Shown: piece by piece, positions 1 to 64,000 of the stretch
Layout of the letters: each line of letters begins with the position of its first letter
Position numbering within the stretch: position 1 is the first letter of the stretch
From: an uncultured Candidatus Saccharibacteria bacterium
Lineage (GTDB): Bacteria; Patescibacteriota; Minisyncoccia; Phycocordibacterales; XYD1-FULL-46-19
Length of the DNA stretch: 64,000 nucleotides
Reading direction: 5' to 3'
Assembly: GCA_964639285.1 (NCBI GenBank)
Contig: CAZXCI010000003.1
Location: 31,187-95,186, forward strand
Made by a program: the position numbers and the translations under genes
Notes under the pieces: generated by a model
The model's input: the letters and a program-made list of their open reading frames with translations, nothing else
What the model was told of the DNA's origin: nothing
The model's database searches: none

Positions 1-216
1 TATGAAAAAATTCGTTCTTTCTGGGTAGAAGAAAATAAAGAAGACCATAGCCCTACTCTTATCCTTCACTACCAACGTTTATTTGTTCCCAATATTCATA
101 TCCCCATCATTGGCCCCAGCCCTGAGGAGGTAAGAGAAACGCTCCTTAAGTTTGGCGAGGAAGAAAAGCATCAGGAAACAGCGACCGAACATATCTTTGA
201 GACGTTTGGCTTTTAG
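1..216 (+). CDS. 3' end of a CDS entering from upstream (hypothetical protein, C-terminal 71 codons; ...EEKHQETATEHIFETFGF*)
   Basis: Open frame from position 1 to TAG at 214-216; no recognisable family. The ORF-track entry 152..385 is a different frame overlapping the tRNA. Confidence 0.3.
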   Translation, partial: YEKIRSFWVEENKEDHSPTLILHYQRLFVPNIHIPIIGPSPEEVRETLLKFGEEEKHQETATEHIFETFGF

Positions 217-269
217 AAAATTTGTGATAAAGTTTCAGAGTTACCTTTTTGTCCCTAAAAGCAACCCCT

Positions 270-341
270 CCCCCTGTAGTTTAACGGATAGAACGCGAGC
301 TTGCGGAGCCCGTAATCGAGGTTCGATTCCTCGCGGGGGGA
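270..341 (+). tRNA. tRNA (72 nt), anticodon ambiguous; most likely loop TTGCGGA giving anticodon GCG (Arg), with an A-C mismatch in the anticodon stem; no encoded CCA
   Basis: Cloverleaf by eye: acceptor CCCCCTG/CGGGGGG (C1:G72), D-arm GTTT-AACGGATA-GAAC, T-arm CGAGG-TTCGATT-CCTCG, discriminator A. Confidence 0.5.
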
Positions 342-349
342 CCCAAAAC

Positions 350-378
350 AAAAATCCCCAATCGAGGGGATTTTTGTT
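350..378. terminator. Bidirectional intrinsic terminator hairpin (AAAAATCCCC-AATCGA-GGGGATTTTT) shared by the tRNA (+) and rpsT (-)
   Basis: Perfect 10-bp stem flanked by an A-tract on one side and a T-tract on the other; lies between convergent genes. Confidence 0.5.
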
Positions 379-629
379 TACTTAGAAATTTTAATTGATT
401 TGGCTAGGCGAGATTTCTTGCGAGCGGCCGTATTCTTCTTGATAATCCCCCGCTTAGCCGCTTTGTCGATAGCCTTGTAAGCTTTAGAGAGCTCGGCCTT
501 AGCTTCTGCCCCGGTCAATTTCTTAACTCCCTTAATAGCAAGTTTCATCGCCTTGGAGCGACGATCATTGTAAACTTTTTTTGTCTTCGAAGCACGAAGT
601 GCTTTTTGAGCCGATTTGATTATTGGCAT
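378..629 (-). CDS. rpsT: 30S ribosomal protein S20
   Basis: MPIIKSAQKALRASKTKKVYN... lysine/alanine-rich, S20 length and motif pattern; start taken at the second Met (MPIIKS). Confidence 0.85.
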   Translation of the reverse strand: MPIIKSAQKALRASKTKKVYNDRRSKAMKLAIKGVKKLTGAEAKAELSKAYKAIDKAAKRGIIKKNTAARKKSRLAKSIKISK

Positions 630-696
630 ACAGGGCAAGAATACAAGATTTTTACCTTAATTGCAAGCCCCTACCCCGCTAGTGTATTATAGAGAA

Positions 697-1278
697 ATGA
701 TCGGTCAACTTACAGGCAAAATCTCTCATGCTGAAGAACGCTTCTTAATCCTAGAGGTTGGGGGTGTTGGTTATAAAATTTTCACCTCAACCGAAACGCG
801 AGAGAAACTCAAGAAAAGCTCAGAGAGCACAACAATCTTTACCCATTTAGTAGTGAGAGAAGACGCCCTTGATCTTTATGGCTTCCTCGAAAAAGTCGAG
901 CAAGACTTCTTCGAATTGCTCATCGGTATCTCTGGCGTTGGACCCAAGAGTGCCCTTTCAATACTATCTCTCGCCCCCCCGGAAACCTTAAGAAAGGCAA
1001 TTTCTTCTAACAATACGAGCTACTTGACCCAAGTCTCAGGCATTGGACGCAAAATTGCCGAAAAGATTGTTCTTGAATTGCGTGACAGAATTGATGCTCT
1101 CGATAACGACGATACTAGTCTCAACCAAGAAAGCGAAGCGATCATGGCAATGGAAGCGCTTGGCTATTCCACGAGAGAAGCCCGTGAAGCTCTTCGTCAT
1201 GTCCCCGTCGAGATTACAGAGACTAGTGCCAAGATTAAAGAAGCTCTTAAAAATTTAGGTAATAAAAACCGCAAATAA
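697..1278 (+). CDS. ruvA: Holliday junction DNA helicase subunit RuvA
   Basis: MIGQLTGKISHAEERFLILEVGGVGYKIF..., helix-hairpin-helix region GISGVGPKSALSIL, C-terminal RuvB-interaction domain; start chosen at the internal Met (ORF opens at 661). Confidence 0.85.
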   Translation: MIGQLTGKISHAEERFLILEVGGVGYKIFTSTETREKLKKSSESTTIFTHLVVREDALDLYGFLEKVEQDFFELLIGISGVGPKSALSILSLAPPETLRKAISSNNTSYLTQVSGIGRKIAEKIVLELRDRIDALDNDDTSLNQESEAIMAMEALGYSTREAREALRHVPVEITETSAKIKEALKNLGNKNRK

Positions 1279-1280
1279 AT

Positions 1281-2510
1281 ATGATAGAAAAAATATTAGA
1301 TATTTTAAGAAAATTTATACCAAGAAAAGCCTTCACTTTCTTCCAACCTTTTTATCACTACGCCTTGGCCGTCGTGGGAGCGATAATTTGTCGTTTCCCT
1401 TCCCGTCAGATTAAGGTCATTGCTGTTACTGGCACCAAAGGGAAAACCAGCACGACCGAAATTTTATCTAAAATCCTCGAAACGGCCGGCCACAAAGTCG
1501 CTACCACTTCTACTCTCCAATTCAAGATTGATGGCAAAATTCGTCGTAACTTATACAAAATGAGTATGCCGGGACGAATGTTTATGCAAAAATTCTTGAG
1601 ACAAGCCGTCTCAGCCAAGTGTGATTTTGCTGTCCTCGAGATGACCTCTGAAGGATCTAGGATGTTTCGTCACAAATTTATTGATCTCGACGGCTTAATC
1701 TTCACTAATATTTCTCCCGAGCATATTGAATCTCATGGCTCTTACGAAAAATATCTAGAAGCTAAACTTTCTTATGCTCGAGCTCTAAATAATTCTGCCA
1801 AAAATAACAAAATTATTGTCGTCAATGGTGAAGATCCCGAAGCCCCTAAATTCTTAGCCCTTGCTCCCGAAGCTCGGCAAATAAAATTTGGTTTTGCTGA
1901 CAATGAAAATTATCCAGAGACAGCTCTCGTCGGCAAGTTCAATCGCTACAATATTATCGCAGCTTCCAAAATGGCAGAGGCGCTTGGTGTGAGTAAAGAG
2001 AAAATTGCTGAGGCCCTGACCAAACTCACTATAATCCCTGGCCGGATGGAGCAGATAAAATCTGGCCACCCCAAACAAGACTTCGAGGTTATCGTGGATT
2101 ATGCCCACACCGCTGACTCTCTTACTAAAGCCTATGAGGCTCTTGGCGACAAAAGAAAAATTTGTGTTCTTGGCTCTTGTGGAGGAGGCCGAGACCGCTG
2201 GAAGAGACCTCAGATGGGCACTGTCGCGAACAAATTCTGCGATCAAATAATTCTTACCAACGAAGACCCTTATGACGAGGACCCCAACCTGATTATCTCT
2301 GAAGTCGCCCAGGGAATTAAAAAACCTTTTCAGAAAATTCTTGATCGCCGAGAAGCCATCAATACCGCCATTCGCCTGGCGAGACCTGATGATGTCGTCA
2401 TCATCACCGGCAAGGGCACTGACCCCTTCCTGATGGAAGCCGGCGGCAAAAGAACTCCCTGGAGTGACCACGACGTCGCTCGTGAAGAAATTTTAAAAGT
2501 TTTAGGCTAA
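1281..2510 (+). CDS. murE: Mur ligase family protein, MurE-like (UDP-MurNAc-tripeptide synthetase); N-terminal domain reduced
   Basis: Walker-type VIAVTGTKGKTST; C-terminal GRMEQI...VIVDYAHTADSL...GSCGGGRDRWKRPQMG motif block characteristic of MurE; only 409 aa. Confidence 0.6.
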   Translation: MIEKILDILRKFIPRKAFTFFQPFYHYALAVVGAIICRFPSRQIKVIAVTGTKGKTSTTEILSKILETAGHKVATTSTLQFKIDGKIRRNLYKMSMPGRMFMQKFLRQAVSAKCDFAVLEMTSEGSRMFRHKFIDLDGLIFTNISPEHIESHGSYEKYLEAKLSYARALNNSAKNNKIIVVNGEDPEAPKFLALAPEARQIKFGFADNENYPETALVGKFNRYNIIAASKMAEALGVSKEKIAEALTKLTIIPGRMEQIKSGHPKQDFEVIVDYAHTADSLTKAYEALGDKRKICVLGSCGGGRDRWKRPQMGTVANKFCDQIILTNEDPYDEDPNLIISEVAQGIKKPFQKILDRREAINTAIRLARPDDVVIITGKGTDPFLMEAGGKRTPWSDHDVAREEILKVLG

Positions 2511-2516
2511 CCCCGA

Positions 2517-3401
2517 ATGCCCGAATTACCCGAAGTAGAAACTTTAAAACGCGAATTGTCCCGCGTTGTTGTTGGTTTGAAAATAAAAAACTGCAAAGTC
2601 CTTTGGGCTAAAACGGTAAGCCCCCTCTCTCCTAAAAAATTCGCCAAACAAACTAAGAATAAGAAAATTGTCGGGGTAAGGCGAAGGGCTAAAATGCTTT
2701 TTCTCGATCTCGAAGGTAGTCAGGCTCTGGCGGTACATCTCAAAATGACGGGGCAACTTATTTTTCTCCCCCCAAGGACAGTCCTTAGGGGCAGTTCAAG
2801 GGCTGTCCTCGGGGGTCACCCAGATGACCAAATGCTCGAGAAACAGCCTTCTAAATATACTAGACTAATTTTTGAATTTACCGATAAGTCCAAGCTCTAC
2901 TTCAACGACCTGCGCAAATTTGGTTGGATAAAGCTTGTAACAGATAAAGAAATGAGTAAGCTGACAGAAAAGGTCGGCCCTGAACCACTCTCCCCCATCT
3001 TCACACCAAACCTTCTCATTGAGATATTTAAGAAATATAAAAATAGAACAATCAAGCAAATTCTCTTAGACCAAAGTCTAATTGCCGGTATTGGTAATAT
3101 CTATGCTGATGAAGCCTGCTTCTTGTCCAAGCTAAGGCCAGATAGAAAAACCCAAACGTTGAAACCAGCCCAAATAAAAAATCTGAGAGAAAATATTATA
3201 AAAGTTCTCAAACTCTCAATTCAGAAAAAAGGTACCTCGTCGCGCAATTATCGCCGGAGCGACGGCTCACGGGGCGGCTTCGTCCCCCACCTAAATGTCT
3301 ATGGTCGAGAAAGTGAACATTGCAAAGTTTGTCACCGGACCATCCAAAAAATCCGCCATATTGGACGAGGGACCCACTTCTGTCCCCATTGCCAGAAGTA
3401 A
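2517..3401 (+). CDS. mutM: Formamidopyrimidine-DNA glycosylase (Fpg/MutM)
   Basis: N-terminal MPELPEVET catalytic Pro2/Glu3 signature, H2TH region, C-terminal zinc finger CxxC...CPHCQ. Confidence 0.85.
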   Translation: MPELPEVETLKRELSRVVVGLKIKNCKVLWAKTVSPLSPKKFAKQTKNKKIVGVRRRAKMLFLDLEGSQALAVHLKMTGQLIFLPPRTVLRGSSRAVLGGHPDDQMLEKQPSKYTRLIFEFTDKSKLYFNDLRKFGWIKLVTDKEMSKLTEKVGPEPLSPIFTPNLLIEIFKKYKNRTIKQILLDQSLIAGIGNIYADEACFLSKLRPDRKTQTLKPAQIKNLRENIIKVLKLSIQKKGTSSRNYRRSDGSRGGFVPHLNVYGRESEHCKVCHRTIQKIRHIGRGTHFCPHCQK

Positions 3402-3508
3402 TTTCCCTTGTTAAGATCAGGGCAAGCCATCGCAACTCCCTAATAGTGGAGCGGACTGCGCTGACCTGCCTATTTTGGCGGGAAACCCTGAGGGCTCCAA
3501 CTCAAATC

Positions 3509-3538
3509 AAAAAAGGCCCGCCTGCGATGGCCTTTTTT
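3509..3538. terminator. Bidirectional terminator hairpin AAAAAAGGCC-loop-GGCCTTTTTT between mutM (+) and the SpoU methyltransferase (-); the methyltransferase stop codon lies inside the 3' arm
   Basis: 10-bp perfect stem with A-tract/T-tract symmetry. Confidence 0.5.
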
Positions 3539-4019
3539 ATATACCAAGAATCCGAAACAAGGCTACACCCACAGATACAGAAACATTAAGTGACTCCTTC
3601 TCCCCCCTCATAGGGATCTCAGCAATTGTGTCACACTTTTTAAGAATATTTTTTGCTAAACCATCAACTTCATTACCAAAAATAAAAGCAGTTTTGCTCT
3701 TAGCCTGAACTTTTTTATAATCAACAGAATTGTCCGCTTGCTCAATTGCAATTAAATAAAAACCCTCTTTTTTTAACTTGATTAATAATTTCGAAATATC
3801 TTCAACTTTTTCCCAAACAATATTTTTCTCAGCCCCGAGGGCCGTCTTCTCGATCTCCTTATTAATTCTCCCAAACTTATCAATCGGCGCCGGTGTGTAC
3901 CCCGTTAGATAAATCTTATTTACCCCACAAGCATCCGCTGTACGGAAAATCGAACCCACATTAAGAGCGCTCCGAATATCCGGGAGAATAACGAAAACTT
4001 TTTTCTTCTTCTTTTCCAT
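3537..4019 (-). CDS. SpoU/TrmH-family RNA 2'-O-methyltransferase (TrmL-like, 160 aa)
   Basis: ALNVGSIFRTADACGV and FGNEVDGL motifs of the SPOUT fold; size typical of TrmL. Confidence 0.7.
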   Translation of the reverse strand: MEKKKKKVFVILPDIRSALNVGSIFRTADACGVNKIYLTGYTPAPIDKFGRINKEIEKTALGAEKNIVWEKVEDISKLLIKLKKEGFYLIAIEQADNSVDYKKVQAKSKTAFIFGNEVDGLAKNILKKCDTIAEIPMRGEKESLNVSVSVGVALFRILGI

Positions 4020-4039
4020 ACTTTACTACTCTACTACTT

Positions 4040-4453
4040 TTGTTACTTTTTTGTTACAATACCAGCATGTTAAGTTTATTGCCAGGCCTCCTAGATTTCT
4101 CCTCCTTCGCCCCTATTCTTTTGAGACTCGCCCTTGGTGGGACCTTCCTTGGTTATGGCCTAAGTGAATTGATTAAACCCAGATATCTACCAACCGGAGT
4201 TGGCATTTCCCCAAAACTTGCTCGCCTTATTGGACTCTGGGAATCACTTCTGGGATCTCTCCTTATTATTGGCCTCTTCACTCAAATTGTGGCCCTCTTA
4301 ATGGGGCTTGAACTCTTGGGCTACCTATTCCTCCGTCTGAAGGACAAAACCAAAATGCCCCTCCCAATCGACCACCTCCTCGTCATGTTGGCAATTGCCG
4401 TCTCCCTCATGCTTCTCGGTCCGGGCCTAATTGCTTTCGATTTGCCTCTCTAG
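4040..4453 (+). CDS. Small polytopic membrane protein (DoxX-like), hypothetical
   Basis: Four predicted hydrophobic helices; LALGGTFLGYGL motif reminiscent of DoxX; start may be the downstream Met at about 4067. Confidence 0.4.
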   Translation: MLLFCYNTSMLSLLPGLLDFSSFAPILLRLALGGTFLGYGLSELIKPRYLPTGVGISPKLARLIGLWESLLGSLLIIGLFTQIVALLMGLELLGYLFLRLKDKTKMPLPIDHLLVMLAIAVSLMLLGPGLIAFDLPL

Positions 4454-4475
4454 TTTTATGGGCCTTAATTTGGAG

Positions 4476-4503
4476 TTGAAAATACTAGAATTTCTGGTAT
4501 TAT
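4476..4503 (+). promoter_or_regulatory. Sigma70-like promoter for tRNA-Lys (TTGAAA - 16 nt - TATTAT)
   Basis: Consensus-like -35/-10 hexamers about 20 nt upstream of the tRNA 5' end. Confidence 0.35.
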
Positions 4504-4524
4504 TTTTTTGTTAGCTAATAATAT

Positions 4525-4597
4525 CCGCCCATAGCTCAGTTGGTAGAGCAGCTCCCTTTTAAGGAGACGGTCCAAGGTTCGAATCCTTGTGGGCGGA
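4525..4597 (+). tRNA. tRNA-Lys (anticodon TTT), no encoded CCA
   Basis: Acceptor CCGCCCA/TGGGCGG, D-arm GCTC-AGTTGGTAG-AGC, anticodon loop CTTTTAA, T-arm CAAGG-TTCGAAT-CCTTG. Confidence 0.8.
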
Positions 4598-4599
4598 CA

Positions 4600-5334
4600 C
4601 TAAACACTCAGCAATATCTTCTCCAAACCAAACTCAAATTCGTCGGTGCCGAGATAAGTCATGTGGTAGAGATCAAGAAAGCTAGCGGAGAGTCTTTTAA
4701 GTTCTTCATTAGAGAAAGTTTTGGCTGCCGCTTTAGCCTTAGCTAGCGGATAGGGCTTCAACTTAAGCTTATTGGAATCTTTGGTATTCTTAACTAAGAG
4801 CAAATTATTAGTTGACCAAATCAACTTCCACAATATTTCTTCAGCTGAGATCCCATGAATTAAGGCTTCTTGATAGAGAACCCAAGCTCGATTCTTGTTC
4901 TTCGCGGCAAAAGCGTCGGTAATAGAGAAAATATTAAAGGCCCCATGCTTAGATAACTCTCCTGCTTTCTTCTCAAATTTCTGAGCCTTGCTAGCCAACT
5001 TCTCAAGTTCAGCCAAAACCTTCGCGTCCGTGTTATTCTCCAAGAGGAGAAAGACGTTATCTGATCGAACCATGAGAGAAAGTCGGCCCCTAGCCTTTCT
5101 CAAGATCTCCTCATTGCCTTTGGTACTCGAAAATAAATTATCACAACCAACAATAAATTTTTGATAAAAGAGACCCTGGCCCTTTGTTAACTCCTCAAGC
5201 GTCTGACTGGCAAAATTCTCACTCGTTAATTTGAAGAGGCTAGCTTCAGGATTCTTGGCCAACAACGAACTACTAAGCGCCCGATATTTATCACGACTTC
5301 TTAACTCATCATTACCATAAATTAAAATTATCAT
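4600..5334 (-). CDS. holA: DNA polymerase III delta subunit (HolA)-like, short form
   Basis: N-terminal LIYGNDELRSRDKY (compare LLLGNDPLL of HolA) and C-terminal FNIFSITDAFAAKNKNRAWVLYQEAL...ILWKL block matching the delta C-terminal domain pattern. Confidence 0.5.
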   Translation of the reverse strand: MIILIYGNDELRSRDKYRALSSSLLAKNPEASLFKLTSENFASQTLEELTKGQGLFYQKFIVGCDNLFSSTKGNEEILRKARGRLSLMVRSDNVFLLLENNTDAKVLAELEKLASKAQKFEKKAGELSKHGAFNIFSITDAFAAKNKNRAWVLYQEALIHGISAEEILWKLIWSTNNLLLVKNTKDSNKLKLKPYPLAKAKAAAKTFSNEELKRLSASFLDLYHMTYLGTDEFEFGLEKILLSV

Positions 5335-5340
5335 AAAAAA

Positions 5341-6132
5341 TTAAATCTCAAGAACGATCCCGACTGGGCAATGGTCTGAGCCGAGGACAGTATCGACGAT
5401 AAAAGCTTCCTTAAGAGACTTCTTCAATTTAGCACTTATGAGAAAATAATCTATCCGCCAACCAATATTACGCGCTCGCGCCGCGAGCCGATAGCTCCAC
5501 CACGAATATTGTACCTTGTCGCCATTAATCAATCTAAAAGTGTCAATTAAACCATGATCAACAAAGCGCTCAAACCAAGACCGCTCCTCTTTGGTAAAGC
5601 CGGCATTCCCGACATTATCTTTGGGCCGAGCCAGGTCAATCTCTTGATGAGCCACGTTGAAGTCGCCACAAGTGACCACCGGTTTTTTCTCCTCCAATTT
5701 CTTAATATAGTTTAACCAATTTTTATTAAATTCTTCTTTGAACCCGAGTCGCGATAATTCGTGATTGGCGTTAGGGAAATAAGTATTAACAAAATAGAAT
5801 TTCTCAAATTCTAGGGTAATCACTCGCCCCTCGTCATCCCCCTCTCCTTGTTTTTTTGAACTCGGCACATTAAATCCCCTGCTTATAGTGCTGGGTTCTA
5901 TTTTTGATAAGACAGCTGTCCCACTATAGCCTGGCCTATTGGCCGAGTGCCAATATTCGTTGTAACCGGCAAAATCAAAAGTCTCCTTGGCCCGAGCCTC
6001 ATCATTGATCTTGATCTCTTGCAAGCCCACAATATCGGGCCTCTCCTCTTTGAGCCACTCGACAAAACCATTCTTCACACAAGCGCGAATCCCATTAACG
6101 TTCCAAGAATAAATTTTAAGTTTTTGCAACAT
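5341..6132 (-). CDS. xth: Exodeoxyribonuclease III / AP endonuclease (Xth family)
   Basis: MLQKLKIYSWNVNGIRA N-terminus, GLQEIK, catalytic motifs through ...SDHCPV at the C-terminus; alternative upstream start at 6153. Confidence 0.8.
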   Translation of the reverse strand: MLQKLKIYSWNVNGIRACVKNGFVEWLKEERPDIVGLQEIKINDEARAKETFDFAGYNEYWHSANRPGYSGTAVLSKIEPSTISRGFNVPSSKKQGEGDDEGRVITLEFEKFYFVNTYFPNANHELSRLGFKEEFNKNWLNYIKKLEEKKPVVTCGDFNVAHQEIDLARPKDNVGNAGFTKEERSWFERFVDHGLIDTFRLINGDKVQYSWWSYRLAARARNIGWRIDYFLISAKLKKSLKEAFIVDTVLGSDHCPVGIVLEI

Positions 6133-6227
6133 AGCTGTTTTATAGACATTCAACCTTATTACAACACATTTGCCCCCAAGACCAAGGACGATCCTTCTAC
6201 TAATTCTACTATCATACTTCTTGTTAA

Positions 6228-6836
6228 TTATTTAAATTTTTCTAAAACTTTAAAATCTTTCTTCAGGGTCTTAATCAGATTCTGATTATAAATCGCGGCG
6301 GCGGGGTGGTAGAGCGGGACTATAGATATCTTACCATATGGCGCTTCTGTCTCGAAAACTTGACCATGAAGCCCACTGATTGATCGACTGGCCTCACTTA
6401 GGCCAAATTTTTCTAAAATATATTTGGTTGAATAACGACCAAGAGTTGCTATTACTTGGGGCTGAATAAGGTTAATTTGACGATCTAAGAAAGGACCATA
6501 AATCCTGATCTCTTCAAGTGAGGGGTCACGATTATTCTCCGGCCGATCTTTTACTATGTTGGTGATATAGACTTCTTCCCTTTTTATCCCCACTCCAACT
6601 AAAAGGTTATCGAGAATTTTGCCGGCCGAACCACAAAAGGGGCGCCCCGCCTTGGCCTCGTTGCGACCAGGAGCTTCACCAATTAGCATAATTGAAGCCA
6701 AATGACTCCCCTCGCCAATCACAGGGAAATACTTATTTTCTGTGCGATAAGAAAAAAGGGGCGAGTCGCTTAAAGCCAAGACCTCGTCCCTGATTTTCTT
6801 AAGTTCTAAATCCCGATGATTAAGATCCTTCACCAT
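6228..6836 (-). CDS. Uracil-DNA glycosylase, family 4
   Basis: GEAPGRNEAKAGRPFCGSAGKILDNLL motif and C-terminal HPAAAIYN block typical of family-4 UDG; start set at the internal Met to limit overlap with mgtC. Confidence 0.75.
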   Translation of the reverse strand: MVKDLNHRDLELKKIRDEVLALSDSPLFSYRTENKYFPVIGEGSHLASIMLIGEAPGRNEAKAGRPFCGSAGKILDNLLVGVGIKREEVYITNIVKDRPENNRDPSLEEIRIYGPFLDRQINLIQPQVIATLGRYSTKYILEKFGLSEASRSISGLHGQVFETEAPYGKISIVPLYHPAAAIYNQNLIKTLKKDFKVLEKFK

Positions 6837-7323
6837 TGGCTTCCTTAATTGTCTTCTCTCTTCCCAAGGTCTTGGCAAGATCACGCTGAACATAGTCACG
6901 TTCAATTATCCAGAGAATAGTAAAGATGGAAATCGACAAGCCGGTCGCAAATAAAGCTAAAGTGTAGAGACCAAAACCGCAAGCCATCCCAATCCCAGCC
7001 GAAACCCAAAGGCCAGCGGCCGTGGTAACCCCCGTTAAGTGTCCGCCCCTTAAGATAACGAGTCCTGCTCCGATGAAACCAATTCCGGTAACAACCTGAG
7101 CGGCCAAACGTAAAGGATCATAATTTACCCCCACTACTCCTGCGTCAAGAATAACCAGACGAGAAATATCGACAAAAAGGGCCGAACCCATGCTAACAAG
7201 AGCATAAGTTCTCATGCCAGCCATCTTGCCTGACAAATTACGCTCTACTCCCAAAAGAGCACCAAAAAAAAGAGCGGCCAACAAACCAATAAAAATATCC
7301 GGATAACTGATGATAGTAAGCAT
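6820..7323 (-). CDS. MgtC/SapB family membrane protein
   Basis: LLGVERNLSGKMAGMRTYALVSMGSALF signature of the MgtC family; polytopic. Confidence 0.7.
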   Translation of the reverse strand: MLTIISYPDIFIGLLAALFFGALLGVERNLSGKMAGMRTYALVSMGSALFVDISRLVILDAGVVGVNYDPLRLAAQVVTGIGFIGAGLVILRGGHLTGVTTAAGLWVSAGIGMACGFGLYTLALFATGLSISIFTILWIIERDYVQRDLAKTLGREKTIKEANGEGS

Positions 7324-7357
7324 ATTCCTAAATTATAAACTTCTTTAAAGAAATAAT

Positions 7358-7390
7358 AAAGGCCTCAACATTAAGCTGAGGCCTTTATTT
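7358..7390 (-). terminator. Intrinsic terminator hairpin (AAAGGCCTCA...TGAGGCCTTT) downstream of the 68-aa membrane protein gene
   Basis: 10-bp stem followed, on the minus strand, by a U-rich tract. Confidence 0.45.
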
Positions 7391-7406
7391 TGAATTAAGT
7401 GCAAAC

Positions 7407-7613
7407 TTATTCAGCAACAGGAGCTTCTACGGTAGGAACCTCATCAACGGCAGGAGCAGCCTCGACATTGACATCAACGACATCAACCGGAGCTGGTTCA
7501 GTGGTAACAGCTTCCTCACCAGGGACAACAGGAGCTGGGCTCTTCATCTTGAACCATACAACACCAACAATAATGAGGATGATGATAATGGCTACGATAA
7601 CGTAATTCTTCAT
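7407..7613 (-). CDS. Small membrane-anchored protein (N-terminal TM helix, Pro/Val/Glu/Ala-rich tail), hypothetical
   Basis: Clean ORF with its own terminator; hydrophobic N-terminus IVAIIIILIIVGVVWF. Confidence 0.35.
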   Translation of the reverse strand: MKNYVIVAIIIILIIVGVVWFKMKSPAPVVPGEEAVTTEPAPVDVVDVNVEAAPAVDEVPTVEAPVAE

Positions 7614-7741
7614 CTTGAAAATTCAAAAAAGGTTAATAAACGACCTTTATTTTTGGTTTGCAATTTCTCTTGCTCTTTAAGCATAACGGTTAAGACCCTA
7701 AAAATCAAGCTTCCGCCTTTGTGGATAAAGTGGCTTAATTT

Positions 7742-10195
7742 TCACGCCATTTTCTCAAGCCCGCCCCAACAAGAGCCAATAGCTGAAGAAACCTCAATTG
7801 GAACTGATACCGACACCACCTTCTCCATGGCTTTCTTAATAATCGGTAGAGCCTCTCCGACCACCCCCTCTTTAAGTTCAAAAATTAATTCATCATGTAT
7901 CTGAAGCAAGAGAAAAACTCTGTCGGACAAACCAGCCTCCCGAAGACCTTGGTCGGCCCTAATCATAGCAAGCTTAATAATATCAGCTGCCGTTCCTTGA
8001 AGTGGGGCATTCATCGCCATCCGCTCAGCCCCGGCCTTAATCTGTGGCAAAGATGAGCGAAGGGCTGGTAAATAGCGGCGGCGACCAAACAGAGTCTCGG
8101 TATAACCCCGTTCTCTAGCCTCGACAATAACTGAATCAAAATATTTTTTGATCGTTGGGAAAGAAGCAAAATAATTATCCATGAAGGCCTGAGCCTCATC
8201 TCGTGTTGTGCCCAAATTTGTCTTAAGCGCATTGACCCCCATACCATAAATAATGCCAAAATTAATAACCTTGGCCCTTCGCCTCATCTCTTTAGTCACT
8301 TCGTCCTCGCCAACACCGAAGACTCGGGCTGCTACCGAAGCGTGAATATCTTTCCCCTCTCGGAAAATCTTAACCAAGTCAGGATCCTCCGACAATACAG
8401 CCAAGACTCGTAACTCAATTTGCGAATAATCAAGAGATAAGAGCTCGTAGCCGGGGCGAGAGATAAAGGCATTCCTAACAACCGCCCCCTGCTCACCTCG
8501 AGTTGGGATATTCTGAATATTTGGGTTCGTCGAGGACATGCGCCCGGTAGTTGTCCCCGCCTGATTTAGAGTTGGGTGCAAAATATCGCCCTTATCTAAG
8601 AGATCCGGAATATTGTCAATATAAGTCGAAAGCAATTTCTGCAACTCACGATAGGCCAAGATCTCTTCGATAATTGGGTGAACGTCCTTCAGTTTCATTA
8701 GTTCTGATTCACGAGTGGATTGGCTCCCGCCGGCAGTCTTCTTCAGCCCCTTAATTGATAGATTCAATTTGGTAAATAGAATCTCGCCAAGCTGTTTGGG
8801 CGAATTAATGTTGAACTCACTACCAGCAAGGACATGAATCTTCTTTTCTAGTCCTGATAATTTGCTGTGGTAATCCTGAGAAAGTTTCTCCAACAACTTC
8901 TTGTCAACTTTAATCCCTCGCTCTCTCGCTCTATCTAATATTGATATAAGGGGTAACTCAATTTCTTGGTAAACTTTTGTTAAACCAAGCTTCTCGAGAT
9001 CAGCAATAATTTTTTCTCTAGCTTTAACCAAGTTATCGGTCCCGGCTTCGGTAGGCAAGCCGACGTAATTGAAGATATCTTCGGGCTTAGGATTGGTTAA
9101 GTCAGAATTGATGAGCCAGAGGGCAAGGGCGAGTTTTTTGATTTCTGTTTCTTCTGGCTCGGTGCGAAAAACGACTTGGCTACGCGAAGTCGCATTTCTC
9201 ACCTCGCCAGATGTGACTTCTTGCCCAGAAGGTCCGTCCTTAAGTGTGCCCAAGGTCGGACCTTGATTGGGGCCCGTTTCTTTCAATTTCTTCAATCTCC
9301 CAATTAAAGTTCGAAAATCTAGCTCGATAAATAATTCTTCAGCCAATTTAGTGTCAAAAGTTTCTACCCAAGTTTCTTTCGATAATTTGAAGTCAATCTT
9401 AGCGTCACGCCGGATCATCGCTAAAGTTTTAGAAAAAACGGCTTCTTCTTCACTCGCCTTCAAAATCTCAACAATTCTCGGTTTAATCCCCTTCTCTGAA
9501 AAAGATTCCTCGTTTTTCTTAATTTTTTTATAAAGGTCTTCAATTGTCCCAAATTCTTGAATCAGGGTCGTCGCCGTCTTCTCCCCTACACCTTCAACAC
9601 CAATAATATTATCAGATGGATCTCCACGCAAACCCTTATAATCAGTTAAGAATTTGGGCTCAAAACCATAACGCTCTTTTACCAATTTCTCATCATAAAT
9701 AACCGTATCGTTCAAACCCTTCTTCAAGGTAAAGACGACCACGCGATCATTATCAACCAACTGGAGAGTATCCATATCGCCAGAGGCAATAATTATCTGT
9801 GCCTCTTTCTCCTTCTTCAATTTCTCGACAATCGTCCCAATAATATCGTCCGCCTCAAAACCAGGTTGATCATAAATGGGGATATGGAAAGAAGTAAAAA
9901 TGTCTCGCGAGCGAATAATCTGTGAGATTAGCCCCGGCTCTGCCTTTGGTCGCTTGGCTTTATAATCATCATAGATCTGTTTGCGAAAAGTTGGTTCGGC
10001 TCGATCATAACAGGCAAAGATATAATCAGGTTTAAGATCGGTGATAATACGCATCATCATCGAAGCCAGCCCATAGAGACCCCCAGTTGGTTCCCCTTTG
10101 CTCGACGAGAAATCTGGTAAAGCGTGATAAGCTCGATGCAAGATCGCATGAGCGTCAATCAAAACTATTTTTGTCTTATAAGTTTTCTTAGCCAT
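7742..10195 (-). CDS. polA: DNA polymerase I (5'-3' exonuclease plus polymerase domains; 817 aa, 3'-5' exonuclease region reduced)
   Basis: N-terminal 5'-3' exo motifs (IVLIDAHAILHRAYHAL), polymerase motif A/B/C region (RRRAKVINFGIIYGMG, QIHDELIFE). Confidence 0.9.
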   Translation of the reverse strand: MAKKTYKTKIVLIDAHAILHRAYHALPDFSSSKGEPTGGLYGLASMMMRIITDLKPDYIFACYDRAEPTFRKQIYDDYKAKRPKAEPGLISQIIRSRDIFTSFHIPIYDQPGFEADDIIGTIVEKLKKEKEAQIIIASGDMDTLQLVDNDRVVVFTLKKGLNDTVIYDEKLVKERYGFEPKFLTDYKGLRGDPSDNIIGVEGVGEKTATTLIQEFGTIEDLYKKIKKNEESFSEKGIKPRIVEILKASEEEAVFSKTLAMIRRDAKIDFKLSKETWVETFDTKLAEELFIELDFRTLIGRLKKLKETGPNQGPTLGTLKDGPSGQEVTSGEVRNATSRSQVVFRTEPEETEIKKLALALWLINSDLTNPKPEDIFNYVGLPTEAGTDNLVKAREKIIADLEKLGLTKVYQEIELPLISILDRARERGIKVDKKLLEKLSQDYHSKLSGLEKKIHVLAGSEFNINSPKQLGEILFTKLNLSIKGLKKTAGGSQSTRESELMKLKDVHPIIEEILAYRELQKLLSTYIDNIPDLLDKGDILHPTLNQAGTTTGRMSSTNPNIQNIPTRGEQGAVVRNAFISRPGYELLSLDYSQIELRVLAVLSEDPDLVKIFREGKDIHASVAARVFGVGEDEVTKEMRRRAKVINFGIIYGMGVNALKTNLGTTRDEAQAFMDNYFASFPTIKKYFDSVIVEARERGYTETLFGRRRYLPALRSSLPQIKAGAERMAMNAPLQGTAADIIKLAMIRADQGLREAGLSDRVFLLLQIHDELIFELKEGVVGEALPIIKKAMEKVVSVSVPIEVSSAIGSCWGGLEKMA

Positions 10196-10196
10196 C

Positions 10197-10703
10197 TTAG
10201 AAAGAAGAGTCTATCTCTCTTGTCTTCTCGTCGATAAATTTAAAATTAATTTTGTGCTCAGCCCTGGTAAAAAGGTCGGCAACTTTCTCTGGCCATTCTA
10301 CCACAATTAGATTGTCGGGGTTGGCAACGAGTTCAGCCCAGCCCAAATTTAATAAATCCGCCCCCGAATTCAAACGATAAGCATCGATATGGACCAAATT
10401 TTTCACTGAGAGGTGGAACTTCTCCGTCGCGGACGGTGAGATTTTATAACTTTTCATTAAAACAAAGGTTGGACTAGTTACATAATTTTTAACGCCCAAC
10501 TCACGAGCAAGAGCTTGAGTAAAAGTAGTTTTGCCCGAGCCCAAGTCCCCTTCTAATAACAAAACTACTGCTCCGTTTCTAACTAAGTGCGCTTCCGAAC
10601 TTTGAGCTCCCAAACTTAATAAAATTTTAGTCGCAAAGTTAGAAGTTTCTTCAATAGATTTAGAAAGAGTTTCCATCTCTTTAAGATTAGCAAACGAGAA
10701 CAA
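10197..10703 (-). CDS. tsaE: tRNA threonylcarbamoyladenosine biosynthesis protein TsaE
   Basis: P-loop GDLGSGKTTFTQALAREL, about 160 aa, YjeE/TsaE family pattern. Confidence 0.75.
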   Translation of the reverse strand: MFSFANLKEMETLSKSIEETSNFATKILLSLGAQSSEAHLVRNGAVVLLLEGDLGSGKTTFTQALARELGVKNYVTSPTFVLMKSYKISPSATEKFHLSVKNLVHIDAYRLNSGADLLNLGWAELVANPDNLIVVEWPEKVADLFTRAEHKINFKFIDEKTREIDSSF

Positions 10704-10711
10704 AAAGAAAA

Positions 10712-10742
10712 GGCGCCGGGAAAGGAAACCTTTCCCGGCGCC
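10712..10742. terminator. Strong GC-rich hairpin (GGCGCCGGGAAAGG-AAA-CCTTTCCCGGCGCC) between convergently ending genes
   Basis: 14-bp perfect stem; flanked by an A-tract upstream and GAAACG downstream. Confidence 0.5.
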
Positions 10743-10757
10743 GAAACGCCTGCGCAG

Positions 10758-11267
10758 TTAATAACGAAATCGATTTAACTGCGCTTGATAATTCAGGTTC
10801 AACTGGTCACAGGCCAGTCGATGATCCAGACTTAGCTGGTCCAGCCGAAGTTGGTAATCCAGGCTGAGCTGAGAAAGCTGGTCCTGCTGGCCCCGAAGCT
10901 CATCTCTTTCGGCTTGGTACCAAATCTGAAGTTGGCCCTTTTGGCTCCGATATTCCATATCGAGCCGACCTTTCTCCTGACGGTACCACATTTGGAGCTC
11001 ATTCCTCATCTGGCGATTCCGGTCAGACTGAGCCCGCTGAATACTTCTTCCGATTCCCCGAAATAAAGAGCTGGCCACGTTATTATTGTGGTAATAACGT
11101 GGGGCCGAGCAATGAGAAGAAGAGTGGTGCCCAGAGCCAACCGACACCCGGAGACCTCCATGACCGATGAACACGGAGACAGGTCGATGGCTACTGTGAC
11201 CCGCAAAGGCCGGACCGGCAACCAGGACAACCAACAACACGATAACAATAACGACAAAGTGCTTCAT
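10758..11267 (-). CDS. Secreted His-rich protein with tandem Q/L/Y/R heptad-like repeats (CpxP/Spy/ZraP-like?), hypothetical
   Basis: Signal peptide MKHFVVIVIVLLVVLVAGPAFA, His clusters (HSSHRP, GHHSSSH), C-terminal repeats LQMWYRQEKGRLDMEYRSQKGQLQIWYQAERDELRG...LSLDYQLRLDQLSLDHRL. Confidence 0.5.
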   Translation of the reverse strand: MKHFVVIVIVLLVVLVAGPAFAGHSSHRPVSVFIGHGGLRVSVGSGHHSSSHCSAPRYYHNNNVASSLFRGIGRSIQRAQSDRNRQMRNELQMWYRQEKGRLDMEYRSQKGQLQIWYQAERDELRGQQDQLSQLSLDYQLRLDQLSLDHRLACDQLNLNYQAQLNRFRY

Positions 11268-11593
11268 GATCTTTCTCCCAAGCTTCCGTCTTAGGCGGAG
11301 CCATTGTAGTTTTCGTTCAGAATTTTAACACTAACTCTATTTTCTATTATAGCACAATGCCTATCTCTTTGTCAAGCTAATTTGACGAAATTGCCAGAAA
11401 ATGGCCTATTTAAGGGACTTATCCACTCCTCTGGGTTGCCGAAATACTCAGTCCTGCTAGTAATGAATAAGGAAAAAAGGTAAAATAATTGAAATGAGTC
11501 CCGTTAGAAATTTAAACATAAAAAAAGAAGTGCTTTTGATACCTGGTAAAAACAAAGGTCCAAAATTTTATAATGAAGTAAATTTCTAATGGG

Positions 11594-13309
11594 ATGAGTG
11601 ACGAACAAAGCAACATCCAAACCAGTAATCGCCAGATCGAGGAGCTCCGAGCCAAAGAGGCTGAAGAATTAGCTCAAGTGTTAGCTGACCACTACAAACT
11701 CCCCTATCTTGACCTCTCGAAGACACTTATAAACACCGACGCCCTTCGACTTATTCCCGAAAACGAGGCCAGACAAGCTGGAGTCGCCGCCTTTCGTTTA
11801 AACGGCAAGAGTCTTAGCCTGGCGTTAATTTCTCCAGAAAGAAATGAAGCTCAAGCCTTAATTGAAGAGCTAAAAAATAAAAACTTTAAATTGTCTCTCT
11901 ACTTGGCCTCCGAACCAGGGATAGAGACGGCCTGGGAAAAATATGCCGAAATTTCTAAATCTAACCGTTCTCGAGCTGGTTTAATCGAAATCTCCAGCGA
12001 AAGCATTGCTGAGTTTAGTGAAAAGTTTAAAACACTAAAAGATATTGAAGCCGAAATTACCAAAGAAAGCCTCATTGCCGAAAAAGAAGGGGGGATCTCT
12101 GGCATCCTAGAGATTATTATGGCCGGCGGTCTCGTCACCGAAGCCTCCGATATCCATATCGAACCAGAGCAAGACGACATCCGTCTTCGCTATCGACTCG
12201 ACGGCGTCCTTGAGGATATTTCCTCTTTTCCAACCAAAATCTATATCCAAGTGATTTCCAGACTTAAACTAGTCTCAGGAATGAAATTAAACATCAAAAA
12301 ATCTTCTCAAGATGGCCGCTTTAGTATTGTTCTTAAAAATACCGAGATTGAAATTCGTACCTCTGTCATCCCTTCAGCTTATGGCGAGTCTGTTGTCATG
12401 CGTATTCTTAACCCAGAATCAATCAATGTCACTTTTGAGAAACTAGGGATTGAGCCAGAACTTTTCGCCACCTTCAAGAGAGAGATTAGTAAACCAAACG
12501 GTCTCGTCTTGCTTACTGGTCCAACAGGATCAGGTAAGACAACGACACTCTACTCTTTCTTGCGAGAAGTTAATTCAACTGAGAGCAAAATTATAACGAT
12601 TGAAGACCCTATCGAATACCACCTTGAGGGAATAAACCAAACTCAAGTTAACCGTGGGCAAGGTTATACTTTCCTTTCAGGTCTGCGAAGTGCTCTGCGT
12701 CAAGATCCCGATATCATAATGGTGGGAGAAATTCGTGACCCAGAAACAGCCAAGATCGCGATTCAGTCATCCTTAACTGGCCATCTCGTTTTCTCTACGC
12801 TTCACACCAACAATGCTCAAGGTGCTATTCCTCGCCTAATTGATCTCGGCCTTAACCCTAAGATTATCACCTCGGCCTTAACCCTCTCTATCGCCCAACG
12901 CCTTCTGCGTAAACTTTGCGAATCTTGCAAAAAAGAGCGGGAAATGAAAGATTGGGAAAAAGATCTTATTGAGAAAGTTCTCGAAAGCGCCAAGAAGAAA
13001 CGTCCTGAGCTAATCCCGGCTAATTGGACCGGCGAAATTACCGGCAACAAGATTTATGAAAAAGTTGGTTGTGAGAAATGTCACGGCACCGGCTTCAAGG
13101 GCCGAGAAGGTATCTTCGAGGCTATTTATATGGATGACGCTGTTGCGGCCGCAGCTATTTCTAACCCAAACGAAAAAGAAATTAAGATTGCCGCCATACC
13201 ACAAAAAATCCTCGACATGCGCCAAGATGGAATGCTAAAAGTGGTTAAGGGTGAGACAACAATAGAAGAAATGGGGAGAGTTATTGACCTTTACGAGGAA
13301 ATTATTTAG
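11594..13309 (+). CDS. pilB: Type IV pilus assembly ATPase PilB (GspE family)
   Basis: N-terminal GspII_E N domain, Walker A LLTGPTGSGKTTTLYS, Asp/His boxes, tetracysteine motif CESCKK...CEKCHGTG. Confidence 0.85.
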   Translation: MSDEQSNIQTSNRQIEELRAKEAEELAQVLADHYKLPYLDLSKTLINTDALRLIPENEARQAGVAAFRLNGKSLSLALISPERNEAQALIEELKNKNFKLSLYLASEPGIETAWEKYAEISKSNRSRAGLIEISSESIAEFSEKFKTLKDIEAEITKESLIAEKEGGISGILEIIMAGGLVTEASDIHIEPEQDDIRLRYRLDGVLEDISSFPTKIYIQVISRLKLVSGMKLNIKKSSQDGRFSIVLKNTEIEIRTSVIPSAYGESVVMRILNPESINVTFEKLGIEPELFATFKREISKPNGLVLLTGPTGSGKTTTLYSFLREVNSTESKIITIEDPIEYHLEGINQTQVNRGQGYTFLSGLRSALRQDPDIIMVGEIRDPETAKIAIQSSLTGHLVFSTLHTNNAQGAIPRLIDLGLNPKIITSALTLSIAQRLLRKLCESCKKEREMKDWEKDLIEKVLESAKKKRPELIPANWTGEITGNKIYEKVGCEKCHGTGFKGREGIFEAIYMDDAVAAAAISNPNEKEIKIAAIPQKILDMRQDGMLKVVKGETTIEEMGRVIDLYEEII

Positions 13310-13326
13310 TTCTTTCCGTTCTTTGT

Positions 13327-13514
13327 CAATCAAGGGTACAAATCTCTAAACAATCTCTTTCGTAATGCAACTAAAGTTAGGAAAATTATCCAGGAGAGTT
13401 CCCGTCTGATCCACTGCGAGGGTGGGGACCGGAACATCCTATCAAAAAGACCCGTTAGGTCAATAAATTGACCTAGATTGTTTAGAGATTTGTAGGCTTG
13501 ATTGTCTGAGTTCT
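13327..13514. repeat. Intergenic element bounded by 29-bp near-perfect inverted repeats (CAATCAAGGGTACAAATCTCTAAACAATC / GATTGTTTAGAGATTTGTAGGCTTGATTG) enclosing a 130-bp core with an internal palindrome (TAGGTCAATAAATTGACCTA)
   Basis: 27 of 29 nt complementary between arms at 13327-13355 and 13486-13514; sits between pilB and ruvB. Confidence 0.6.
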
Positions 13515-13536
13515 ATGTTAGCACAAAAGAAATTAT

Positions 13537-14535
13537 ATGTCAAGTATAGAAAATGATGTTTTTTTAGACCGCTCCCTCCGCCCCTCAACCTGGGACGAGT
13601 ATGTTGGGCAGAAATCAATCAAGGACAACTTGGTAATCCTCCTCCAAGCGGCTAAAGAGCGCTCCCATCCACCAGAACACCTCTTATTTTATGGTCCCCC
13701 AGGTCTGGGAAAAACCACTCTGGCTCACCTTATCTCACACGAAATGGGTACTCCTATTAAGGCCACCTCCGGACCAGCCATTGAGAAGGTCGGCGACCTC
13801 GCCTCTATCCTCACTAATCTCTCGCCGGGAGACATTCTCTTTATTGACGAAGTCCATCGTCTCAACAAAATGATTGAAGAGGTGCTCTACCCCGCCATGG
13901 AAGCCGGATCTCTTAATATTGTTATTGGCAAGGGACCGGGGGCTCGAGTCATCCAAATTGATCTGCCTCCCTTCACCCTCATTGCCGCAACCACCAGAGT
14001 TGCCATGATCTCTGCCCCTCTTCGCTCACGCTTCTCAGGTGGAACTTACCGCCTAGAGTTCTATACTGAAAATGAAATAAAGACAATTATTAAGCGCTCA
14101 GCCCAACTTCTAGGAATTAAGATTGATGATGAGGCCAGCACCGAAATCGCTCGTCGATCCCGCTTCACTCCCCGCTTGGCCAATCATCTCCTAAAGCGTT
14201 GTCGAGACTATGCCCAAATTTCTAAGAAACCCCTCTCAGCCAAAATAGTAAAAGAAGCACTGGCCATGCAAGGCATTGATGAATTAGGTCTCTCTGAAGC
14301 TGATCGAAAATTACTGGAAGTGATCATTAGTAAGTTTAATGGCGGCCCAGTAGGGCTTGGCACCGTCGCGACCGCCCTGTCTGAAGAAGAAGAAACCATC
14401 GAAGACGTCAATGAACCCTACCTTATCCAACTCGGCTTCCTCGAACGCACCCCTAGGGGTCGTATTGCCACCCCAAGAGCCTATGAGCATCTAGGATATG
14501 ACGCGCCAACAAACAAACAAGAGAAATTAATTTGA
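13537..14535 (+). CDS. ruvB: Holliday junction DNA helicase RuvB
   Basis: LLFYGPPGLGKTTLAHLISHEMG Walker A, sensor motifs, C-terminal winged helix. Confidence 0.9.
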   Translation: MSSIENDVFLDRSLRPSTWDEYVGQKSIKDNLVILLQAAKERSHPPEHLLFYGPPGLGKTTLAHLISHEMGTPIKATSGPAIEKVGDLASILTNLSPGDILFIDEVHRLNKMIEEVLYPAMEAGSLNIVIGKGPGARVIQIDLPPFTLIAATTRVAMISAPLRSRFSGGTYRLEFYTENEIKTIIKRSAQLLGIKIDDEASTEIARRSRFTPRLANHLLKRCRDYAQISKKPLSAKIVKEALAMQGIDELGLSEADRKLLEVIISKFNGGPVGLGTVATALSEEEETIEDVNEPYLIQLGFLERTPRGRIATPRAYEHLGYDAPTNKQEKLI

Positions 14536-14538
14536 CAC

Positions 14539-14568
14539 AAAAAAACCGGCCTCAGGCCGGTTTTTTTT
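14539..14568. terminator. Bidirectional terminator AAAAAAACCGGCC-TCAG-GCCGGTTTTTTTT after ruvB
   Basis: Perfect stem with symmetric A/T tracts. Confidence 0.55.
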
Positions 14569-14572
14569 GTAA

Positions 14573-14791
14573 TTATTGTTTCTCTAAATTATGCTGCTCG
14601 TCTAAAACGTCATAAAGCTTAGCTAAACTAGAAGCGGCTTCTTCATCTGAAATTTTATCAGCTGACAACCGGGAGAAAAGATCACGGCCAATAGCCAAAG
14701 ACTCTTCTTTTTTTGCGACGTCAACAAACTCATCTTGAGCTCTCTGTAAGAAATTTTCGACCCCTGAGATCAATTGTCCTGTCGTGACCAC
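14573..14791 (-). CDS. Hypothetical small acidic protein (72 aa, GTG start)
   Basis: ORF only; no family recognised; alternative start codon. Confidence 0.2.
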   Translation of the reverse strand: MVTTGQLISGVENFLQRAQDEFVDVAKKEESLAIGRDLFSRLSADKISDEEAASSLAKLYDVLDEQHNLEKQ

Positions 14792-14927
14792 CTCAAAAAA
14801 CTCTTGTAAGCCACCTCCTCATCATCGAGGGGAACAAGGGCGCCTTTAACCCTTTGGGGGAGAACTTGACCAAGGTCGAATAACTTCCCCACCCCCCGTC
14901 TCTCGGCCAATCACCAACCCGCTACTG

Positions 14928-14970
14928 TTCCAACGGAAAATCCGCTGAGAGGTAGCGGGTTTTCTTTTTG
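14928..14970 (+). terminator. Plus-strand intrinsic terminator (CCCGCTAC...GTAGCGGG followed by TTTTCTTTTT)
   Basis: 8-bp stem with 24-nt loop and a T-tract; no plus-strand CDS precedes it, implying a non-coding transcript from 14.8-14.96 kb. Confidence 0.4.
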
Positions 14971-14971
14971 C

Positions 14972-14998
14972 AATGTTCAACACTGGGTGTTGAACATT
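14972..14998. promoter_or_regulatory. Perfect 12-bp-arm palindrome AATGTTCAACAC-TGG-GTGTTGAACATT (operator-like site) immediately upstream of a promoter
   Basis: Exact dyad symmetry seen in sequence; located 14 nt upstream of the -35 hexamer at 15013. Confidence 0.35.
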
Positions 14999-15012
14999 TT
15001 GACTGAAAAAAC

Positions 15013-15040
15013 TTGACTTTTTGATGAGAAAGTCTATACT
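15013..15040 (+). promoter_or_regulatory. Sigma70-like promoter (TTGACT - 16 nt - TATACT) driving a roughly 60-nt transcript that ends at the 15076-15110 hairpin
   Basis: Near-consensus hexamers; downstream hairpin GGAAGCCCCC-TAAA-GGGGGCTTCC plus U-rich tail. Confidence 0.4.
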
Positions 15041-15075
15041 GTAAGGACATTTTGCTTCCCTTGTGGAAGTTCCGA

Positions 15076-15110
15076 GGAAGCCCCCTAAAGGGGGCTTCCG
15101 TTTAGTTTAG
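15076..15110 (+). terminator. Hairpin GGAAGCCCCC-TAAA-GGGGGCTTCC followed by GTTTAGTTTAGTT
   Basis: 10-bp perfect stem; the U-rich tail is on the plus strand only, although it also abuts the 3' end of the minus-strand MazF-like gene. Confidence 0.4.
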
Positions 15111-15515
15111 TTAAAAAAACTTTTTTAGTTCTTTCACCACTTGTTCGAAATCAGGTTCAGCCATTTCTCCAACCTTTCTGATAAACCTTCGACTATCAAG
15201 GGTCCTCAATTGGGATAAATTGACTGTGTTCTTGGCGCCTTCACCATTCATAAATTCTATTTTATATCTCCCCCTTTTGATCGAACTTGAAATCGGGGCA
15301 ACCAAAGAGGAGTCTTTATTAAAAACCTTGGTGACAAGAACAGGCCTTTCAAATTTTTTATTCTTACCATTTGTCTCGACTCCAACATTCTGACCAAGGC
15401 TAACCCACCAAATCTCTTTCTTATTAGGAAAAGTAAGACTTTCCGTAACATGTATCCTTATTTTTAGTTTAATCCAGTCAGCAAAGATTTTTACCAATTC
15501 TCTAGTTATTTCCAT
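15111..15515 (-). CDS. PemK/MazF-family endoribonuclease toxin-like protein with a roughly 30-aa N-terminal extension; no adjacent antitoxin gene
   Basis: EIWWVSLGQNVGVETNGK..RPVLVTKVFNKDSSLVAPISSS...VNLSQLRTLDSRRFIRKVGEM matches the Kid/PemK pattern (EIWLVSLDPTAGHEQQGTRPVLIV...PVTS...DQ.RTID). Confidence 0.5.
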   Translation of the reverse strand: MEITRELVKIFADWIKLKIRIHVTESLTFPNKKEIWWVSLGQNVGVETNGKNKKFERPVLVTKVFNKDSSLVAPISSSIKRGRYKIEFMNGEGAKNTVNLSQLRTLDSRRFIRKVGEMAEPDFEQVVKELKKFF

Positions 15516-15553
15516 GGCTTTTATTTTATCACAAAGTTTGTTATCTTAGGATT

Positions 15554-16090
15554 ATGTCAGGGCATAATAAATGGTCACAGATTAAAGTGAAGAAGGGGGC
15601 CGAAGATGCCAAGCGCAGTAAATTATTCTCAATGCTCGTCCGAGGAATAACAATGGAGGCCAAGAAGGCCGGCGGGAACCGCGAAGCTCCCGGGCTAAAA
15701 GCGGCTATTCAGCGAGCCAAAGATGCCAATATGCCACTTGATAATGTAGAGCGCGCTATTCAGAAGGGTTTTGGTAGTGAGGGTGATAACTTTGAAGAGG
15801 TTATCTATGAGGCCTATGGGCCAGCTGGGGTGGCTTTAATTATCGTTGGTGTTACTGACAACAAGAATCGAACGACACCAGAAATCAAACATCTTCTCTC
15901 TCAAAAGGGCACGACTTTAGGCGGGGCTGGTTCAACCACCTGGGCTTTTATCAGACAAAACGACGGGAACTTTGTAGCCCAAAATCAAGTCCCCCTTATT
16001 GATACAGACAAAGAGAAATTACTCGAGTTAATCGAAACACTAGAAGAACACGAGGATATTAAAACTATCTATCACACAGCAAACCTTTAG
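15554..16090 (+). CDS. yebC: YebC/PmpR family probable transcriptional regulator (short, 178 aa)
   Basis: MSGHNKWSQIKVKKGAEDAKRSKLFSMLVRGIT N-terminal signature. Confidence 0.8.
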   Translation: MSGHNKWSQIKVKKGAEDAKRSKLFSMLVRGITMEAKKAGGNREAPGLKAAIQRAKDANMPLDNVERAIQKGFGSEGDNFEEVIYEAYGPAGVALIIVGVTDNKNRTTPEIKHLLSQKGTTLGGAGSTTWAFIRQNDGNFVAQNQVPLIDTDKEKLLELIETLEEHEDIKTIYHTANL

Positions 16091-16132
16091 CCCCCCTACA
16101 TACTACATACTAAATACTATATACTGTTTATT

Positions 16133-16627
16133 ATGGTAATTTTAGGTATTGACCCGGGATATGAAAGATTAGGGTTAGCTGTTGTTGACCAAGAAAACAG
16201 TAAAACAAAACTCTTATATTCAGACTGCTTTACAACAAACAAAAAAAGTCTCTTTAATGAGCGACTTCTTTCTCTTGGTATTGAGATAGAGCGGGTTATT
16301 AAAGAATGGAAGCCAGATTTTGTTGCAACAGAAAAACTTTTTTTCACGGTCAACCAAAAAACAGCCATGAATGTGGCTGAAGCTCGAGGGGCAATAAACT
16401 ATCTTTGCGCCAAACATAAGTTACCAGTCATTGAATATACCCCCTTAGAAATTAAAACCTGTATTACCGGCTATGGTTCGGCTGACAAAAAACAGATGAC
16501 AAGCATGATTCCGCACTTGATAAAAATTGATAAAAAAATAAAGTATGATGATGAATATGACGCCATCGGTGTAGCCCTAACTCACCTTGCTCGCGCCCCC
16601 CTCTCGAGGTTATCCACAAGTAAGTAG
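16133..16627 (+). CDS. ruvC: Crossover junction endodeoxyribonuclease RuvC
   Basis: MVILGIDPGYERLGLAVVD catalytic N-terminus, yebC-ruvC synteny. Confidence 0.85.
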   Translation: MVILGIDPGYERLGLAVVDQENSKTKLLYSDCFTTNKKSLFNERLLSLGIEIERVIKEWKPDFVATEKLFFTVNQKTAMNVAEARGAINYLCAKHKLPVIEYTPLEIKTCITGYGSADKKQMTSMIPHLIKIDKKIKYDDEYDAIGVALTHLARAPLSRLSTSK

Positions 16628-16705
16628 CGTACTTTTCTTGCAGAAAAAAACCCTCCATGATAAAAAGATTAAGAAATTGTTATATTAAAAATTAATTTTT
16701 AATTT

Positions 16706-16858
16706 ATGGTTGATGACCAAGATTGGAGTGACGATCCGGGTGCCGTCCTGCCGGTAGACACCGAGCTAGATGACGGCGACGATCTTATCTCTTCAGAAGA
16801 TATGGACCTCTACTCAGGAAACGACCCAGAGGACGCTGATAACCCAGAAAATTGGTAA
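16706..16858 (+). CDS. Possible 50-aa highly acidic small protein (MVDDQDWSDDPGAVLPVDTELDDGDDLISSEDMDLYSGNDPEDADNPENW)
   Basis: Below the ORF-track cutoff; clean ATG-to-TAA frame in an otherwise empty 280-bp gap; followed by a hairpin; no SD. Confidence 0.2.
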   Translation: MVDDQDWSDDPGAVLPVDTELDDGDDLISSEDMDLYSGNDPEDADNPENW

Positions 16859-16906
16859 GACAACAAAAAAGAAAAGCCCAAGCAAGTCTTAGTTGGGTTT
16901 TTCTTT

Positions 16907-19195
16907 TTGACAAAATATGCTAATATGGTGCAAATGAAAAGGACTTTTTTTTCTTTTAGGAAGATTGCTCGGCTTATCCTCTTTGGAGGTATACTTATTT
17001 TTCTGTTTGGAGGGTTTTCAACAATTTGGGCCATTACCCTTCCCGTCCCCGACTTTGAATCTTTTTTTGAAAAACAAATTACTGAACAGTCAACAAAAAT
17101 CTACGATCGTTCAGGGGAAATATTACTTTATGACGTTAGAGGGGTCAGGCAAACAGCTGTCGGTTTTGCCGAGATTCCATCAGCTATTAAACTAGCCACT
17201 CTCGCAATAGAGGATGCTGGCTTCTATCAACATCAGGGAATACAACCAAGCTCTATAGCCCGAGCTTTCTTGGTAAATTTTAAATCTGGCGGGGTTAAAC
17301 AGGGTGGTTCAACTATCACTCAGCAGGTTGTTAAGAATTCTCTCCTAACCAGAGACAAAACTCTTACTCGTAAAATTAAAGAGGTTATCTTGTCTGTTAA
17401 ACTAGAAAAAACGATGTCTAAGGATGAAATACTTAATGTCTATCTAAACCAAACGCCTTACGGTGGCAACATTTATGGTGTTCAAGAGGCTTCTCGAGCT
17501 TATTTTAAGAAAGATGTCCGCAACATCACGCTTGCTGAAGCTGCTTACTTAGCTGCGATGCCTCAAGCTCCAAATTATTATTCCCCTTATGGAACACATC
17601 GCGACAAATTAGAAGAGAGAAAGAACCTTGTTCTTGATCGTATGTTTGACGTTGGTTTTATCACAAAAGATATTCGCGATCGAGCCAAACAAGAGAGAGT
17701 TGTTTTTTATGAAAAAATAAACCAGAGCATTAAGGCCCCCCACTTTGTCTTCTGGCTTAAAGATTATCTAGATAAAAGATACGGTAAAGATAATATTGAA
17801 ACAAACAGTTTTAAAGTTATCTCTACTATTGATTGGAATCTGCAACAAAAAGTTGAAGAATTAGCAAAAACATACGGCGACCAGAATGAAAAGAATTTTG
17901 GTGCCCAAAACAACAGTGTTGTTGTTATTGACCCGAGAACAGGACAGATTCTCGCTCTTACGGGGTCAAGAGATTACTTTAACCAAGAGATTAGTGGTAA
18001 CTTCAATGTCGCTACCGCTCATCGCCAACCAGGATCATCTTTCAAACCTTTCGTCTACGCGACAGCCTTTAATAGGGGTTACACCGACAAAACAATCCTC
18101 TTTGACCTCAAAACAGAGTTCAACACCAACTGTGACCCAACAGGAAAGCCTTTAGCTGGAGCAAAAGCCTCCGATTGTTATATGCCTAGAAACTATGATA
18201 ATACATATCTAGGTCCAATGACCCTAAGAGACGCCTTAGCCCAATCAAGAAATATCCCGGCGATCAAAGTTCTTTATCTTGCAGGTATTAACAACTCCCT
18301 TGCCACAGCCAAAAAAATGGGAATTACGAGCCTTGGGACAAAAAATCAATATGGTTTAACTTTAGTTCTTGGTGGTGGTGAAGTTTCCCTCCTCGAAATG
18401 ACTGGGGCTTATGGAGCCTTCTCCCAGGAGGGTGTTAAACATGAGACAGTTGGTATTCTTAAGGTGACTGGCCCCCAAAATAACACCTTAGAAGAGTACA
18501 CTGATAAAAGTGAGCAGGTTCTACCAACAAACACAGCAAGAATGATAAGCGATATCCTCTCTGACAACAAAGCGAGACAGCCTGCTTATAGCCCAAACTC
18601 TCCCCTCTTCTTCCCAGGACGACAGGTGGCAGTAAAAACAGGAACAACAAACGACTATAAGGATGCCTGGATTATTGGCTACACCCCAAGTTTTGTAGTT
18701 GGAGCTTGGGCTGGCAATAATGACAACACTCCAATGGAAAAAAAGGTGGCCGGGACTATTATTGCTCCACTTTGGCATGCAGTAATGGCTGAGGTGACAA
18801 AAAATACCCAAGCTGAAACCTTTATCCCTCCTTCAATTAATTATGTTGGTTTGAAACCGGTTCTAAGAGGTTTTTGGCAAGGGGGACAAATTAGAGATTT
18901 TTATCTACCAACAATTCCAGGCCAAACAGCAAAAAAAGTAGAAATACTTACTGTTAATGCTCATTCTATTCTTTATTGGCTAGACAAAAATAACCCCCTT
19001 GGCCCAGCTCCATATAATCCAGAAGCTGATCAACAGTTCAGACTTTGGGATTACCCCGTTCAAATGTGGTTTAGAACAAATAAACTCAAAAATGGTCAGG
19101 AAATAATTATTGATCAACCAGAAAACAAACAAGGACCCTTAGAACAACTTATAAATATTTCTTCTTCAACAGCCAGCTCAACTCTTCCTAATTAA
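16907..19195 (+). CDS. mrcA: Penicillin-binding protein 1A family (bifunctional glycosyltransferase/transpeptidase)
   Basis: GT51 motifs (ATLAIEDAGFYQHQGI, GGSTITQQ), transpeptidase SxxK (PGSSFKPF), SxN, KTGT (KTGTTND); true start may be a downstream Met at 16925 or 16934. Confidence 0.85.
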   Translation: MTKYANMVQMKRTFFSFRKIARLILFGGILIFLFGGFSTIWAITLPVPDFESFFEKQITEQSTKIYDRSGEILLYDVRGVRQTAVGFAEIPSAIKLATLAIEDAGFYQHQGIQPSSIARAFLVNFKSGGVKQGGSTITQQVVKNSLLTRDKTLTRKIKEVILSVKLEKTMSKDEILNVYLNQTPYGGNIYGVQEASRAYFKKDVRNITLAEAAYLAAMPQAPNYYSPYGTHRDKLEERKNLVLDRMFDVGFITKDIRDRAKQERVVFYEKINQSIKAPHFVFWLKDYLDKRYGKDNIETNSFKVISTIDWNLQQKVEELAKTYGDQNEKNFGAQNNSVVVIDPRTGQILALTGSRDYFNQEISGNFNVATAHRQPGSSFKPFVYATAFNRGYTDKTILFDLKTEFNTNCDPTGKPLAGAKASDCYMPRNYDNTYLGPMTLRDALAQSRNIPAIKVLYLAGINNSLATAKKMGITSLGTKNQYGLTLVLGGGEVSLLEMTGAYGAFSQEGVKHETVGILKVTGPQNNTLEEYTDKSEQVLPTNTARMISDILSDNKARQPAYSPNSPLFFPGRQVAVKTGTTNDYKDAWIIGYTPSFVVGAWAGNNDNTPMEKKVAGTIIAPLWHAVMAEVTKNTQAETFIPPSINYVGLKPVLRGFWQGGQIRDFYLPTIPGQTAKKVEILTVNAHSILYWLDKNNPLGPAPYNPEADQQFRLWDYPVQMWFRTNKLKNGQEIIIDQPENKQGPLEQLINISSSTASSTLPN

Positions 19196-19196
19196 A

Positions 19197-19448
19197 TTAT
19201 CTTAGGTCCCCTATTTTTAAACCTTGCTCCTTAAAGACAGAGAGTATTTTTTCTTTTTTTAAAATAAGCTCAAGTTTATATTTTGGTTTAATCTTTAAAA
19301 AAAGGACCCCCTCTTTCAGTCTTACTTCCTCATTAGTAATAGTTAAACCTGTTTCTTTTTTTATTGTCTCAACAATTAAAGACAACTCAAGGGCCTTATT
19401 GTTAAAGAGATTTTGATAGCGAGCCAATAAACCACCAATTAATTCCAT
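19197..19448 (-). CDS. Small protein downstream of dnaN, possibly DUF721/DciA-like
   Basis: Position immediately after dnaN; C-terminal half (GVLFLKIKPKYKLELILKKEKILSVFKE) resembles the DUF721 pattern; weak. Confidence 0.3.
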   Translation of the reverse strand: MELIGGLLARYQNLFNNKALELSLIVETIKKETGLTITNEEVRLKEGVLFLKIKPKYKLELILKKEKILSVFKEQGLKIGDLR

Positions 19449-19450
19449 TT

Positions 19451-20554
19451 TTATTTATTAATAGGCATCACGAGATAAAGAAAGTTTTCATCCCCTACTC
19501 CAGATATTAAGAGAGGTTGGTTTTTATCAGTAAAACGAAGATAAACATCATCGGCGCCTATTGACGGCAAACAATCTAAAAGATATTTGGCATTAAAACT
19601 GCTTTCCAAATTATCTCCTTTTACTTTTGTAATTAAAGAAAAGTTATTTTCCCCAATATCTTGATTGCGAGAACTTATCTCTAAAGTGTTTGTTTTATTA
19701 TCAATTTTAAAGTCAATCTGATTGAATTTATCAGTAAAAATGTTTGATAATTTGAGGATACTAGACAACTCATCTTTTTTAACATTAAGTTCTGTTTTGA
19801 ATTTTGTTGGAATAATTTGTTGATAATCAGGATAAGAACCATCAATAATTCTAAGAGTTAAATATAGGTTGTCGGTTTGAATCGCCAGCTGATTCTTATT
19901 AAAACTAACAATAAGGTTTGCTTGGAGCCCATCAATTGTCTTTATTATCTCAGTGACACTCTTAAGAGGAATAATTAGAGCAATTTGTTCTTTAAATTTA
20001 TGGTCAACAACTATCTTTTTTTCGACTAGACGGAAAGAGTCGGTTGCAACAAAAAATAATTCATTTCCTTTATTGTAAACATAAACACTAGATATTTCAG
20101 GTTTAATATCCGATAAGGCAGCAGCAAAGATAACCGACTTTAACCCAGCGGTTAAGGTGGTTGAATCAATAGTAAAACCATTTTCTTGATTAATTTTAGG
20201 AATAATAGGAAAATCATCAGTATTTAAACCTTTTATTAAAGTATTAGTATTTTCTGTTGTTATTTTAAGATTATCGCTTATTGTCGTTAATTCAACTTTT
20301 ATCTCTTTATTTAAATTGGAGAGAAAATTATTTAAAACAGTGGCACTAACGGTAATTGATCCAACTTCTTGAATCTTGGCCGGAATTTCTATTTCTACCC
20401 CAACCTCTAAATTTGTTGATTTTATAATTAAAGCCTTATTGCTCGTCTCAAGGAGAATTGATCCTAAAATTGGTAAAGTTAAATTACGACCAGCAACTCG
20501 CTCAGCAATTGCTACTCCGTCCTTTAATTTATCTTTTACACATTCAATTTTCAT
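19451..20554 (-). CDS. dnaN: DNA polymerase III beta sliding clamp
   Basis: MKIECVKDKL...LTLPILGSILLE N-terminus, three-domain length (367 aa), dnaA-dnaN synteny. Confidence 0.9.
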   Translation of the reverse strand: MKIECVKDKLKDGVAIAERVAGRNLTLPILGSILLETSNKALIIKSTNLEVGVEIEIPAKIQEVGSITVSATVLNNFLSNLNKEIKVELTTISDNLKITTENTNTLIKGLNTDDFPIIPKINQENGFTIDSTTLTAGLKSVIFAAALSDIKPEISSVYVYNKGNELFFVATDSFRLVEKKIVVDHKFKEQIALIIPLKSVTEIIKTIDGLQANLIVSFNKNQLAIQTDNLYLTLRIIDGSYPDYQQIIPTKFKTELNVKKDELSSILKLSNIFTDKFNQIDFKIDNKTNTLEISSRNQDIGENNFSLITKVKGDNLESSFNAKYLLDCLPSIGADDVYLRFTDKNQPLLISGVGDENFLYLVMPINK

Positions 20555-20757
20555 ATTTTTTATTTTTAAGACTTATTAATATTAAACTTGTGGATATGTT
20601 GATAAGTTTAATATATCTTTATAGATAAAGAGTTTTTGTTTTTTTAAATTACCCATTCCTGTTAATTAAAGTGTTTATAAAAATCTTTTTTAAAATATCA
20701 ATTCAACTCTTGTTTTTTATCCCCAATTAATACTAATCTTTATCCCAATTTTTTCCA
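20555..20757. promoter_or_regulatory. AT-rich dnaA-dnaN intergenic region with DnaA-box-like 9-mers (TGTGGATAT at 20589; TTATCCCCA at 20717; TTATCCCAA at 20740): candidate oriC / DNA-unwinding element
   Basis: DnaA box consensus TTATCCACA with one or two mismatches, both orientations, in a roughly 75 percent AT spacer. Confidence 0.45.
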
Positions 20758-22152
20758 CTAGCTATTAACATAAAGTAAAGACCTGATCTGTTCTACTTCT
20801 TGATTTAACAGAGAATCTGTTTTTATATCTTTTTTTATTTTCTCATAAGCGTGGATAACGGTTGTGTGATCTCTTCCTCCCAATTTTTGCCCAATATAAG
20901 GATAAGATGTATTAAAATCCTCTCTTAGTATATACATAATAACCTGTCTTGGTTTTACAATCTCTTTACGGCGGGTCTTTTCATAAAGAACTTTTTCTTC
21001 AATATTATAATAATTGGCAACAACACCGAGAACGTCCTTAATTGAGAGGGTTTTTTGTGGCTTGGTGTTGTTTTTTATTATCCCTTTAACCTCTTGAAGA
21101 GTGACATCTCTTTTTTTTGCTTGAGCTTGGCAAATAATAGAATTAAGGGCCCCTTCCAACTCTCGAATACTATCTTGGACAACAGAGGCAATGTATTCAA
21201 TAATTTCTGGAGCTAGAGAGAGATTGTTTACCTTAATTTTATTATTTAAAATAGCTAATCGAGACTCATAATCTGGTTTGGCAACATCAATAATTGTTCC
21301 TCCTTCAAAACGAGATCTTAAACGTTCTTCAAGACTTGGTATATACTTAGGCGGTTTGTCAGAAGAAAAAATAATTTGTTTATTATTTTCATAATAATGA
21401 TTAAAAAGATGAAAAAGCTCTTCCTGAGAATGTTCTTTATTGGAAAAAAATTGAACATCGTCAATGATTAGGAGGTCATATTTACGATAACGCTCTTTGA
21501 AAGCGTTACCTTTATTGTTTTGGATATTATTAATAAGTTCAACTATAAAATTCTCTGAGGTTATATAATAAACCGTCTTGTTTGGGTAGTTCTTCTTGAG
21601 CTGGTTGCCAATAGCCTGAAGAAGATGTGTTTTACCTAATCCTGTACCCCCATAAATAAAGAGTGGATTATGAATTGTTCCAGGATTTTTAACAATCGCC
21701 TGGCTAGCAGCATAGGCGACATCGTTAAAAGAGCCAACTGTGAAGGTTTCAAAAGTGTATTTAGGGTTAAGATTACTCTCTTTGTTGATATAGAGGTCTT
21801 TCAAGCCGAGATCGTTCACAATTAAGGCTGTTTTGTCCCCCTGAGAGCCCTTGTTCTTCTGTGAACTGTCTTTTTCATCATTTCGACTGATGATGTACTC
21901 TATTGAGCGTACCCCCTCCTCTATCTCGCGCAGGGCCTTAAGGATGAATTTGTGGTACTTAGTCATAAGCCAATCTCGAACAAAGGCGTTTGGGACTCCA
22001 ATATAGATGACACCCTCGTCATTCTTAACAATATGGGTGTTTTTAAACCAAGTACCAAAATTGGCTTTAGAGAGAGATAATTCTATCTCGTTGAGGGCGC
22101 TATCCCAGAGCTTCTTGTTATCTAAAATACTCTCCATAGCAATTGTCCCCAT
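20758..22152 (-). CDS. dnaA: Chromosomal replication initiator protein DnaA
   Basis: AAA+ Walker A GGTGLGKTHLL, sensor motifs, C-terminal DNA-binding helix YIGQKLGGRDHTTVIHA. Confidence 0.9.
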   Translation of the reverse strand: MGTIAMESILDNKKLWDSALNEIELSLSKANFGTWFKNTHIVKNDEGVIYIGVPNAFVRDWLMTKYHKFILKALREIEEGVRSIEYIISRNDEKDSSQKNKGSQGDKTALIVNDLGLKDLYINKESNLNPKYTFETFTVGSFNDVAYAASQAIVKNPGTIHNPLFIYGGTGLGKTHLLQAIGNQLKKNYPNKTVYYITSENFIVELINNIQNNKGNAFKERYRKYDLLIIDDVQFFSNKEHSQEELFHLFNHYYENNKQIIFSSDKPPKYIPSLEERLRSRFEGGTIIDVAKPDYESRLAILNNKIKVNNLSLAPEIIEYIASVVQDSIRELEGALNSIICQAQAKKRDVTLQEVKGIIKNNTKPQKTLSIKDVLGVVANYYNIEEKVLYEKTRRKEIVKPRQVIMYILREDFNTSYPYIGQKLGGRDHTTVIHAYEKIKKDIKTDSLLNQEVEQIRSLLYVNS

Positions 22153-22161
22153 TATAGTGAT

Positions 22162-22222
22162 TGTGGATAAACAAGCAAACTTCCCTAATTTGTTTATATA
22201 TGGTGGATTACTTGTGGATTAT
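22162..22222. promoter_or_regulatory. Cluster of three co-oriented DnaA boxes upstream of dnaA (TGTGGATAA perfect at 22162-22170; TGGTGGATTA; TGTGGATTA at 22214-22222): oriC / dnaA autoregulation region
   Basis: Exact reverse complement of TTATCCACA plus two one-to-two-mismatch copies within 60 bp. Confidence 0.55.
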
Positions 22223-22230
22223 TTCAAACC

Positions 22231-22258
22231 TTGCCAAAAGACAAATTTTTGTTATACT
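22231..22258 (+). promoter_or_regulatory. Sigma70-like promoter for rpmH-rnpA-yidC (TTGCCA - 16 nt - TATACT); the predicted start site lies only 1-3 nt before the rpmH ATG (leaderless)
   Basis: Hexamers seen directly; ATG at 22267. Confidence 0.4.
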
Positions 22259-22266
22259 AGCGGGGT

Positions 22267-22407
22267 ATGTCATTTACCTACAAGCCATCTAAGAAGAAAA
22301 GAGCTACCACTCACGGCTTTTTGTCTAGAACCAAAACTGCTAATGGTAAAAAAGTTTTAGCTCGTCGCCGTACTAAGGGACGAAGCAGTTTGTCTGTTTC
22401 TAAATAA
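22267..22407 (+). CDS. rpmH: 50S ribosomal protein L34
   Basis: [46 protein letters not shown], a classic L34 sequence; below the ORF-track length cutoff. Confidence 0.85.
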
Positions 22408-22758
22408 ATGCTTCCTAAAAACAGGAGAATATCCACCTCTCTTCTTCTCCCGGCGCTTAAAAGAAGCACTGTTTATTCTTCTGAAAATCTAACCCTCAGA
22501 ATTCATCGTCTATCCCCTAATGAACAAACTAAACCCGCTAAAATTGCCATTATCGTCCCCCGTAAGGTCAATAAATTAGCTGTTGATCGTCATCTAAGTA
22601 AAAGAAAAATTAGCGCTTTTTTAGAAAAAGAATTAAAATTAATTAAGCCTGGCCAATATCTTATTTTTCAAATTAAGAAAGATATTGCCAAGCTCCCTTC
22701 TTTAGTGTTAGCACAAGAGGTTAAGGGTCTTCTTTTAAATCATGATTGCCTTTTTTAA
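22408..22758 (+). CDS. rnpA: Ribonuclease P protein component
   Basis: Immediately follows rpmH (stop/start abutting); basic 116-aa protein with an RnpA-like LLKRSTVYSSENLTLRI region. Confidence 0.75.
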   Translation: MLPKNRRISTSLLLPALKRSTVYSSENLTLRIHRLSPNEQTKPAKIAIIVPRKVNKLAVDRHLSKRKISAFLEKELKLIKPGQYLIFQIKKDIAKLPSLVLAQEVKGLLLNHDCLF

Positions 22759-23488
22759 AGTTATCCTCTTTATTCCCCTATATAACCTCCTTGTTTTTAT
22801 TACCTCGGTTATTCCTGGTGGAGATTTGGGCTTAGCAATAATTATTCTAACGCTTTTGGTGAAACTGCTTATTTTTCCTCTCTATACCAAGTCTGTCAGA
22901 ACTCAAATCAAATTAAAATCGGTAGAAGCGAAACTAAAAGAAATCAAAGAGAAATATAAAGACAATCTCTCCGAACAGTCTCGTCAAACAATGGAACTTT
23001 ATCGACAAGAAAGGATTAATCCTTTCTCAACAATTATTGTTCTTTTTATCCAAATCCCAATCATTATCTCTCTTTTTTATGTCTTTAGAGATAGCTTTAC
23101 TATCCACACTGAGATTCTTTATTCTTTTATCACCGCTCCTCTTCAGATCAACACCAATTTCTTGGGTTGGTTCGACTTGACGGCGAGTAGGAACATTATT
23201 CTGGCGGCCTTAACCGGAGTCACTCAATATCTTCAGGTTCGTTATTCTCTTCCCCCTCCCCCCATTAAAGATAAAAAAGTTGGTGAATCTTTCAAAGAAG
23301 ACTTGATGCGTAGTATGGACCTTCAGATGCGTTACTTTATGCCCCTAATAACTGTCTTTATTGCCTTCACTCTTCCCTCGGCTATTGCCCTCTACTGGAT
23401 AACAAGCAATAGCTTCTCAGCCATCTATGAGTTAATGGTGATTAAGAAAATAAAGAAGGAAGCCGAGCTTTCTAAAGTGGCAAACTAA
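22742..23488 (+). CDS. yidC: Membrane protein insertase YidC (short Oxa1-type)
   Basis: Five-TM 248-aa protein, conserved YidC core (PLYTKSVRTQIKLK..., LIFPLY), rpmH-rnpA-yidC synteny. Confidence 0.8.
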   Translation: MIAFFKVILFIPLYNLLVFITSVIPGGDLGLAIIILTLLVKLLIFPLYTKSVRTQIKLKSVEAKLKEIKEKYKDNLSEQSRQTMELYRQERINPFSTIIVLFIQIPIIISLFYVFRDSFTIHTEILYSFITAPLQINTNFLGWFDLTASRNIILAALTGVTQYLQVRYSLPPPPIKDKKVGESFKEDLMRSMDLQMRYFMPLITVFIAFTLPSAIALYWITSNSFSAIYELMVIKKIKKEAELSKVAN

Positions 23489-24719
23489 AAGATTGGAGAG
23501 AATTATCTATTTTGTTAATAGCATAGATCCACCCTCTCTCTGGAGCGACAATAAGATTTACAAGGTCGAGAGAACCTTTAATTGGGGCGATTAGAGTGAC
23601 AGTCTTTTGTTTCAGGTTAACCTTCCAAATATCATCAGAAAAAGTAATTTTGCCTTGGTACCAGTTGTCGGGGTATGAGCCAGTTGGAATTGTTTTTGGC
23701 ACAGCACAATAGAGAGTGTCACTGTCTTGCCACAAGCATTTCTCGGGCAGGGTTTTAACTCCAACTGGTAAGGCTTTTTCTGTTTTTACATCATGTAAAT
23801 AGAGATCAAGAAGACCTAAGTTATTGCGAGAAAAAATAATCTTGTTTCCATCAGGGGAAACGCTTGTCGTTAGGCCGTTGATACCACTAAGAATTTTGAT
23901 AAAAGATCCAGTGTTGGGATTAAGAAAGTAGAGGTGGCCAGAACTACGAGCACTTGGGGTGGTGGTAAGGCTGATGATGTCACTTTTGGGCCAAGAAGCT
24001 TGCCAGTCACCATAAGGGAAGGACCAAACCTTCTTCTTGTTTTTCCCTGCCCAGTCATTAACGTAGCCTATTACCCCGGATCCAGATGTCTCTAAAGTAA
24101 AAAATTTGCTTCGGTCTGGGGAGACAGCAATTGCCGAGATATTCGTACCTAGAGCTTGATTTTTCAACGAACCAAGTTCTGTCCCAACTGGTTCTTTGAT
24201 GAGTCCAACAAGGGTGATAGTTTGGTCGAATTGGTAAAATCTAGTAATCAGTCTTTCTCCCGTTTTGTCTTTCCCCCACAAGACCTCTTGGATGTTGGTG
24301 AGAGTCTCCCCGGTGAGGCGAGAGAGATCATTTTGACTGGTTATTTCGTAAATATTACCACTTGATTTCTCAACAAAAAGAACTCGTTCTGTTTTACCCT
24401 CTCCTGCCATCGTTAGTCCAATGGCGCTAGTTCCGGCTATGGTCGGATTGATTATTGGTTCTGGTTGGTCAAAAGAAATAATGTTGGTCGGCTGGTTTGC
24501 GACGTTGGTATTGTTGGAAAAGCCAGAGTTAGAGATCATCGCTCCCTCGGGGAAGAAATTCTCAGGCACAGGAGGAACCTCTGTTCCAGATTTAACTCTC
24601 AATGGCCACAAGCTGGTTAGACTAGATGCCCCGCCTTGAGATAAGACTATATAACCAATAACTCCGAAGGAAGCAATGATGAGGACGATGAGAATGATGA
24701 TAATTACCTTTTTTATCAT
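23472..24719 (-). CDS. Membrane-anchored WD40-like beta-propeller protein (PD40/TolB-like repeats), last gene of the T4SS-like operon
   Basis: N-terminal TM helix; repeated SPDG/SPDR...F.. PD40-like motifs (SPDRSKFF, SPDGNKIIFSRNN). Confidence 0.5.
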   Translation of the reverse strand: MIKKVIIIILIVLIIASFGVIGYIVLSQGGASSLTSLWPLRVKSGTEVPPVPENFFPEGAMISNSGFSNNTNVANQPTNIISFDQPEPIINPTIAGTSAIGLTMAGEGKTERVLFVEKSSGNIYEITSQNDLSRLTGETLTNIQEVLWGKDKTGERLITRFYQFDQTITLVGLIKEPVGTELGSLKNQALGTNISAIAVSPDRSKFFTLETSGSGVIGYVNDWAGKNKKKVWSFPYGDWQASWPKSDIISLTTTPSARSSGHLYFLNPNTGSFIKILSGINGLTTSVSPDGNKIIFSRNNLGLLDLYLHDVKTEKALPVGVKTLPEKCLWQDSDTLYCAVPKTIPTGSYPDNWYQGKITFSDDIWKVNLKQKTVTLIAPIKGSLDLVNLIVAPERGWIYAINKIDNSLQSFSLPL

Positions 24720-24725
24720 AAGAAA

Positions 24726-25169
24726 TTAAATCGCATCTAGTAGTAAATTAAGATTAAGTAGGTCGGGATTTATTAAATTAAGTAACAGATAAGAGGTCAG
24801 AGCGATAAATAAACCCAGAAGAGCTTTCCGAATTTTACTTTTACCATCAAGTTTGATTCCCGGGATATCGGATGTAATATATTCAAGTCCGCCAAGGATA
24901 AAATAAAAAACAGTCGCACTGATGATAAGGACAAACATGAGGAGATAAATGGTCTTAAGATAATCAGTTAAGCCATATTCTGTTGGTTGTGTTCCTCCTT
25001 GGTCGATGATAATCGTGGGTTCAAGCAAGGTGTAACCATCAACGGCGAAAGCAAGAGACATTGGTAAATTGAAAACCATGAAGCAAAAAGTCATTAAACA
25101 GAGGGAGACTAATTTTCTTTGGAAAGGGGTCATATCTTTATTGTAATGGTTTAAGTAGGCCATTGCCAT
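24726..25169 (-). CDS. Small two-TM protein with a signal-peptide-like N-terminus, candidate VirB2/TrbC-type pilin of the T4SS-like operon
   Basis: Hydrophobic N-terminus ending LAFA, then two long hydrophobic helices; size and topology typical of conjugative pilins; start may be an internal Met. Confidence 0.35.
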   Translation of the reverse strand: MAMAYLNHYNKDMTPFQRKLVSLCLMTFCFMVFNLPMSLAFAVDGYTLLEPTIIIDQGGTQPTEYGLTDYLKTIYLLMFVLIISATVFYFILGGLEYITSDIPGIKLDGKSKIRKALLGLFIALTSYLLLNLINPDLLNLNLLLDAI

Positions 25170-26139
25170 ATTTAATAATAAAAGAATTATTGGCAGACGA
25201 AAGGAGGCTTTGAGCTAAGAAATTTACAAGATTAGATCCAGAGACCTCTGTGGATCTTCTCAGGGTAATTGCTTGGGGGTCATCGGATTTTCCTTGGGCA
25301 TTGGATCGGTCAATTTGCCAAGAATATTTGTAGTCATTGTCGTTTCCCAAGGGTAGAAAATAGGGTTCAGCTTTGATAGTGACTTCCTCCTCAAAGAGAG
25401 GGTATTCTTTAGGAATAATCTTTCCGTAAATTACCCCCTCCAGAGGCTTCTTCTCATAAAAAAGAACTTCTGGCGAGACAAGATTGATGACCACGTTTTC
25501 GTTGGCCGTTATGTTGTCGGTGACGCTCTTGGCCTCAACTTCAAGTTTAACTTGAGAAGCCCCCTTGTCTGTTTCTAAAGAAATAACATTTTTCCCTACG
25601 CCCGAGAGGTTCGTCAGAATCGCCCCATTCTTTTTCCAAGTATAAGATAGTTTGGCGGGATCTATTTTTTGTCCAGACCTACTTACAATATAGGGCAGGG
25701 CGACAATTTTTATCTTAGCCCCAGCGCTAGGCAAAGCCTTCCCCTTGTAAGGGCCAGGCTTTGAGGTCTTAGTTTCCCAAAAGAGCTCTAGCTCGGTTGG
25801 GTCAAAAATGAATGTTTTGCTCGCTTTTTGTCCTCCTCGAGCTTGAACATAAACTGAAATTTTTGTTTGGACTCCGACGGGGCCGAGATTAAAAGAAAAT
25901 TTATCAGTCCCAATACCGCGACTTTTTAGCTCATTGTCAACATACCAACTTATTACGCTGGTGTTTATTTTGAAACCATAACTCGATAAACCAATAGTGA
26001 CTGTCTCCCCCGCTCCTGGGCTAGTCGGGCTAACTTCAGCAACCAAATTATTATTCATACTCGTCTCTTGGAAAGCTTGTAGCCCCAAAGGAAGAGCCAG
26101 GAGGAAGAGAGTTGTAATTAAGGGGATTTTTTTAAACAT
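25138..26139 (-). CDS. Secreted protein with tandem Ig-like/beta-sandwich-like segments (hypothetical; T4SS-associated)
   Basis: Signal peptide MFKKIPLITTLFLLALPLGLQA; beta-rich repeats; no family recognised. Confidence 0.5.
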   Translation of the reverse strand: MFKKIPLITTLFLLALPLGLQAFQETSMNNNLVAEVSPTSPGAGETVTIGLSSYGFKINTSVISWYVDNELKSRGIGTDKFSFNLGPVGVQTKISVYVQARGGQKASKTFIFDPTELELFWETKTSKPGPYKGKALPSAGAKIKIVALPYIVSRSGQKIDPAKLSYTWKKNGAILTNLSGVGKNVISLETDKGASQVKLEVEAKSVTDNITANENVVINLVSPEVLFYEKKPLEGVIYGKIIPKEYPLFEEEVTIKAEPYFLPLGNDNDYKYSWQIDRSNAQGKSDDPQAITLRRSTEVSGSNLVNFLAQSLLSSANNSFIIKYGNGLLKPLQ

Positions 26140-26144
26140 CTTAT

Positions 26145-26579
26145 TTAAGTGGCAACACTTCTGGCCTTACCAAGTTTAGAACCACTTAGGGCCTTGGATA
26201 GTGCTGCCGCTGCTTGTGGCGATAATTTAGCGACAAGATCTTCGCTATAAGTCATCGCTAGAAGTATTATAACACTTAAAGTTATGGTTGGTATATTACT
26301 AAGAAGAGGAATAACTTCGATCAAATAAGAAACACCCACTGTCATGGCTTTTCCTGGTTTAGCATAACTGACTCCAAATAAAGAGAACCAGGTGAAGAAG
26401 GTCAGGAAAGACCAAAAAGAAATGAGCGGATTAATAATCCAGCCGAGAAGGCCAAAAGACAGGAGATCAACTAGGTTTTGAGAACCATCATAAATTAACG
26501 CCACACCAACCATCAATATGCCGATAAAGACATGGATTCTTAATTTGGGCTTTTCTTTTTTCTTTTCATCATTCTCCAT
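26145..26579 (-). CDS. Polytopic small membrane protein (hypothetical; T4SS-associated)
   Basis: 3-4 predicted TM helices; lysine-rich N-terminus; translationally coupled to neighbours. Confidence 0.45.
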   Translation of the reverse strand: MENDEKKKEKPKLRIHVFIGILMVGVALIYDGSQNLVDLLSFGLLGWIINPLISFWSFLTFFTWFSLFGVSYAKPGKAMTVGVSYLIEVIPLLSNIPTITLSVIILLAMTYSEDLVAKLSPQAAAALSKALSGSKLGKARSVAT

Positions 26580-26581
26580 TA

Positions 26582-28414
26582 CTAATTAGGTGTCGCCCCG
26601 GCTTGTCTAGATGTTTCGAAGTCAGCTTTAGCTTTCTTAATCGCTAAAATTTGTGACGGATCAGAAGTAATAATTTGCTCTTCAGTGTAAGAGGCGATAA
26701 CTTTGATTTCTACTCGCTTGAGACCAGCAATGAAGATGCCGTGACCGATGGGGGCCTCAAGTAAGAAGTATTTCTCTTCCTCGGTGAGGTTAAAAGTTTT
26801 TTGGACAAGATCAATAGACGCAGAAGATTGTTTGAGGAGTATTTGGATAGAACCGTTGGTGATAATTGGCCCACCATACTCAGACTTTAGGAAGTCATCA
26901 ACATCCTGGGTAATTGTGGCAACCCCGAGATAATATTTGCGACCTCTTTTTACCAAAGAATACAGGAAGGAGGCGGCATCTTTGGACTTCATCATAACCC
27001 AAGCCTCATCAACAACGAAGAGGCGTTTCTTAAGATTACGACGAATAGCATTCCAGATGTGGTGAGTAATGATATACATGGCAACAGCCTTTAATTCCTC
27101 CTCCATGTCTCGAATGGAGAAGACGACGAATTTCTTGTTGATGTCAACGTTCGTTGGCTTGTTAAGGAAGCCAGCCCAAGTTCCTTGGGTGTATTTAAGG
27201 AGGCGTTGGGCCAAAGACTCCCCTCCTTCCATCCCCGCTAGGACTAATTCTAGGTCAGAGAGAAGTGGGGCTGGTTTATTAGTGAAATCGGAGTCAGGGG
27301 TAATATCTTTAAGGGCATAAGTTTCAGAAATAGCGTTGTCGAGGATAGAATCTTCCTCTGGGGTAAGTCCGCCGAGCATAATGCGGAAGAGCCCTACGAG
27401 GTTGATGATGTTTGAGCGAAGAACGTCTGATGGCGCCTCATCTTCACGAGGAAAAGGTAGGTCAAAGGGATTAAGGTGGTGTTCGGAAGTTAGTGAGATA
27501 TTGAAGTAACGGCCGCCAACCGCTTCAGCCAAGAACTCGTATTCCCTCTCTGGGTCGATGACGAGAACATCGGTGTCAAACATGAGGCTACGGAGAATCT
27601 CCAGCTTGGTCGTAAAAGATTTTCCTGAACCAGATTTAGCAAAGATAACTGAGTTGTAGTTCTCTAGGGAAAAACGGTCGAAGATAATAAGGGAGGAGTT
27701 ATGAAGGTTTTGTCCATAGAGGATACCTTTATTAGATGTTAAGTCAAAAGAAACAAAGGGAAAGATGCTTGAGAGGGGGGAAGAATTTAACTTAGAGTTA
27801 ACCCCTAAGTAGTCAGTGGCAAAGGGCACTACACTCTTGAAGCCTTCATCTTGCTGGAAGAGAGCCGTCTTGAGATAAATGAGGCGGGAGTCAAGAATTG
27901 ACTTAACCTCATTTTCTACATGTTCAAGCTCATCTTCGTTGTCGGCGTAGATGGTAAGGTAGAGACCGACGTTAAATATCTTCTCAGTAGCTTGCTGTAA
28001 TTGGTCACGAAGGTTCTCGATATCAGCCTGGGCGGTATCGAGTTGGGGGTCACGAACCATTCCCTTCTGCTCTCGGACCATTATCTGACTCTCTACCTCG
28101 GCAATTTTTTTCTGCAGGGCGCGAAGGGCAGTAGTGGTATCTAATGGATGAATGAAAATAGAGATATCGAAGACTTTATCTAAATTTACAATCGGAGAAA
28201 ACCATTCCTCAGGCAAGAAGCGGGGGTAGGAAATGACGAAGAGGGTTCGAGCGACCTTCTCGCCGAGATTGAGGTTCTTGGGGGTAATACGAAGAGCAGA
28301 AGGGGCAATAATATCCCGCAGTTCAAGCTCCCCCATCTGGTAGATATCTTGAGGGAAAATAGGAATAAGGTTTTCCTGTTTCTTGTTTGATTTGCCTAAA
28401 AAGGGTATCTTCAT
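26582..28414 (-). CDS. VirB4/TrbE/TraC-family conjugal-transfer ATPase, C-terminal two thirds (contains Walker A and B)
   Basis: Walker A FAKSGSGKSFTTK, Walker B LFVVDEAW, AAA-like (DUF87) architecture; the N-terminal region resembles the start of the ATPase part of Gram-positive ConE/TrsE-type VirB4. Confidence 0.75.
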   Translation of the reverse strand: MKIPFLGKSNKKQENLIPIFPQDIYQMGELELRDIIAPSALRITPKNLNLGEKVARTLFVISYPRFLPEEWFSPIVNLDKVFDISIFIHPLDTTTALRALQKKIAEVESQIMVREQKGMVRDPQLDTAQADIENLRDQLQQATEKIFNVGLYLTIYADNEDELEHVENEVKSILDSRLIYLKTALFQQDEGFKSVVPFATDYLGVNSKLNSSPLSSIFPFVSFDLTSNKGILYGQNLHNSSLIIFDRFSLENYNSVIFAKSGSGKSFTTKLEILRSLMFDTDVLVIDPEREYEFLAEAVGGRYFNISLTSEHHLNPFDLPFPREDEAPSDVLRSNIINLVGLFRIMLGGLTPEEDSILDNAISETYALKDITPDSDFTNKPAPLLSDLELVLAGMEGGESLAQRLLKYTQGTWAGFLNKPTNVDINKKFVVFSIRDMEEELKAVAMYIITHHIWNAIRRNLKKRLFVVDEAWVMMKSKDAASFLYSLVKRGRKYYLGVATITQDVDDFLKSEYGGPIITNGSIQILLKQSSASIDLVQKTFNLTEEEKYFLLEAPIGHGIFIAGLKRVEIKVIASYTEEQIITSDPSQILAIKKAKADFETSRQAGATPN

Positions 28415-28417
28415 ATC

Positions 28418-29086
28418 TTATTTTTTTGGTGATTCGTCGATGGTCGGAGTCCCAGATTCTCCGGGGTTAAAAATCTTAAAGTAAATCTCGATTAACTCTT
28501 CAGTCTCTAAGATCTCATTTCTTAGGCCAACACGAGAAAGTCCGCTTCGGATAACATTGACACGTTGGTTGAGCTGGGCAACATTCTCTTCAAAATTGCT
28601 GTTGGCGATTTCTTGACTCGATGATTTATCGTTACGACCCAAAAGACCCGACAAGAATCCCCCTTTTCGGGTGTTTAGTATTGGCGGAGTATAAGGAATG
28701 ACAACAAAGAAATTCTTAGTCATGACGTTATGGGTATCGGTAAAAAATTTGATGAACTCAATGTACTCCTTAATCTGGACCTTCAGAAGCTCGTTTGTTT
28801 GGGCGAGCTTCCTCTCCTCTAAGATATTCAGATATGGTCTGATATCAAGACGTCTCGATTGAATAAAAATCTGGATAGAGAAGTCGATAGAGTTTAGAAA
28901 ATTCTGAAATTCGGCAATAATGGCCAGGCGCTCATCACTTGACTTGAGTCCGAAGTTAACTGAAGAGACCATAACCAAAGAGCGGAGAGAACCATCCTTG
29001 AGAACCGCCACCCCGCTCCTGATCTCTCTGATCGGGACGAAGTCTTGGGTCGTATTAGAAACCTTTATAATATCTTTAAAGTCCAT
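28418..29086 (-). CDS. VirB4-family N-terminal domain encoded as a separate 222-aa ORF (stop TAA directly abuts the ATG of the ATPase ORF)
   Basis: FKDIIKV...VAVLKDGSLRSLVMVSSVNFGLKSSDERLAIIAEFQNFL...IQIFIQSRRLDIRPYL matches the N-terminal pattern of Gram-positive VirB4 homologues (IKDG...ILEV.PINF.L.S..E...II..F). 222 + 610 aa is about a full VirB4. Confidence 0.55.
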   Translation of the reverse strand: MDFKDIIKVSNTTQDFVPIREIRSGVAVLKDGSLRSLVMVSSVNFGLKSSDERLAIIAEFQNFLNSIDFSIQIFIQSRRLDIRPYLNILEERKLAQTNELLKVQIKEYIEFIKFFTDTHNVMTKNFFVVIPYTPPILNTRKGGFLSGLLGRNDKSSSQEIANSNFEENVAQLNQRVNVIRSGLSRVGLRNEILETEELIEIYFKIFNPGESGTPTIDESPKK

Positions 29087-29196
29087 CCCGTTAGAAACAG
29101 ATCGCGATCAAAAAATCGCTCTCTCTTCTTAATTTATTTTTTAATAATATCGGATTCATGTTTTGTTTCAATAAGTTATTTGAGCGATCGCGGTTT
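29087..29196. repeat. Intergenic 110-bp element bounded by a perfect 11-bp inverted repeat (CCGTTAGAAAC ... GTTTCTAACGG) with internal GATCGCGATC palindromes and an AT-rich core carrying a minus-strand promoter-like TTGAAA-16-TATTAT
   Basis: Seen directly; fills the exact gap between the PrgI-like gene stop and the VirB4 N-domain ORF start. Confidence 0.4.
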
Positions 29197-29637
29197 CTAA
29201 CGGGGTCCATTATCTTCTTCTTTTAAATTAGTATTGTCTTTAACATCGAGACTCCAGGAGAGTTCCTTCAATTTACTCTCAGAGAGTCGAGGGAGATTGA
29301 GGTTGGCTGTGGTCTCTCCGGCCGTTTTTGTTGTAGATTTTTGAGTAATGACCTGGCGTTCAGACTTCTTCCATAAATAGAGTTTCTTGGTGGTACTATA
29401 CTTGAAGAAGGATTCAGCTAGAAAAATGAAATCTCGACCGTTGTATTTGTAGAAAGTTAGAGCGGCGGCTAAGCTAAGACAGCCAAAGATGAAAAAAATT
29501 GATATATAGATAGGTAGATAAACGTAGAATATAAAGCTAAGACCAACCCCGCCCGCCATGTAGAGGAATTGTTTGAAGGTAAATGGCCCAAAAACCTTAT
29601 CTTCGACTTCAATAAATTGTGGAACTTGGAATTGCAT
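29197..29637 (-). CDS. PrgI-family / VirB3-like small membrane protein
   Basis: MQFQVPQFIEVEDKVFGPFTFKQFLYMAGGVGLSFIF... N-terminal pattern and two-TM topology typical of PrgI-family proteins that sit immediately upstream of VirB4 in Gram-positive T4SS. Confidence 0.5.
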   Translation of the reverse strand: MQFQVPQFIEVEDKVFGPFTFKQFLYMAGGVGLSFIFYVYLPIYISIFFIFGCLSLAAALTFYKYNGRDFIFLAESFFKYSTTKKLYLWKKSERQVITQKSTTKTAGETTANLNLPRLSESKLKELSWSLDVKDNTNLKEEDNGPR

Positions 29638-30164
29638 TAAACAATGGGCTCACGATATGGATCCCTTGTCTTATTATCTCCTGTTTGAGGCGTAACGGCA
29701 ACTTCTTGTTTGGGGACATTGGCGATTGTTTTCATCTTATTGTCGAAAACTTGGGTTGCCGAAGGGCCAGGGGAAGCGGGAGTTGTCGCAGAACCCTCAA
29801 TTTTCTCTGGAGGAATTTGTTTTTGCTCCGTTTCTTTGACGGGTTCGGCTCGTTCCCGAGAAAGTTCCTCTAGTTCTCGACGAATCTTGGAGAAAATTTG
29901 TTGGTTGAGATCGTAGATTATCAAGTTGACAATATCTTGAGCTAGACCAGTTTTATCTTTTATTTTTTGGCTAAAGTCCGTTACTTTAGTTAGTCCAACC
30001 ATGGCTAGGGTGATTTCTTCAGCGATTCTTCCCAGTTGATCAACGTGTAAATTGTATTTTTTTCGTAATTCATCAGTGATAGCTCCCATATCGAGGTTGG
30101 CGATAACACTCTTTAGTTTTTCGGGCAGAGTGTCAAATTTTTTTCCGATTTCTTGTTTATTCAT
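29637..30164 (-). CDS. Hypothetical soluble protein (175 aa) of the T4SS-like operon
   Basis: Translationally coupled (1-nt overlap) to the PrgI-like gene; Pro/Thr-rich C-terminus. Confidence 0.45.
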   Translation of the reverse strand: MNKQEIGKKFDTLPEKLKSVIANLDMGAITDELRKKYNLHVDQLGRIAEEITLAMVGLTKVTDFSQKIKDKTGLAQDIVNLIIYDLNQQIFSKIRRELEELSRERAEPVKETEQKQIPPEKIEGSATTPASPGPSATQVFDNKMKTIANVPKQEVAVTPQTGDNKTRDPYREPIV

Positions 30165-30193
30165 TTTTCTATTTATCTTTTAGCCTTTTATAA

Positions 30194-32713
30194 TTAGAAA
30201 GCTGCTCCTCCTTGACGAGGATCGTTTAGGTATTGATAAGCGTTCTCGATGGTTCGGTCTGTCGGGTGAGGACCTGCACCACGATGGTGTTCGATCGCAG
30301 TTCTGATCGCTTGCCTCTCTGTATGTGGAACACCCATAGTTAAGGCACTTCGCAACTGTTCATTTGTTAGATAGGGGTATATGTCAGCATAAGCACCATT
30401 AAAGAGGTCGGTATTGGTGGCAAATTCGACAAATTCTGGCCCTGCAAGATTTCTTAGGGCATTTATTCTATTTATCTCATTAGGATTAGCAGCTGCCCAT
30501 GCTGGATTAAAGGAAGACATTGGGTGGGCAAGGGGCGTTCTCCCTGGGGTTCCAATATTTAATTCGGCCGTTGCCTGTTCTGTTCTGTTGACTCGACCCC
30601 TTTCTCTTGCCACTTCGCCCCTCGCTGTGGCTGTCGTCCTGGCATTTCTTTCAAAGGCCCCTCTTGCTGTTGCAACGTTAGCTCCTAGTGCCGATGGTAT
30701 TGGTGGTGCGCCGGCTACTCCTGGTGTGGGAGGAGCCATCCTGTTGACAAAAGCTTCAAGGTCCGCCTTTTCTCTGGCATTTAATCCTTCATAGAGATTA
30801 TTGAGCTGAGGTCCATCTAGGGAATTGAGATGGGCTAGTCTTTCGGCATCATTCCCTGGGTCGATTCCTCTCCAAGAGGCGGCGGATGTTTCTCTTGCTG
30901 CTCGTCCGCTTCCACTGGCTAGGAGTCTATTGGCCTCATTTCCTCGCCCTTGAGTTCTTAATTGCTGGACGACAGTGGCCTTGTCCTCTGGTGATAAGCT
31001 ACGGAAATAGGCATCTCTATCATCAGTTGACCTCAAACGTGACATATAAGAGGCTCTTTGGGCCCCAGCTTGTGGACCAGTGAAACCTGCGGCCCTCTGT
31101 TGTTGAGCTCTCTGTCTTTCTTCCACTCTTGTTCTGTAACCACGAGTGCCTGTGCCAAAGCCAGAGTTACCAATAGAACCAAGCGCTCGTCGGGCCCCCA
31201 TTGCTACTCGTCCAGTGATTGGTCTTGCCGACGAGGCCCAGGCCTGCATTCTCTGGCTCGTTGCTAGCCGGTTAGCAAGGTTACCGACGGTGTAACCTCC
31301 GGCTATACCGAGGGCTCCAAAACCGAGTCTCCTGCCCCAACTTCGGGCAGCCCCGGCTCCAGCGGCACCAAGGCTGTTTGCAATTAAGATACAGCCAAAG
31401 AGAAGGCCAACAATCATGAAATTCATAAAGACAAGGATCATTGGCCCCATAGACCCTAAACTGTTGGCGTCCTTGCCCAGTAGTCCTCCGATTCCATCCT
31501 TTAAGAAAATGAAAACTACATAAAGTGGAACGATTATTCCAGGGGCAACGAAGGCTTGATGAAGAAGTTTCTTAAGCCAGGTGTCAAAGTGATGTCTACC
31601 ATTTGGTATGACGTATAAGACAAAAGCAATGGGTGAAATAACATAGAGAAAAATAAGATAAACAGTTCTAATGAGAAACATAATTGACATAGCTATTAGG
31701 ACAAAACAAGAAACCAGAATAATAATAATGTTCCCGAAAGTTTGAATAATTATACCAGCGATACTTAAGCTCCCGATCACTGGGGCGAGAATAATGACTT
31801 CATTTCCATCAGCATCAGTCGCCTTAACCGGGATTGAAGGACCACCAAGAAACTGTTGGCTTAAATTTAGCTTACTAACTAATTGTCCGCCGATGCCAAG
31901 TTTGTTTCCCCCTGTCGCGATACCACCACCCATCTTGACGTAGAATTCATAAGCAACAACATTGGAGGCATCGATAATGATTCTAGTGAAGAAACCGCTG
32001 AAGTTGACAAGGAGAGCAATAATTATAACATTGACGATTAATTTCTTGGGATCACCTATTCCTTGGAGTTCAAAAATTGTCCCGATGGCGATATAGAGTA
32101 AGATGAAAACAAAACAGAGATTCCCGATGTCACGCAATACTGTCCAAGCGTTATCGATGCCGGAGTTTATTAACCAATCCTTTACGCTTAGGATAGAGAC
32201 TTTTATCGAGATATCTAGAATAGTTCCTGCGGCGACTAAGAGACTACCAAAGACCCAAGTTAAAGCATCGCCGATGGCGGCGAGGACTCCCCGGACACAC
32301 CCTCCGATATTTAAGGGGCTACAAGAATCATCTTGGTTTGCTTCAAGGTATTGTCTAGCTGATTCTTCGTCAACAAATTTTCCTCTAAATTCTCCAAATC
32401 CTCCTCCTGATATGAGAGCAGCTTCTCGCATGGCAGCTAAACCCTCTTTTTGGCTTTTCCCTACAGACAGATCGGGGAACCAGGTAAAACCGTAATTATG
32501 AAGGGTTGAAGAGACTCCTGATACAGGGTTCAGTATCATCGCCCCATAATGTAGCCCCATGTCCCAGAAATTACCAACCACTGATGTTATCGGTGCACTA
32601 TAACCTCCACCGATAGGAACGTTCTGGCTTAGGCTTATCAGGGGGAAGACTATTGCTAAGAGCAATACCCCTGAGATAAGAATATTTATTTTTAATTTCT
32701 TTCTTAAGCTCAT
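30194..32713 (-). CDS. VirB6/TrbL-like polytopic membrane protein (839 aa) with a long Ala/Arg/Gly-rich hydrophilic C-terminal tail
   Basis: N-terminal signal/TM, extracytoplasmic segment, at least 6 closely spaced TM helices in the middle third, then a roughly 380-aa low-complexity tail; architecture typical of TrbL/VirB6. Confidence 0.5.
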   Translation of the reverse strand: MSLRKKLKINILISGVLLLAIVFPLISLSQNVPIGGGYSAPITSVVGNFWDMGLHYGAMILNPVSGVSSTLHNYGFTWFPDLSVGKSQKEGLAAMREAALISGGGFGEFRGKFVDEESARQYLEANQDDSCSPLNIGGCVRGVLAAIGDALTWVFGSLLVAAGTILDISIKVSILSVKDWLINSGIDNAWTVLRDIGNLCFVFILLYIAIGTIFELQGIGDPKKLIVNVIIIALLVNFSGFFTRIIIDASNVVAYEFYVKMGGGIATGGNKLGIGGQLVSKLNLSQQFLGGPSIPVKATDADGNEVIILAPVIGSLSIAGIIIQTFGNIIIILVSCFVLIAMSIMFLIRTVYLIFLYVISPIAFVLYVIPNGRHHFDTWLKKLLHQAFVAPGIIVPLYVVFIFLKDGIGGLLGKDANSLGSMGPMILVFMNFMIVGLLFGCILIANSLGAAGAGAARSWGRRLGFGALGIAGGYTVGNLANRLATSQRMQAWASSARPITGRVAMGARRALGSIGNSGFGTGTRGYRTRVEERQRAQQQRAAGFTGPQAGAQRASYMSRLRSTDDRDAYFRSLSPEDKATVVQQLRTQGRGNEANRLLASGSGRAARETSAASWRGIDPGNDAERLAHLNSLDGPQLNNLYEGLNAREKADLEAFVNRMAPPTPGVAGAPPIPSALGANVATARGAFERNARTTATARGEVARERGRVNRTEQATAELNIGTPGRTPLAHPMSSFNPAWAAANPNEINRINALRNLAGPEFVEFATNTDLFNGAYADIYPYLTNEQLRSALTMGVPHTERQAIRTAIEHHRGAGPHPTDRTIENAYQYLNDPRQGGAAF

Positions 32714-35700
32714 ATACTCATTGTCTTCTGGGTTGTCCCTTTGTCATTGGTGCAATCTAATTTATATTCTCTGGCGGTGGTGGAAGCGGTGACAAGGAGG
32801 TTTGCTCGCTTGGTGAGACTATCCCCTTTTTTCTTAATGATCTCTTCGCCGTTGGCCCAATCATTTCCGGCTTTGCAGTCGGTGGCATTGGGTGAAGCCC
32901 AGTAGAGAAGATATTGGCCGTCTCCCTTATCTTTATCAGCAAAGTAGACGAGAGGCTTAATATTCTTATAAGCGTTGGCTAGGAATTCTATGAGTAATTC
33001 TAGTAGATTGAGACTGTCAGATGACGGAGAGTCTGATTCCCCGATTACTAAGTCGAGTAAACCGGTGAAATTTGACCATTCGGTGCCTCCTTCACCCCCA
33101 TCAGTGCCATCACCATCATCGCCTTCACCAGTTCCTCCCTCGGTTCCCCATTCGCTCGTATCGGGAGTATAAGTGCTAGCTTGTTCAATTTGGTCAGGAA
33201 TCCCGTCAGGGCCGACCATGCCCGGGCCAGGGGCCCCACCCCCGTCAGTCGTGGGGGTGAAGTTGTAGAGCTCACTCACGTTCGGCTCATTGCCCACGTT
33301 GATATCACCCATATCTTTGGCTGTCTCATATTGCGTTAGCCTGGTTCCCATTCCTTGAGCAGCTGTTTCTTTGACGATACTAGCAGGAGTTTGGGTTTCC
33401 CACATAATACATGTTTTGATTGAAGAATCTTCTGGGTCAGTAATCCATTTATTGCATTTTCGGACCGGAAGGAATCCTTGGCCAGCGATCATCTCATCTC
33501 GGACATTTGCTTCGGCTAAGGCCTGACTTCTTTTTAGTTGATCATTGGCGATTAGATAGCTACCATAACGGTTGTTTTGCGGTTGGAACATTTTGAGTAG
33601 GGCTGTCCAATATTCTGCGTCTGTGTAATCCTCAGAATCTGAGGCTTCTTCTTCCGCATAACTAGTTTTTATCCCAAAGAGGGAAGACAGTTTGTCTATC
33701 GGATTAGCCAAATAGCCTAAGAAAGGGATGTTTCTCAGTGTGGCAAGAATCGAAGTATTTTTTTCTTGAGCAACTATTTCTTCCGACTGATCACTGGCCT
33801 TGAACCCATTTTCTTCGGCGGAGCTGATTATTTTTATCTCTTTCTCTGTAAGCGTTGGCTGGAAAGGACGGCCAACTGAATCTATCTGCAAGGCATCGGC
33901 GATCTCATCTTTGTACATGTTCTTTGAGTTTCTAATGCGATCAAGGACAATTCTTTTTGCTTCATCTCTTGCCTGAGCGATTAAGACTCCTTCGTTGACG
34001 ACATAGAGAGGAGCACTATTCCCGTTGGAGTCTTGATATCCCTTTTTAATAAGCCCTTCTTCTCCCAACAGCGCCCCCTTATACTGTTCAATCACTGTTG
34101 AGGCGGCTCGTCTTACGGCGGCATCCTCAACCATTTTTTCTTCAAATCTCTGTTGGATACGTTTAACGGCGCGGATATGGGTACAAATTTGAACATTTAA
34201 CTCTCTTATCTCTCTTGTTCTTCTCTCGATACTATTGGTTAGACTCATTAGTTGGCCGTTTTGCTCGACAACCGGGACATAGAGACCACCGGTGACAGTG
34301 TCTGTCACGGTATCGACGACCGTGTCGACAACTCCCCCCTCGTCGAGGATCCCTTCTAGTCCGGGAATGCTGTTTATAATATCGCTAACACCTGGTAATT
34401 CGTCTAAGGCACCAGAGAAGTCATCGATAAGACCATCGACAGATAGTCCGTTGACCATATCACCCAATAAATCTTCTGGTAGGTCAGAGAGGACACTGTC
34501 AACAATTTCGGGGAGGCCGTTGTTTAGAATATTGCCCAAAGCCCCTTCGCCCAAGAGGGAGAAGACGGTCTCACTCACGTCTCCGTCTAAGAAACTCAGG
34601 ACTTGATTGAGCTGGCCACCACCCAACTGGCTGAAGATGTCATTGAGAGAACTCATGTTGAGATTGCCAAGGATAGAGTTAAGGTTACCTTCACTCAAGT
34701 TACCGAAGATGCCGTTGATGGCCCCATCTCCGAGTCGTCCGATAATTCTATCAAGACTCCCTGATGAGATGTTGTCTATGACGTCGTCAAAATCTTCTAG
34801 ATTATAAGTATTGTTGATGAAGTTATTTAGAGAAGTATCGTTCAGGTCATTGAGCAAACTTGTCAGTTGAGAGGAAGAGAATTGAGTGAGGATGGTCTCG
34901 TTTGACTCGTAAGATAGCCGTCCAATAATACCACCAAGATTACTAGAGGGGAGTTCATCAATAACTTCACTTAGATTACTAATGTTTAAGTTTTCGAGAA
35001 CATGATTGAGGCTATCATAAGGGAGTTTGGTGATAATATCTCGAATATTTATTGTGCTCTCTGTTGGAGAGGAGAGTATCCGATTGAATGAGTCATTAAT
35101 TTGCGATTCGTCGAGAGCCAAAAGTATTTCTGATAAATCGGTGGGGGTGGCCTTATCTAAGTCAACCGGTGTTGTCCCAAGGAGAACAGTCCTTACGGGG
35201 TCGGTCTTCTCAGCATGCACAAGGTTATGAAGAGATAAGTTGTCAGAAAGGAAGTTATCAATATAAGTAATTAGTTTGTCCAAAGGCGAATCAATGAGGG
35301 CTGTTTTTCCCCCGCCGACAGTTCCGCTGAGTTTTGCGTGCCAATGATCACCATATTTTGCACCTTTTTCTCGAGTGAAGACGTCTCCGTTATCGAGATA
35401 ATGTGTTTTAAACTTGGTTTTTTTAGATATTGTGGTGCTTACTGTGTGTTTTTCAATATACTCATTGAGTTTTGCGTTGTCGGGACTATAGTCTACGACG
35501 TTAGCACCGGGTTTATGTTCAACATGCCCAGCCTCTGTTCCAGAAGTTATCACTAGGCCACCTCCTATTTCCCTATTTATCTCGGCGGATCGGTCGATTG
35601 AATGTTGGGGTAATCCGCCGACACTGGTACAGCCACCTTTGACCGTGCGGAAGTCTCTTCCTGCACAATCAGCTTTGTTCACGGTTATTCCTTCCGCCGC

Positions 35701-36276
35701 AAGTTTGTCTCTTGTTTCTTGTTCGCCTCCCGCTGGCTCTCCGTAACCGTTCGCTCCTTCTCCGCCTTGCTCGTCTGAGTCAGGATTCTGAACGGGGTCG
35801 CTATCGCTGGGTTGGCCTTGGTCTCCTGCCCCATCCCCTTCCCCAGTTGTGCCATCTCCTGTTCCGCTCCCCGTCCCGGTCGTGCCAGAACTTCCACCGC
35901 TATAACCGCCAGCCTCAGCTTCACAACGGATCTCGTCTTCTTTTTGGAGTTTGGCCAACTCTTCGGCTTCTTTGTCTGTAGTTTTCTTATCTTTCCCTAC
36001 TCTTTCTTCTAGGGAGTCTTCTCCGCTATTGCCACTGGCGCCATTACTGCCACTATCTCCACCGTCGCCTCCACTGTTGATGATGATGTCGGCGACGTCA
36101 TTTATATCAATGTCGCCAACGCTATCACTTCCTCCACCACTGGGGAAACCCGTATCAGGGACAGGAAGGTTAGATATCTGAGCCCCAGTATTTTGGGCGA
36201 TTAAGAAAATAACTAAGGCTGAGAAAATGACCAGAGTTAGTTTCTTGAATATATTTTGTGAGGTTCTCGTGGTCAT
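32710..36276 (-). CDS. Giant secreted/surface protein (about 1190 aa) with acidic Gly/Asp/Ser-rich N- and C-terminal regions and a central array of degenerate Leu/Asn/Ser-rich repeats
   Basis: Signal peptide after the internal Met (MTTRTSQNIFKKLTLVIFSALVIFLIAQNTGAQ); the ORF opens at 36321. Repeats of the form S/N-L-N-x-x-L-x-x-L-x-(I/L)-x-x (LNHVLENLNISNLSEVIDEL, LGGIIGRLSYESNETIL, LDRIIGRLGDGAINGIFGNLSEGNLNSILGNLNMSSLNDIFSQLGGGQLNQVLSFL). 4-nt overlap with the VirB6-like gene. Confidence 0.6.
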   Translation of the reverse strand: MTTRTSQNIFKKLTLVIFSALVIFLIAQNTGAQISNLPVPDTGFPSGGGSDSVGDIDINDVADIIINSGGDGGDSGSNGASGNSGEDSLEERVGKDKKTTDKEAEELAKLQKEDEIRCEAEAGGYSGGSSGTTGTGSGTGDGTTGEGDGAGDQGQPSDSDPVQNPDSDEQGGEGANGYGEPAGGEQETRDKLAAEGITVNKADCAGRDFRTVKGGCTSVGGLPQHSIDRSAEINREIGGGLVITSGTEAGHVEHKPGANVVDYSPDNAKLNEYIEKHTVSTTISKKTKFKTHYLDNGDVFTREKGAKYGDHWHAKLSGTVGGGKTALIDSPLDKLITYIDNFLSDNLSLHNLVHAEKTDPVRTVLLGTTPVDLDKATPTDLSEILLALDESQINDSFNRILSSPTESTINIRDIITKLPYDSLNHVLENLNISNLSEVIDELPSSNLGGIIGRLSYESNETILTQFSSSQLTSLLNDLNDTSLNNFINNTYNLEDFDDVIDNISSGSLDRIIGRLGDGAINGIFGNLSEGNLNSILGNLNMSSLNDIFSQLGGGQLNQVLSFLDGDVSETVFSLLGEGALGNILNNGLPEIVDSVLSDLPEDLLGDMVNGLSVDGLIDDFSGALDELPGVSDIINSIPGLEGILDEGGVVDTVVDTVTDTVTGGLYVPVVEQNGQLMSLTNSIERRTREIRELNVQICTHIRAVKRIQQRFEEKMVEDAAVRRAASTVIEQYKGALLGEEGLIKKGYQDSNGNSAPLYVVNEGVLIAQARDEAKRIVLDRIRNSKNMYKDEIADALQIDSVGRPFQPTLTEKEIKIISSAEENGFKASDQSEEIVAQEKNTSILATLRNIPFLGYLANPIDKLSSLFGIKTSYAEEEASDSEDYTDAEYWTALLKMFQPQNNRYGSYLIANDQLKRSQALAEANVRDEMIAGQGFLPVRKCNKWITDPEDSSIKTCIMWETQTPASIVKETAAQGMGTRLTQYETAKDMGDINVGNEPNVSELYNFTPTTDGGGAPGPGMVGPDGIPDQIEQASTYTPDTSEWGTEGGTGEGDDGDGTDGGEGGTEWSNFTGLLDLVIGESDSPSSDSLNLLELLIEFLANAYKNIKPLVYFADKDKGDGQYLLYWASPNATDCKAGNDWANGEEIIKKKGDSLTKRANLLVTASTTAREYKLDCTNDKGTTQKTMSI

Positions 36277-36280
36277 GTTA

Positions 36281-36973
36281 TTAATTACTGACAAAAATCT
36301 GGATTTTTTCGTTATCAGCAAAAGTTACCTTATTTAAAACAAAGAATTGGTTTAGCGTTTCGATAGATTTGATGAAGTCTGAATAATCATGGTTGAAGGT
36401 CTGGCTATTTTCCAGAGCGAGAGTCGGCTGAGACAAGGCTTGTTCCATATTCTTAAGACGACTGACAAGCAGATTTATTTGACTGACGATTTTGAAATGG
36501 CGGCTGGCCAATTCCTTGGGAACGGGAATTTTTGTCAGACTTAGAGCTACCTGCTCGTGGAGAATCCTAGAGAAGGTTACTGATTTGATGAACGAACCGT
36601 CATTTTTATCAATGGCCGACAGCACGGCCCTGGCCTCACTCTCTCTCCTCCCGCTTAGGGGTTTGAAGGTCTCGGCCAGACGAAGTCCGTAGGTTCGGAA
36701 GTCTTGCGGACTGCTTACTCCAGTAGTCGAACTAGCGATGATCGGTTTCTCGGCCAATTGACTGATCGAGACATTTGTTTTATTGGAGGAGAGTTCCTGT
36801 CGAGAGAGGTCCTCGAGGTTCTTATGTTTTTCTAAAATGTCGCTTAGATAAGCTTGTCGTTTTTTTTCTTCTCTGGATTTTTTTTGATGGCCGACAAACC
36901 ATAAAGAGACAATGGTAAGTACCACTAAAACAATCACTAGCCGTATCACATTTTTGCTTGGTAAATGGGCCAA
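36281..36973 (-). CDS. Membrane-anchored hypothetical protein (230 aa), first gene of the T4SS-like operon
   Basis: N-terminal TM (LVIVLVVLTIVSLWFV), coiled-coil-like remainder. Confidence 0.45.
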   Translation of the reverse strand: MAHLPSKNVIRLVIVLVVLTIVSLWFVGHQKKSREEKKRQAYLSDILEKHKNLEDLSRQELSSNKTNVSISQLAEKPIIASSTTGVSSPQDFRTYGLRLAETFKPLSGRRESEARAVLSAIDKNDGSFIKSVTFSRILHEQVALSLTKIPVPKELASRHFKIVSQINLLVSRLKNMEQALSQPTLALENSQTFNHDYSDFIKSIETLNQFFVLNKVTFADNEKIQIFVSN

Positions 36974-37058
36974 CTGTACTCAATATTATATAACGGTCAG
37001 CTACTTTATGCACTGAAAAAAGGTGGATAAATAAACAATTTTAATCTATTATTTAGGG

Positions 37059-38096
37059 ATGAGAAATTTTTTTTTAATTTTTCTAATTTTGTTGATGGTT
37101 CTTCTGTCTTTCCCTACTCCCTCTTCCGCTCAAGTTCTGCCTTTTGGTGGGAAAATCCTCTATACAGACTGGTGTTCTTGTTCAATGAATTTACTCATTT
37201 ATTATTTGCGGGTTCGCGATTTCATGCCTCAACTTCTCTCTTATCGGGTCGGAGGGAGTAAGCTGTATTCTTATTATAATCTTACCGAGGGGATGGAGAT
37301 CTTGGGGACGACCGTTTCTCCTGATGTTTGTTTGACAGGATCACATTGCCATCCTCATCCTCTTGTCGCGGCCATGGGAACTCCTTGGCTAATTAGTATT
37401 GTCGGGACTTCTGACCCTTCTCATCGAGCCTCTGGCTCTGGCTCTGGCTCCGGTTCGGGCTCAGGTACAGGTACAGGGACAGACACGGGGACAACTGGCC
37501 CCACTTCGACCACGACCCCAGACGGAGCTCCTCCTTGTTCTAGTGATGCTGACCGTCTCGCTTCTAGTTATATTATGGCCAATGAGGGTTGGAGTAATTC
37601 CTGTTATCCCGATGCCGGAGGACGCTCGGTTGGAGTTGGCCACTTCATCACTCCTGGGGACGGGATTGATTGTAGCCGTCCTCTCTCAGATGCTGAAGTC
37701 CAAGAGCTCTTTGAAGAAGATTATCCTCAATATCGGGCTGATGCTGAAGCTTCAGCCGCTCGTAACGGTGTCGATTGGGATGCTTTGTCGCCAGAGCGAC
37801 AGGCGGTGCTCACTGATATGGCTTACAATATGGGAGCTGAAGGGGGAGGGGGGCTGAACGGCTTCACTGAGATGTGGGGGGCGATAAGACAAGCTCAATC
37901 AACCAGTGGGACCCAAAGTCAGCATCATTGGAATACGGCTGGTGATGAAATTATCGAGACTACGACACCTTATGGACAAGGTGCTCGAGCCGGGCGAAAC
38001 AGGACAATAATGAGGACGAATGGTAGTTCGACCATCAATCGCCAAGTTAATTCCGATCCTCACGCTAGAAATTATTGCGCTGAAGAGACAACTTAG
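37059..38096 (+). CDS. Secreted GH24 (phage/T4-type) lysozyme-like muramidase with an N-terminal Cys/His-containing domain and a (SG)n/(TG)n/Thr-rich linker; candidate VirB1/PrgK-type cell-wall hydrolase
   Basis: Signal peptide; linker SGSGSGSGSGSGTGTGTDTGTTGPTSTTTPDG; C-terminal domain ANEGWSNSCYPDAGGRSVGVGHFIT...LSDAEVQELFEEDY...NGVDWDALSPERQAVLTDMAYNMGAEGGGGLNGFTEMW parallels T4 lysozyme (EGYYTIGIGHLLT...KDEAEKLFNQD...[31 protein letters not shown]). Confidence 0.65.
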   Translation: MRNFFLIFLILLMVLLSFPTPSSAQVLPFGGKILYTDWCSCSMNLLIYYLRVRDFMPQLLSYRVGGSKLYSYYNLTEGMEILGTTVSPDVCLTGSHCHPHPLVAAMGTPWLISIVGTSDPSHRASGSGSGSGSGSGTGTGTDTGTTGPTSTTTPDGAPPCSSDADRLASSYIMANEGWSNSCYPDAGGRSVGVGHFITPGDGIDCSRPLSDAEVQELFEEDYPQYRADAEASAARNGVDWDALSPERQAVLTDMAYNMGAEGGGGLNGFTEMWGAIRQAQSTSGTQSQHHWNTAGDEIIETTTPYGQGARAGRNRTIMRTNGSSTINRQVNSDPHARNYCAEETT

Positions 38097-38497
38097 GGCA
38101 AGACCCCAGCGTTTATTTCTAAAGCAAAACTAATTTTTTGGGGTGGGTAGATTACTTGTGGGTAAGAGCTTGGTTCAAAATTCTTTTCTATCCCGATAAT
38201 TTTTTTGTTTTCGTCAAGCCAAACAATATCAATAGGGAAATTCATGTCTTTCATCCAGAAACCAGGCTGGCTTGGTTGATCGAAGACGAAGAGCAGGCCG
38301 TGATCTCTGGGGAGACTCTTCCGGCCAGAGAGACCGAGAGTCTTCTTTGCTTTGGTATTGGCCACTTCGGCGGTGAAGGTCCTTGAGCCGATTTTTATTT
38401 TAGTAGTCTGATAATTGTCGAAACTATGTTGTCTCAGACCAAGACAAAGCCCGATAAGAAAAATAACGACAAAACTCCAAAGAATTATTTTTTTCAT
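38093..38497 (-). CDS. DUF192 (COG1430) family secreted protein
   Basis: AEVANTKAKKTLGLSGRKSLPRDHGLLFVFDQPSQPGFWMKDMNFPIDIVWLDENKKIIGI...ALEINAG matches the DUF192 signature. Confidence 0.6.
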   Translation of the reverse strand: MKKIILWSFVVIFLIGLCLGLRQHSFDNYQTTKIKIGSRTFTAEVANTKAKKTLGLSGRKSLPRDHGLLFVFDQPSQPGFWMKDMNFPIDIVWLDENKKIIGIEKNFEPSSYPQVIYPPQKISFALEINAGVLP

Positions 38498-38501
38498 CTT
38501 T

Positions 38502-39326
38502 TTATTCTTTATTTATTTGTTTATCATTTATCTCTTTTGCCAAACATTCCCAATTCTCAAGACTTAAGTTTTCGGCCCGGGCTCTTGGTGGAACTTGGCA
38601 TGCCTGGAGAGTGGCCTCTTCTACTTCGAGATTACTCTTGAGTAGTTTTCGCTTTTGTTTGAAGCCTTTTTTCAAAATTTCAAAAAATGTTTTTTCTTTG
38701 ATCTCGCTAAAGAAATCACGAGAAATATTTTCGATTAGGAGAATAGCTGAATCAACTTTTGGTTTGGGTTCGAAGGCTCCCGCCGGGACAGTTTTAACAT
38801 ATTTGGGGGTACCATAAACTTTGACCGAGATCGAGAGGAGAGATTCTTTTTTATCGCTGGCGATAATTCTCTTGGCCACCTCCTTCTGTATCATCAGGAC
38901 CATTCGGCCTGGCTGGCATTCTTCTTCGCTCAAGAATTTCCTGATTACTTGGCCGGTGATGTAGTAAGGAATATTGGCCACTAATTTGTAATTTTTCTCC
39001 GAGAAAAGTTTCGAGGCGTTGACTGTCAGGATATCGCCGTGAGCGATAAACATTTTTTTGTCATTTATTTCAGGCGCAAATTCTTCAAGTAAGTGATCGA
39101 GGAGTTCATCGTCCTTCTCGACGGCGAGAACCTGAGCCCCTGTCTCGATTAGGGCGCGAGTGAGGGCGCCTCTTCCTGGTCCAATCTCTAGGACTTCCTC
39201 CCCCTCCTTCAAGTCAGCTGTCTTGATGATTTCTCTAATTGCACTTTCTGATTTTAGCCAATTTTGCCCTAGGGATTTCTTGGCTCGGGGCTTCGTCTCT
39301 AAGTTTTTATTTTCTTCTTTCTCCAT
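38502..39326 (-). CDS. rsmA: 16S rRNA (adenine1518/1519-N6)-dimethyltransferase
   Basis: LGQNWLKSESAIREI, SAM-binding LEIGPGRGALT, NIPY motif. Confidence 0.85.
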   Translation of the reverse strand: MEKEENKNLETKPRAKKSLGQNWLKSESAIREIIKTADLKEGEEVLEIGPGRGALTRALIETGAQVLAVEKDDELLDHLLEEFAPEINDKKMFIAHGDILTVNASKLFSEKNYKLVANIPYYITGQVIRKFLSEEECQPGRMVLMIQKEVAKRIIASDKKESLLSISVKVYGTPKYVKTVPAGAFEPKPKVDSAILLIENISRDFFSEIKEKTFFEILKKGFKQKRKLLKSNLEVEEATLQACQVPPRARAENLSLENWECLAKEINDKQINKE

Positions 39327-39434
39327 TTCTCTAATTATGCCCTAAATAATCTTTTTTAGACAGAGGCTTGTTAAACTCCTGTCCTTTGCGATATAATCGA
39401 GGTATTAAAAGTCTTAATTTAAAATATAAATAAT

Positions 39435-39647
39435 ATGTTAAATGATATGGAAGGAACTCCTAACTTAGAAAATCCGGCTGAAATACAGAAAGTTATCGAG
39501 AGGACAAAGGCCGAGATTGATGAAATTTGCACCGAGTTAGAAGGAAAGAACAAAGAGCAAGAAGTTCTCTTGGCGTCTCTCAAAAAGGCGACCACCGAAT
39601 TAGCTAGGCTCATAAGCGTCTTAGAAGGGTTTCTCCCTTCTGCCTAG
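39435..39647 (+). CDS. Hypothetical 70-aa coiled-coil protein
   Basis: Clean ORF exactly filling the gap between two minus-strand genes; no family recognised. Confidence 0.3.
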   Translation: MLNDMEGTPNLENPAEIQKVIERTKAEIDEICTELEGKNKEQEVLLASLKKATTELARLISVLEGFLPSA

Positions 39648-39653
39648 AGCTTG

Positions 39654-41570
39654 TCAGACTATCGTCCAGAGGCCGGATTCGGCCTCAATGAGGTTCTCCT
39701 CGATATCGAAGATAAATTCGGACGGCATATTGACGCGACGTTGACCGAAAACCTGGCGAGTTTGAGCGTAAGAAAGATAGAGCTTGTGGCGGGCTCGAGT
39801 AATCGCCACGTAGAAAAGTCGGCGTTCTTCCTCGCCGTCTTTTTTGCTATCGCTTAAGCCGGCGTGCGGGAAGAGGTCCTGTTCGAGACCAGTGACGAAG
39901 ACATAATCAAATTCAAGCCCTTTGGCTGCGTGGACAGTCATTAATTTTACTCCAACCTTCGGCTGGTCGAGCTCGTCTTGGTCTGTTGCCAGAGCAATCT
40001 CGGTCATCATGGCCTCTATCGCCTCTTCTGGCTCTAAGTTGTCATATTTGGTGGCGACACTGACTAATTCTTTAATATTTTCTAATCTTTCTAATCCTTC
40101 TTCGCCGTCTTCCCTTAGACTTTTTTCTAGGCCGGTTTGGGTGAGGATAAATTTTATTAACTCAGAGGGTTTATTACTTAGAGCAAAATCTCCAATCTCG
40201 CTCACGATTTTCTTAAATTGGGAGATTTTCTGTCTCATCGTCGCTGGCAATTCTTCGAATTGTCCGCTGGCCAATTTAAGGAGCGTTATTTTACCAATGC
40301 CTCGAGCGGGTATATTGATGACACGTTTTGCACTTTCCCAATCATCAGGGTTAAGACTAACTCTAATGAAGGCGACGATATCTTTGACCTCTTTGCGTTC
40401 GAAGAAGCGGGTGCCGAGTACTTGGTAGGGCACATTTTCTCGAAGGCAAGCCTCTTCAAGCACTCGGGATTGGAAATTGGCTCGATATAATACAGCAATC
40501 TCGTTTGGGTGTGTTTCTTCCCCGATCAATTCCTTAGCTTTCTGGGCGACAAAACCAGCTTCATCCCCCTCCTCCATACCGGTATAGAGTCCGATTTTGG
40601 CCCCGGCTTTATTTTTAGTAAAAAGTTTTTTCTCGTGACGTTTTTTGTTTTTTTCAATGATTTGGTTAGCGGCAGTGAGGATTGTTTGGGTCGAGCGATA
40701 ATTTTCTTCAAGCAGAACAATTTTGGCCTTAGGATAATCTTTCTCAAAATGAAGAAGGTTGGTGAAGTCGGCTCCGCGCCAGCCGTAGATAGATTGGTCC
40801 ATGTCCCCTACCACACAGATATTCTTTTCTTTGTGGGCTAGAAGATTGGTTAGTTCGTACTGGATAACGTTGGTGTCTTGGTACTCATCGACGTGGATAT
40901 AGTGGAAACGGTCTTGGTAATGAGCGAGAACGTCAGGATTCTTTTTAAGAAGTTCCACGGTCTTTAGCAGGAGATCGTCGAAGTCGAGGGCTTTGTTGGT
41001 CCTTAATAATTCTTCATATCTGGCCCAGACTTGGCTAATAACTCTGGCAAAAGGATTATTCGAATTACTATTCTGGAATTCTTGCTGGCTAATGTTGTCT
41101 CCTTTTTGGCGAGAAATAGTGTTGAGCACCTTCCTTGGCTCATATCTCTTCTCGTCAAGACTCATGGCACGCATTGCCTCTTTAACCTTAGAGATTGAGT
41201 CGTCACGGTCGAGAATTGAGAAGTGGTGAGAGAGCCCAAGTCGGTCGCCATGGTGTCTTAATATATAGACTCCGAGAGAGTGGAAGGTGGTTACCATGGG
41301 TTCAACCCTTACTCGCCCCTCCAAGAGTTTAGTTACTCGTTCGCGCATTTCGCGCGCCGCCTTGTTGGTGAAGGTGATGGCCAAGATATTCTCGGGTTTA
41401 ATCCCTGACTCAATAAGGTGCAAGATGCGATAGGTGATGGTTCGTGTTTTGCCCGCGCCAGCACCAGCAATGACTAATAAGGGCCCGTCTTGATGCAAGA
41501 CAGCCTCCTTCTGTGGTGGATTTAATTGGTCAAGATAAGACATAAAATGTTTTAATTGATAGACGAGCAA
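39654..41570 (-). CDS. pcrA: ATP-dependent DNA helicase, UvrD/PcrA/Rep family (638 aa)
   Basis: LNPPQKEAVLHQDGPLLVIAGAGAGKTRTITYRILHLI helicase motif I, motifs II-VI (VDEYQDTN, TFHSLG ... VHAAKGLEFD). Confidence 0.85.
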   Translation of the reverse strand: MLVYQLKHFMSYLDQLNPPQKEAVLHQDGPLLVIAGAGAGKTRTITYRILHLIESGIKPENILAITFTNKAAREMRERVTKLLEGRVRVEPMVTTFHSLGVYILRHHGDRLGLSHHFSILDRDDSISKVKEAMRAMSLDEKRYEPRKVLNTISRQKGDNISQQEFQNSNSNNPFARVISQVWARYEELLRTNKALDFDDLLLKTVELLKKNPDVLAHYQDRFHYIHVDEYQDTNVIQYELTNLLAHKEKNICVVGDMDQSIYGWRGADFTNLLHFEKDYPKAKIVLLEENYRSTQTILTAANQIIEKNKKRHEKKLFTKNKAGAKIGLYTGMEEGDEAGFVAQKAKELIGEETHPNEIAVLYRANFQSRVLEEACLRENVPYQVLGTRFFERKEVKDIVAFIRVSLNPDDWESAKRVINIPARGIGKITLLKLASGQFEELPATMRQKISQFKKIVSEIGDFALSNKPSELIKFILTQTGLEKSLREDGEEGLERLENIKELVSVATKYDNLEPEEAIEAMMTEIALATDQDELDQPKVGVKLMTVHAAKGLEFDYVFVTGLEQDLFPHAGLSDSKKDGEEERRLFYVAITRARHKLYLSYAQTRQVFGQRRVNMPSEFIFDIEENLIEAESGLWTIV

Positions 41571-41597
41571 CTTATATCATAATATAATTAAAGACAT

Positions 41598-42029
41598 ATG
41601 AATAATCTTGAAAGTGAGATCGCTGAATTACAAAAAATGATCGAGGCCAAGCGCGATCAATTAGAGAAGGAGGTAGGCATTGTTGAAGAGAAGGAGTTGG
41701 TTCGTCAGTCGGTGCGAGAAATGTTTCTCGATACGACGACACCGCCTCTTTCTTCGTCGGCCAACCCTTTGCCTGCTCAAAGTCCCACCCCGGTTAGCAC
41801 GCCTTCGGTCAAAGTTCAGCCAAATTCTGCTAGCGCTAGTTACTTAGATTATCTCGATGCCGACACGACAGAGAAGATCAACCACTTGATCGAAGAGATT
41901 CCGGCTAAGGGTGTAGCTCTTGTCATTGACGAGGTCGCGGCACAGGAGCCTTTTGTCATCGACGCTTTCCATGATGCCCTTGTTGACAAGCTCTACGATG
42001 AGCTCAAGGCTCGTGGTTTAGTAAAATAA
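41598..42029 (+). CDS. Hypothetical protein (143 aa), 8 nt upstream of the coupling-ATPase gene
   Basis: N-terminal coiled coil, Pro/Ser-rich linker, C-terminal alpha-helical part; no family recognised. Confidence 0.45.
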   Translation: MNNLESEIAELQKMIEAKRDQLEKEVGIVEEKELVRQSVREMFLDTTTPPLSSSANPLPAQSPTPVSTPSVKVQPNSASASYLDYLDADTTEKINHLIEEIPAKGVALVIDEVAAQEPFVIDAFHDALVDKLYDELKARGLVK

Positions 42030-42036
42030 ATTAATA

Positions 42037-44400
42037 ATGCCCCCCCATCTAATTTTAAGTTTTGCAATTATTGTTGTCGTGGTCGCTGTGGCCGGTATTG
42101 TTCTTTGGTATAAGCGGAAGCATCGCCAATGGGAAAGTCTTAACCTCAAGATTCTTTCAATTAAGATTCCTCGGACCGGAAGCGAAGACAAAGTAGATTT
42201 TCTGAAGGAGATAAACTTGACCGAACAACTTTTTAATTCACTCTCTTCAATTAAACAGCCTTTTGTTTTTGAGCTGTCGGTTAAGAATGTGGGCGAAGAA
42301 ATTAATTTTTTCCTCTCGGTCCCTCGCTCGGTTGTTGATTTTGCTAAGCGGGAGATTCAAGGTCTCTTCTTAGACGCCAAGGTTGAGGAAGTTCCCGACT
42401 ACACCATCTTCCAACCGCAAGGGACGGCCGTGGCTGGTTATCTCGCCCTAGACAAAGAATATTTTTTACCGATCGGCACATACCAAGAGGCTCAAGCTGA
42501 TATTTTTGCCCCGATCCTAAGTACTTTATCTCGGGTTAATGAACGTGATGAGGGGGCTTCGGTTCAGATTGTCGTGCGCCCAGCTCCTGAGAAAACGAAA
42601 AAGACTCTCATTTGGGTCGCTGAAAAACTTAAAAGCGGGGCCAAGTTTTCCGATGTTTCTCGTCTTGGAAGCCTAAGTTTAAAAGATGTTAGTCAGGAGT
42701 GGAGTGGTAAACCAAAACCAAAGGAGGGGGAAGCCGGTCCCCCGCCCAAGATCGATGAAGAGATGGTCAAGGCGGTGGGACTTAAGCTGGCCAAACCGCT
42801 CTTCGAGGTTAATGTTCGTCTTGTTACCTCCTCGGTTGATGTTAACCGAGCGGAGGATATGTTTGTGGCTCTCTCGAGTGCTTTTTCTAAATTTTCTTCA
42901 CCGATTCGCAATGGTTTCAAAATTATCAAACCAAAGAAAAATCGTCACCTTGTCTTCAATTATGTCTTCCGTGATTTCAATCGTTATCAGACGATTGTTC
43001 TCAACACTGAAGAATTGGCCAGCATCTTCCACCTTCCAACTCACACTTCTGATGTCCCTAATGTCTCTTGGCTCCGGGCTAAGGAAGCCGCCCCTCCAGA
43101 AGTTATGCCCAAGGAAGGTCTCAAGTTGGGGGATAGTGTCTTCCGGGGAGCAATTAAAGAGGTTCGTTTGACCGACGAGGACCGTCGACGTCATCTCTAT
43201 GTTGTTGGGCAGACTGGTACTGGTAAATCTGTCTTGATTCAAAATTTGGCAATGCAAGACATGATTAATAATAAGGGTCTTTGCGTTATTGACCCTCATG
43301 GCGAGACAATTGAGAAGATCCTGGCTTACGTTCCTAAAGATCGGATTGACGATATTATTGTCTTCGACCCCGGTGATCGGGAGCGACCAATTGGGCTTAA
43401 TATGCTCGAATATGATTTTAACAAACCAGAAGAAAAAACCTTTATCGTTAATGAACTTCTGTCTATTTTTAATCAACTATTTGATAAGCAGGCGCTTGGA
43501 CCAATGTTTGAACGATATATGCGCGGAGCTCTCAATCTCTTAATGGACGATATGGTCAATGAACCGGCGACTTTGGTGGAAGTTCCCCGCGTTTTTACCG
43601 ATGACGAGTTTCGCAAGCGCAAATTAGCCCGCTCGCAAAATCAGCAAATCATCGATTTTTGGACAAAGGAAGTGCCTAAGACCTCGGGTGATCAGAGTCT
43701 TGGTAATTTTGCTCCCTACGTTTCGTCCAAATTTGATAATCTTATTTCCAATTCCTATATTCGCCCCATTATTGGACAACCCAAATCTTCTTTTGACTTC
43801 CGCCAAGCTATGGATGAAGGGAAGATTATTCTGGTAAACTTGTCTAAGGGTAAAGTTGGTGATCTCTCCTCATCTCTATTGGGCATGGTGATCGTAGGTA
43901 AAATTCTTAAAGCTGCTCTTTCTCGCGTTGATATTGCTGATGAGCGTTCTCGTCGGGATTTCTATCTCTATATTGATGAGTTCCAGAACTATACGACCGA
44001 ATCAATTGCTACTATTCTCTCTGAGGCCCGTAAATATCGGCTCAACCTTATTGTCGCCCATCAATTTATTGCTCAACTCAAAGACAACATTCGCGAGGCT
44101 GTATTCGGCAATGTGGGTAACATGATCTCCTTCCGAGTTGGCCCGCCTGACGCTGAGACCCTGGTTAAACATTTCGGTCCGGTCTTCAATGAGAAGGATC
44201 TCATTAGTATTGAGAATCTCAATGCTTTTACCAAGATTCTTGTCAATGGTGAACCGTCCAAACCTTTCAATATGAAGATTACTTGGCCCACGGGTGGCTC
44301 AGCCGTCGTTCGAGATGGTCTTAAGGAGCTCTCTCGCCTTCGTTTCGGCCAAGATCTCGACCAAATTGAGGAAGATATCCTTAAACGCCTGAGAGATTAA
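42037..44400 (+). CDS. Membrane-anchored type IV secretion coupling-protein-like ATPase (VirD4/TraG/TraD- or FtsK-like)
   Basis: N-terminal TM helix; Walker A HLYVVGQTGTGKSVLIQN; Walker B LYIDEFQNY; NLIVAHQ; overall 787-aa architecture typical of T4CPs. Confidence 0.55.
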   Translation: MPPHLILSFAIIVVVVAVAGIVLWYKRKHRQWESLNLKILSIKIPRTGSEDKVDFLKEINLTEQLFNSLSSIKQPFVFELSVKNVGEEINFFLSVPRSVVDFAKREIQGLFLDAKVEEVPDYTIFQPQGTAVAGYLALDKEYFLPIGTYQEAQADIFAPILSTLSRVNERDEGASVQIVVRPAPEKTKKTLIWVAEKLKSGAKFSDVSRLGSLSLKDVSQEWSGKPKPKEGEAGPPPKIDEEMVKAVGLKLAKPLFEVNVRLVTSSVDVNRAEDMFVALSSAFSKFSSPIRNGFKIIKPKKNRHLVFNYVFRDFNRYQTIVLNTEELASIFHLPTHTSDVPNVSWLRAKEAAPPEVMPKEGLKLGDSVFRGAIKEVRLTDEDRRRHLYVVGQTGTGKSVLIQNLAMQDMINNKGLCVIDPHGETIEKILAYVPKDRIDDIIVFDPGDRERPIGLNMLEYDFNKPEEKTFIVNELLSIFNQLFDKQALGPMFERYMRGALNLLMDDMVNEPATLVEVPRVFTDDEFRKRKLARSQNQQIIDFWTKEVPKTSGDQSLGNFAPYVSSKFDNLISNSYIRPIIGQPKSSFDFRQAMDEGKIILVNLSKGKVGDLSSSLLGMVIVGKILKAALSRVDIADERSRRDFYLYIDEFQNYTTESIATILSEARKYRLNLIVAHQFIAQLKDNIREAVFGNVGNMISFRVGPPDAETLVKHFGPVFNEKDLISIENLNAFTKILVNGEPSKPFNMKITWPTGGSAVVRDGLKELSRLRFGQDLDQIEEDILKRLRD

Positions 44401-44472
44401 GGTGCTTTTTCTAGATCTTGCCGAGGGGATAACTTGATTGAAAAAAGGCTCTTTTTGGGCTAAGATGCGAAG

Positions 44473-45519
44473 GTGAAAAAGATCTGGATAGTCCCACTTT
44501 TTTTGTCTTTATTGCTAGTGGCGCAGACGGCCGAAGGAGGCATTTTCTCCTCTATTGTCGGCTTTTTTAGTCCTTCGGTGAGCAAAGTTAGCGCCAATGT
44601 CCTCCAAGAGGAAAACGAACAAACTGAGACAAATTCTCAAAATATGGACCTCTTAGAACCAGTGCTCGGGGAAACTTCGACGAGTTCCCCTCGTGACGAT
44701 GCAGAGATGTCCATTGTCAGTGGTGGTGCCGTTCTCCCTGAATCTGGGCCTTTAGGGACGATGGCTGATATTAAGGATACTCCAATGCCCTCAGATCTTA
44801 TTAGTGTCTATATTGTCCGTCCTGGAGACACCATTGGGACAATCGCTAAGATGTATAATGTCTCAGTCAATACTATTCGTTGGACTAACGAGCTTAAGAA
44901 AAGTGATGTTATTAAGCCAGGGGACAGCCTTATCATTCTTCCGATTACAGGTATCCAACACACAGTCAAGAAGGGTGATACAATTAAGAGCTTGGCCAAA
45001 AAATATGGGGGGAATTTTGAAGAAATTCTTGCTTATAATGATCTTGACCCCGCCAAGGGCTTGGTGGTTGGCGATACTATTATTATTCCTGACGGGGAGG
45101 AAAGTACGATCATCTCTTCGACTAAACCAGTGGCAAAGTCCCCATCTAAGTACAGTGGTCCAAGTTCCTCTGGTTACTTTATGAAGCCAGTTACTAATTA
45201 TCGCCGAACTCAAGGTCTCCATGGTTATCTTCACAATGCTATTGATATGGCCGCGTCTCTTGGCACCCCTATTTATGCGGCCGCTGAGGGTAAAGTTATC
45301 ATTGCTAAAGGTAGCGGTTGGAATAGTGGCTATGGTAATTATGTTGTTATCTCGCACCCTAACGGCACTCAGACTCTCTATGCTCATCTGAGTAAGTTAA
45401 ATGTCAGTGTTGGTCAACGCGTCGACAAGGGTGATAATATCGGAGGCATGGGTAGTACGGGCAAATCAACTGGTTCTCACCTTCACTTCGAGATTCGTGG
45501 CGCTTCGAATCCTTTCTGA
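44473..45519 (+). CDS. Secreted peptidoglycan endopeptidase: two LysM domains plus a C-terminal M23 (LytM) metallopeptidase domain
   Basis: Signal peptide; LysM repeats (YIVRPGDTIGTIAKMYNVSVNTIRWTN; HTVKKGDTIKSLAKKYGGNFEEILAYN); M23 motifs HNAIDMAA...YGNYVVISHPNGTQTLYAHL...GSTGKSTGSHLHFEI. Confidence 0.8.
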   Translation: MKKIWIVPLFLSLLLVAQTAEGGIFSSIVGFFSPSVSKVSANVLQEENEQTETNSQNMDLLEPVLGETSTSSPRDDAEMSIVSGGAVLPESGPLGTMADIKDTPMPSDLISVYIVRPGDTIGTIAKMYNVSVNTIRWTNELKKSDVIKPGDSLIILPITGIQHTVKKGDTIKSLAKKYGGNFEEILAYNDLDPAKGLVVGDTIIIPDGEESTIISSTKPVAKSPSKYSGPSSSGYFMKPVTNYRRTQGLHGYLHNAIDMAASLGTPIYAAAEGKVIIAKGSGWNSGYGNYVVISHPNGTQTLYAHLSKLNVSVGQRVDKGDNIGGMGSTGKSTGSHLHFEIRGASNPF

Positions 45520-45543
45520 GCCAGTATTTAGGAGTTAGCATTT

Positions 45544-47079
45544 TTACTCAAAAATATTTTTAGGTCTGTATTGTAAAGCTTCAAGCAGATGTTGATCTTG
45601 GATGTTGTCAGAATTATCGAGATCAGCAATGGTGCGGGCCAGTTTAATTATGCGATGGTAGGCGCGGGCTGACAAATTTAATCTTTTGGCCGAGTCGTTG
45701 AGAAGTTTTGTTGCGGAGTCAGAGAGTGGGGCATATTTTTTAATCTCTTTAACACCCATCTCTCCATTGGTATTAACGGTTTTAATTCCGGCAAAACGTT
45801 TGGCCTGTTGTTCTCGGGCGAAAAGTACCCTCTCGCGAATTTTTTGCGATGATTCCCCGCTTGGTTTATCACTTGATAATTCTTCGTGTTTGACCTGGGG
45901 CACATCGAGCCAAATATCAATGCGGTCGATAATCGGCCCCGAAACTTTGCGACTATATTTCTGGATTTGGGATTGTGTGCAGGTGCAATCTTTAATCCGC
46001 GAACCCTTGAAACCGCAAGGGCAAGGATTAAGGGCAGCGACTAAGATAAAGCTGGCGGGGAAATTGATAGATCCACGAGCGCGAGCAACGCTTATCACTT
46101 TGTCTTCGAGTGGCTGGCGAAGAGATTCAATCACTTTTTTATCAAATTCGGGGAATTCATCTAAGAAGAGGACCCCACGGTGAGCCATGGTGATCTCGCC
46201 CGGCTTAGGCCAAGCTCCGCCGCCAACCAGAGAAACATAAGATGAAGTATGATGAGGGGAACGGAAGGGTGGATGGGTGACAAGTTCCTCGCTTAAGACT
46301 CCAGAGGCTGAATGAATCCCGGTAACTTCAATAATTTCGTCAATCGAGAGAGGTGGCATAATGGCAGTGAAGGCGCGAGCGAGCATTGTCTTGCCAGTGC
46401 CGGGCGGTCCATACATGGCCACATTGTGGCCACCCGCCGCCGCAATCTCTAATCCCCTTTTGGCAGTGTGTTGACTTCTAATTTCTGAGAAGTCGGAGGC
46501 ATAATCTTTGTCTATAATGATTATTTCTGTCTCTCTGGCTGGGAGGATTTTGGGTTCTTCGACCTTGGGAGATAGGTGGGCGGTAATTTCTTTAAGTGAT
46601 TGACAAGGATAAATAGTAATACCCCTAATCAGGGCCGCTTCCCTGGTATTTTCGGCTGGGAGATAAATTTCCTCGAAGCCTTTTTCTTTAGCTTTTTGGG
46701 TGATGAGAAGGGCACCGGCCACTCCACGTAAACTACCATCGAGAGCTAGTTCCCCAACAAAGAGTTTTTTCTTCGGGTTAAATTTGATCTCCGTGGCTGC
46801 GGACAGATAACCCAAGGCAATGGCTAAATCAAAAGTTGAGCCTTCCTTTCTAAGATTGGCCGGGGCGAGGGAGACGATAACCTTCTTGTTTCCCTTTTGC
46901 GGGGCCTTGAAGCCAGAATTTTTTATGGCTGAGTTGATACGATCCTTTGCTTCGGCGACGGCTTTGTCGGGGAGGCCGACAATGCTGAAGGATTGTAGTC
47001 CCCGATTGATATCAACTTCAACCTCAATAATATCGGTCTTAAGACCGATAATTTGAGCGGAGTTTATCTTTGCAACCAT
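45544..47079 (-). CDS. comM: YifB/ComM family Mg-chelatase-like AAA+ ATPase (competence-associated)
   Basis: N-terminal Lon-like domain (VEVDINRGLQSFSIVGLPD), Walker A MYGPPGTGKTMLA, Walker B VLFLDEFPEF, Cys cluster CPCGFKGSRIKDCTC. Confidence 0.8.
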   Translation of the reverse strand: MVAKINSAQIIGLKTDIIEVEVDINRGLQSFSIVGLPDKAVAEAKDRINSAIKNSGFKAPQKGNKKVIVSLAPANLRKEGSTFDLAIALGYLSAATEIKFNPKKKLFVGELALDGSLRGVAGALLITQKAKEKGFEEIYLPAENTREAALIRGITIYPCQSLKEITAHLSPKVEEPKILPARETEIIIIDKDYASDFSEIRSQHTAKRGLEIAAAGGHNVAMYGPPGTGKTMLARAFTAIMPPLSIDEIIEVTGIHSASGVLSEELVTHPPFRSPHHTSSYVSLVGGGAWPKPGEITMAHRGVLFLDEFPEFDKKVIESLRQPLEDKVISVARARGSINFPASFILVAALNPCPCGFKGSRIKDCTCTQSQIQKYSRKVSGPIIDRIDIWLDVPQVKHEELSSDKPSGESSQKIRERVLFAREQQAKRFAGIKTVNTNGEMGVKEIKKYAPLSDSATKLLNDSAKRLNLSARAYHRIIKLARTIADLDNSDNIQDQHLLEALQYRPKNIFE

Positions 47080-47121
47080 TCGCTAATTATATTACAAAAA
47101 AGCGAAATTTATAAATCAAAA

Positions 47122-47511
47122 TTAGGCGACCGTTCGGATCGAGAGATTATCGTCTTCGTGATCGAGATGTTCCAAGCAGGTTACTGAAGCCACATCAGCA
47201 TTGAGTCTCTTGTCTTCTATTTCTTTTCCGCAGACTTGGCAAATAAAACCGTGCCCTTCCCCCTCTACCCAGGCTATCGTTTTTTCTATCTCTTGGAGTC
47301 GTTCTTGGGCAGTTATGAGTAACTCCTCGTTTCTAACTCGTGATTGTTGGGTGCTAGGAAAATCATCGCCCGATACTGGCTCATCGAAATTTCTTTCTTT
47401 TAGAGTTTTAATTTCTTGGAGAGACTTTTGTTTTTCTCTCTTTAATATCTCCAAGTATCTTTGGGTTTTTCCCTCGAAGCTTTCTTTTTGGGGGAATGAT
47501 TCTGTCGTCAT
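47122..47511 (-). CDS. dksA: DksA/TraR-family C4-type zinc-finger regulator
   Basis: Coiled-coil N-terminus and C-terminal CQVCGKEI...C zinc finger. Confidence 0.65.
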   Translation of the reverse strand: MTTESFPQKESFEGKTQRYLEILKREKQKSLQEIKTLKERNFDEPVSGDDFPSTQQSRVRNEELLITAQERLQEIEKTIAWVEGEGHGFICQVCGKEIEDKRLNADVASVTCLEHLDHEDDNLSIRTVA

Positions 47512-47562
47512 AATGCGCTTATATTAGCATTATGAGGGGTTTTGTCAACGAGGTAAAATCCC

Positions 47563-48816
47563 TTATTTTACAACAGGTTTTGGGGTTAGGAACGAGCTTA
47601 AGATTTTTTCTAGAGTGATTTCGTTTGTCGTTACCGCAATCGTGTTTTTATCTAGCCAGGTATAGGCAGCTAAGGTCATGTTGTCTTGATTGGTGACCAT
47701 GCGAATATCGCGATTTTTAACCATTTTATCTTGGAAAGGGGTGAAGCGAATTCTCGTTTCTGTCTCAGTATCGATAAAGGGTAACAAAAGTTGGCTAATT
47801 ATTCTATTCTCATCATAAAGAAGAGCGTCGGCGGAATTTTTATAATATTTTGTTTTGAAAATATAAAAGGGCTCATCTTGTACCCCCAGTTGGAATCCAA
47901 GCATGAAGTCAGAATCAAGGAAACGTAATAAGTCATTGGTTATCGCAAGGCCGGTACTGGTGGCAAAAAGTTCTGGTCCGGCAATTTTCTTCTCGATGAT
48001 GAGACCTTGGTCGGTGTTTCTTGATTCTTCGTAAATAAAATAGATATCTTTGATTCTCTCTTTGGGCCCTCCTTCGAGGGAGACGGGCACAGTTAATCTG
48101 AGATCTTTAATTTCTTGTCGAACTTGCTCAGGGGTCATACCCTTTAGGTCGATGGCGACATGTTCGTCGGCAAAGATAATTGGATCATGGGTGATTTGGG
48201 TGGGGGCGATACTTTTCTGTGTTCGTTGCCAGGCTGACCAGCTAATAGCAGTTAATCCACTTAGGAAGATAATTAAGCTGAGACTAAAGATTATTGTTTT
48301 TCTCAAGGAAACGGGCTTCTCCGCTTCTTTTTTTTCTTGCTTGTTGGCTTGGGCCAATCTGGCGGCAGTCATTCCTCGATTTTTAATGGCGTCACTTAAG
48401 TCATCGGTCAGGGTATGAACCGAAGAAAGACGACTAAGGGGGGCCCTCTTTATCCCTTCAATTTTTTTCTTTGATTCAAGAATTTGTTTTATTTTCTCTT
48501 GACGAAGTTTTTCTTGAGCGAAATCTTTCTCTCTTTGTTCTCGGCCAATATCTTTTTTCCTTAATTCTTCTTGTGCCTTTCTTTCCTCCTCGAGTTCGGC
48601 CAATTTTTTTTGAGCCTCTAATTTATGGGCGATGGCTCGGTCTTTCTCTTCCTGGATTTTCTTTTGTTCGTCAGAGGCCATAGCCTTAGCCGCCTCAATT
48701 TTTCTTTTCTCAAGGTATTGTTCTTCTTCCTTCCAATTAGCAATATCTCGCTCGCCCGTTAAAGCTAATCGAGCCCGAAGCCTTTTGTCGCTGTCGTTGT
48801 TTTGAGGAATGGCCAT
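47563..48816 (-). CDS. Bitopic membrane protein: roughly 170-aa cytoplasmic E/K/R-rich coiled coil, one TM helix, roughly 220-aa extracytoplasmic domain (hypothetical)
   Basis: TM helix IIFSLSLIIFLSGLTAISW; N-terminal heptad-rich charged segment. Confidence 0.5.
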   Translation of the reverse strand: MAIPQNNDSDKRLRARLALTGERDIANWKEEEQYLEKRKIEAAKAMASDEQKKIQEEKDRAIAHKLEAQKKLAELEEERKAQEELRKKDIGREQREKDFAQEKLRQEKIKQILESKKKIEGIKRAPLSRLSSVHTLTDDLSDAIKNRGMTAARLAQANKQEKKEAEKPVSLRKTIIFSLSLIIFLSGLTAISWSAWQRTQKSIAPTQITHDPIIFADEHVAIDLKGMTPEQVRQEIKDLRLTVPVSLEGGPKERIKDIYFIYEESRNTDQGLIIEKKIAGPELFATSTGLAITNDLLRFLDSDFMLGFQLGVQDEPFYIFKTKYYKNSADALLYDENRIISQLLLPFIDTETETRIRFTPFQDKMVKNRDIRMVTNQDNMTLAAYTWLDKNTIAVTTNEITLEKILSSFLTPKPVVK

Positions 48817-48821
48817 ATTTG

Positions 48822-50132
48822 CTATTTTGCCCAGGGGAAAATCTTTTTGTTCACTCGCGCGAGGTCATCAGAGGTTATCCTATTGTCTTTTTTGGCAGTT
48901 TCAAGATCTCCCCTTAGGGTGCGCAAAGGTTCAAGTTCTCCTTCGGACTCTTTTATCTCATCAATTGTCGAACGATTTTCTCCCATTGTTTGTTTTTCTC
49001 TTTCGGCCTCAGCCTCGGCGTTCTCGCGTTTGATTCGCTCAAGTTCGAGGGCTCGGAGAAGAGCCATTTCTTTTTCTTCAGCTTCGCTTCTTGGCACTTC
49101 TTCCGAAAGAATTGTCTGTTGTTTGGGAAGAGGTTGAACCTTCGGAGTTTGTTGTTCTTTGCTTACTTCTGTCGCTTGTTTTTGGCTATTATCGATAGCT
49201 TCGGCAATTTTCTTTTTTAAATCCTGCTCCTTCTCCTGTTGGGCCATGAGGCGTCGAGTTGTTTCTGTTCTTTGTCGTTCTTCTTCGGCTTTGCGTAAGG
49301 CTTCTAGACGATCCTTTTCGAGGGATTTCATCTGCTCCTCTGTTTGTTTTTGGGCTTCGGTCTGCTTCCTCTCCTCTTCGGCGCGGAGACGATCTTCCTC
49401 TGCTCTCTTGATGTCGAGCAAGCGCTTTCTTTCGATTTCCTCAGCTCTTTTCTTCTCCTCGACTTGCCTCAAGGTGTCTTGTCGGCGTTTTTGCTCATCT
49501 AGTTCATGTTGTTGGCGCAAGACTTCTTGTTGAAGGAGCATTTTCTCGTCAATGGCTTGAATTTTTTGGCGCAGTTTTTCTTCCTGAGTGAGAAGCTCTT
49601 GATATTTTTGTTTCACCTCACTGATTTGTTCGTCGATCTTCTGGATTTTTTCTTCGATTAGCCATTTTTCTTCTTCAGTTTTTTTGCGAGACTCTTGAAC
49701 TTGCCATCGTTTTTGTTCTAATTCTCTTCTCGCTTTTGGTTCGAGGGTCACCTCTTCTTGGCTTTCTATACTTGTCTCTTCGTCCTCGAGTTTGTCCTCT
49801 CTTTCTAAGATGGGCTCAAGTATTTTCTTTAAGCTCCCTCGCTTGTCGTCGAGGTTTACCCAAGTGAGCTCCATTAACTCCTTCTCGTGATCGAGAGAAA
49901 GAAGTAGCTTGTTTAGTTGTTGTTTTTCTTCGCTTGCCTCCTCCTCTTTCTCGGTGGCTTCTCGGCGGATTGTTCGATCAAGGCCCTCCATGGCAATTTT
50001 TGCTCGACGGAGTTTTTCTTCACGACTCTCGCTTTTTTGTTTTGTCTCTGTTGGCTCAGGAACGACGGCCGGATTATCAGAATTATCATCTGTCTGCGAA
50101 ACAGGCGTTGTTTGTTTTACAACATCAACCAT
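48822..50132 (-). CDS. 436-aa E/K/R/Q-rich predicted all-coiled-coil protein (hypothetical)
   Basis: Continuous charged heptad-like sequence (EEKQQLNKLLLSLDHEKELMELT...RQQHELDEQKRRQDTLRQVEEKKRAEEIERKRLLDIKRAEEDRLRAEEERKQTEAQK). Confidence 0.5.
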   Translation of the reverse strand: MVDVVKQTTPVSQTDDNSDNPAVVPEPTETKQKSESREEKLRRAKIAMEGLDRTIRREATEKEEEASEEKQQLNKLLLSLDHEKELMELTWVNLDDKRGSLKKILEPILEREDKLEDEETSIESQEEVTLEPKARRELEQKRWQVQESRKKTEEEKWLIEEKIQKIDEQISEVKQKYQELLTQEEKLRQKIQAIDEKMLLQQEVLRQQHELDEQKRRQDTLRQVEEKKRAEEIERKRLLDIKRAEEDRLRAEEERKQTEAQKQTEEQMKSLEKDRLEALRKAEEERQRTETTRRLMAQQEKEQDLKKKIAEAIDNSQKQATEVSKEQQTPKVQPLPKQQTILSEEVPRSEAEEKEMALLRALELERIKRENAEAEAEREKQTMGENRSTIDEIKESEGELEPLRTLRGDLETAKKDNRITSDDLARVNKKIFPWAK

Positions 50133-50159
50133 TGATTAGTATTATAACCAATTATAGTT

Positions 50160-52313
50160 TTAGTTTCTAGGCGTGAAGCCATTTCGTGGTGGATTAGTCG
50201 CAGGACTTAAGCCTTTGTTCTTGGCCCAATCGGGGTCAGCTTGTTTGATAGAGAGATTGATTCTGTTTTTTTCGTCAATTTCTTTGATGATGACAGGGAC
50301 GATATCGCCAATTTTAACAGCATCGCTTATCTTCTCAATACGGAAAGGAGCAACCTCTGAGACATGGACGAGCCCGTCGGTATCTTTAGCAATTTGGACA
50401 AAGGCGCCGAAGTCCATGAGGCGGACAACCTCTCCTTCGAAACGTTCACCGGCTTTATATTCGTGACACATTGTCTCAATAATCTCTTTGGTCTTATTTG
50501 CTTCCTCGATCTTGCCGGTGATATAGACAGAGCCATCATCTTCAATTTCAATCTCAACAGAATTTTCGGCAGAGATCTTTTGAATCATCTTACCGCCGGG
50601 ACCAATGACTGAACCAATTTTCTCAACCGGGATAGTAATCTTGATAATTTTTGGGGCGGCAGTATTAATTTCTTGTCGGGGCTCAGGGATGGCCTTGGTC
50701 ATGGTCTCGAGAATTTGTTCGCGAGCGATTCGAGCGCGATCGATGGCCTCATCCAAGATTTTAACGGGGATACCGCCCACCTTGATATCAAGCTGGATGC
50801 CAGTGATACCTTCTTTGGTCCCAGCAACTTTGAAATCCATGTCACCATAATGATCTTCAACCCCTTGAATGTCAGTTAATAATTCATAAGTATTATCATC
50901 TTCTGACATTAAGCCAATTGAGATACCAGCCACTGGGTTTTTAATTGGAACGCCTCCATCCATGAGGGCAAGGGTGCTTGCACAAATCGAAGCTTGAGAA
51001 CTTGAACCGTTAGAAGCAAAAACTTCGGAAACTAGGCGGATAGTGTAAGGAAAGATGTCGCGACTGGGAATAACGCCGCGCAGAGATTTTTCGGCAAGAG
51101 CGCCATGGCCAATCGAGCGACGAGAGGGATTGCCGACACGGCCAGTTTCCCCAACCGAGAAGGGTGGGAAATTATAGTGATGCAGGAAGTATTTGGTACT
51201 CTCCCCCTCCATCCCTTCTATGAGTTGGGCATTCTTAGGACCGCTTAAAGTAAGGGTGGTGAGAACGTGGGTGGCTCCTCGGTAGAAGAGGCCGGTACCG
51301 TGAACAATATTAGAGAGGCCTCCTGCTTGAGCAAAGAGAGGGCGAACCTCATCTAGTTTGCGTCCATCAGTACGACGTTTGTTTTTGATTGCTTCTTGGT
51401 GGACAATCCCGTCAATTTTTTCTTCGAAAAACCCAAGCCAAGCGCCGAGATTTGTCTCGGGGAATTGTTCCTTTCTAATTTTGAGCCAATCTTCTTTTAA
51501 ACTGTCAGCCGACTTTTTTCCGATGCCTTCAAAAAGAATGGACTCGATTTGCAGAGCAATTTTGTCAGCAAAAATTTGAGCTGTTTCTTCAGGCAAGGTT
51601 GGTAAATCAAGTTCACGTTTTATCGTTGCCATTTCGCCGATGATTTGATTTTGCCAAGTTTGAATTTTCTCGGCTTCGTTTACAGCGAGCTGGAAGGCCT
51701 CTTTAACCTTAGCTTCAGGAATTTGGGCTCCTTCGGCTTCAATCATGTTAACTTTGCCTTGATTGCTGCAGACGAGAAGATCGAAGACCCCTACTTTTCT
51801 CTCGGCATAGCTTGGGTTGATGATTAAATCTTTGCTCGAATCTAATTGGCCGAGACGAATAGCTGAGACCGGTCCAGCCCAAGGGATGTTCGAAGTAGCT
51901 AGGGCCAAAGAAGCGCCAATGACGGCTGGGACATCGGGGTCGTTCTCTTCGTCTTTAGCTAAGACGGTAATAACAACTTGAACTTCATTTCTAATTGCAC
52001 TGTTGAAGAAGGGTCGGATGGTGCGGTCGATGATACGGCCAGAGAGAACGGCTTCTTCGGAAGGTCGGCCTTCTCGCTTCTGATAACGGCCACCGCCAAT
52101 TACTCCCGCGGCGTAATAACGCTCTTCGTATTCGACAGTGAGAGGGAAATAATCGATATCTTCCTTTTTGTTGTTGCTCATCACGGCGGTCGCTAAGAGC
52201 ATAGTCTCGCCATATTTGATAATAACCGAACCCGTGGCTTGGTCTGCGAGGTCGGTAAACATGGCCGTTAAAGTTCGGCCTCCAACCTCAAGCGAATATT
52301 CCTTTTTTGTCAT
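50160..52313 (-). CDS. pnp: Polyribonucleotide nucleotidyltransferase (PNPase)
   Basis: Two RNase PH domains, KH and S1 C-terminal domains; N-terminal FETG...EVGGRTL pattern; 717 aa. Confidence 0.9.
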   Translation of the reverse strand: MTKKEYSLEVGGRTLTAMFTDLADQATGSVIIKYGETMLLATAVMSNNKKEDIDYFPLTVEYEERYYAAGVIGGGRYQKREGRPSEEAVLSGRIIDRTIRPFFNSAIRNEVQVVITVLAKDEENDPDVPAVIGASLALATSNIPWAGPVSAIRLGQLDSSKDLIINPSYAERKVGVFDLLVCSNQGKVNMIEAEGAQIPEAKVKEAFQLAVNEAEKIQTWQNQIIGEMATIKRELDLPTLPEETAQIFADKIALQIESILFEGIGKKSADSLKEDWLKIRKEQFPETNLGAWLGFFEEKIDGIVHQEAIKNKRRTDGRKLDEVRPLFAQAGGLSNIVHGTGLFYRGATHVLTTLTLSGPKNAQLIEGMEGESTKYFLHHYNFPPFSVGETGRVGNPSRRSIGHGALAEKSLRGVIPSRDIFPYTIRLVSEVFASNGSSSQASICASTLALMDGGVPIKNPVAGISIGLMSEDDNTYELLTDIQGVEDHYGDMDFKVAGTKEGITGIQLDIKVGGIPVKILDEAIDRARIAREQILETMTKAIPEPRQEINTAAPKIIKITIPVEKIGSVIGPGGKMIQKISAENSVEIEIEDDGSVYITGKIEEANKTKEIIETMCHEYKAGERFEGEVVRLMDFGAFVQIAKDTDGLVHVSEVAPFRIEKISDAVKIGDIVPVIIKEIDEKNRINLSIKQADPDWAKNKGLSPATNPPRNGFTPRN

Positions 52314-52422
52314 AATTAACTTGGGAGTGCTGGCCAGATTTTAGATCTGGCTTTTACCAAACCTACATATCTAACCACCACTCAATTTAATTTATTAATT
52401 TACCCCGTAGAGTAAACTTTAC

Positions 52423-52457
52423 CACAAAAAAAACCAGGCCGCCACTTCGTGGCGGCC
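52423..52457 (-). terminator. Intrinsic terminator (GGCCGCCAC-TTCG-GTGGCGGCC followed by an 8-U tract on the minus strand) between the 66-aa ORF and pnp
   Basis: 9-bp GC stem, tetraloop, T8 tail (A8 on the plus strand). Confidence 0.5.
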
Positions 52458-52477
52458 CGAGATGTTTTTGCCCTTCT

Positions 52478-52678
52478 TTATTGCTTTGGGCGAAAGATAA
52501 TAAGAGCCGAGAATCTTGTGTTGCCAGAGTTATCTTTTTCTTGGCCACTCTCCCATTTTACGATCCTAACTTTCGGGTGATCGCGAAACCACTCTTTCAC
52601 TCTGGTGACATAGGCTGAAAATCCTTGCCCCATCACACTGTCTACTGTCGACCCCTCTGTCTCAAATCCTGTCTCCAT
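52478..52678 (-). CDS. Hypothetical 66-aa protein
   Basis: Discrete ORF bracketed by two minus-strand terminators, which argues for independent expression; no family recognised. Confidence 0.35.
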   Translation of the reverse strand: METGFETEGSTVDSVMGQGFSAYVTRVKEWFRDHPKVRIVKWESGQEKDNSGNTRFSALIIFRPKQ

Positions 52679-52697
52679 TGGAAATTCCTTTCCTCAA

Positions 52698-52735
52698 AAA
52701 GAAAAAAACAAAAAGCTCATCGTCCTTAATGAGCT
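52698..52735 (-). terminator. Terminator hairpin (AGCTCAT-CGTCCTTA-ATGAGCT) with a U-rich tail on the minus strand, downstream of the NYN-domain gene
   Basis: 7-bp stem; the plus-strand A-rich tract 52698-52713 equals the minus-strand U-tract. Confidence 0.45.
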
Positions 52736-52762
52736 GTCTGTTTATATAATTACATAACTCCT

Positions 52763-53320
52763 CTATTTAGCAAGCGGGGCGGATTTTTTCTTATAGTCAG
52801 GATTATGTCCCGAACTCATGATCAAGTATTTCTTTGGATTTTCGCAAAGATCTAAGAAGTCATCGGTTGCCTCCTTAAGCTTAGAAGAAGAACTCTTGCC
52901 GAAGGCAACAACTTCAACCTGGGCGCCCATATTTTCCTTAAGATATTGGACAAGAGGGACGAAGTCGCCGTCACCCGAACCGATAATAACGGTGTCGAGT
53001 TTGGGGGCCATCTTAATTGCGTCGACAGCCAGACCGACGTCCCAGTCGGCCTTCTTGGACCCATCAACGAAAATTTGGAGATCTTTGGTCTTAACTTCAA
53101 TCCCAATTTTCCCGAGAGCCTCAATAAAATTCTTTTCATCGCCGGCTTCGGTGGTGACCATATAAGCCAAGGCGCGGATAAGTTGGCGGCCGCCAAGGGC
53201 ATCCTTCAGCACTTGACCGAAATTAACCCTCGCTCCCCCATAGAGATTCTTAGCACTATGATAAAGGTTCTGGGTATCAATAAAGACCCCAACCCTCTGA
53301 TTTTTGTGTTTAATAGACAT
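52763..53320 (-). CDS. NYN/LabA-like domain protein (predicted RNase)
   Basis: VGVFIDTQNLYHSAKNLYGGARVNFGQVL...IRALAYM...VIIGSGDGDFVPLV, the NYN/LabA signature. Confidence 0.7.
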   Translation of the reverse strand: MSIKHKNQRVGVFIDTQNLYHSAKNLYGGARVNFGQVLKDALGGRQLIRALAYMVTTEAGDEKNFIEALGKIGIEVKTKDLQIFVDGSKKADWDVGLAVDAIKMAPKLDTVIIGSGDGDFVPLVQYLKENMGAQVEVVAFGKSSSSKLKEATDDFLDLCENPKKYLIMSSGHNPDYKKKSAPLAK

Positions 53321-53417
53321 AATATATTTATTAAAAAATAGAACTTAATTTATAAAAACAAACGACCTAGGCAAATAATACCACGGCAACAGAGTAAAGA
53401 GAAAAATGATTTAAAAT

Positions 53418-53666
53418 CTAGACAGCAAGCTTGAGCTCTGCCTTCTGCTTCTTGGTGTCGAGATAGCGTTGGTGAGCACGTCGATCGGCTACAAGTTTAA
53501 GTAAACCTCGGCGAGAATGGTAGTCTTTAGGATTTTTCTTCAAATGGTTGGCTAACTCTTCAATACGTTCAGTAATCAAAGCGATCTGGACATCAGCGGA
53601 GCCGGTATCCTTATCGTGTTTAGCCACTTTTTTGATAATTGTCTCTTTCTTTTTTGTTGAAATCAT
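53418..53666 (-). CDS. rpsO: 30S ribosomal protein S15
   Basis: ...[42 protein letters not shown]..., a classic S15; start at the internal Met (the ORF opens at 53687). Confidence 0.85.
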
Positions 53667-53764
53667 GGTGCTATTAGTATAGCACACCCCCTAAAATAAT
53701 GCAAGCCCCTTTTTTGTTTATGAAAAAGGCCAGGGGTTCTGTCGGTAGAACCCCTGGCGTGGGC

Positions 53765-53998
53765 CTAGGCTAAGGTATTGGCAATTGCCTCGGCCGAAAT
53801 TTGGGGCGGAACATTTATCCCCCTTTGTCTGGCTAGGGCAACGAGTGCTAACCTTCCTCCTTCGAAGTTTCTTTTTGCCTCTGCTAGAGCTACGGCTGCC
53901 TTTCGTTGATCAATAGCGAGAAGAGACAAAGTGTCGACTGCTTCTCCTAGGCCGGCACCTCGGCAATCATCGAGGAGTCCTCGTGTGTCGTCTGACAT
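53765..53998 (-). CDS. Hypothetical 77-aa Ala/Arg/Leu-rich protein; its start abuts the stop of the upstream ORF
   Basis: Noticeably higher GC than its surroundings; no family recognised. Confidence 0.35.
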   Translation of the reverse strand: MSDDTRGLLDDCRGAGLGEAVDTLSLLAIDQRKAAVALAEAKRNFEGGRLALVALARQRGINVPPQISAEAIANTLA

Positions 53999-54445
53999 TT
54001 AATCACCTCCTATCCTTTCTTTTATGATACGGGTTGAAACATTCAAAGCCCAATCTCTAACTTGATTCCTATGAGACCCTACCACATTCCTCCAGTTAGT
54101 GTCAAGCCCATTTTTGACACAATAACGAGAGAGAATATTTAAATTACTGATCAGAGCTTCGTGGGCTGATCGTCGGGCTCGGTCGGCATTCTCTGTTTCT
54201 TTGGGATCCTCCTTTCTTATCCTAGAGCTACTCAACTTGTCAACCGCCCCAACATATCGAATGACCGAATCTTCGAGATCTTTGACCAGGGCCTTGGATG
54301 TCTCGTCATGATTTCTGAGCTTTTTTATCTCTTGATAGACATTAAGCGCCTTTTCTTCTTCTTTTGTATAGATCTCATCAAAATCGTGACCCTCTTCGTG
54401 CTTAGCCAAATCTCCCCAAGATTCATTTAAAAATGGTTCAAACAT
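53999..54445 (-). CDS. Hypothetical 148-aa protein with an R-x(4-6)-H (HEPN-like?) motif RARRSAHEAL; possible toxin-like partner of the 77-aa ORF
   Basis: Start set at the internal Met (the ORF opens at 54613 and would overlap the xer promoter region); motif assignment is weak. Confidence 0.4.
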   Translation of the reverse strand: MFEPFLNESWGDLAKHEEGHDFDEIYTKEEEKALNVYQEIKKLRNHDETSKALVKDLEDSVIRYVGAVDKLSSSRIRKEDPKETENADRARRSAHEALISNLNILSRYCVKNGLDTNWRNVVGSHRNQVRDWALNVSTRIIKERIGGD

Positions 54446-54649
54446 ATAATTAATAATACTACGTTTTGTGGCAAATAGGGAATTTTCTCTCTTGTTGGGG
54501 TTAATATGTCGCACAATATTTGATATACTTAGAGGTGTGGCAGATTTAAATAGATTAAAACAAGAATTTCCTGCCCTACTTCGCCCCGACTTCACTAAAG
54601 TTTCGCCGGGCAAGCAAGGCTTCGTAGGACCAAAAACTCTTATTATTCT

Positions 54650-55675
54650 ATGAATGACATTTTTAAATTAAAGAGGGAATTTTTGGAATATCTGGAGATT
54701 GAGAAGGGGCGGTCGTTGAAGACGGTAGAGAATTATGATCGTTACCTGACGAGATTTTTCAAACAAGCGGGCGTCAAGTCCCCTGCCGATATTACCGATG
54801 ACGCAGTAAGGCAGTATCGGTTGTGGTTGAATAGGCAAAGCGCTAACCCTACTTCGCCCGCTGACAACGGGCTACGAAGGGTTCAAAGTAGCTCTGCTAC
54901 TTTGAAGAAAAATACACAGAATTATCATCTGATTGCCTTGCGGGTGTTTCTCAAGTATCTGGCCCGGCGCTCTATCTCCTCTCTGCCACCGGAGAAAATA
55001 GAATTGGCCAAGACCGCCGGGCGAGATCTCGACCTGATCTCTGATGCCGAATTATCTCGGCTGATTGAGATGCCAGGCAAAGATCTCTCGGGCAAGTCTC
55101 AGGGCAAGAAGGCTGGCTCAGGTAAGAATGATGAGGTCAAGAGGTTGCGAGATAAAGCAATGCTTGAACTCTTCTTCTCCACGGGCTTACGTGTCTCGGA
55201 GTTGTGTTCGCTTGATCGCGATACCATCAACCTCGCTCGTGACGAGTTCTCTATCAGGGGTAAGGGTGAGAAAGTACGCTTGGTCTTTCTCTCCGACAAA
55301 GCGCGCGAAGCAATTAAGGATTATCTCGTCAAGCGCCAAGATATGGACGAGGCACTCTTCACCAATCTCTCGCTTATCAATTCTAATTCCTCGGGTTCTC
55401 TCAAGGTTAATAAGGGTGGTGGCAGTGATAGGCTGACACCAAGAAGTGTCGAGAGAATTATCAAGAAATATGCGATTAAAGCGGGCATCACCAAGAAGGT
55501 TACGCCCCATACTCTTCGTCACTCCTTCGCTACCGATCTTCTGCAAAATGGCGCGGATATTCGTTCGGTGCAAATGATGCTTGGGCACTCTAGTGTCTCA
55601 ACAACGCAAATTTATACTCACGTGACCGACAAACACTTAAGAGATATTCATAAAAAATTTCATAGTCGGTCATAA
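54650..55675 (+). CDS. xerC: Tyrosine site-specific recombinase, XerC/XerD family (with an inserted Ser/Gly-rich linker)
   Basis: N-terminal SAM-like core-binding domain; catalytic R...HxxR...Y block LRHSFATDLLQNGADIRSVQMMLGHSSVSTTQIYTHV. Confidence 0.85.
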   Translation: MNDIFKLKREFLEYLEIEKGRSLKTVENYDRYLTRFFKQAGVKSPADITDDAVRQYRLWLNRQSANPTSPADNGLRRVQSSSATLKKNTQNYHLIALRVFLKYLARRSISSLPPEKIELAKTAGRDLDLISDAELSRLIEMPGKDLSGKSQGKKAGSGKNDEVKRLRDKAMLELFFSTGLRVSELCSLDRDTINLARDEFSIRGKGEKVRLVFLSDKAREAIKDYLVKRQDMDEALFTNLSLINSNSSGSLKVNKGGGSDRLTPRSVERIIKKYAIKAGITKKVTPHTLRHSFATDLLQNGADIRSVQMMLGHSSVSTTQIYTHVTDKHLRDIHKKFHSRS

Positions 55676-55687
55676 TTTTTTTGTCTT

Positions 55688-55724
55688 GTGGATAACTCTC
55701 ATTTTTGAGTTATCCACTTTTTAT
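55688..55724 (+). terminator. xer terminator: hairpin GTGGATAACT-loop-AGTTATCCAC followed by TTTTTAT; each arm is itself a DnaA-box consensus TGTGGATAA / TTATCCACA
   Basis: 10-bp perfect stem; DnaA-box identity seen directly. Confidence 0.5.
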
Positions 55725-55738
55725 AAGGGACAAGGGCT

Positions 55739-55766
55739 TTGACTCACTTGTCCTATAAGTTATAAT
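55739..55766 (+). promoter_or_regulatory. Sigma70-like promoter TTGACT - 16 nt - TATAAT driving the downstream non-coding transcript
   Basis: Consensus hexamers; no CDS follows before the 56049-56089 terminator. Confidence 0.45.
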
Positions 55767-55772
55767 TCTATT

Positions 55773-56089
55773 GGACGTGATTTGGTCTTCGCACTTACCT
55801 CCAACCGATAGGACTGTCCTCTTAAGGACAATGTCTTGAAGTAATTAAGGTTTGGCGGTAGCTTGAGATAAGCAGTACGTTTCTCGTGTGGTACCCTAAG
55901 GTGTTTGGTGTATAGTAGCAGTTTGAGACCACAGAAGCGGTGTTATCTTAAGAGGTTGGGCAGAATTCGTTGATCTGCCAAGGGTTCGCCAGAACCTCAG
56001 GGAATCTGGAACAATTGCGGCTTGTTATCATTGCCGCTACTCTATATCGGGCCAGCTGACTCATCATTGGGCGGGTGGCCCATTTTTTA
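55773..56089 (+). ncRNA. Candidate roughly 315-nt non-coding RNA of unassigned family, delimited by a consensus promoter and an intrinsic terminator (GGGCCA...TGGCCC followed by ATTTTTT)
   Basis: No credible ORF on the plus strand; multiple internal hairpins; short tmRNA- and RNase P-like sequence resemblances were examined and not considered sufficient. Confidence 0.3.
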
Positions 56090-56108
56090 TCCAGAATTTT
56101 TCGAGGGA

Positions 56109-57593
56109 TTATTTTACTCGATATTTATCCCTGATTTTTTTGAGCTCTTCTTTTTCTACTTCTTCTTTTTTATTTTTTCCTTTTTCGGCCAGTTCAATCA
56201 ACTCTTTTTCTGACAATTTTGATAATTCTCCTGCTCGTTTCACGAGAAACTCTTCACTGTTTATATCAGGGTTCTCTAGAGCTTCTTCTAATAAAGCGTT
56301 TAAAATATGGCCTATTTTTGGTCCGGGTGTTTCGCGTGTAACAGCCATGACTTGTTTCCCGTCTATTTTCAACATACCAACTGAGGTTGGAGAACGGAGA
56401 GCTTCTTCAATCATGGACTCGTATTTTCTTAATCTGTAAGGCTCTTCCTTGGGTCGGCCCATCCCGATGCGGTCACAAATGCGTAAATTCATTAGGTCCC
56501 AGATATATTCTGGCCCCACATTGGCGATAACTCGCCTGACGGCTGATAAGGTAATTTTCTCTGGATCAGCAAAAAACATGTGATTTCGAACCATTTTTTG
56601 CACTAGCTCTATCTCTTTGTTAGAGAATTTTAAGCGCGACATTATCTCTACGGCCATTCTCTCCCCGACTACCTCGTGTCCGTAGAAGGTATATTCTTTG
56701 GACTTTTGCCCTGTTCGGCGAGATTTGGGCTTCCCTAGGTCATGAAATAGGGCCGCTAGTTTCACGTGTAAAGGGTAATTTTTGTCAGCCGCATGTTGCA
56801 CGGAGCGAAGAAGGTGTTCCCAAACGTCATAAATATGTTCTCCCTTCTGCTCTATCCCTATCCCCCTCTCTAATTCTGGTAAAATATACTGCAAAATGCC
56901 GATTTTGTGGCTAAGAATAAGACCATCCATCGGCTCTGGGGAGTCTATTATCTTAACCAATTCCTCCCTAATTCTCTCGGTGGAGATCTCCCTAAGTAGG
57001 CTAGAATTGCGAGAAATGCTGTCTAAAGCTTCCTTGTTGCACGTGAAACCAAGCTCGCAAGCGAATCTAACGGCCCTTAGCATGCGTAAAGCGTCCTCAG
57101 CGAAGCGTATATCAGCCTCCCCTACTGTTTTGACAATCTTGTCCTTTATGTCCTTTACCCCACCATATAGGTCGATTAATTCGCCCTCAGCGGGGTTATA
57201 GGCCAGTGCATTGATGGTAAAGTCGCGACGAGACAAATCATCTTCGAGCTTATCGCTAAATTTAATATTGTCAGGATGTCGTCGATCAGAATAATTGGCT
57301 TCGGTGCGGAAGGGTGTGACTTCGACATTTTTTAATTTTTCGTCCCCTGCTTCTTCGTTGATCACTGTGACTGTGCCAAACTTATTCTCATAAACAGTTT
57401 TGGGGAAAAGAGCCACAATCTCTTCGGGCGTGGCGTTGGTGGTAATATCCCAGTCCCTGGGCTCACGTCCAATCAAGCTATCCCGGACGCATCCGCCGAC
57501 AAGATAAGCCAAAAAGCCACTATTTTGTAAGGTTTTAGTGATTTCCATGATTTCACGTGGAACGTTTAAGTTTATCTTGACAGTATTGATCAT
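56109..57593 (-). CDS. cca: CCA-adding tRNA nucleotidyltransferase (poly(A) polymerase head domain plus HD domain)
   Basis: GGCVRDSLIGREPRDWDITT nucleotidyltransferase motif, HD domain (HDLGK), 494 aa. Confidence 0.85.
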   Translation of the reverse strand: MINTVKINLNVPREIMEITKTLQNSGFLAYLVGGCVRDSLIGREPRDWDITTNATPEEIVALFPKTVYENKFGTVTVINEEAGDEKLKNVEVTPFRTEANYSDRRHPDNIKFSDKLEDDLSRRDFTINALAYNPAEGELIDLYGGVKDIKDKIVKTVGEADIRFAEDALRMLRAVRFACELGFTCNKEALDSISRNSSLLREISTERIREELVKIIDSPEPMDGLILSHKIGILQYILPELERGIGIEQKGEHIYDVWEHLLRSVQHAADKNYPLHVKLAALFHDLGKPKSRRTGQKSKEYTFYGHEVVGERMAVEIMSRLKFSNKEIELVQKMVRNHMFFADPEKITLSAVRRVIANVGPEYIWDLMNLRICDRIGMGRPKEEPYRLRKYESMIEEALRSPTSVGMLKIDGKQVMAVTRETPGPKIGHILNALLEEALENPDINSEEFLVKRAGELSKLSEKELIELAEKGKNKKEEVEKEELKKIRDKYRVK

Positions 57594-57681
57594 GCCGTTA
57601 TTTTATCTTTTTATGGTGAGCTTGTCGAACTAATTTTTGCTAAATATTCAAAAAGTCTATAGAATTAAGGGGTCAATCACC

Positions 57682-57754
57682 CGCCCCTGTGGTGAAATGG
57701 ATATCACAACAGTCTTCGGAACTGTCGTTGGGGGTTCGAGTCCTCCCGGGGGCA
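57682..57754 (+). tRNA. tRNA-Arg (anticodon TCG), no encoded CCA
   Basis: Acceptor GCCCCTG/CGGGGGC, D-arm GTGA-AATGGATA-TCAC, anticodon arm ACAGT-CTTCGGA-ACTGT, T-arm GGGGG-TTCGAGT-CCTCC. Confidence 0.75.
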
Positions 57755-57804
57755 CAGGCTCAAAAGAACAAAAGTGTTTAGATGAAGATATCACAACAAA
57801 GAAA

Positions 57805-57888
57805 GCCGAAGTGGTGGAATTGGCAGACACGCACGCTTCAGAGGCGTGTAAGCGCAAGCTTGTGAGGGTTCAAATCCCTCCTTCGGCA
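57805..57888 (+). tRNA. tRNA-Leu (anticodon CAG), class II with a long variable arm
   Basis: Acceptor GCCGAAG/CTTCGGC, anticodon arm CACGC-TTCAGAG-GCGTG, variable arm TAAGCGCAAGCTTGTG, T-arm AGGGTTCAAATCCCT. Confidence 0.75.
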
Positions 57889-57936
57889 CATGGTAGTTTG
57901 AAAATAGAATAATTTTTGTTAGAATAGAAAAGTTCT

Positions 57937-58007
57937 GCGGGTATGGTTTAGTGGTAGAACACGTCCTTGCCAAGGATGAGACGGGAGTCCGATTCTCCCT
58001 ACCCGCA
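57937..58007 (+). tRNA. tRNA-Gly (anticodon GCC)
   Basis: Acceptor GCGGGTA/TACCCGC, D-arm GTTT-AGTGGTA-GAAC, anticodon arm CGTCC-TTGCCAA-GGATG, T-arm GGGAG-TCCGATT-CTCCC. Confidence 0.8.
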
Positions 58008-58218
58008 CACACTAGCTTGTCTAAAATACTCTAAAACTGTGGATAACCCTGTGGTTAAGGGGGATAAAAGACGTCTTTTCTTTCTAAAGACTTTCTTATA
58101 GAAACTAAAGGAAAATGGCTAAAAATAAGGGTTTTTTATATAAAACAGTCTATAAAAATGTCGTTTTAGAAGCTTTGACCTATAGTGTTTCATACGAAAC
58201 GTTTTAATATAGTTACAC

Positions 58219-58623
58219 GTGGCACAATTACCTAAGAATAAGACCCAAAAGCAGATAATTGGGCAAAAAGGGGAGGACGAAGCAGTAAAATACCTTCAAA
58301 ATAAAGGTTTTTCTGTCCTTGACCGTAATTATCTTAAACCTTGGGGGGAGTTAGATATTATTGCCAAGAAAGGGGAGTGGCTCTATTTTGTCGAAGTAAA
58401 GACAGTGACTCGTGAGGCGCAAGCTTGGAAGGCGAACGACAATTATGAGCCCGAAGATAATATTCATCCGTGGAAAATCAAGCGTTTGTCCCGCGCGATC
58501 AATACCTATCTCCTAGAAAAAAAGATTGATGACGAATCCGATTGGCAAGTGGACTCAATTTCTGTCTACCTCAATGGTAGGGGAGAGCTCCTCAAAATTG
58601 ACCACCTGGAGGATATTTTTTAG
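58219..58623 (+). CDS. yraN: YraN/UPF0102 family endonuclease
   Basis: GQKGEDEAVKYLQNKGFSVLDRNY...GELDIIAKKGEWLYFVEVKT, the YraN signature; GTG start. Confidence 0.7.
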   Translation: MAQLPKNKTQKQIIGQKGEDEAVKYLQNKGFSVLDRNYLKPWGELDIIAKKGEWLYFVEVKTVTREAQAWKANDNYEPEDNIHPWKIKRLSRAINTYLLEKKIDDESDWQVDSISVYLNGRGELLKIDHLEDIF

Positions 58624-58819
58624 TTACGCTAACTATTGCAAAGTATCTTTAACTTATGTTAAGCGTTTGGCTGTCGCTACTTTATTGATCTTTCTAATTA
58701 AAAATAGAGACTCTAGCTAACTGCTATAAGGTGTGCTAAGATATGACGGTAACCTTAATCGCCTACGCGAAATTCGACGGGCTTTGCCACGCCGTAGATT
58801 CGCTTCGACGAATCGAAGA

Positions 58820-58891
58820 CGGGGTGTAGTGCAACGGCTAGCACGAGTCCTTTGGGAGGATTTAATCCGAGTTCGAATCTCGGCACCCCGA
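58820..58891 (+). tRNA. tRNA-Pro (anticodon TGG), C1:G72
   Basis: Acceptor CGGGGTG/CACCCCG, D-arm GTGC-AACGGCTA-GCAC, anticodon arm AGTCC-TTTGGGA-GGATT, T-arm CCGAG-TTCGAAT-CTCGG. Confidence 0.75.
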
Positions 58892-58895
58892 CAAA

Positions 58896-59555
58896 ATGTT
58901 GAATGGCTTAATTCAAACTTTAACAGCCAGTCTCTTGCTTTGGGCGGAGAGTGCCCCGGTTCCGCTTTTTGTTTTTGTTGGCTCGATAGTAGAAGAGCTT
59001 ATCCCGATGATTCCTTCATCGGTTGTGATGATTACGGCTGGTTTCATGGCTCAAGTCCAGGGCGATCATTGGTGGTGGTTATTAGTTCTTGCTCTTCTTG
59101 CTTCAATAGGCAAGACGCTCGGTTCTTGGGTTTTCTATTTTCTTGCTGACAAGGCCGAAGATTTGGCCACTGGTCGTTGGGGAAAAGTCTTGGGCCTTTC
59201 TCATCAAGAAATTGAACATGCGGGAGAAGTTTTGAGTAAGAAAAAATTGGATACCGTCTTCCTCTTCACAACTCGAATTATTCCAGTTTTGCCCACCACT
59301 ATTTTCTCGGTAGCTTGCGGGTTGATAAAGCTGGATCTCAAACTTTATCTTAAGGTGACGTTGGCTGGTTTCTTTATTCGTTCATTGATTGTCATTGTTA
59401 TTGGTTATCTTGGTGTAACGGGTTCTCATTGGATTGCTACCATGCTTGATCAAACTGAGACGGCAATTCTTGGCATTTTAGTTTTGACTGTAGTTATCCT
59501 TTTAGGATATTTTTATTGGCGACGTCGGCGACAAAAAAGAAAAGATATTGATTAG
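58896..59555 (+). CDS. dedA: DedA/TVP38-family membrane protein
   Basis: VPLFVFVGSIVEELIPMIPSSVVMITAGF...LFTTRIIPVLPTTIFSVACGL, DedA core motifs. Confidence 0.75.
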   Translation: MLNGLIQTLTASLLLWAESAPVPLFVFVGSIVEELIPMIPSSVVMITAGFMAQVQGDHWWWLLVLALLASIGKTLGSWVFYFLADKAEDLATGRWGKVLGLSHQEIEHAGEVLSKKKLDTVFLFTTRIIPVLPTTIFSVACGLIKLDLKLYLKVTLAGFFIRSLIVIVIGYLGVTGSHWIATMLDQTETAILGILVLTVVILLGYFYWRRRRQKRKDID

Positions 59556-59576
59556 ATTTTAAAATCATTTAAAATC

Positions 59577-59648
59577 GGAGTGTAGTGTAACGGTAACATC
59601 CACGATTCGGGTTCGTGGGACTCAGGGTTCGAATCCCTGCACTCCGAC
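59577..59648 (+). tRNA. tRNA-Pro (anticodon CGG), C1:G72
   Basis: Acceptor CGGAGTG/CACTCCG, anticodon arm CACGA-TTCGGGT-TCGTG, T-arm CAGGG-TTCGAAT-CCCTG. Confidence 0.75.
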
Positions 59649-59683
59649 AAAACTGAAGGTTTTGGAGGAGGGTGAAAAATCAC

Positions 59684-59754
59684 GGGCTGTAGTATACCGG
59701 TAGTACGTGCCCATGGGGTGGGTATAGACCGAGTTCGATTCTCGGCAGCCCGAC
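59684..59754 (+). tRNA. tRNA-Pro (anticodon GGG), C1:G72
   Basis: Acceptor CGGGCTG/CAGCCCG, anticodon arm TGCCC-ATGGGGT-GGGTA, T-arm CCGAG-TTCGATT-CTCGG. Confidence 0.7.
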
Positions 59755-59928
59755 AAAAGAAAAAGACAGGGGAGTATTTCCTTGTCTTTTTCTTTTGTCG
59801 TGAGAATCGAACGGGAAGGGGTCGGGAAACGGGAGTTTCCCGTGGCGGAATTATTCAAACCGAGGGGTTTGAAAGCGGAGCGAGTGACAATGAAGCGAGC
59901 AGTGAGTGTTCTCGGCAGCCCGACAAAA
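59740..59928 (+). repeat. Exact 20-bp direct repeat TTCTCGGCAGCCCGACAAAA: copy 1 at 59740-59759 is the 3' end of tRNA-Pro(GGG), copy 2 at 59909-59928 is 149 bp downstream; the intervening segment forms a long imperfect palindrome that includes the tRNA terminator
   Basis: Identity seen directly; classic signature of integrase-mediated insertion at a tRNA 3' end (attL/attR-like), here with only a remnant between the repeats. Confidence 0.6.
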
Positions 59929-59974
59929 AAGTCCTTATTGACATTGTACACACAATGTATATACTTAGTGCATT

Positions 59975-60223
59975 ATGACGACTTTAAATATAAGAATTGA
60001 AAACAAGGCTAAGGCTGATGCGAATAGGGCTCTTGCTCGCATGGGTCTTGACATGTCCAGCGCGGTCAAGCTCTTTCTCTCTCAGGTGGTGAAGGAGGAC
60101 GGCCTTCCTTTCTTGCCAACAAATAATCCGATAGTTATTAAAGCGCGTTTTGATGCACAAGTGGCCGAAGCCAGGAAGAGTCGCGGATTCAGGACGGGCA
60201 AAGGGGCACTGCGTGGTTTATAA
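59975..60223 (+). CDS. dinJ: Type II antitoxin, RelB/DinJ family
   Basis: TLNIRIENKAKADANRALARMGLDMSSAVKLFLSQVVKEDGLPF matches the DinJ/RelB ribbon-helix-helix antitoxin pattern. Confidence 0.7.
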   Translation: MTTLNIRIENKAKADANRALARMGLDMSSAVKLFLSQVVKEDGLPFLPTNNPIVIKARFDAQVAEARKSRGFRTGKGALRGL

Positions 60224-60229
60224 TTTGTC

Positions 60230-60517
60230 ATGCCTTTTCTCATAAAACGAACTAAGGATTTCGAAAAATCTTTCAAAAGAATTAGTCGCTCTGGTTTAAG
60301 TCTGAGAACGAGAGGGAAATTGGAGACGATAATTGATTCTCTTGCTAGTGGCGAGAGACTAGAAAGTAAACACAAAGACCATCGACTAAAAGGGGAGCTT
60401 AATGCTTACCGCGAATGTCACATCATCCCCGACCTTTTGCTTATTTATAAATTGGAGGAAAAAGAAGATGTCTTAATCTTGGTTGATATTGGGAGCCACT
60501 TCCAGTTATTTGGCTAG
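60230..60517 (+). CDS. yafQ: Type II toxin, YafQ/RelE family mRNA interferase
   Basis: ...KDHRLKGELNAYRECHIIPDLLLIYKLEEKEDVLILVDIGSHFQLF matches the YafQ signature (KDHPLTGNWKGYRECHIKPDWLLIYK...RTGSHSELF). Confidence 0.7.
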   Translation: MPFLIKRTKDFEKSFKRISRSGLSLRTRGKLETIIDSLASGERLESKHKDHRLKGELNAYRECHIIPDLLLIYKLEEKEDVLILVDIGSHFQLFG

Positions 60518-60638
60518 CTTTCTCTCTTATAATCTCTACTTGACAAGATACTAGTCATTATGCTATACTTAAAGGGTATTAAGGTGCTAATCGATGGTCG
60601 GTTAGCAAAACTTGGTCTTTGAAAGGAGGTGAAAAGTT

Positions 60639-60926
60639 ATGCCTATAACGCAAGAAAGAAGGACGCAGATTTTGGAGAAGCTAGTCTCATTGGCTATTGC
60701 CAACGAGAGGGTATCTCTCCTTCCGCAGAACGAGTTTCGCCGCAAGATGCACTCCACTGCTCAGAGTATCGATGTGAGAGTAGAAGAGCTTCGTGAGGTC
60801 ATTGTTCCTATTATTCAGGAACGTTTTGACGCAATGATTTCTCTGCCGGAGGCGAATTCGGGCTCTTCAAAAGGCGTCCCGGTTTCTGGCGGGCCGTTCG
60901 ATCCAGGCCCTAATCACCAAGAATAA
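60639..60926 (+). CDS. Hypothetical 95-aa protein with a strong SD (AAGGAGGTGAAAAGTTATG)
   Basis: Only gene in the window with a canonical Shine-Dalgarno sequence, consistent with a foreign-island context; no family recognised. Confidence 0.45.
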   Translation: MPITQERRTQILEKLVSLAIANERVSLLPQNEFRRKMHSTAQSIDVRVEELREVIVPIIQERFDAMISLPEANSGSSKGVPVSGGPFDPGPNHQE

Positions 60927-61141
60927 CTGGCAAGGTCTGAGCTGTGACAGCTCACTAAAGGGTAATTGACTCTCCCAAAATTTTTGGCTAGAGTCAGAAC
61001 AAGAACCTCACCTTCCAGCCCAGTTCCCTGTCTTCCCCAGAACCCCATGCTAGCTAGTATGGGGTTCTTCTTTTGTGTGTAAAACGTTTCATCGCTAGCA
61101 GGGCTCTTGAGAAGAAATTTTTAAATTGGTAATCTGGGGGT

Positions 61142-62032
61142 GTGAAACAAGACTTAGCTTCAAAAATAAAAGCTGATTTGCGCCAAGTGGCCAGCAAAGA
61201 TAAGGCCAAGATTTTGGCGCGCTTCTTCAAAACGGGGAGAGGGGAGTATGGCGAGGGCGATAAGTTCTTGGGCGTGGTGGTGCCAGAGCAGAGGCGGATT
61301 GCGAAGGAATGGCTTAGAGGTTTCACCTCGGCCTGCCCGCAATGCTTTGCAACGCAAGGCAGGCGGGGCTCACTTGAGGAGAAACCTCAAGCCGTGCGAA
61401 GTCTCAATACTCGTTTAGTTGTGAGAAGTCGTTTCTCGCGTAGCCAGATGCGACTTCGCACAACCCTCGATGAGCTTCAAAAACTTTTGCAAAGTCCGTT
61501 TCATGAAGAGCGACTAACAGTACTTCTGATTTTGATTGAGTTGTATAAGAAGGGAGATAAGGAGAATAAGAAACAAATTTTTAATTTTTATATCAATAAT
61601 ATTAAAAACATTAATAATTGGGATCTTGTTGATTTAAGTGCGCCGAATATTGTAGGCGATTATTTATTAAACTTTTATCTAAACGGGAAAGAGGTTAATA
61701 AGTTTTTATTAAAACTAGCGCGGTCAAAAAATCTTTGGTCCCGCCGGGTGGCGGTCTTGGCTACTTTCCCTTTTATAAAAAATAATAAATTTGCCGAAAT
61801 CTTGGCACTTACCAAATTTTTACTTTTTAAACAAAAAGAAAAACATGATCTCATGCACAAGGCCTTGGGTTGGATGCTCCGCGAAGTGGGGAAGCGCGAC
61901 AAAAAAGTTTTAATTAATTTCTTGGATGAGTCTGGGGCGCGACTTCCTCGCGTTACTCTTCGTTATGCGATTGAAAAATTTCCCGAGAAAGAAAGGCGGG
62001 AATATCTGACTCTTCGGTATTGTTCAGAGTAA
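61142..62032 (+). CDS. alkD: DNA alkylation repair protein, AlkD/AlkC-like HEAT-repeat glycosylase family, carrying a roughly 46-aa in-frame insertion
   Basis: N-terminal ...KILARFFKTGRGEYGEGDKFLGVVVPEQRRIAKEW and later ...NNWDLVDLSAPNIVGDYLL...WSRRVAVLATFPFIK parallel AlkD (...MKNHFLFLGIRTPVLRKIAKRIY...VDNWDSVDSFAPHVVGDLL...WVRRAALLALL); GTG start. Confidence 0.6.
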   Translation: MKQDLASKIKADLRQVASKDKAKILARFFKTGRGEYGEGDKFLGVVVPEQRRIAKEWLRGFTSACPQCFATQGRRGSLEEKPQAVRSLNTRLVVRSRFSRSQMRLRTTLDELQKLLQSPFHEERLTVLLILIELYKKGDKENKKQIFNFYINNIKNINNWDLVDLSAPNIVGDYLLNFYLNGKEVNKFLLKLARSKNLWSRRVAVLATFPFIKNNKFAEILALTKFLLFKQKEKHDLMHKALGWMLREVGKRDKKVLINFLDESGARLPRVTLRYAIEKFPEKERREYLTLRYCSE

Positions 62033-62086
62033 AATAAAAAACCTGATCATTTCTAGATCAGGTTTTTTAGATTAAGAATTAAATAA

Positions 62087-62353
62087 TTATTTTTTGCCCC
62101 ACTTCTTTTTATAGACGTAGAAGTAGTAGATGATATCTAAGATCCCAACGGTGTTGACCAGGAGAAGGATGATAAACCAAATCTTGGCACCATTACGAGC
62201 TGCTCGCCACATGGCTAGACCTTTCCACAAAAGGGTCCAGACAATGATCGCGATTAATAAAGTGGTCATGCCAGCAACGCTGGCGATAACCGTACCCCAA
62301 GCGCCAGTGGGCAAAGCACTGAGGCCTTCGGTTGCATTGATAATGTTTTCCAT
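62087..62353 (-). CDS. Small two-TM membrane protein (hypothetical)
   Basis: Two hydrophobic helices, basic C-terminus KKKWGKK. Confidence 0.4.
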   Translation of the reverse strand: MENIINATEGLSALPTGAWGTVIASVAGMTTLLIAIIVWTLLWKGLAMWRAARNGAKIWFIILLLVNTVGILDIIYYFYVYKKKWGKK

Positions 62354-62441
62354 ATATTAACTATTATATCACAATTTTTATTTGTGCTATAATCAAACTG
62401 TTAATAATAATTATTAGTAATCTTTTAATCTATTTTTTGTT

Positions 62442-63443
62442 ATGGAAAAATTAATTGGCGTTGGTGATCTCTTCAAGAATACTTGGAAGATCTATCGGGA
62501 AAAGTTTGCTTTGCTTGTTGGTCTTATGGCCCTACCTTTCTTACTAATGGCTCTCAATCAAGTTCTGATGAGTCTGGGGAAAGGGATAATTATTACGCTT
62601 GGTTCGTTGATTAATATTGTTGTTTCAATCGGCGTGATCTGGGCTTTAGCCGGGATCTTGCTTGTTCTAAGTAATAACCAAGTGTTAACGGTCAAAGAAG
62701 CTTATCGTCTTAGTAGAGGGAAATTGCTTTCGTATCTCTGGGTTTCAATCTTGGCGATGTTTATTGCTGGTGGGGGTTTCATGCTCTTTGTTATACCGGG
62801 AATTATTTTGTCTGTTTGGTTAGCCTTTGCTCAGATTATTTCTGTTGTCGAGGGGGAGAAAGGGCTTCGAGCTATTGTCAAAAGTCGTGAGTATGTTCGT
62901 GATTATTTCTGGCCAATTCTTGGACGTTTCTTGCTCCTGTCTGTAATCTTGTTTGTTGTCTATTTCATTCTGATGGCTATTGCTGGCTTTGTCGCTTCGT
63001 TATTTAGTTCTTTCGGTTCCACGGTCTTTGTTTTAGTTTTGAGTCTTCTTGGCTCTGCTATTAATTTTCTCTTTGTTCCCTTAGGAGTTATCTATGCCTA
63101 TCTTCTTTACGGGAATGTTAAGCAGGTTAAAGGAGAGGTCTTAATTGACCCGGCCAAAAAACAAGGACTTCGTTACCTCTTAGTTGGTCTTGCTGGTTGG
63201 GTTCTTATTGCCGTTGTCAGCATCTTTCTCCTATCACTTCTTGTTAGTCTTTTCGCCGGACTCTTCTTTGGCCAAGCTTTGAGTGGAATGAATTCTGGAG
63301 CGATAAATGAGCTTCCTAGGGTTATTCCCAAGATCCCAACAGAGATGCCTGCTGGGTTGACAGCTGAACAACAGCAACAATTGCAGACGCAATTAGATGC
63401 GATGAAAAAATTACAGGACAAACTTAATATCCCGACCGAGTAA
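62442..63443 (+). CDS. Polytopic membrane protein (6-7 TM) with a Gln-rich C-terminal tail (hypothetical)
   Basis: Multiple long hydrophobic segments; no family recognised. Confidence 0.5.
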   Translation: MEKLIGVGDLFKNTWKIYREKFALLVGLMALPFLLMALNQVLMSLGKGIIITLGSLINIVVSIGVIWALAGILLVLSNNQVLTVKEAYRLSRGKLLSYLWVSILAMFIAGGGFMLFVIPGIILSVWLAFAQIISVVEGEKGLRAIVKSREYVRDYFWPILGRFLLLSVILFVVYFILMAIAGFVASLFSSFGSTVFVLVLSLLGSAINFLFVPLGVIYAYLLYGNVKQVKGEVLIDPAKKQGLRYLLVGLAGWVLIAVVSIFLLSLLVSLFAGLFFGQALSGMNSGAINELPRVIPKIPTEMPAGLTAEQQQQLQTQLDAMKKLQDKLNIPTE

Positions 63444-63685
63444 TGCATTACGGCTTCATCATTATTACTGTGGCCTGGGTCTGGCAATGGTGGAAGATGC
63501 GCTCAGGCCAACGCAGTCTTGATCCTTGGTTTCTCCGTATCTACGCTTTGGGCCTCTTAGTGATCTTACTCGACACCTTCCGTACCGGTGATTGGCTCAC
63601 TTGGGCCAATGTTGCAGCCATGACCATTATCCTCCTGCTTATCTGGCGGATTAAGCGACGGGGGAAGAAAGGTGGGTTGATCTAA
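63443..63685 (+). CDS. Small Trp-rich two/three-TM membrane protein (hypothetical), start overlapping the upstream stop
   Basis: ATG overlaps the TAA of the upstream gene (TAATG); hydrophobic. Confidence 0.4.
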   Translation: MHYGFIIITVAWVWQWWKMRSGQRSLDPWFLRIYALGLLVILLDTFRTGDWLTWANVAAMTIILLLIWRIKRRGKKGGLI

Positions 63686-63695
63686 ATTTACAACC

Positions 63696-63738
63696 TCCCC
63701 CGTTGTGCCGTTTTAAGGCCACGGGGGCCTTTTTTTTA
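63696..63738 (+). terminator. Intrinsic terminator (CCCCCGT...ACGGGGG with a nested GGCC hairpin, then CCTTTTTTTT)
   Basis: 7-bp outer stem plus T8 tail directly after the membrane-protein operon. Confidence 0.45.
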
Positions 63739-63782
63739 TTCAAAATTTTTGCTAAGATACTAAGGTCTAGTTAGAAGGCGGG

Positions 63783-63814
63783 CCCCGTTAGAGGCTCTCA
63801 AGCCTCTAACGGGG
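63783..63814 (+). other. Perfect 14-bp-stem hairpin CCCCGTTAGAGGCT-CTCA-AGCCTCTAACGGGG whose 3' arm ends at the first nucleotide of tRNA-Gly(TCC)
   Basis: Seen directly; no U-tail, so not a canonical terminator. Confidence 0.5.
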
Positions 63815-63887
63815 CGGGATTAGTTTAGCGGTAAAATATCAGTTTTCCAAACTGAGGTCGGGAGTTCGACTCTCCCATCCCGCACCA
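63814..63887 (+). tRNA. tRNA-Gly (anticodon TCC) with genomically encoded CCA
   Basis: Acceptor GCGGGAT/ATCCCGC, D-arm GTTT-AGCGGTAAAAT, anticodon arm TCAGT-TTTCCAA-ACTGA, T-arm GGGAG-TTCGACT-CTCCC, ACCA 3' end. Confidence 0.8.
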
Positions 63888-64000
63888 TGCTAAAGAAATA
63901 TATCTGGGTCAACGGCCCGACTGCGCAGGCAGGCAAAATCGTGCTGGCTAGCAAGCCGGCGGTTTTAGTTAGCGATATCGGTTTTCTCCGTGGGTATGGG
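63887..64000 (+). CDS. 5' end of a CDS running off the window (MLKKYIWVNGPTAQAGKIVLASKPAVLVSDIGFLRGYG...), higher GC than its surroundings; its ATG overlaps the tRNA CCA
   Basis: Open frame to the window edge; no family assigned. Confidence 0.25.
   Translation, partial: MLKKYIWVNGPTAQAGKIVLASKPAVLVSDIGFLRGYG

What the first reader, a model, noticed from the sequence alone, without database searches (positions are those of the whole stretch)
59577..60517. tRNA-Pro cluster with a duplicated tRNA 3' end and an adjacent DinJ-YafQ toxin-antitoxin pair: mini-island / integration scar
There is an exact 20-bp direct repeat of the tRNA-Pro(GGG) 3' end (59740-59759 and 59909-59928), separated by a 149-bp palindromic remnant. 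It is immediately followed by a dinJ-yafQ module and a gene with a canonical SD sequence, which is atypical for this genome. This is the classic footprint of integrase-mediated insertion, and later decay, at a tRNA gene. Three tRNA-Pro isoacceptors (TGG, CGG, GGG) lie within 950 bp.
Basis: seen in the sequence. Interest (0 to 1): 0.55.

Follow-up and report, generated by a model that had tools for sequence, protein, structure and literature searches.

The report
Miniature tRNA-end integrating hairpin element
The 150 bp between the two copies of the tRNA-Pro end is not a decayed island but an intact copy of a tiny, highly conserved, protein-less insertion element found behind tRNA genes across the Patescibacteria (CPR); members of this family arrive carrying their own copy of the target gene's end, and the neighbouring toxin-antitoxin pair is an older resident.

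Summary
The 20-bp repeat is real (59739-59758 and 59909-59928; 0 of 100 shuffles give one). A related genome (L005) has an identical tRNA-Pro(GGG) running straight into the relB promoter, with no repeat and no spacer. So about 170 bp was inserted here. That relative keeps relB, the 95-aa gene and the AlkD-like gene, so the toxin-antitoxin pair is not cargo, and no integrase fragment is present. The spacer is not debris. Its core (59810-59879) belongs to a family whose 24-mer GGGTCGGGAAACGGGAGTTTCCCG occurs exactly in over 230 metagenome and MAG loci, nearly all Patescibacteria. About 60% of copies sit just downstream of a same-strand tRNA gene (37 anticodons); others sit at protein-gene ends. 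The layout is always gene end X, optional terminator hairpin, X' (a short inverted copy of the left edge of X), a conserved two-hairpin core, then X2 (a second copy of the gene end). The stems covary and tolerate G.U only on the tRNA strand. At protein-gene targets X and X2 differ by 37 synonymous versus 4 non-synonymous codons, so the element brings a foreign copy of the gene end, as phage 21/e14 do at icd. There is no Rfam hit, no linked gene, and no paper found. The recombination mechanism is inferred only.

The parts
59683..59754 (+). tRNA-Pro(GGG), the target gene. On the integration model its last ~16 nt are now supplied by the element.
   Evidence: ARAGORN; Rfam RF00005 49 bits; 72/72 identical to the L005 copy
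59739..59758 (+). X: repeat copy 1 (end of the T-loop, T-stem 3' strand, acceptor 3' strand, discriminator, plus 4 nt of trailer)
59751..59800 (+). T1: A-tract / hairpin / T-tract terminator-like hairpin (arms 59751-59771 and 59780-59800). Absent from the relative L005.
   Evidence: the same class of hairpin is seen in the long-spacer elements
59802..59812 (+). X': GAGAATCGAAC, an exact inverted copy of T-loop/T-stem positions 59733-59743. It abuts the core. The 7 nt that would pair with the acceptor strand (GGCAGCC) are missing.
   Evidence: family-wide position profile
59810..59879 (+). Conserved core: GGGAAGGGG, P1 hairpin 59823-59830/59835-59842 (loop GGGA), purine linker, P2 hairpin 59854-59859/59868-59873 (loop CCGAGGGG)
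   Evidence: covariance model R1: 78 bits, E 4.5e-19, the only copy in the window; covariation
59880..59908 (+). Variable 3' part with GCGNAGC-type mini-hairpins, ending in GTGAGTG (family consensus GTGAGAT, a T-loop with TC changed to GA)
59909..59928 (+). X2: repeat copy 2, the displaced resident 3' end of the tRNA gene, followed by the resident trailer
59759..59928 (+). Extent of the insertion relative to the empty site in L005 (170 bp, counting one repeat copy; the alignment gap is 166 nt)
   Evidence: alignment A3
59936..59965 (+). relB promoter (TTGACA-16-TATACT) with a palindromic operator. Resident and conserved in L005; not part of the element.
   Evidence: (I10)
59975..60517 (+). relB (59975-60223) and yafQ (60230-60517) type II toxin-antitoxin pair. 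A neighbour, not cargo.
   Evidence: Pfam; relB is syntenic in L005, yafQ is absent there

Best explanation
Window 59759-59928 is one intact copy of a previously unannotated family of miniature, protein-less integrative elements. The family is widespread in Patescibacteria. Each element consists of (i) a homology arm, which is a copy of the end of a host gene (here the last ~16 nt of tRNA-Pro(GGG) plus a little trailer) together with that gene's flanking signal (here a terminator-like hairpin); (ii) X', 11-16 nt complementary to the inner edge of the arm; and (iii) a conserved ~70-nt core of two hairpins plus a variable tail. The element enters the chromosome by a single crossover within the arm (Campbell-type). 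The gene is then finished by the element-borne end (X + T1), and the resident end (X2) is displaced to the far side of the core. SHOWN: family membership, the layout, the empty site, structural constraint on the tRNA-sense strand, and the foreign origin of one gene-end copy at protein-gene targets. INFERRED: the core is the recognition scaffold for a recombinase supplied in trans. X' and the arm form a hairpin in a single-stranded (DNA or RNA) form that presents or aligns the target sequence. This would resemble the folded attP of CTX-phi or an integron attC, whose integration products have exactly this order: site, loop, inverted arm, cargo, site. The relBE pair, the 95-aa gene and the AlkD-like gene are resident genes.
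For: Insertion: L005 has an identical tRNA followed directly by the relB promoter, with a 166-nt gap. Genome titles are nearly all Patescibacteria/CPR. The window copy scores 78 bits. Target preference: 76 of 120 loci, then 123 of 210 unique contexts, have a same-strand tRNA ending within 130-200 nt upstream, covering 37 anticodons and never on the opposite strand. Flanking repeat: median 15 nt exact and 19 nt extended, versus 7-8 nt in shuffles. X2 is at least 85-100% identical to the tRNA over its last 15 nt and random outside that stretch. X' is 94-100% complementary to the T-loop/T-stem and abuts the core with no gap in 61 of 91 elements. Structure: all 7 P2 pairs covary (156 double-sided changes versus 57 in shuffles). 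P1 variants keep pairing. G.U versus A.C counts are 11:0 in P2 and 62:11 in the closing stem, so the tRNA-sense strand is the folded one. Foreign arm: X versus X2 at hppA (two genomes), dnaK and rplL differ by 37 synonymous and 4 non-synonymous codons. Terminators after X and after X2 are homologous but diverged in 12-15 of 96 loci. No linked gene: no protein family recurs next to the element across 209 contexts. Not annotated: no Rfam match at E<=1, and no paper contains the core sequence.
Against: No excised or circular form and no within-population empty site was seen. Only one close relative provides the empty site. The recombinase is unidentified; the Xer-type tyrosine recombinase at 54650-55675 is housekeeping-like and is no evidence. 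An element-borne arm does not explain how closely related cores come to sit at 37 different tRNAs with matching X, X' and X2 (for example L223 Met versus L201 Val); some copy-from-target step may exist. In the window both X and X2 are followed by variants of the same trailer, which also fits a local duplication. tRNA arms share only ~15-20 nt of identity, which is short for RecA. The family was found through an exact 24-mer, so its conservation is overstated.
Confidence: 0.62

Rival explanations
1. Classic reading: an integrase-carrying island integrated at tRNA-Pro(GGG) and then decayed. The 150 bp are debris, and relBE plus the SD-bearing gene are surviving cargo.
For: There is a direct repeat of the tRNA 3' end. 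Toxin-antitoxin modules are common island cargo (established knowledge). The SD sequence is atypical for this genome.
Against: The toxin-antitoxin pair and the 95-aa gene lie outside the repeats and are syntenic in L005, which lacks the repeat. The spacer is a full-length member of a conserved family rather than debris. No integrase fragment is present. No third repeat copy lies downstream.
Confidence: 0.04
2. A resident, functional small RNA gene or cis-element that is co-transcribed with, or follows, tRNA genes. It would be a structured RNA closed by a stem that mimics the tRNA T-arm, with a free acceptor-like 3' tail (for example a processing, decoy or regulatory RNA). The duplicated gene ends would be part of its function and it would not be mobile.
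For: There is strand-specific G.U tolerance and covariation. The orientation is always the same as the tRNA. X2 often has its own terminator. X2 stays identical to the tRNA right up to the discriminator, even where X' does not pair with it. Copies within one genome are divergent subfamilies, not recent bursts.
Against: The element is present in the window but absent in a relative with an identical tRNA. It occurs at dnaK 5' and hppA/rplL 3' ends with foreign, synonymously diverged arms. It sits at 37 different tRNAs with no fixed partner. The 24-mer is identical across CPR classes, which suggests horizontal spread. A functional RNA and mobility are not mutually exclusive.
Confidence: 0.17
3. 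A cassette moved only by natural transformation and RecA: DNA from relatives carrying gene end + core is taken up and inserted by ordinary homologous or illegitimate recombination. No dedicated recombinase is involved, and the core is simply a selfish or useful payload.
For: The arms are diverged alleles of the target. There is a 39-nt perfectly identical crossover block in hppA. No linked enzyme is found.
Against: A double crossover would replace rather than duplicate the gene end, and a single crossover needs a circle. tRNA arms share only ~15-20 nt. The strict geometry (X' abutting the core, the tandem G.A next to it) and the extreme core conservation point to a specific machine.
Confidence: 0.12
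4. A local replication error (fold-back or template switching) at the tRNA terminator produced a direct-inverted-direct triplication. There is no element.
For: The order direct X, inverted X', direct X2 is what a double template switch gives. In the window both X and X2 are followed by related trailer sequence.
Against: The ~70-nt sequence between X' and X2 is conserved in more than 230 unrelated loci. X and X2 are diverged alleles at protein-gene targets.
Confidence: 0.03

Closest known systems
Prophages and islands that integrate into a gene end and carry a replacement end (phage 21 / e14 in icd; P4-like elements in tRNA genes). From my own knowledge of the literature, not re-read here.
   Same: The target gene end is duplicated. 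The identity block stops at the end of the gene. The two copies differ mostly at synonymous sites (37:4). The displaced resident end is left on the far side.
   Different: The element here is only about 100-170 nt. It has no integrase and no genes at all. It has a conserved structured core and a short segment complementary to the arm. It uses dozens of different targets.
CTX-phi and other IMEX elements, and integron cassettes (attC): integration of a folded single strand by a host or trans recombinase. Own knowledge.
   Same: The predicted integration product (site, hairpin loop, inverted arm, cargo, site) has the same order as X, T1, X', core, X2. There are imperfect pairs (tandem G.A or G.U) next to the presumed crossover. 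Structure is strand-specific. The enzyme is not carried by the element.
   Different: The target is a gene end (T-loop to 3' end), not dif or attI. No RYYYAAC/GTTRRRY core sites were identified, and there is no array. A single-stranded intermediate is not shown.
CIMEs / MITE-like non-autonomous elements. Own knowledge.
   Same: It is small and protein-less, it depends on functions supplied in trans, and it is multi-copy across genomes.
   Different: There are no terminal inverted repeats in the conserved part. The flanking repeat is not a short fixed-length target-site duplication but a homology arm of 15-100 nt that can be a diverged allele. The core is conserved across classes of a phylum, so this is not a deletion derivative of a local ICE.
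IS110 bridge RNAs and TIGR-Tas tandem-spacer guides (PMC12045711)
   Same: Two target-related segments flank a conserved scaffold. One is complementary to each DNA strand: X' to the sense strand, and the arm to the antisense strand.
   Different: There is no adjacent IS110 or Tas (Nop-domain) gene, no array, no CCA/UG box motifs, and the segments are longer. This is an analogy only.

Membership tests
tRNA (Rfam RF00005) | Cloverleaf covariance-model score above the gathering threshold, with an anticodon assigned | tested here: met
   Three tRNA-Pro genes score 49-61 bits against a 29-bit threshold. ARAGORN assigns anticodons TGG, CGG and GGG.
RelB/DinJ-YafQ type II toxin-antitoxin | Antitoxin with a RelB domain placed upstream of and adjacent to a YafQ/RelE-fold toxin | tested here: met
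   PF04221 at E 2.3e-11 and PF15738 at E 5.9e-27, with a 6-nt gap and the antitoxin first.
RelB/DinJ-YafQ type II toxin-antitoxin | Autoregulated promoter/operator; ribosome-dependent mRNA cleavage by the toxin | not testable with these tools
   A promoter-like site with a palindrome is present at 59936-59965. Function was not tested.
Integrase-mediated tRNA genomic island | Direct repeats of the tRNA 3' end flanking the inserted DNA | tested here: met
   The 20-nt exact repeat flanks 150 bp.
Integrase-mediated tRNA genomic island | An integrase gene (or its remnant) and cargo genes between the repeats | tested here: not met
   No ORF with any Pfam hit lies between or next to the repeats. The toxin-antitoxin pair lies outside the repeats and is conserved in the relative that lacks the insertion.
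Gene-end-replacing integrative element (phage 21/e14-icd type) | The two copies of the gene end are diverged alleles that both kept coding constraint | tested here: met
   37 synonymous versus 4 non-synonymous codon differences at hppA (two genomes), dnaK and rplL in family members. This cannot be tested at the 20-nt tRNA arm of the window copy.
MITE | Terminal inverted repeats belonging to the element, plus a short fixed-length target-site duplication | tested here: not met
   The inverted segment X' is target-specific and not conserved. The flanking repeat is 13-100 nt and can be a diverged allele.
CTX-phi/IMEX or integron attC (folded single-strand integration) | Product order of site, loop, inverted arm, cargo, site, with imperfect pairing near the crossover | tested here: met
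   The order X, T1, X', core, X2 holds. X' pairs perfectly with the gene-side T-loop but through a tandem G.A or G.U with the core-side copy.
CTX-phi/IMEX or integron attC (folded single-strand integration) | Single-stranded intermediate; Xer or IntI catalysis; dif/attI target or attC core sites | not testable with these tools
   A Xer-like recombinase is encoded at 54650-55675, but no link to the element is shown. The target is not dif-like.
Any Rfam 15 RNA family | Covariance-model match | tested here: not met
   Only chance miRNA-hairpin matches far below their gathering thresholds appear over 59732-59813. Nothing matches the core at E<=1.
IS110 bridge RNA / TIGR-Tas guide | An adjacent IS110 or Nop-domain (Tas) gene, arrays, and box C/D-like CCA/UG motifs | tested here: not met
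   No recurrent neighbouring protein is found in 209 contexts. Copies are single. The description in PMC12045711 does not fit.

The most novel reading that the evidence does not exclude
The element is the substrate and guide of an undiscovered, programmable recombination system of Patescibacteria. In a single-stranded or RNA form, X' pairs with the sense strand and the arm pairs with the antisense strand of the target gene end. The conserved core recruits a recombinase encoded elsewhere. The result is a guide-directed insertion that replaces a gene end, and it can be re-aimed at any gene end (37 tRNAs, dnaK, hppA and rplL have been seen).
Probability: 0.2. Interest if true: 0.95.

Novelty: new variant of a known kind. 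Interest (0 to 1): 0.78.

Why it matters
Patescibacteria have tiny genomes and few recognised mobile elements. A protein-less element of about 150 nt, conserved to the nucleotide across classes of the phylum, would be a new kind of genome parasite or tool in a major, uncultured part of the bacterial tree. It rewrites the ends of tRNA genes and essential protein genes while keeping them functional. In practice, it explains recurrent assembly breaks at these sites and unannotated 'intergenic' repeats behind tRNA genes in CPR MAGs. It also supplies a covariance model for annotating them. If the target-matching segments act as guides, it points to a compact, re-targetable insertion mechanism. For this window specifically, it corrects the annotation: there is no island and no integrase scar carrying relBE, only a small self-contained insertion.

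Tried and rejected
(1) The element is not of phage origin: neither the 26-mer nor the 24-mer of the core occurs in IMG/VR.
(2) It is not a known RNA family: no Rfam hit.
(3) The hairpin-forming in-frame insert in the AlkD-like gene (61310-61470) is not the same element. It has no covariance-model hit and no match in any fetched locus.
(4) The G-quadruplex reading of GGGAAGGGGTCGGGAAACGGG is dropped. The fourth G-tract (the P1 loop) is not conserved in variants, while P1 pairing is.
(5) The minus strand is not the functional strand: G.U versus A.C counts are 11:0 and 62:11 in favour of the plus strand.
(6) X2 was not copied from a mature primer tRNA in the retroviral PBS manner. The left edge near position 58/59 was suggestive, but X2 is not followed by CCA unless CCA is encoded in the gene, and some arms run into the trailer.
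(7) It is not a simple target-site duplication: the arms are diverged alleles at protein-gene targets.
(8) No enzyme gene is linked. Clustering ORFs within +/-3.5 kb of 209 contexts found nothing recurrent. Five tRNA-Ser loci have a large serine recombinase converging on X2, which probably reflects a separate island at the same site.
(9) It is not a TIGR-Tas or box C/D guide; the features do not fit.
(10) The first genome-contig scan, using the DedA protein, found no relatives. The 95-aa protein has almost no detectable homologues. Exact-protein look-ups found no empty-site variant in the source population.
(11) Literature searches found no description. PMC13011429 concerns anticodon-loop group I introns and is unrelated.
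Full report
OBSERVATION. The window carries tRNA-Pro(TGG) at 58820-58892, a DedA/VTT membrane-protein gene at 58896-59555, tRNA-Pro(CGG) at 59576-59648 and tRNA-Pro(GGG) at 59683-59754. The 20-mer TTCTCGGCAGCCCGACAAAA occurs at 59739-59758 and again at 59909-59928. The first copy covers the last 16 nt of tRNA-Pro(GGG) plus 4 nt of trailer. No shuffle produces such a repeat, and it is the only exact direct repeat of 20 nt or more in the 64 kb. The 150-bp spacer holds a 21-bp-arm hairpin (59751-59771/59780-59800). It also holds an exact 11-nt inverted copy (59802-59812) of the tRNA T-loop/T-stem (59733-59743), as shown. relB (PF04221) and yafQ (PF15738) follow, behind a near-consensus promoter with a palindrome.

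IS IT AN INSERTION? The DedA protein has few relatives. One of them is a Logan contig with 79% protein identity (L005), and it is syntenic. Its gene order is tRNA-Pro(TGG), tRNA-Pro(CGG), DedA, tRNA-Pro(GGG), relB, the 94-aa gene, then the AlkD-like gene. Its tRNA-Pro(GGG) is 72/72 identical to the window's and runs straight into the relB promoter. The alignment has a single 166-nt gap exactly where the window has hairpin, spacer and second repeat. So about 170 bp was inserted in the window lineage or precisely lost in L005.

The same comparison shows that relB, the 95-aa gene (with its Shine-Dalgarno sequence and leader) and the AlkD-like gene are resident. They lie outside the repeats and are present without the insertion. 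Only yafQ differs: it is absent from L005. No ORF in 59.6-61.3 kb resembles an integrase.

WHAT THE SPACER IS. A 24-mer from its centre, GGGTCGGGAAACGGGAGTTTCCCG, has exact matches in 120 JGI/ENA metagenome contigs and 119 GTDB-representative genome contigs. Genome titles are almost all Patescibacteria: Parcubacteria/Paceibacteria, Saccharibacteria, Berkelbacteria, Moran-, Kaiser-, Uhr-, Falkow-, Taylor-, Zambryski-, Nomura-, Harrison- and Liptonbacteria. A few automatically labelled MAGs differ. There are no matches in IMG/VR, no Rfam family at E<=1, and no paper contains the sequence.

All loci share one layout. In order: a gene end X; often an A-tract/GC-hairpin/T-tract terminator; X', a short inverted copy of the inner edge of X; and GGGAAGGGG followed by hairpin P1 (CGGGAAAC-GGGA-GTTTCCCG). 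Then come a purine linker (YRNNGGAA) and sometimes an extra hairpin, followed by hairpin P2, which has a variable stem and a conserved loop (A)CCGWGGG. Last come variable GC-rich mini-hairpins, often GTGAGAT, and finally X2, a second direct copy of the gene end. A covariance model built from 40 short-form copies (A1/R1) finds exactly one copy in the window, 59810-59879, at 78 bits and E 4.5e-19. It finds 220 copies in the fetched loci, including second and third diverged copies in some loci.

TARGETS AND GEOMETRY. In 76 of 120 loci, and then in 123 of 210 de-duplicated contexts, a tRNA gene on the same strand ends within 130-200 nt upstream. These cover 37 different anticodons, and the tRNA is never on the opposite strand. 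The flanking direct repeat has a median of 15 nt exact and 19 nt extended, against 7-8 nt in shuffled controls.

Ninety-seven tRNA-linked copies were aligned on tRNA coordinates. X2 is 85-100% identical to the tRNA over its last 15 nt (T-stem 3' strand, acceptor 3' strand, discriminator, and CCA only where the gene encodes it). It is about 60% identical over the next 3 nt and random before that. After the tRNA end, identity drops to background in most loci. X' is 94-100% complementary to T-loop/T-stem positions and fades across the acceptor strand. X' touches the core with no gap in 61 of 91 elements. Many copies have GTGAGAT ahead of X2, which is the T-loop with TC changed to GA. As a result, X' pairs perfectly with the real T-loop but through a tandem G.A with the core-side copy. 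The distance from the tRNA end to the core is bimodal. It is 10-37 nt without a hairpin, or 44-77 nt with a terminator-like hairpin, as in the window.

STRUCTURE AND STRAND. All seven P2 pairs show double-sided changes: 156 cells against 57 +/- 7 in shuffles, and better than every slid register. Diverged copies change P1 in compensating ways (CGGGGAAC/GTTCCCC, CGGGAAAAC/GTTTTCCCG, G.U wobbles), while the loop varies. Non-Watson-Crick pairs inside otherwise paired stems are G.U on the tRNA-sense strand and almost never A.C. The counts are 11:0 in P2 and 62:11 in the X':X2 closing stem. The folded molecule, RNA or single-stranded DNA, therefore has the sense of the tRNA.

WHERE THE SECOND GENE END COMES FROM. 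About 40% of contexts are not tRNA-linked. Some of these are truncated contigs or tandem copies, and others lie at protein-gene ends. In two genomes the element follows the H+-pyrophosphatase gene (L059, L090). X is the last ~96 nt of the gene including the stop codon. X' is complementary to the first 15 nt of X. X2 is a second complete copy of those 32 codons plus stop.

The two copies are about 80% identical and differ by 13 synonymous / 2 non-synonymous codons in L059 and 15 / 0 in L090. The same pattern holds for the first 17 codons of dnaK (7 / 1, L008) and the last 10 codons of rplL (2 / 1, L013). The total is 37: 4, and three of the four replacements fall in the codon touching the element. 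A displaced, useless fragment would not keep coding constraint. The two copies must therefore have diverged as working genes in different lineages.

One gene-end copy thus arrived with the element. In L059 a perfectly identical 39-nt block next to the core marks the likely crossover. For tRNA targets, the terminators after X and after X2 are homologous in 12-15 of 96 loci, sometimes with compensating changes in the hairpin. That again fits two alleles. This is the signature of Campbell-type integration with gene-end replacement, known from phage 21/e14 at icd and from tRNA-targeting islands (own knowledge).

MECHANISM (INFERRED). A circle or hairpin made of arm, X' and core, recombining within the arm, gives exactly the observed order: gene, X (element-borne) with its terminator, X', core, X2 (resident), resident flank. 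That order (site, loop, inverted arm, cargo, site) is also what integration of a folded single-stranded attP produces (CTX-phi) and resembles attC recombination. Three features fit this analogy: the strand-specific pairing, the imperfect pairs beside the presumed crossover, and the absence of any linked enzyme gene in 209 contexts.

The extreme conservation of the core suggests a dedicated protein partner. None is identified. The window encodes a Xer-type tyrosine recombinase 4 kb upstream (54650-55675), but that is expected in any bacterium.

Two things remain unexplained. First, similar cores and even similar terminator hairpins sit at tRNA-Met, tRNA-Val and tRNA-Glu, each with fully matching X, X' and X2, so re-targeting is easy and may involve copying from the target. 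Second, in the window both X and X2 are followed by variants of the same trailer. This fits either an arm taken from a close relative or a local duplication.

RIVALS. The decayed-island reading is contradicted (see above). A resident tRNA-linked ncRNA is compatible with the structural data, but not with the presence/absence difference or the foreign arms. It may, however, be the form in which the element acts. Spread by transformation and RecA alone does not explain the strict geometry or the 15-20-nt tRNA arms. A pure replication error cannot explain a 70-nt sequence shared by hundreds of genomes.

LIMITS. The family was collected with an exact 24-mer and both scans were capped, so its breadth is underestimated and its conservation overestimated. 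MAG labels are those of the depositors. Only one close relative gives the empty site. There are no expression data. Two sets of Logan contigs identical to the window break inside the core (at 59813-59844). This is what a repeat shared by co-occurring genomes does to a de Bruijn graph; it is not evidence of polymorphism.

VERDICT. The thing inserted is a complete miniature element of a large, apparently undescribed Patescibacteria-wide family, and the toxin-antitoxin pair is a bystander.

Noticed in passing
window 61310-61470 (inside the AlkD-like gene 61142-62032); L005 2085-2160: This is an in-frame, GC-rich, strongly hairpin-forming insert (-75 kcal/mol over 161 nt) between conserved parts of a DNA-alkylation-repair protein. 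The relative L005 has a shorter, different palindromic insert at the same position, while the rest of the protein is about 90% identical. Three Logan contigs end at 61357, inside it. It does not belong to the R1 family and was not found in other loci.
   Followed up: partly
window 58820-59754 versus L005 1-992, L006, L007: The order of the tRNA-Pro cluster differs. It is TGG-DedA-CGG-GGG in the window, but TGG-CGG-DedA-GGG in L005, and CGG sits directly before DedA in L006 and L007. In every case the DedA start codon lies 1-3 nt after a tRNA-Pro 3' end. This suggests rearrangement through the similar 3' ends of the tRNA-Pro paralogues.
   Followed up: partly
window 60230-60517 versus L005 1296-1330: The yafQ toxin gene is cleanly absent from the relative, which keeps relB with the same promoter and operator. 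The relative therefore has an orphan antitoxin, or else the window gained the toxin.
   Followed up: partly
window 60518-60638 and 60927-61070: The 95-aa gene of unknown function has a perfect SD (AAGGAGGTGA) in a genome where only 1 of 43 long ORFs has any SD-like motif. Its promoter and leader are more conserved against L005 than its coding sequence is. The 3' region has hairpins with compensating changes against L005 and ends in a strong terminator (61039-61068). This may be a structured regulatory RNA. There is no Rfam hit.
   Followed up: partly
L025 (Ga0154954_104, 105281 bp, positions 26048-27338): A second, different copy of the element lies on a JGI contig whose length (105281 bp) differs by one base from the 105282-bp NCBI contig that carries proteins identical to the window's. 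It sits next to the 5' end of a small gene on the opposite strand and is outside the 64-kb window. If this is the same contig, the genome carries at least two copies.
   Followed up: partly
L027, L009, L010, L049, L067 (tRNA-Ser loci): A distinct subfamily of the element sits between tRNA-Ser and a displaced tRNA-Ser 3' end, and a ~550-aa large serine recombinase gene converges on that displaced end. Either a recombinase-bearing island has integrated in tandem at the same site, or this recombinase is a candidate helper.
   Followed up: no
L126, L232, L077/L153: These loci show tandem or nested arrangements. In L126 and L232 the terminator after X2 is nearly identical to the one after X and is again followed by an X'-like segment. 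L077/L153 has two different element copies separated by a ~45-nt partial tRNA-Gln copy.
   Followed up: no
window 26582-44400: This block contains type IV secretion-like genes (VirB4/TraC-like 26582-28414, PrgI-like 29197-29637, coupling protein 42037-44400, M23/LysM peptidase 44473-45519) among large ORFs with no Pfam match. dnaA and dnaN lie at 19451-22152, so the replication origin is probably near 22.2-22.7 kb, and the tRNA cluster lies on the leading strand.
   Followed up: no
window 13327-13356 / 13475-13504: This is a 30-nt inverted repeat, 93% complementary, with 118 nt between the arms. It is the longest in the window and lies between the T2SS-E ATPase gene and ruvB.
   Followed up: no

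Follow-up and report, generated by a model that had tools for sequence, protein, structure and literature searches.

A composite in-frame insertion in an AlkD-family gene points to a family of very small, translated hairpin modules in a Paceibacterota lineage

Among the closest described counterparts of the elements reported here are the RPEs of Rickettsia, palindromic repeats of ~100 to 150 bp (Ogata et al. 2000, 2002, summarized in PMC10969869). In this bacterium with its small genome, they are inserted in frame into numerous unrelated housekeeping genes and are translated at structurally tolerant positions (PMC10969869). The GC clusters of yeast mitochondria are short GC-rich palindromes in an AT-richer genome and are regarded as mobile; they are mostly intergenic, with in-frame placement possible (var1), merge and shuffle into new clusters, and carry AG or TAG terminal repeats that are read as target duplications (PMC8811140). 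In Magnusiomyces, inserts of the GC-cluster type are skipped by the ribosome (PMC5009743). REPs and REPINs, mobilized by RAYTs (PMC3116915), are imperfect, repeated palindromes of 20 to 40 nt with asymmetric mismatches and a hairpin DNA form. REPs lie outside genes by definition and feature a conserved GTAG-type 5' tetranucleotide and a link to a RAYT gene. PARCELs (PMC2996958) are palindromic repeats within protein-coding genes that can be read on either strand. Here, we describe an insertion in an AlkD-family gene, located in a window of 64,000 nt (the whole stretch of DNA analyzed). We consider it likely that in this insertion, several very small (~41- to 48-nt) GC-rich hairpin modules have piled up and that these modules belong to a family that occupies the coding genes of one Paceibacterota (CPR/Patescibacteria) lineage and behaves as translated selfish mini-palindromes.

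The insertion lies in an otherwise intact DNA alkylation repair gene (positions 61142 to 62032, + strand, 296 amino acids). Its product is a full-length member of the AlkD family with its HEAT-like repeat domain (PF08713, DNA_alkylation; E value of 7.4e-57, 192.9 bits at a cutoff of 21), and the Pfam match is split into two stretches with a gap between them. Homologues have 232 to 303 amino acids and come mostly from Paceibacterota, and the AlkD structures of B. cereus are a distant match. Relative to the closest empty orthologue, L024, the gene carries a net surplus of 46 codons (138 nt), as claimed in the initial annotation: the PEQR and HEER motifs are 69 residues apart in the window gene vs 23 in L024. 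That annotation had the location right, at 61313 to 61451, but the structured stretch continues further, and we delimit the composite as 61313 to ~61465 (+ strand, residues ~58 to 108). The segment is also GC rich and dense in hairpins, as had been noted, with a GC content of 0.57 to 0.60 vs 0.24 to 0.29 deeper in the gene and 0.43 in the whole window. As RNA, positions 61300 to 61470 fold strongly, at -80.6 kcal/mol (z scores of -6.6 for the + strand and -5.9 for the - strand), an energy that none of 200 shuffles matched; folded singly as DNA, the parts of the insertion reach z scores of -4.5 to -5.5. The AF2 model of the protein is all-helical (mean pLDDT of 87, above 90 outside the insertion). 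It shows residues 63 to 99 as coil (pLDDT of 52 to 68) between the helices at 47 to 62 and 100 to 116 and the last third of the insertion as an extension of the next helix. Hence, as the initial annotation had suggested checking, the insertion is predicted to form a disordered surface loop in AlkD.

In the initial annotation, this segment was read as one miniature element that landed in a coding region. A palindromic and probably mobile insertion that keeps the frame is indeed what we find, but it is a composite of at least two family members and a nested third palindrome rather than a single 138-nt unit. Its first part is a layered hairpin of 83 nt (H1, 61311 to 61393, + strand), whose outer stem pairs GGCTTAGAGGTTTC with GAAACCTCAAGCC and which folds as DNA at -27 kcal/mol (z = -5.5). 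H1 encloses the “apex b” module (CACCTCGG and GCTCACTTGAGG, 61324 to 61379, + strand), whose apex reads AAGTGAGCCC on the opposite strand. In L021 the module is uninterrupted (CACCTCGGGCTCACTTGAGG), and comparison with this locus reveals that the module is split here by a nested 36-nt (12-codon) palindrome, CCTGCC-CGCAATGCTTTGCAACGCAA-GGCAGG-CGGG (61332 to 61367, + strand). Searches of the fetched loci yielded no second copy of the nested palindrome, and a BLAST search of these loci with the first hairpin as the query returned just the short shared apex, which occurs with at least eight different stems in 18 nonredundant places. The palindromes listed in the initial annotation are present, including GAGAA with TTCTC and, in this part, GCCTGCC (61331 to 61337) with GGCAGGC (61358 to 61364) and the perfect mini-hairpin CTTGAGG-AGAAA-CCTCAAG (61373 to 61391, + strand), which we read from the sequence and its fold. 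Since the mini-hairpin and the apex b stem share the CTTGAGG arm, the two pairings are alternatives.

H1 is followed by an isolated arm, GTGCGAAGTC (61394 to 61403, + strand), which is identical to the initial 10 nt of a reverse-oriented core element and also pairs with GACTTCGCAC at 61452 to 61461. Both arms of this 10-bp inverted repeat had been recognized before, with a gap of 44 nt that is in fact 48 nt. In the nearest relatives (L003, L004, and L023), the AlkD site holds a reverse-oriented core or its remnant, and the isolated arm is probably the relic of an earlier copy. The last part is the 41-nt core element itself, GTGAGAAGTCG-TTTCTCGCGTAGCCAGATG-CGACTTCGCAC (“apex a”; 61421 to 61461, + strand), which encodes VRSRFSRSQMRLRT. 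This core forms an imperfect hairpin of three layers, in which an A.G mismatch is conserved; the hairpin spans 61418 to 61464 when its GTT/AAC flanks are included, and the core folds as DNA at -14.0 and -13.8 kcal/mol on its two strands. Each module of the family consists of a short conserved apical loop, either apex a (CGCGTAGCC) or apex b, wrapped by layered stems.

Copies of the core were searched for with a pattern scan that fixes 22 stem bases, which under-samples diverged copies and partly builds in the stem identity of those found. The scan matched 17 places in six Paceibacterota/Vogelbacteria MAGs and 22 metagenome stretches, and it had no match in viral contigs. The check for other copies proposed in the initial annotation thereby yielded 32 nonredundant core copies from Paceibacterota/Vogelbacteria assemblies. 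The element is multicopy and occurs in both orientations in many unrelated housekeeping genes: all 32 copies lie inside open frames of at least 182 amino acids, in ~15 different genes (including those for enolase, LeuRS, GatB, UvrC, and Tgt), with 14 copies in the same orientation as the host gene and 18 in the opposite one. Hosts confirmed by Pfam or PDB are SpoU methylase, ComEC, Dus, RNase HII, UvrC, TsaE, Tgt, GatB, enolase, and a PrmC-like methyltransferase. The canonical core is open in four of six frames and the apex b type in three of six, and copies use open frames only; the sole copy in a “closed” frame, in Tgt (L034), has the TAG of its loop changed to CAG. As the elements are found only in stop-free frames, they would be transcribed and translated together with the host protein, a translation read here from sequence frames in metagenome assemblies.

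These observations bear on three further explanations. First, the segment could be an untranslated intervening sequence, either excised from the mRNA or passed over during translation like the GC-cluster-derived bypass elements of Magnusiomyces mitochondria. Although this would fit the very stable mRNA structure (-80.6 kcal/mol) and the precedent of GC-cluster inserts bypassed in translation, we regard it as very improbable, given that every one of ~18 independent sites is stop free with the downstream frame kept (a chance of ~0.6 per site) and that TAG became CAG in the copy whose frame would meet it, constraints not expected on bypassed or spliced inserts. Moreover, the covariance models of Rfam place the insertion in no known structured RNA, intron, or ribozyme family: at the gathering score, they returned only tRNAs in the whole window, and at E values up to 10, nothing inside the insertion and only chance-level matches elsewhere in 61100 to 61700. 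The lack of an Rfam match, together with the similar frequency of both orientations relative to transcription, also makes an RNA structural element embedded in the mRNA, the alternative raised in the initial annotation, unlikely. Second, the insertion could be a lineage-specific protein loop selected for its peptide, an Arg/Ser-rich linker, with the palindromes being incidental. The element-encoded peptides are indeed Arg/Ser-rich and recur across many proteins, and the C-terminal part is modeled as a helix extension; yet the same core DNA is read in at least four frames or orientations, giving the unrelated peptides VRSRFSRSQMRLRT, VRSRIWLREKRLLT, LCEVASGYARNDFSQ, and CAKSHLATRETTSH, its conservation is at the DNA level, synonymous positions included, and its covariation is one of base pairing. 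We therefore give selection for the peptide just as little credence as a bypassed segment. Third, palindromes can provoke assembly errors, and the data are metagenome assemblies throughout, but an assembly or binning artifact (a chimeric join or a foldback error) is hardly conceivable when the same element recurs at the same gene positions in independent NCBI MAG, Logan, ENA, and JGI assemblies, always in frame in intact conserved genes.

We turn to the conservation of the modules, which are best explained, in our reading, as translated selfish palindromes. Between orthologous sites, the core is 95 to 100% identical, whereas the 240 nt of flanking coding DNA are 60 to 80% identical; relative to the window, the core matches at 41 of 41 positions in L001 and L045 and at 40 of 41 in L002. 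In the alignment of the core, 84% of the cells pair, and the covariation score is 0.221 vs 0.107 in shuffles, none of 500 of which scored as high. Internal stem pairs switch from C-G to U-A with no unpaired cells, and compensatory changes maintain the hairpin. Conservation is highest in the apical loops, while the stems vary, and apex modules are combined with many stems. Flank positions 1 to 3 on each side are Watson-Crick paired in 69% of the copies vs ~28% in controls, and the hairpin usually continues for 3 to 6 bp into the flanks, each copy having a flank sequence of its own. No direct target-site duplication was found around the 32 copies; instead, the flanks are reverse complements of each other. 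The left flank reads TT in ~14 of 33 copies (with L007, from Mucilaginibacter, included) and is otherwise diverse.

This degree of core conservation exceeds that of vertically inherited neutral “junk” and needs recent reinsertion, gene conversion, or selection at the sequence level. In an alternative reading, selection would maintain the hairpins as motifs with a function at the DNA (or RNA) level, for example, as sites at which host proteins bind or cleave in recombination, replication, DNA uptake, or nucleoid organization. Gene conversion would then spread and homogenize the hairpins, and their location in coding regions would be tolerated because tiny genomes offer little intergenic space. 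Such a role would account for a core that outlasts its host genes in identity, for the compensatory changes that maintain its structure, for the genic position of all 32 copies, and for the conserved loops with variable stems, which is the layout of sites for loop-specific single-strand DNA enzymes. We nevertheless consider it unlikely, since exact-stem copies are few (5 to 6 per genome in the best-sampled MAGs), copies decay by deletion (in L023 and in a PolA remnant of the window), many close relatives have an empty site, and sister species gain, lose, and flip copies without visible consequence. For an RNA-level role, the random orientation relative to transcription and the missing Rfam match are additional counterarguments.

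The AlkD site illustrates this turnover, which the alignment of orthologues advised in the initial annotation brought out as changes in presence, absence, orientation, and type. A forward core is found in the window, L001, and L002, a reversed core in L003, L004, and L045, and other loop types in L011, L025, and L026, while L023 has a deleted remnant and L024, like many close AlkD relatives, an empty site. In a neighbor-joining tree of AlkD relatives, six sister pairs differ in the state of the site. Orthologues that share the segment share the exact palindrome, rather than carrying it with ordinary composition and without palindromes. Turnover is rapid at hot spots such as the AlkD loop and a linker in PolA.

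This second hot spot of the window, at 9162 to 9264 in the gene for DNA polymerase I, holds related modules on the - strand. A 41-nt variant (9162 to 9202, - strand), which was detected only by a sliding fold-energy scan, encodes EVRNATSRSQVVFRT and is flanked by CTGGC/GCCAG; it has the outer 5 bp and apex a of the core, with the two middle stem arms exchanged. The variant is identical in L049 (41 of 41 positions), and its presence varies among PolA relatives. Adjacent to it is a truncated remnant of the canonical core (9203 to 9220, - strand; GAAGTCACATCTGGC on the gene strand), which lacks 30 nt relative to L049. A further in-frame hairpin, AAGGTCCGTCCTT-AAGTGTGCCC-AAGGTCGGACCTT (9229 to 9264, - strand), encodes part of GPNQGPTLGTLKDGPSG and has an apex resembling apex b; P0130 and P0132 have related peptides, which most relatives lack. 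Over the 64 kb sampled, the genome has one canonical copy and one variant; within the window, a repeat search (seed of 11) did not find a second core copy, and a fuzzy search for the canonical arms returned the AlkD copy only. The window also contains 21 perfect inverted repeats vs ~2 in shuffles, mostly terminator-like intergenic hairpins that have little bearing on the in-gene elements.

How do these modules compare with the described systems? With RPEs they share in-frame palindromic repeats in many unrelated genes, which would be translated as judged from the reading frames, and for neither is a transposase known. However, the modules are shorter (~41 to 48 nt, with a core of 41 to 44 nt) than RPEs, occur in the phylum CPR/Patescibacteria, and show much stronger conservation than the genes that host them. 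They have a modular design in which a conserved apical loop is combined with layered stems that can be exchanged, and they nest, invert, and have copy-specific flanks that are inverted complements; these differences set them apart from the RPE families by description rather than by sequence comparison. Yeast GC clusters resemble the modules as short GC-rich palindromes that can lie in frame but are organellar and mostly intergenic, whereas the modules have a bacterial host and no terminal direct repeats, and in contrast to the inserts of Magnusiomyces, they obey the constraints of translation. The MITE/REP/PATE-like label of the initial annotation stands as an analogy but not as membership. 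MITE-like terminal inverted repeats are present only trivially, as the ends (GTGAG... and ...CGCAC) of the palindrome, and the 32 copies lack direct target duplications; in place of the two subterminal hairpins and conserved 4- to 5-nt left-end target of PATEs (derived from IS200/IS605), there is a single hairpin with a varied left flank. REPs are extragenic, unlike the 32 copies in long open frames, and we saw neither a GTAG-type tetranucleotide nor a RAYT link: no match resembling a Y1 (HUH) transposase was found in the window or the fetched loci, which are genome fragments. The modules are single short insertions in housekeeping enzymes, while PARCELs are reportedly longer, tandem intragenic repeats in surface proteins that encode an amphipathic domain. 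The SDRs of Nostoc and other cyanobacteria (Elhai et al. 2008, Genome Research) are reported to be 21 to 27 nt long, to be largely noncoding, and to reside in heptamer repeats or HIP1, and they were proposed as the smallest mobile elements. They resemble the modules in being hairpin-forming dispersed repeats of tens of nucleotides with compensatory changes and nested self-insertion, and they differ in that the modules are intragenic and translated. Four other identities were rejected. The segment is far too short for an intein and has no intein motifs, and its end motifs do not have the order of an integron attC site. A DNA uptake sequence would be present in more copies and would consist of point-mutation motifs, not insertions, and CRISPR/TIGR arrays do not fit because the copies are not arrayed.

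Given that both strands fold equally well and that orientation is random relative to transcription, the relevant form appears to be a DNA hairpin, single-stranded or cruciform, and not an RNA. The modules lie either way round and within each other, are inverted one layer at a time, and are eroded by deletions. They may spread by copy-and-paste or conversion without direct target duplication, at existing palindromes or by creating them, and candidate agents are template switching during replication and a single-strand nuclease or recombinase that recognizes the loop and works in trans. Selection would purge insertions that break the frame, bring in a stop, or fall outside a tolerant loop. A tblastn search with IS608/IS200 TnpA queries against 392 kb of window and fetched loci gave no match, which is a weak test. 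Mobility is deduced from the distribution of the modules rather than from an insertion event between near-identical genomes, and most probably the elements are passengers, selfish or neutral, that play no part in AlkD function.

In the literature on CPR, Patescibacteria, and Parcubacteria, we found no description of such elements. More tentatively, and as a possibility to which we assign clearly less than even chances, they might represent an undescribed, CPR-specific class of ultra-small DNA-hairpin elements, defined by an apical loop of ~10 nt that a loop-specific single-strand DNA enzyme reads. Such elements would insert without direct duplication, make their flanks palindromic while growing outward, flip layer-wise, and be homogenized across species. 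If so, few known mobile elements would be smaller, and essential proteins would steadily gain new loops from them, with enolase, LeuRS, GatB, PolA, UvrC, and others as hosts. Coding palindromes have so far been described as a peculiarity of Rickettsia, and a smaller, modular counterpart would show that they recur in another lineage with reduced genomes. Three features give access to the movement and evolution of such tiny palindromes, namely, flanks that are palindromic in each copy in its own way, inversions by layer, and conservation above that of the host genes. On the practical side, the inserts make very stable mRNA and DNA hairpins within genes; they inflate and distort protein alignments, phylogenies, and structure predictions of CPR bacteria, and they could act as fine-scale lineage markers.

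The open frame at 61142..62032 (+) encodes a DNA-alkylation-repair protein of the AlkD family (PF08713, E 7.4e-57 in a profile search), and its profile match is broken into two stretches with a gap between them. Its homologues are mostly 232 to 260 aa long, and the named ones belong to Candidatus Paceibacterota and further CPR lineages; an alignment of 28 homologues placed a long extra segment in the window protein after ...PEQRRIAKEW. Taking locus L024, the nearest relative whose site is empty, as the reference for insertion size, the interval from PEQR to HEER spans 69 residues in the window protein versus 23, so that the net insertion amounts to 46 codons (138 nt), in frame, as the initial annotation had read it. 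The GC richness claimed for the segment was likewise borne out (0.57 to 0.60, compared with 0.24 to 0.29 deeper in the gene and 0.43 in the whole window), and all of the palindromes listed there were found in the sequence, although the paired arms GTGCGAAGTC and GACTTCGCAC lie 48 nt apart rather than 44. Consistent with the proposed hairpin density, the folding energy of region 61300-61470 is -80.6 kcal/mol (z -6.6) and that of its complement -77.2 kcal/mol (z -5.9), with no shuffled sequence as low in either case. The neighborhood formed by the AlkD gene, an opposite-strand DUF5652 gene, a gene for a UPF0259-like membrane protein, and an ORF of 72 to 80 aa is kept in the window (61142-63685) and in relatives L001, L002, L004, and L025, and this conserved neighborhood indicates that the insertion left local synteny undisturbed.

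The insertion is composite. An 83-nt layered hairpin (61311-61393) has the outer stem GGCTTAGAGGTTTC/GAAACCTCAAGCC and encloses a module made of CACCTCGG and GCTCACTTGAGG, which in the window is interrupted by a nested palindrome of 36 nt, or 12 codons (61332-61367); the same module is unbroken in another Paceibacterota locus, L021 (CACCTCGGGCTCACTTGAGG). A lone arm GTGCGAAGTC (61394-61403) precedes a 41-nt imperfect hairpin, the core (61421-61461, GTGAGAAGTCG-TTTCTCGCGTAGCCAGATG-CGACTTCGCAC; 61418-61464 with its GTT/AAC extension), whose DNA folds at -14.0 and -13.8 kcal/mol on the two strands (z -4.5 each).

When single genomes representing each species were searched for the two core arms with any loop of 12 to 28 nt, 18 places were found, 17 of them in six Paceibacterota/Vogelbacteria MAGs (5 to 6 per MAG where best sampled) and one in a Mucilaginibacter contig. 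The same arm pattern matched 22 stretches in metagenomes and none in viral contigs. After de-duplication, and leaving out the Mucilaginibacter copy, 32 core copies were recovered, which answers the initial annotation's question of whether other copies exist: this is a multicopy palindromic family present in both orientations (14 copies in the same direction as the host gene and 18 opposite). All 32 lie inside open frames, none of them shorter than 182 aa. Hosts confirmed by Pfam or PDB matches are SpoU methylase, ComEC, Dus, RNase HII, UvrC, TsaE, Tgt, GatB, enolase, and a PrmC-like methyltransferase, to which inspection added LeuRS, ComF, and a PfkB kinase; the enolase copy falls in a stretch of some 22 residues that no solved enolase has. 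The Mucilaginibacter match (L007 2768-2812, minus strand; Mucilaginibacter flavus NZ_JAUFPS010000074.1), the sole one outside the CPR, is a 45-nt palindrome with an additional internal GTGCGAAGTC arm, lies outside any long ORF, and could reflect chance, contamination, or transfer. A single host gene may contain from two to four members of the family at separate positions, as in UvrC (L016 and L028, the latter with RGETSGSLEDSPLG, VRSRISGSLEKRLLT, and GRSRTSRSQVRLRT), Dus (L030), and Tgt (L034), so that some essential proteins are heavily colonized.

The hairpin structure has been kept through compensatory change. In an alignment of 23 copies of 41 nt, each with 8 nt of flank on either side, 84% of cells pair, and the covariation score is 0.221 versus 0.107 after shuffling (reached by none of 500 shuffles); when the partners are shifted by 1 to 3 columns, pairing falls to 32 to 44%. 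Internal pairs alternate between C-G and U-A (15:7 and 19:3) with no unpaired cells. Beyond the core, Watson-Crick complementarity between the two sides is seen in 69% of copies for the three adjacent bases and in 44 to 53% for positions 4 to 6, compared with about 28% for flanks taken from different copies. These flanks are copy specific (e.g., AGCA/TGCT, CACCG/CGGTG, CTGTT/AACAG, and CGGATT/AATCCG), and the orthologous ComEC pair L018/L027 displays a compensatory T-A/C-G difference in them; no direct target duplication was found at the flanks of core copies. Such flanks could stem from palindromic targets, from inverted duplication at insertion, or from quasi-palindrome correction by template switching, a known mutational process. 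Two apical loop modules, apex a (CGCGTAGCC) and apex b (AAGTGAGCCC), are each combined with many stems, apex b with at least 8 at 18 nonredundant places that include the window's first hairpin, and a stem with exchanged middle arms occurs with both. The family thus consists of conserved apices in interchangeable palindromic layers.

Read by hand, the canonical core has four stop-free frames out of six and the apex-b type three, and the copies occupy stop-free frames only. The same core DNA yields four unrelated peptides (VRSRFSRSQMRLRT, VRSRIWLREKRLLT, LCEVASGYARNDFSQ, and CAKSHLATRETTSH), and the Tgt copy of L034, in the frame that meets the loop TAG, has CAG there instead. By our estimate, the chance of an open frame at all of the approximately 18 independent sites is near 1e-4. 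Untranslated inserts do occur, those of Magnusiomyces being the counterexample (PMC5009743), but a segment that is spliced or bypassed would not be expected to be constrained to open frames, and we give this explanation little probability. Judging by its frames, the core is translated with the host protein. In an AlphaFold model of the window AlkD (mean pLDDT 87, pTM 0.82), residues 63 to 99 form a coil (pLDDT 52 to 68) between helices 47 to 62 and 100 to 116, with the end of the core peptide (residues ~100 to 107) modeled as an N-terminal extension of the second helix. The insertion is therefore predicted to form a loop at the protein surface, joining two helices of the HEAT-like repeat fold, as the initial annotation had suggested checking; in the solved AlkD of B. 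cereus, a distant match (E 1e-7), the gap falls between residues ~52 and 81. Insertions of this family are in frame, translated, and located in tolerant loops.

Family members nest, invert, and decay by deletion, and the AlkD site is a hot spot of their turnover. L001 carries an identical 41-mer at the same site, though its protein is only 60% identical, and L002 differs from the window core by one mismatch; L003, L004, and L045 carry reversed cores, those of L003 and L004 being exact reverse complements. Since the A.G mismatch, at position 4 of the stem, changes orientation too, the whole core and not the loop alone was inverted. L011, L025, and L026 have cores with different loops or stems, L023 has a deleted remnant adjoining a 52-nt perfect hairpin, and the site is empty in L024 and many more distant homologues. 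A neighbor-joining tree made without the hot-spot columns contains six sister pairs differing in site state. The alignment of AlkD homologues (A1; L001 and L011) shows five or more additional insertion hot spots, none filled in the window's gene, with the recurrent peptides PTSxxLRRV(D/N)SR, TCPVRAKRFYG, (S/A)EVEGFNF, SFDxxR(S/T)G, and NPRKTRPA; the DNA encoding one of them at least, TCPVRAKRFYG, forms a hairpin (CCCCGTGAGAGCGAAGCGATTTTACGGGG).

In six host genes, orthologous copies are 95 to 100% identical, compared with 60 to 80% for the coding DNA flanking them (240 nt per side). Of the stem, 22 bases were set by the search pattern, but the 19 to 22 loop bases were left free, and most orthologous pairs are identical in these as well. 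Such excess identity requires recurrent same-site reinsertion, gene conversion between copies, or selection acting on the DNA sequence itself. A sequence-level function of the hairpins maintained by selection seems unlikely to us, and we give the other rival explanations little probability. A weak test for a mobilizing enzyme (tblastn over 392 kb with IS608/IS200 TnpA queries) found none.

The linker of the window's DNA polymerase I (7742..10195, minus strand) is a second hot spot of the same family. On the minus strand it holds a 41-nt variant with the core's outer 5 bp and central loop but with the two middle arms swapped (9162-9202), a truncated canonical core (9203-9220), and a third hairpin (9229-9264). 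In L049, the variant is identical (41/41), with a nearly complete canonical core 12 nt upstream of it. Among 29 PolA relatives, linker peptides are patchily present, absent, or replaced, in a mix of GEVASGYARNDFS, VRNATSRSQVVFRT, VGSPTSSEPEVVLH, and empty sites.

Other repeats were also observed in the window. The Fpg/MutM gene (2517..3401, plus strand) contains an in-frame, GC-rich 47-nt hairpin at 2769-2815 (CCCCC-AAGGACAGTCCTT...AAGGGCTGTCCT-CGGGGG; DNA fold z -4.25) in a segment of about 21 residues missing from solved MutM structures; this hairpin probably belongs to another family of in-gene palindromes. Region 59683-59928 has two exact copies of the 3' end of tRNA-Pro(ggg), TTCTCGGCAGCCCGACAAAA, one at 59739 and the other 170 nt downstream at 59909, with a 23-bp perfect AT-rich hairpin between the two (59751-59800) and a RelB-like/toxin-like gene pair thereafter (59975-60517); this looks like the scar of integration at the tRNA. 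The window's longest local inverted repeat has 30-nt arms (13327-13356 and 13475-13504), 93% complementary and 118 nt apart. Finally, a 60-nt stretch at 33201-33260 (GC 0.77) with strong local folding lies within a 1,203-aa ORF (32710..36321, minus strand) for a large low-complexity protein of secreted type.

The initial annotation had likened the AlkD insertion to MITE, REP, or PATE elements. Its description as an in-frame palindromic element stands, but the defining tests of all three classes failed (no direct duplication beside copies, copies not extragenic, and one hairpin with no fixed target, respectively), which makes these names analogies rather than memberships. Cyanobacterial small dispersed repeats are counted among the closest analogues. 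Rickettsia palindromic elements (PMC10969869) are likewise translated in-frame palindromes of housekeeping genes, but they measure 100 to 150 bp rather than 41 to 48 nt. Yeast mitochondrial GC clusters are also short GC-rich palindromes, mobile, in frame in var1, and prone to merge and shuffle (PMC8811140). Compared with its closest analogues, the AlkD-core family is built modularly from apex and stems, has palindromic flanks in place of target duplications, is more conserved than its host genes, and resides in a different host lineage; no description of such elements in CPR bacteria was found in the literature searched, the coverage of which was incomplete. Taken together, we think that these elements are probably selfish or neutral translated mini-palindromes. 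Their active form would be a DNA hairpin, which may spread without direct duplication via a hairpin- or loop-recognizing enzyme or by template switching, and purifying selection on the host protein would leave only those insertions that are in frame, stop free, and located in loops.
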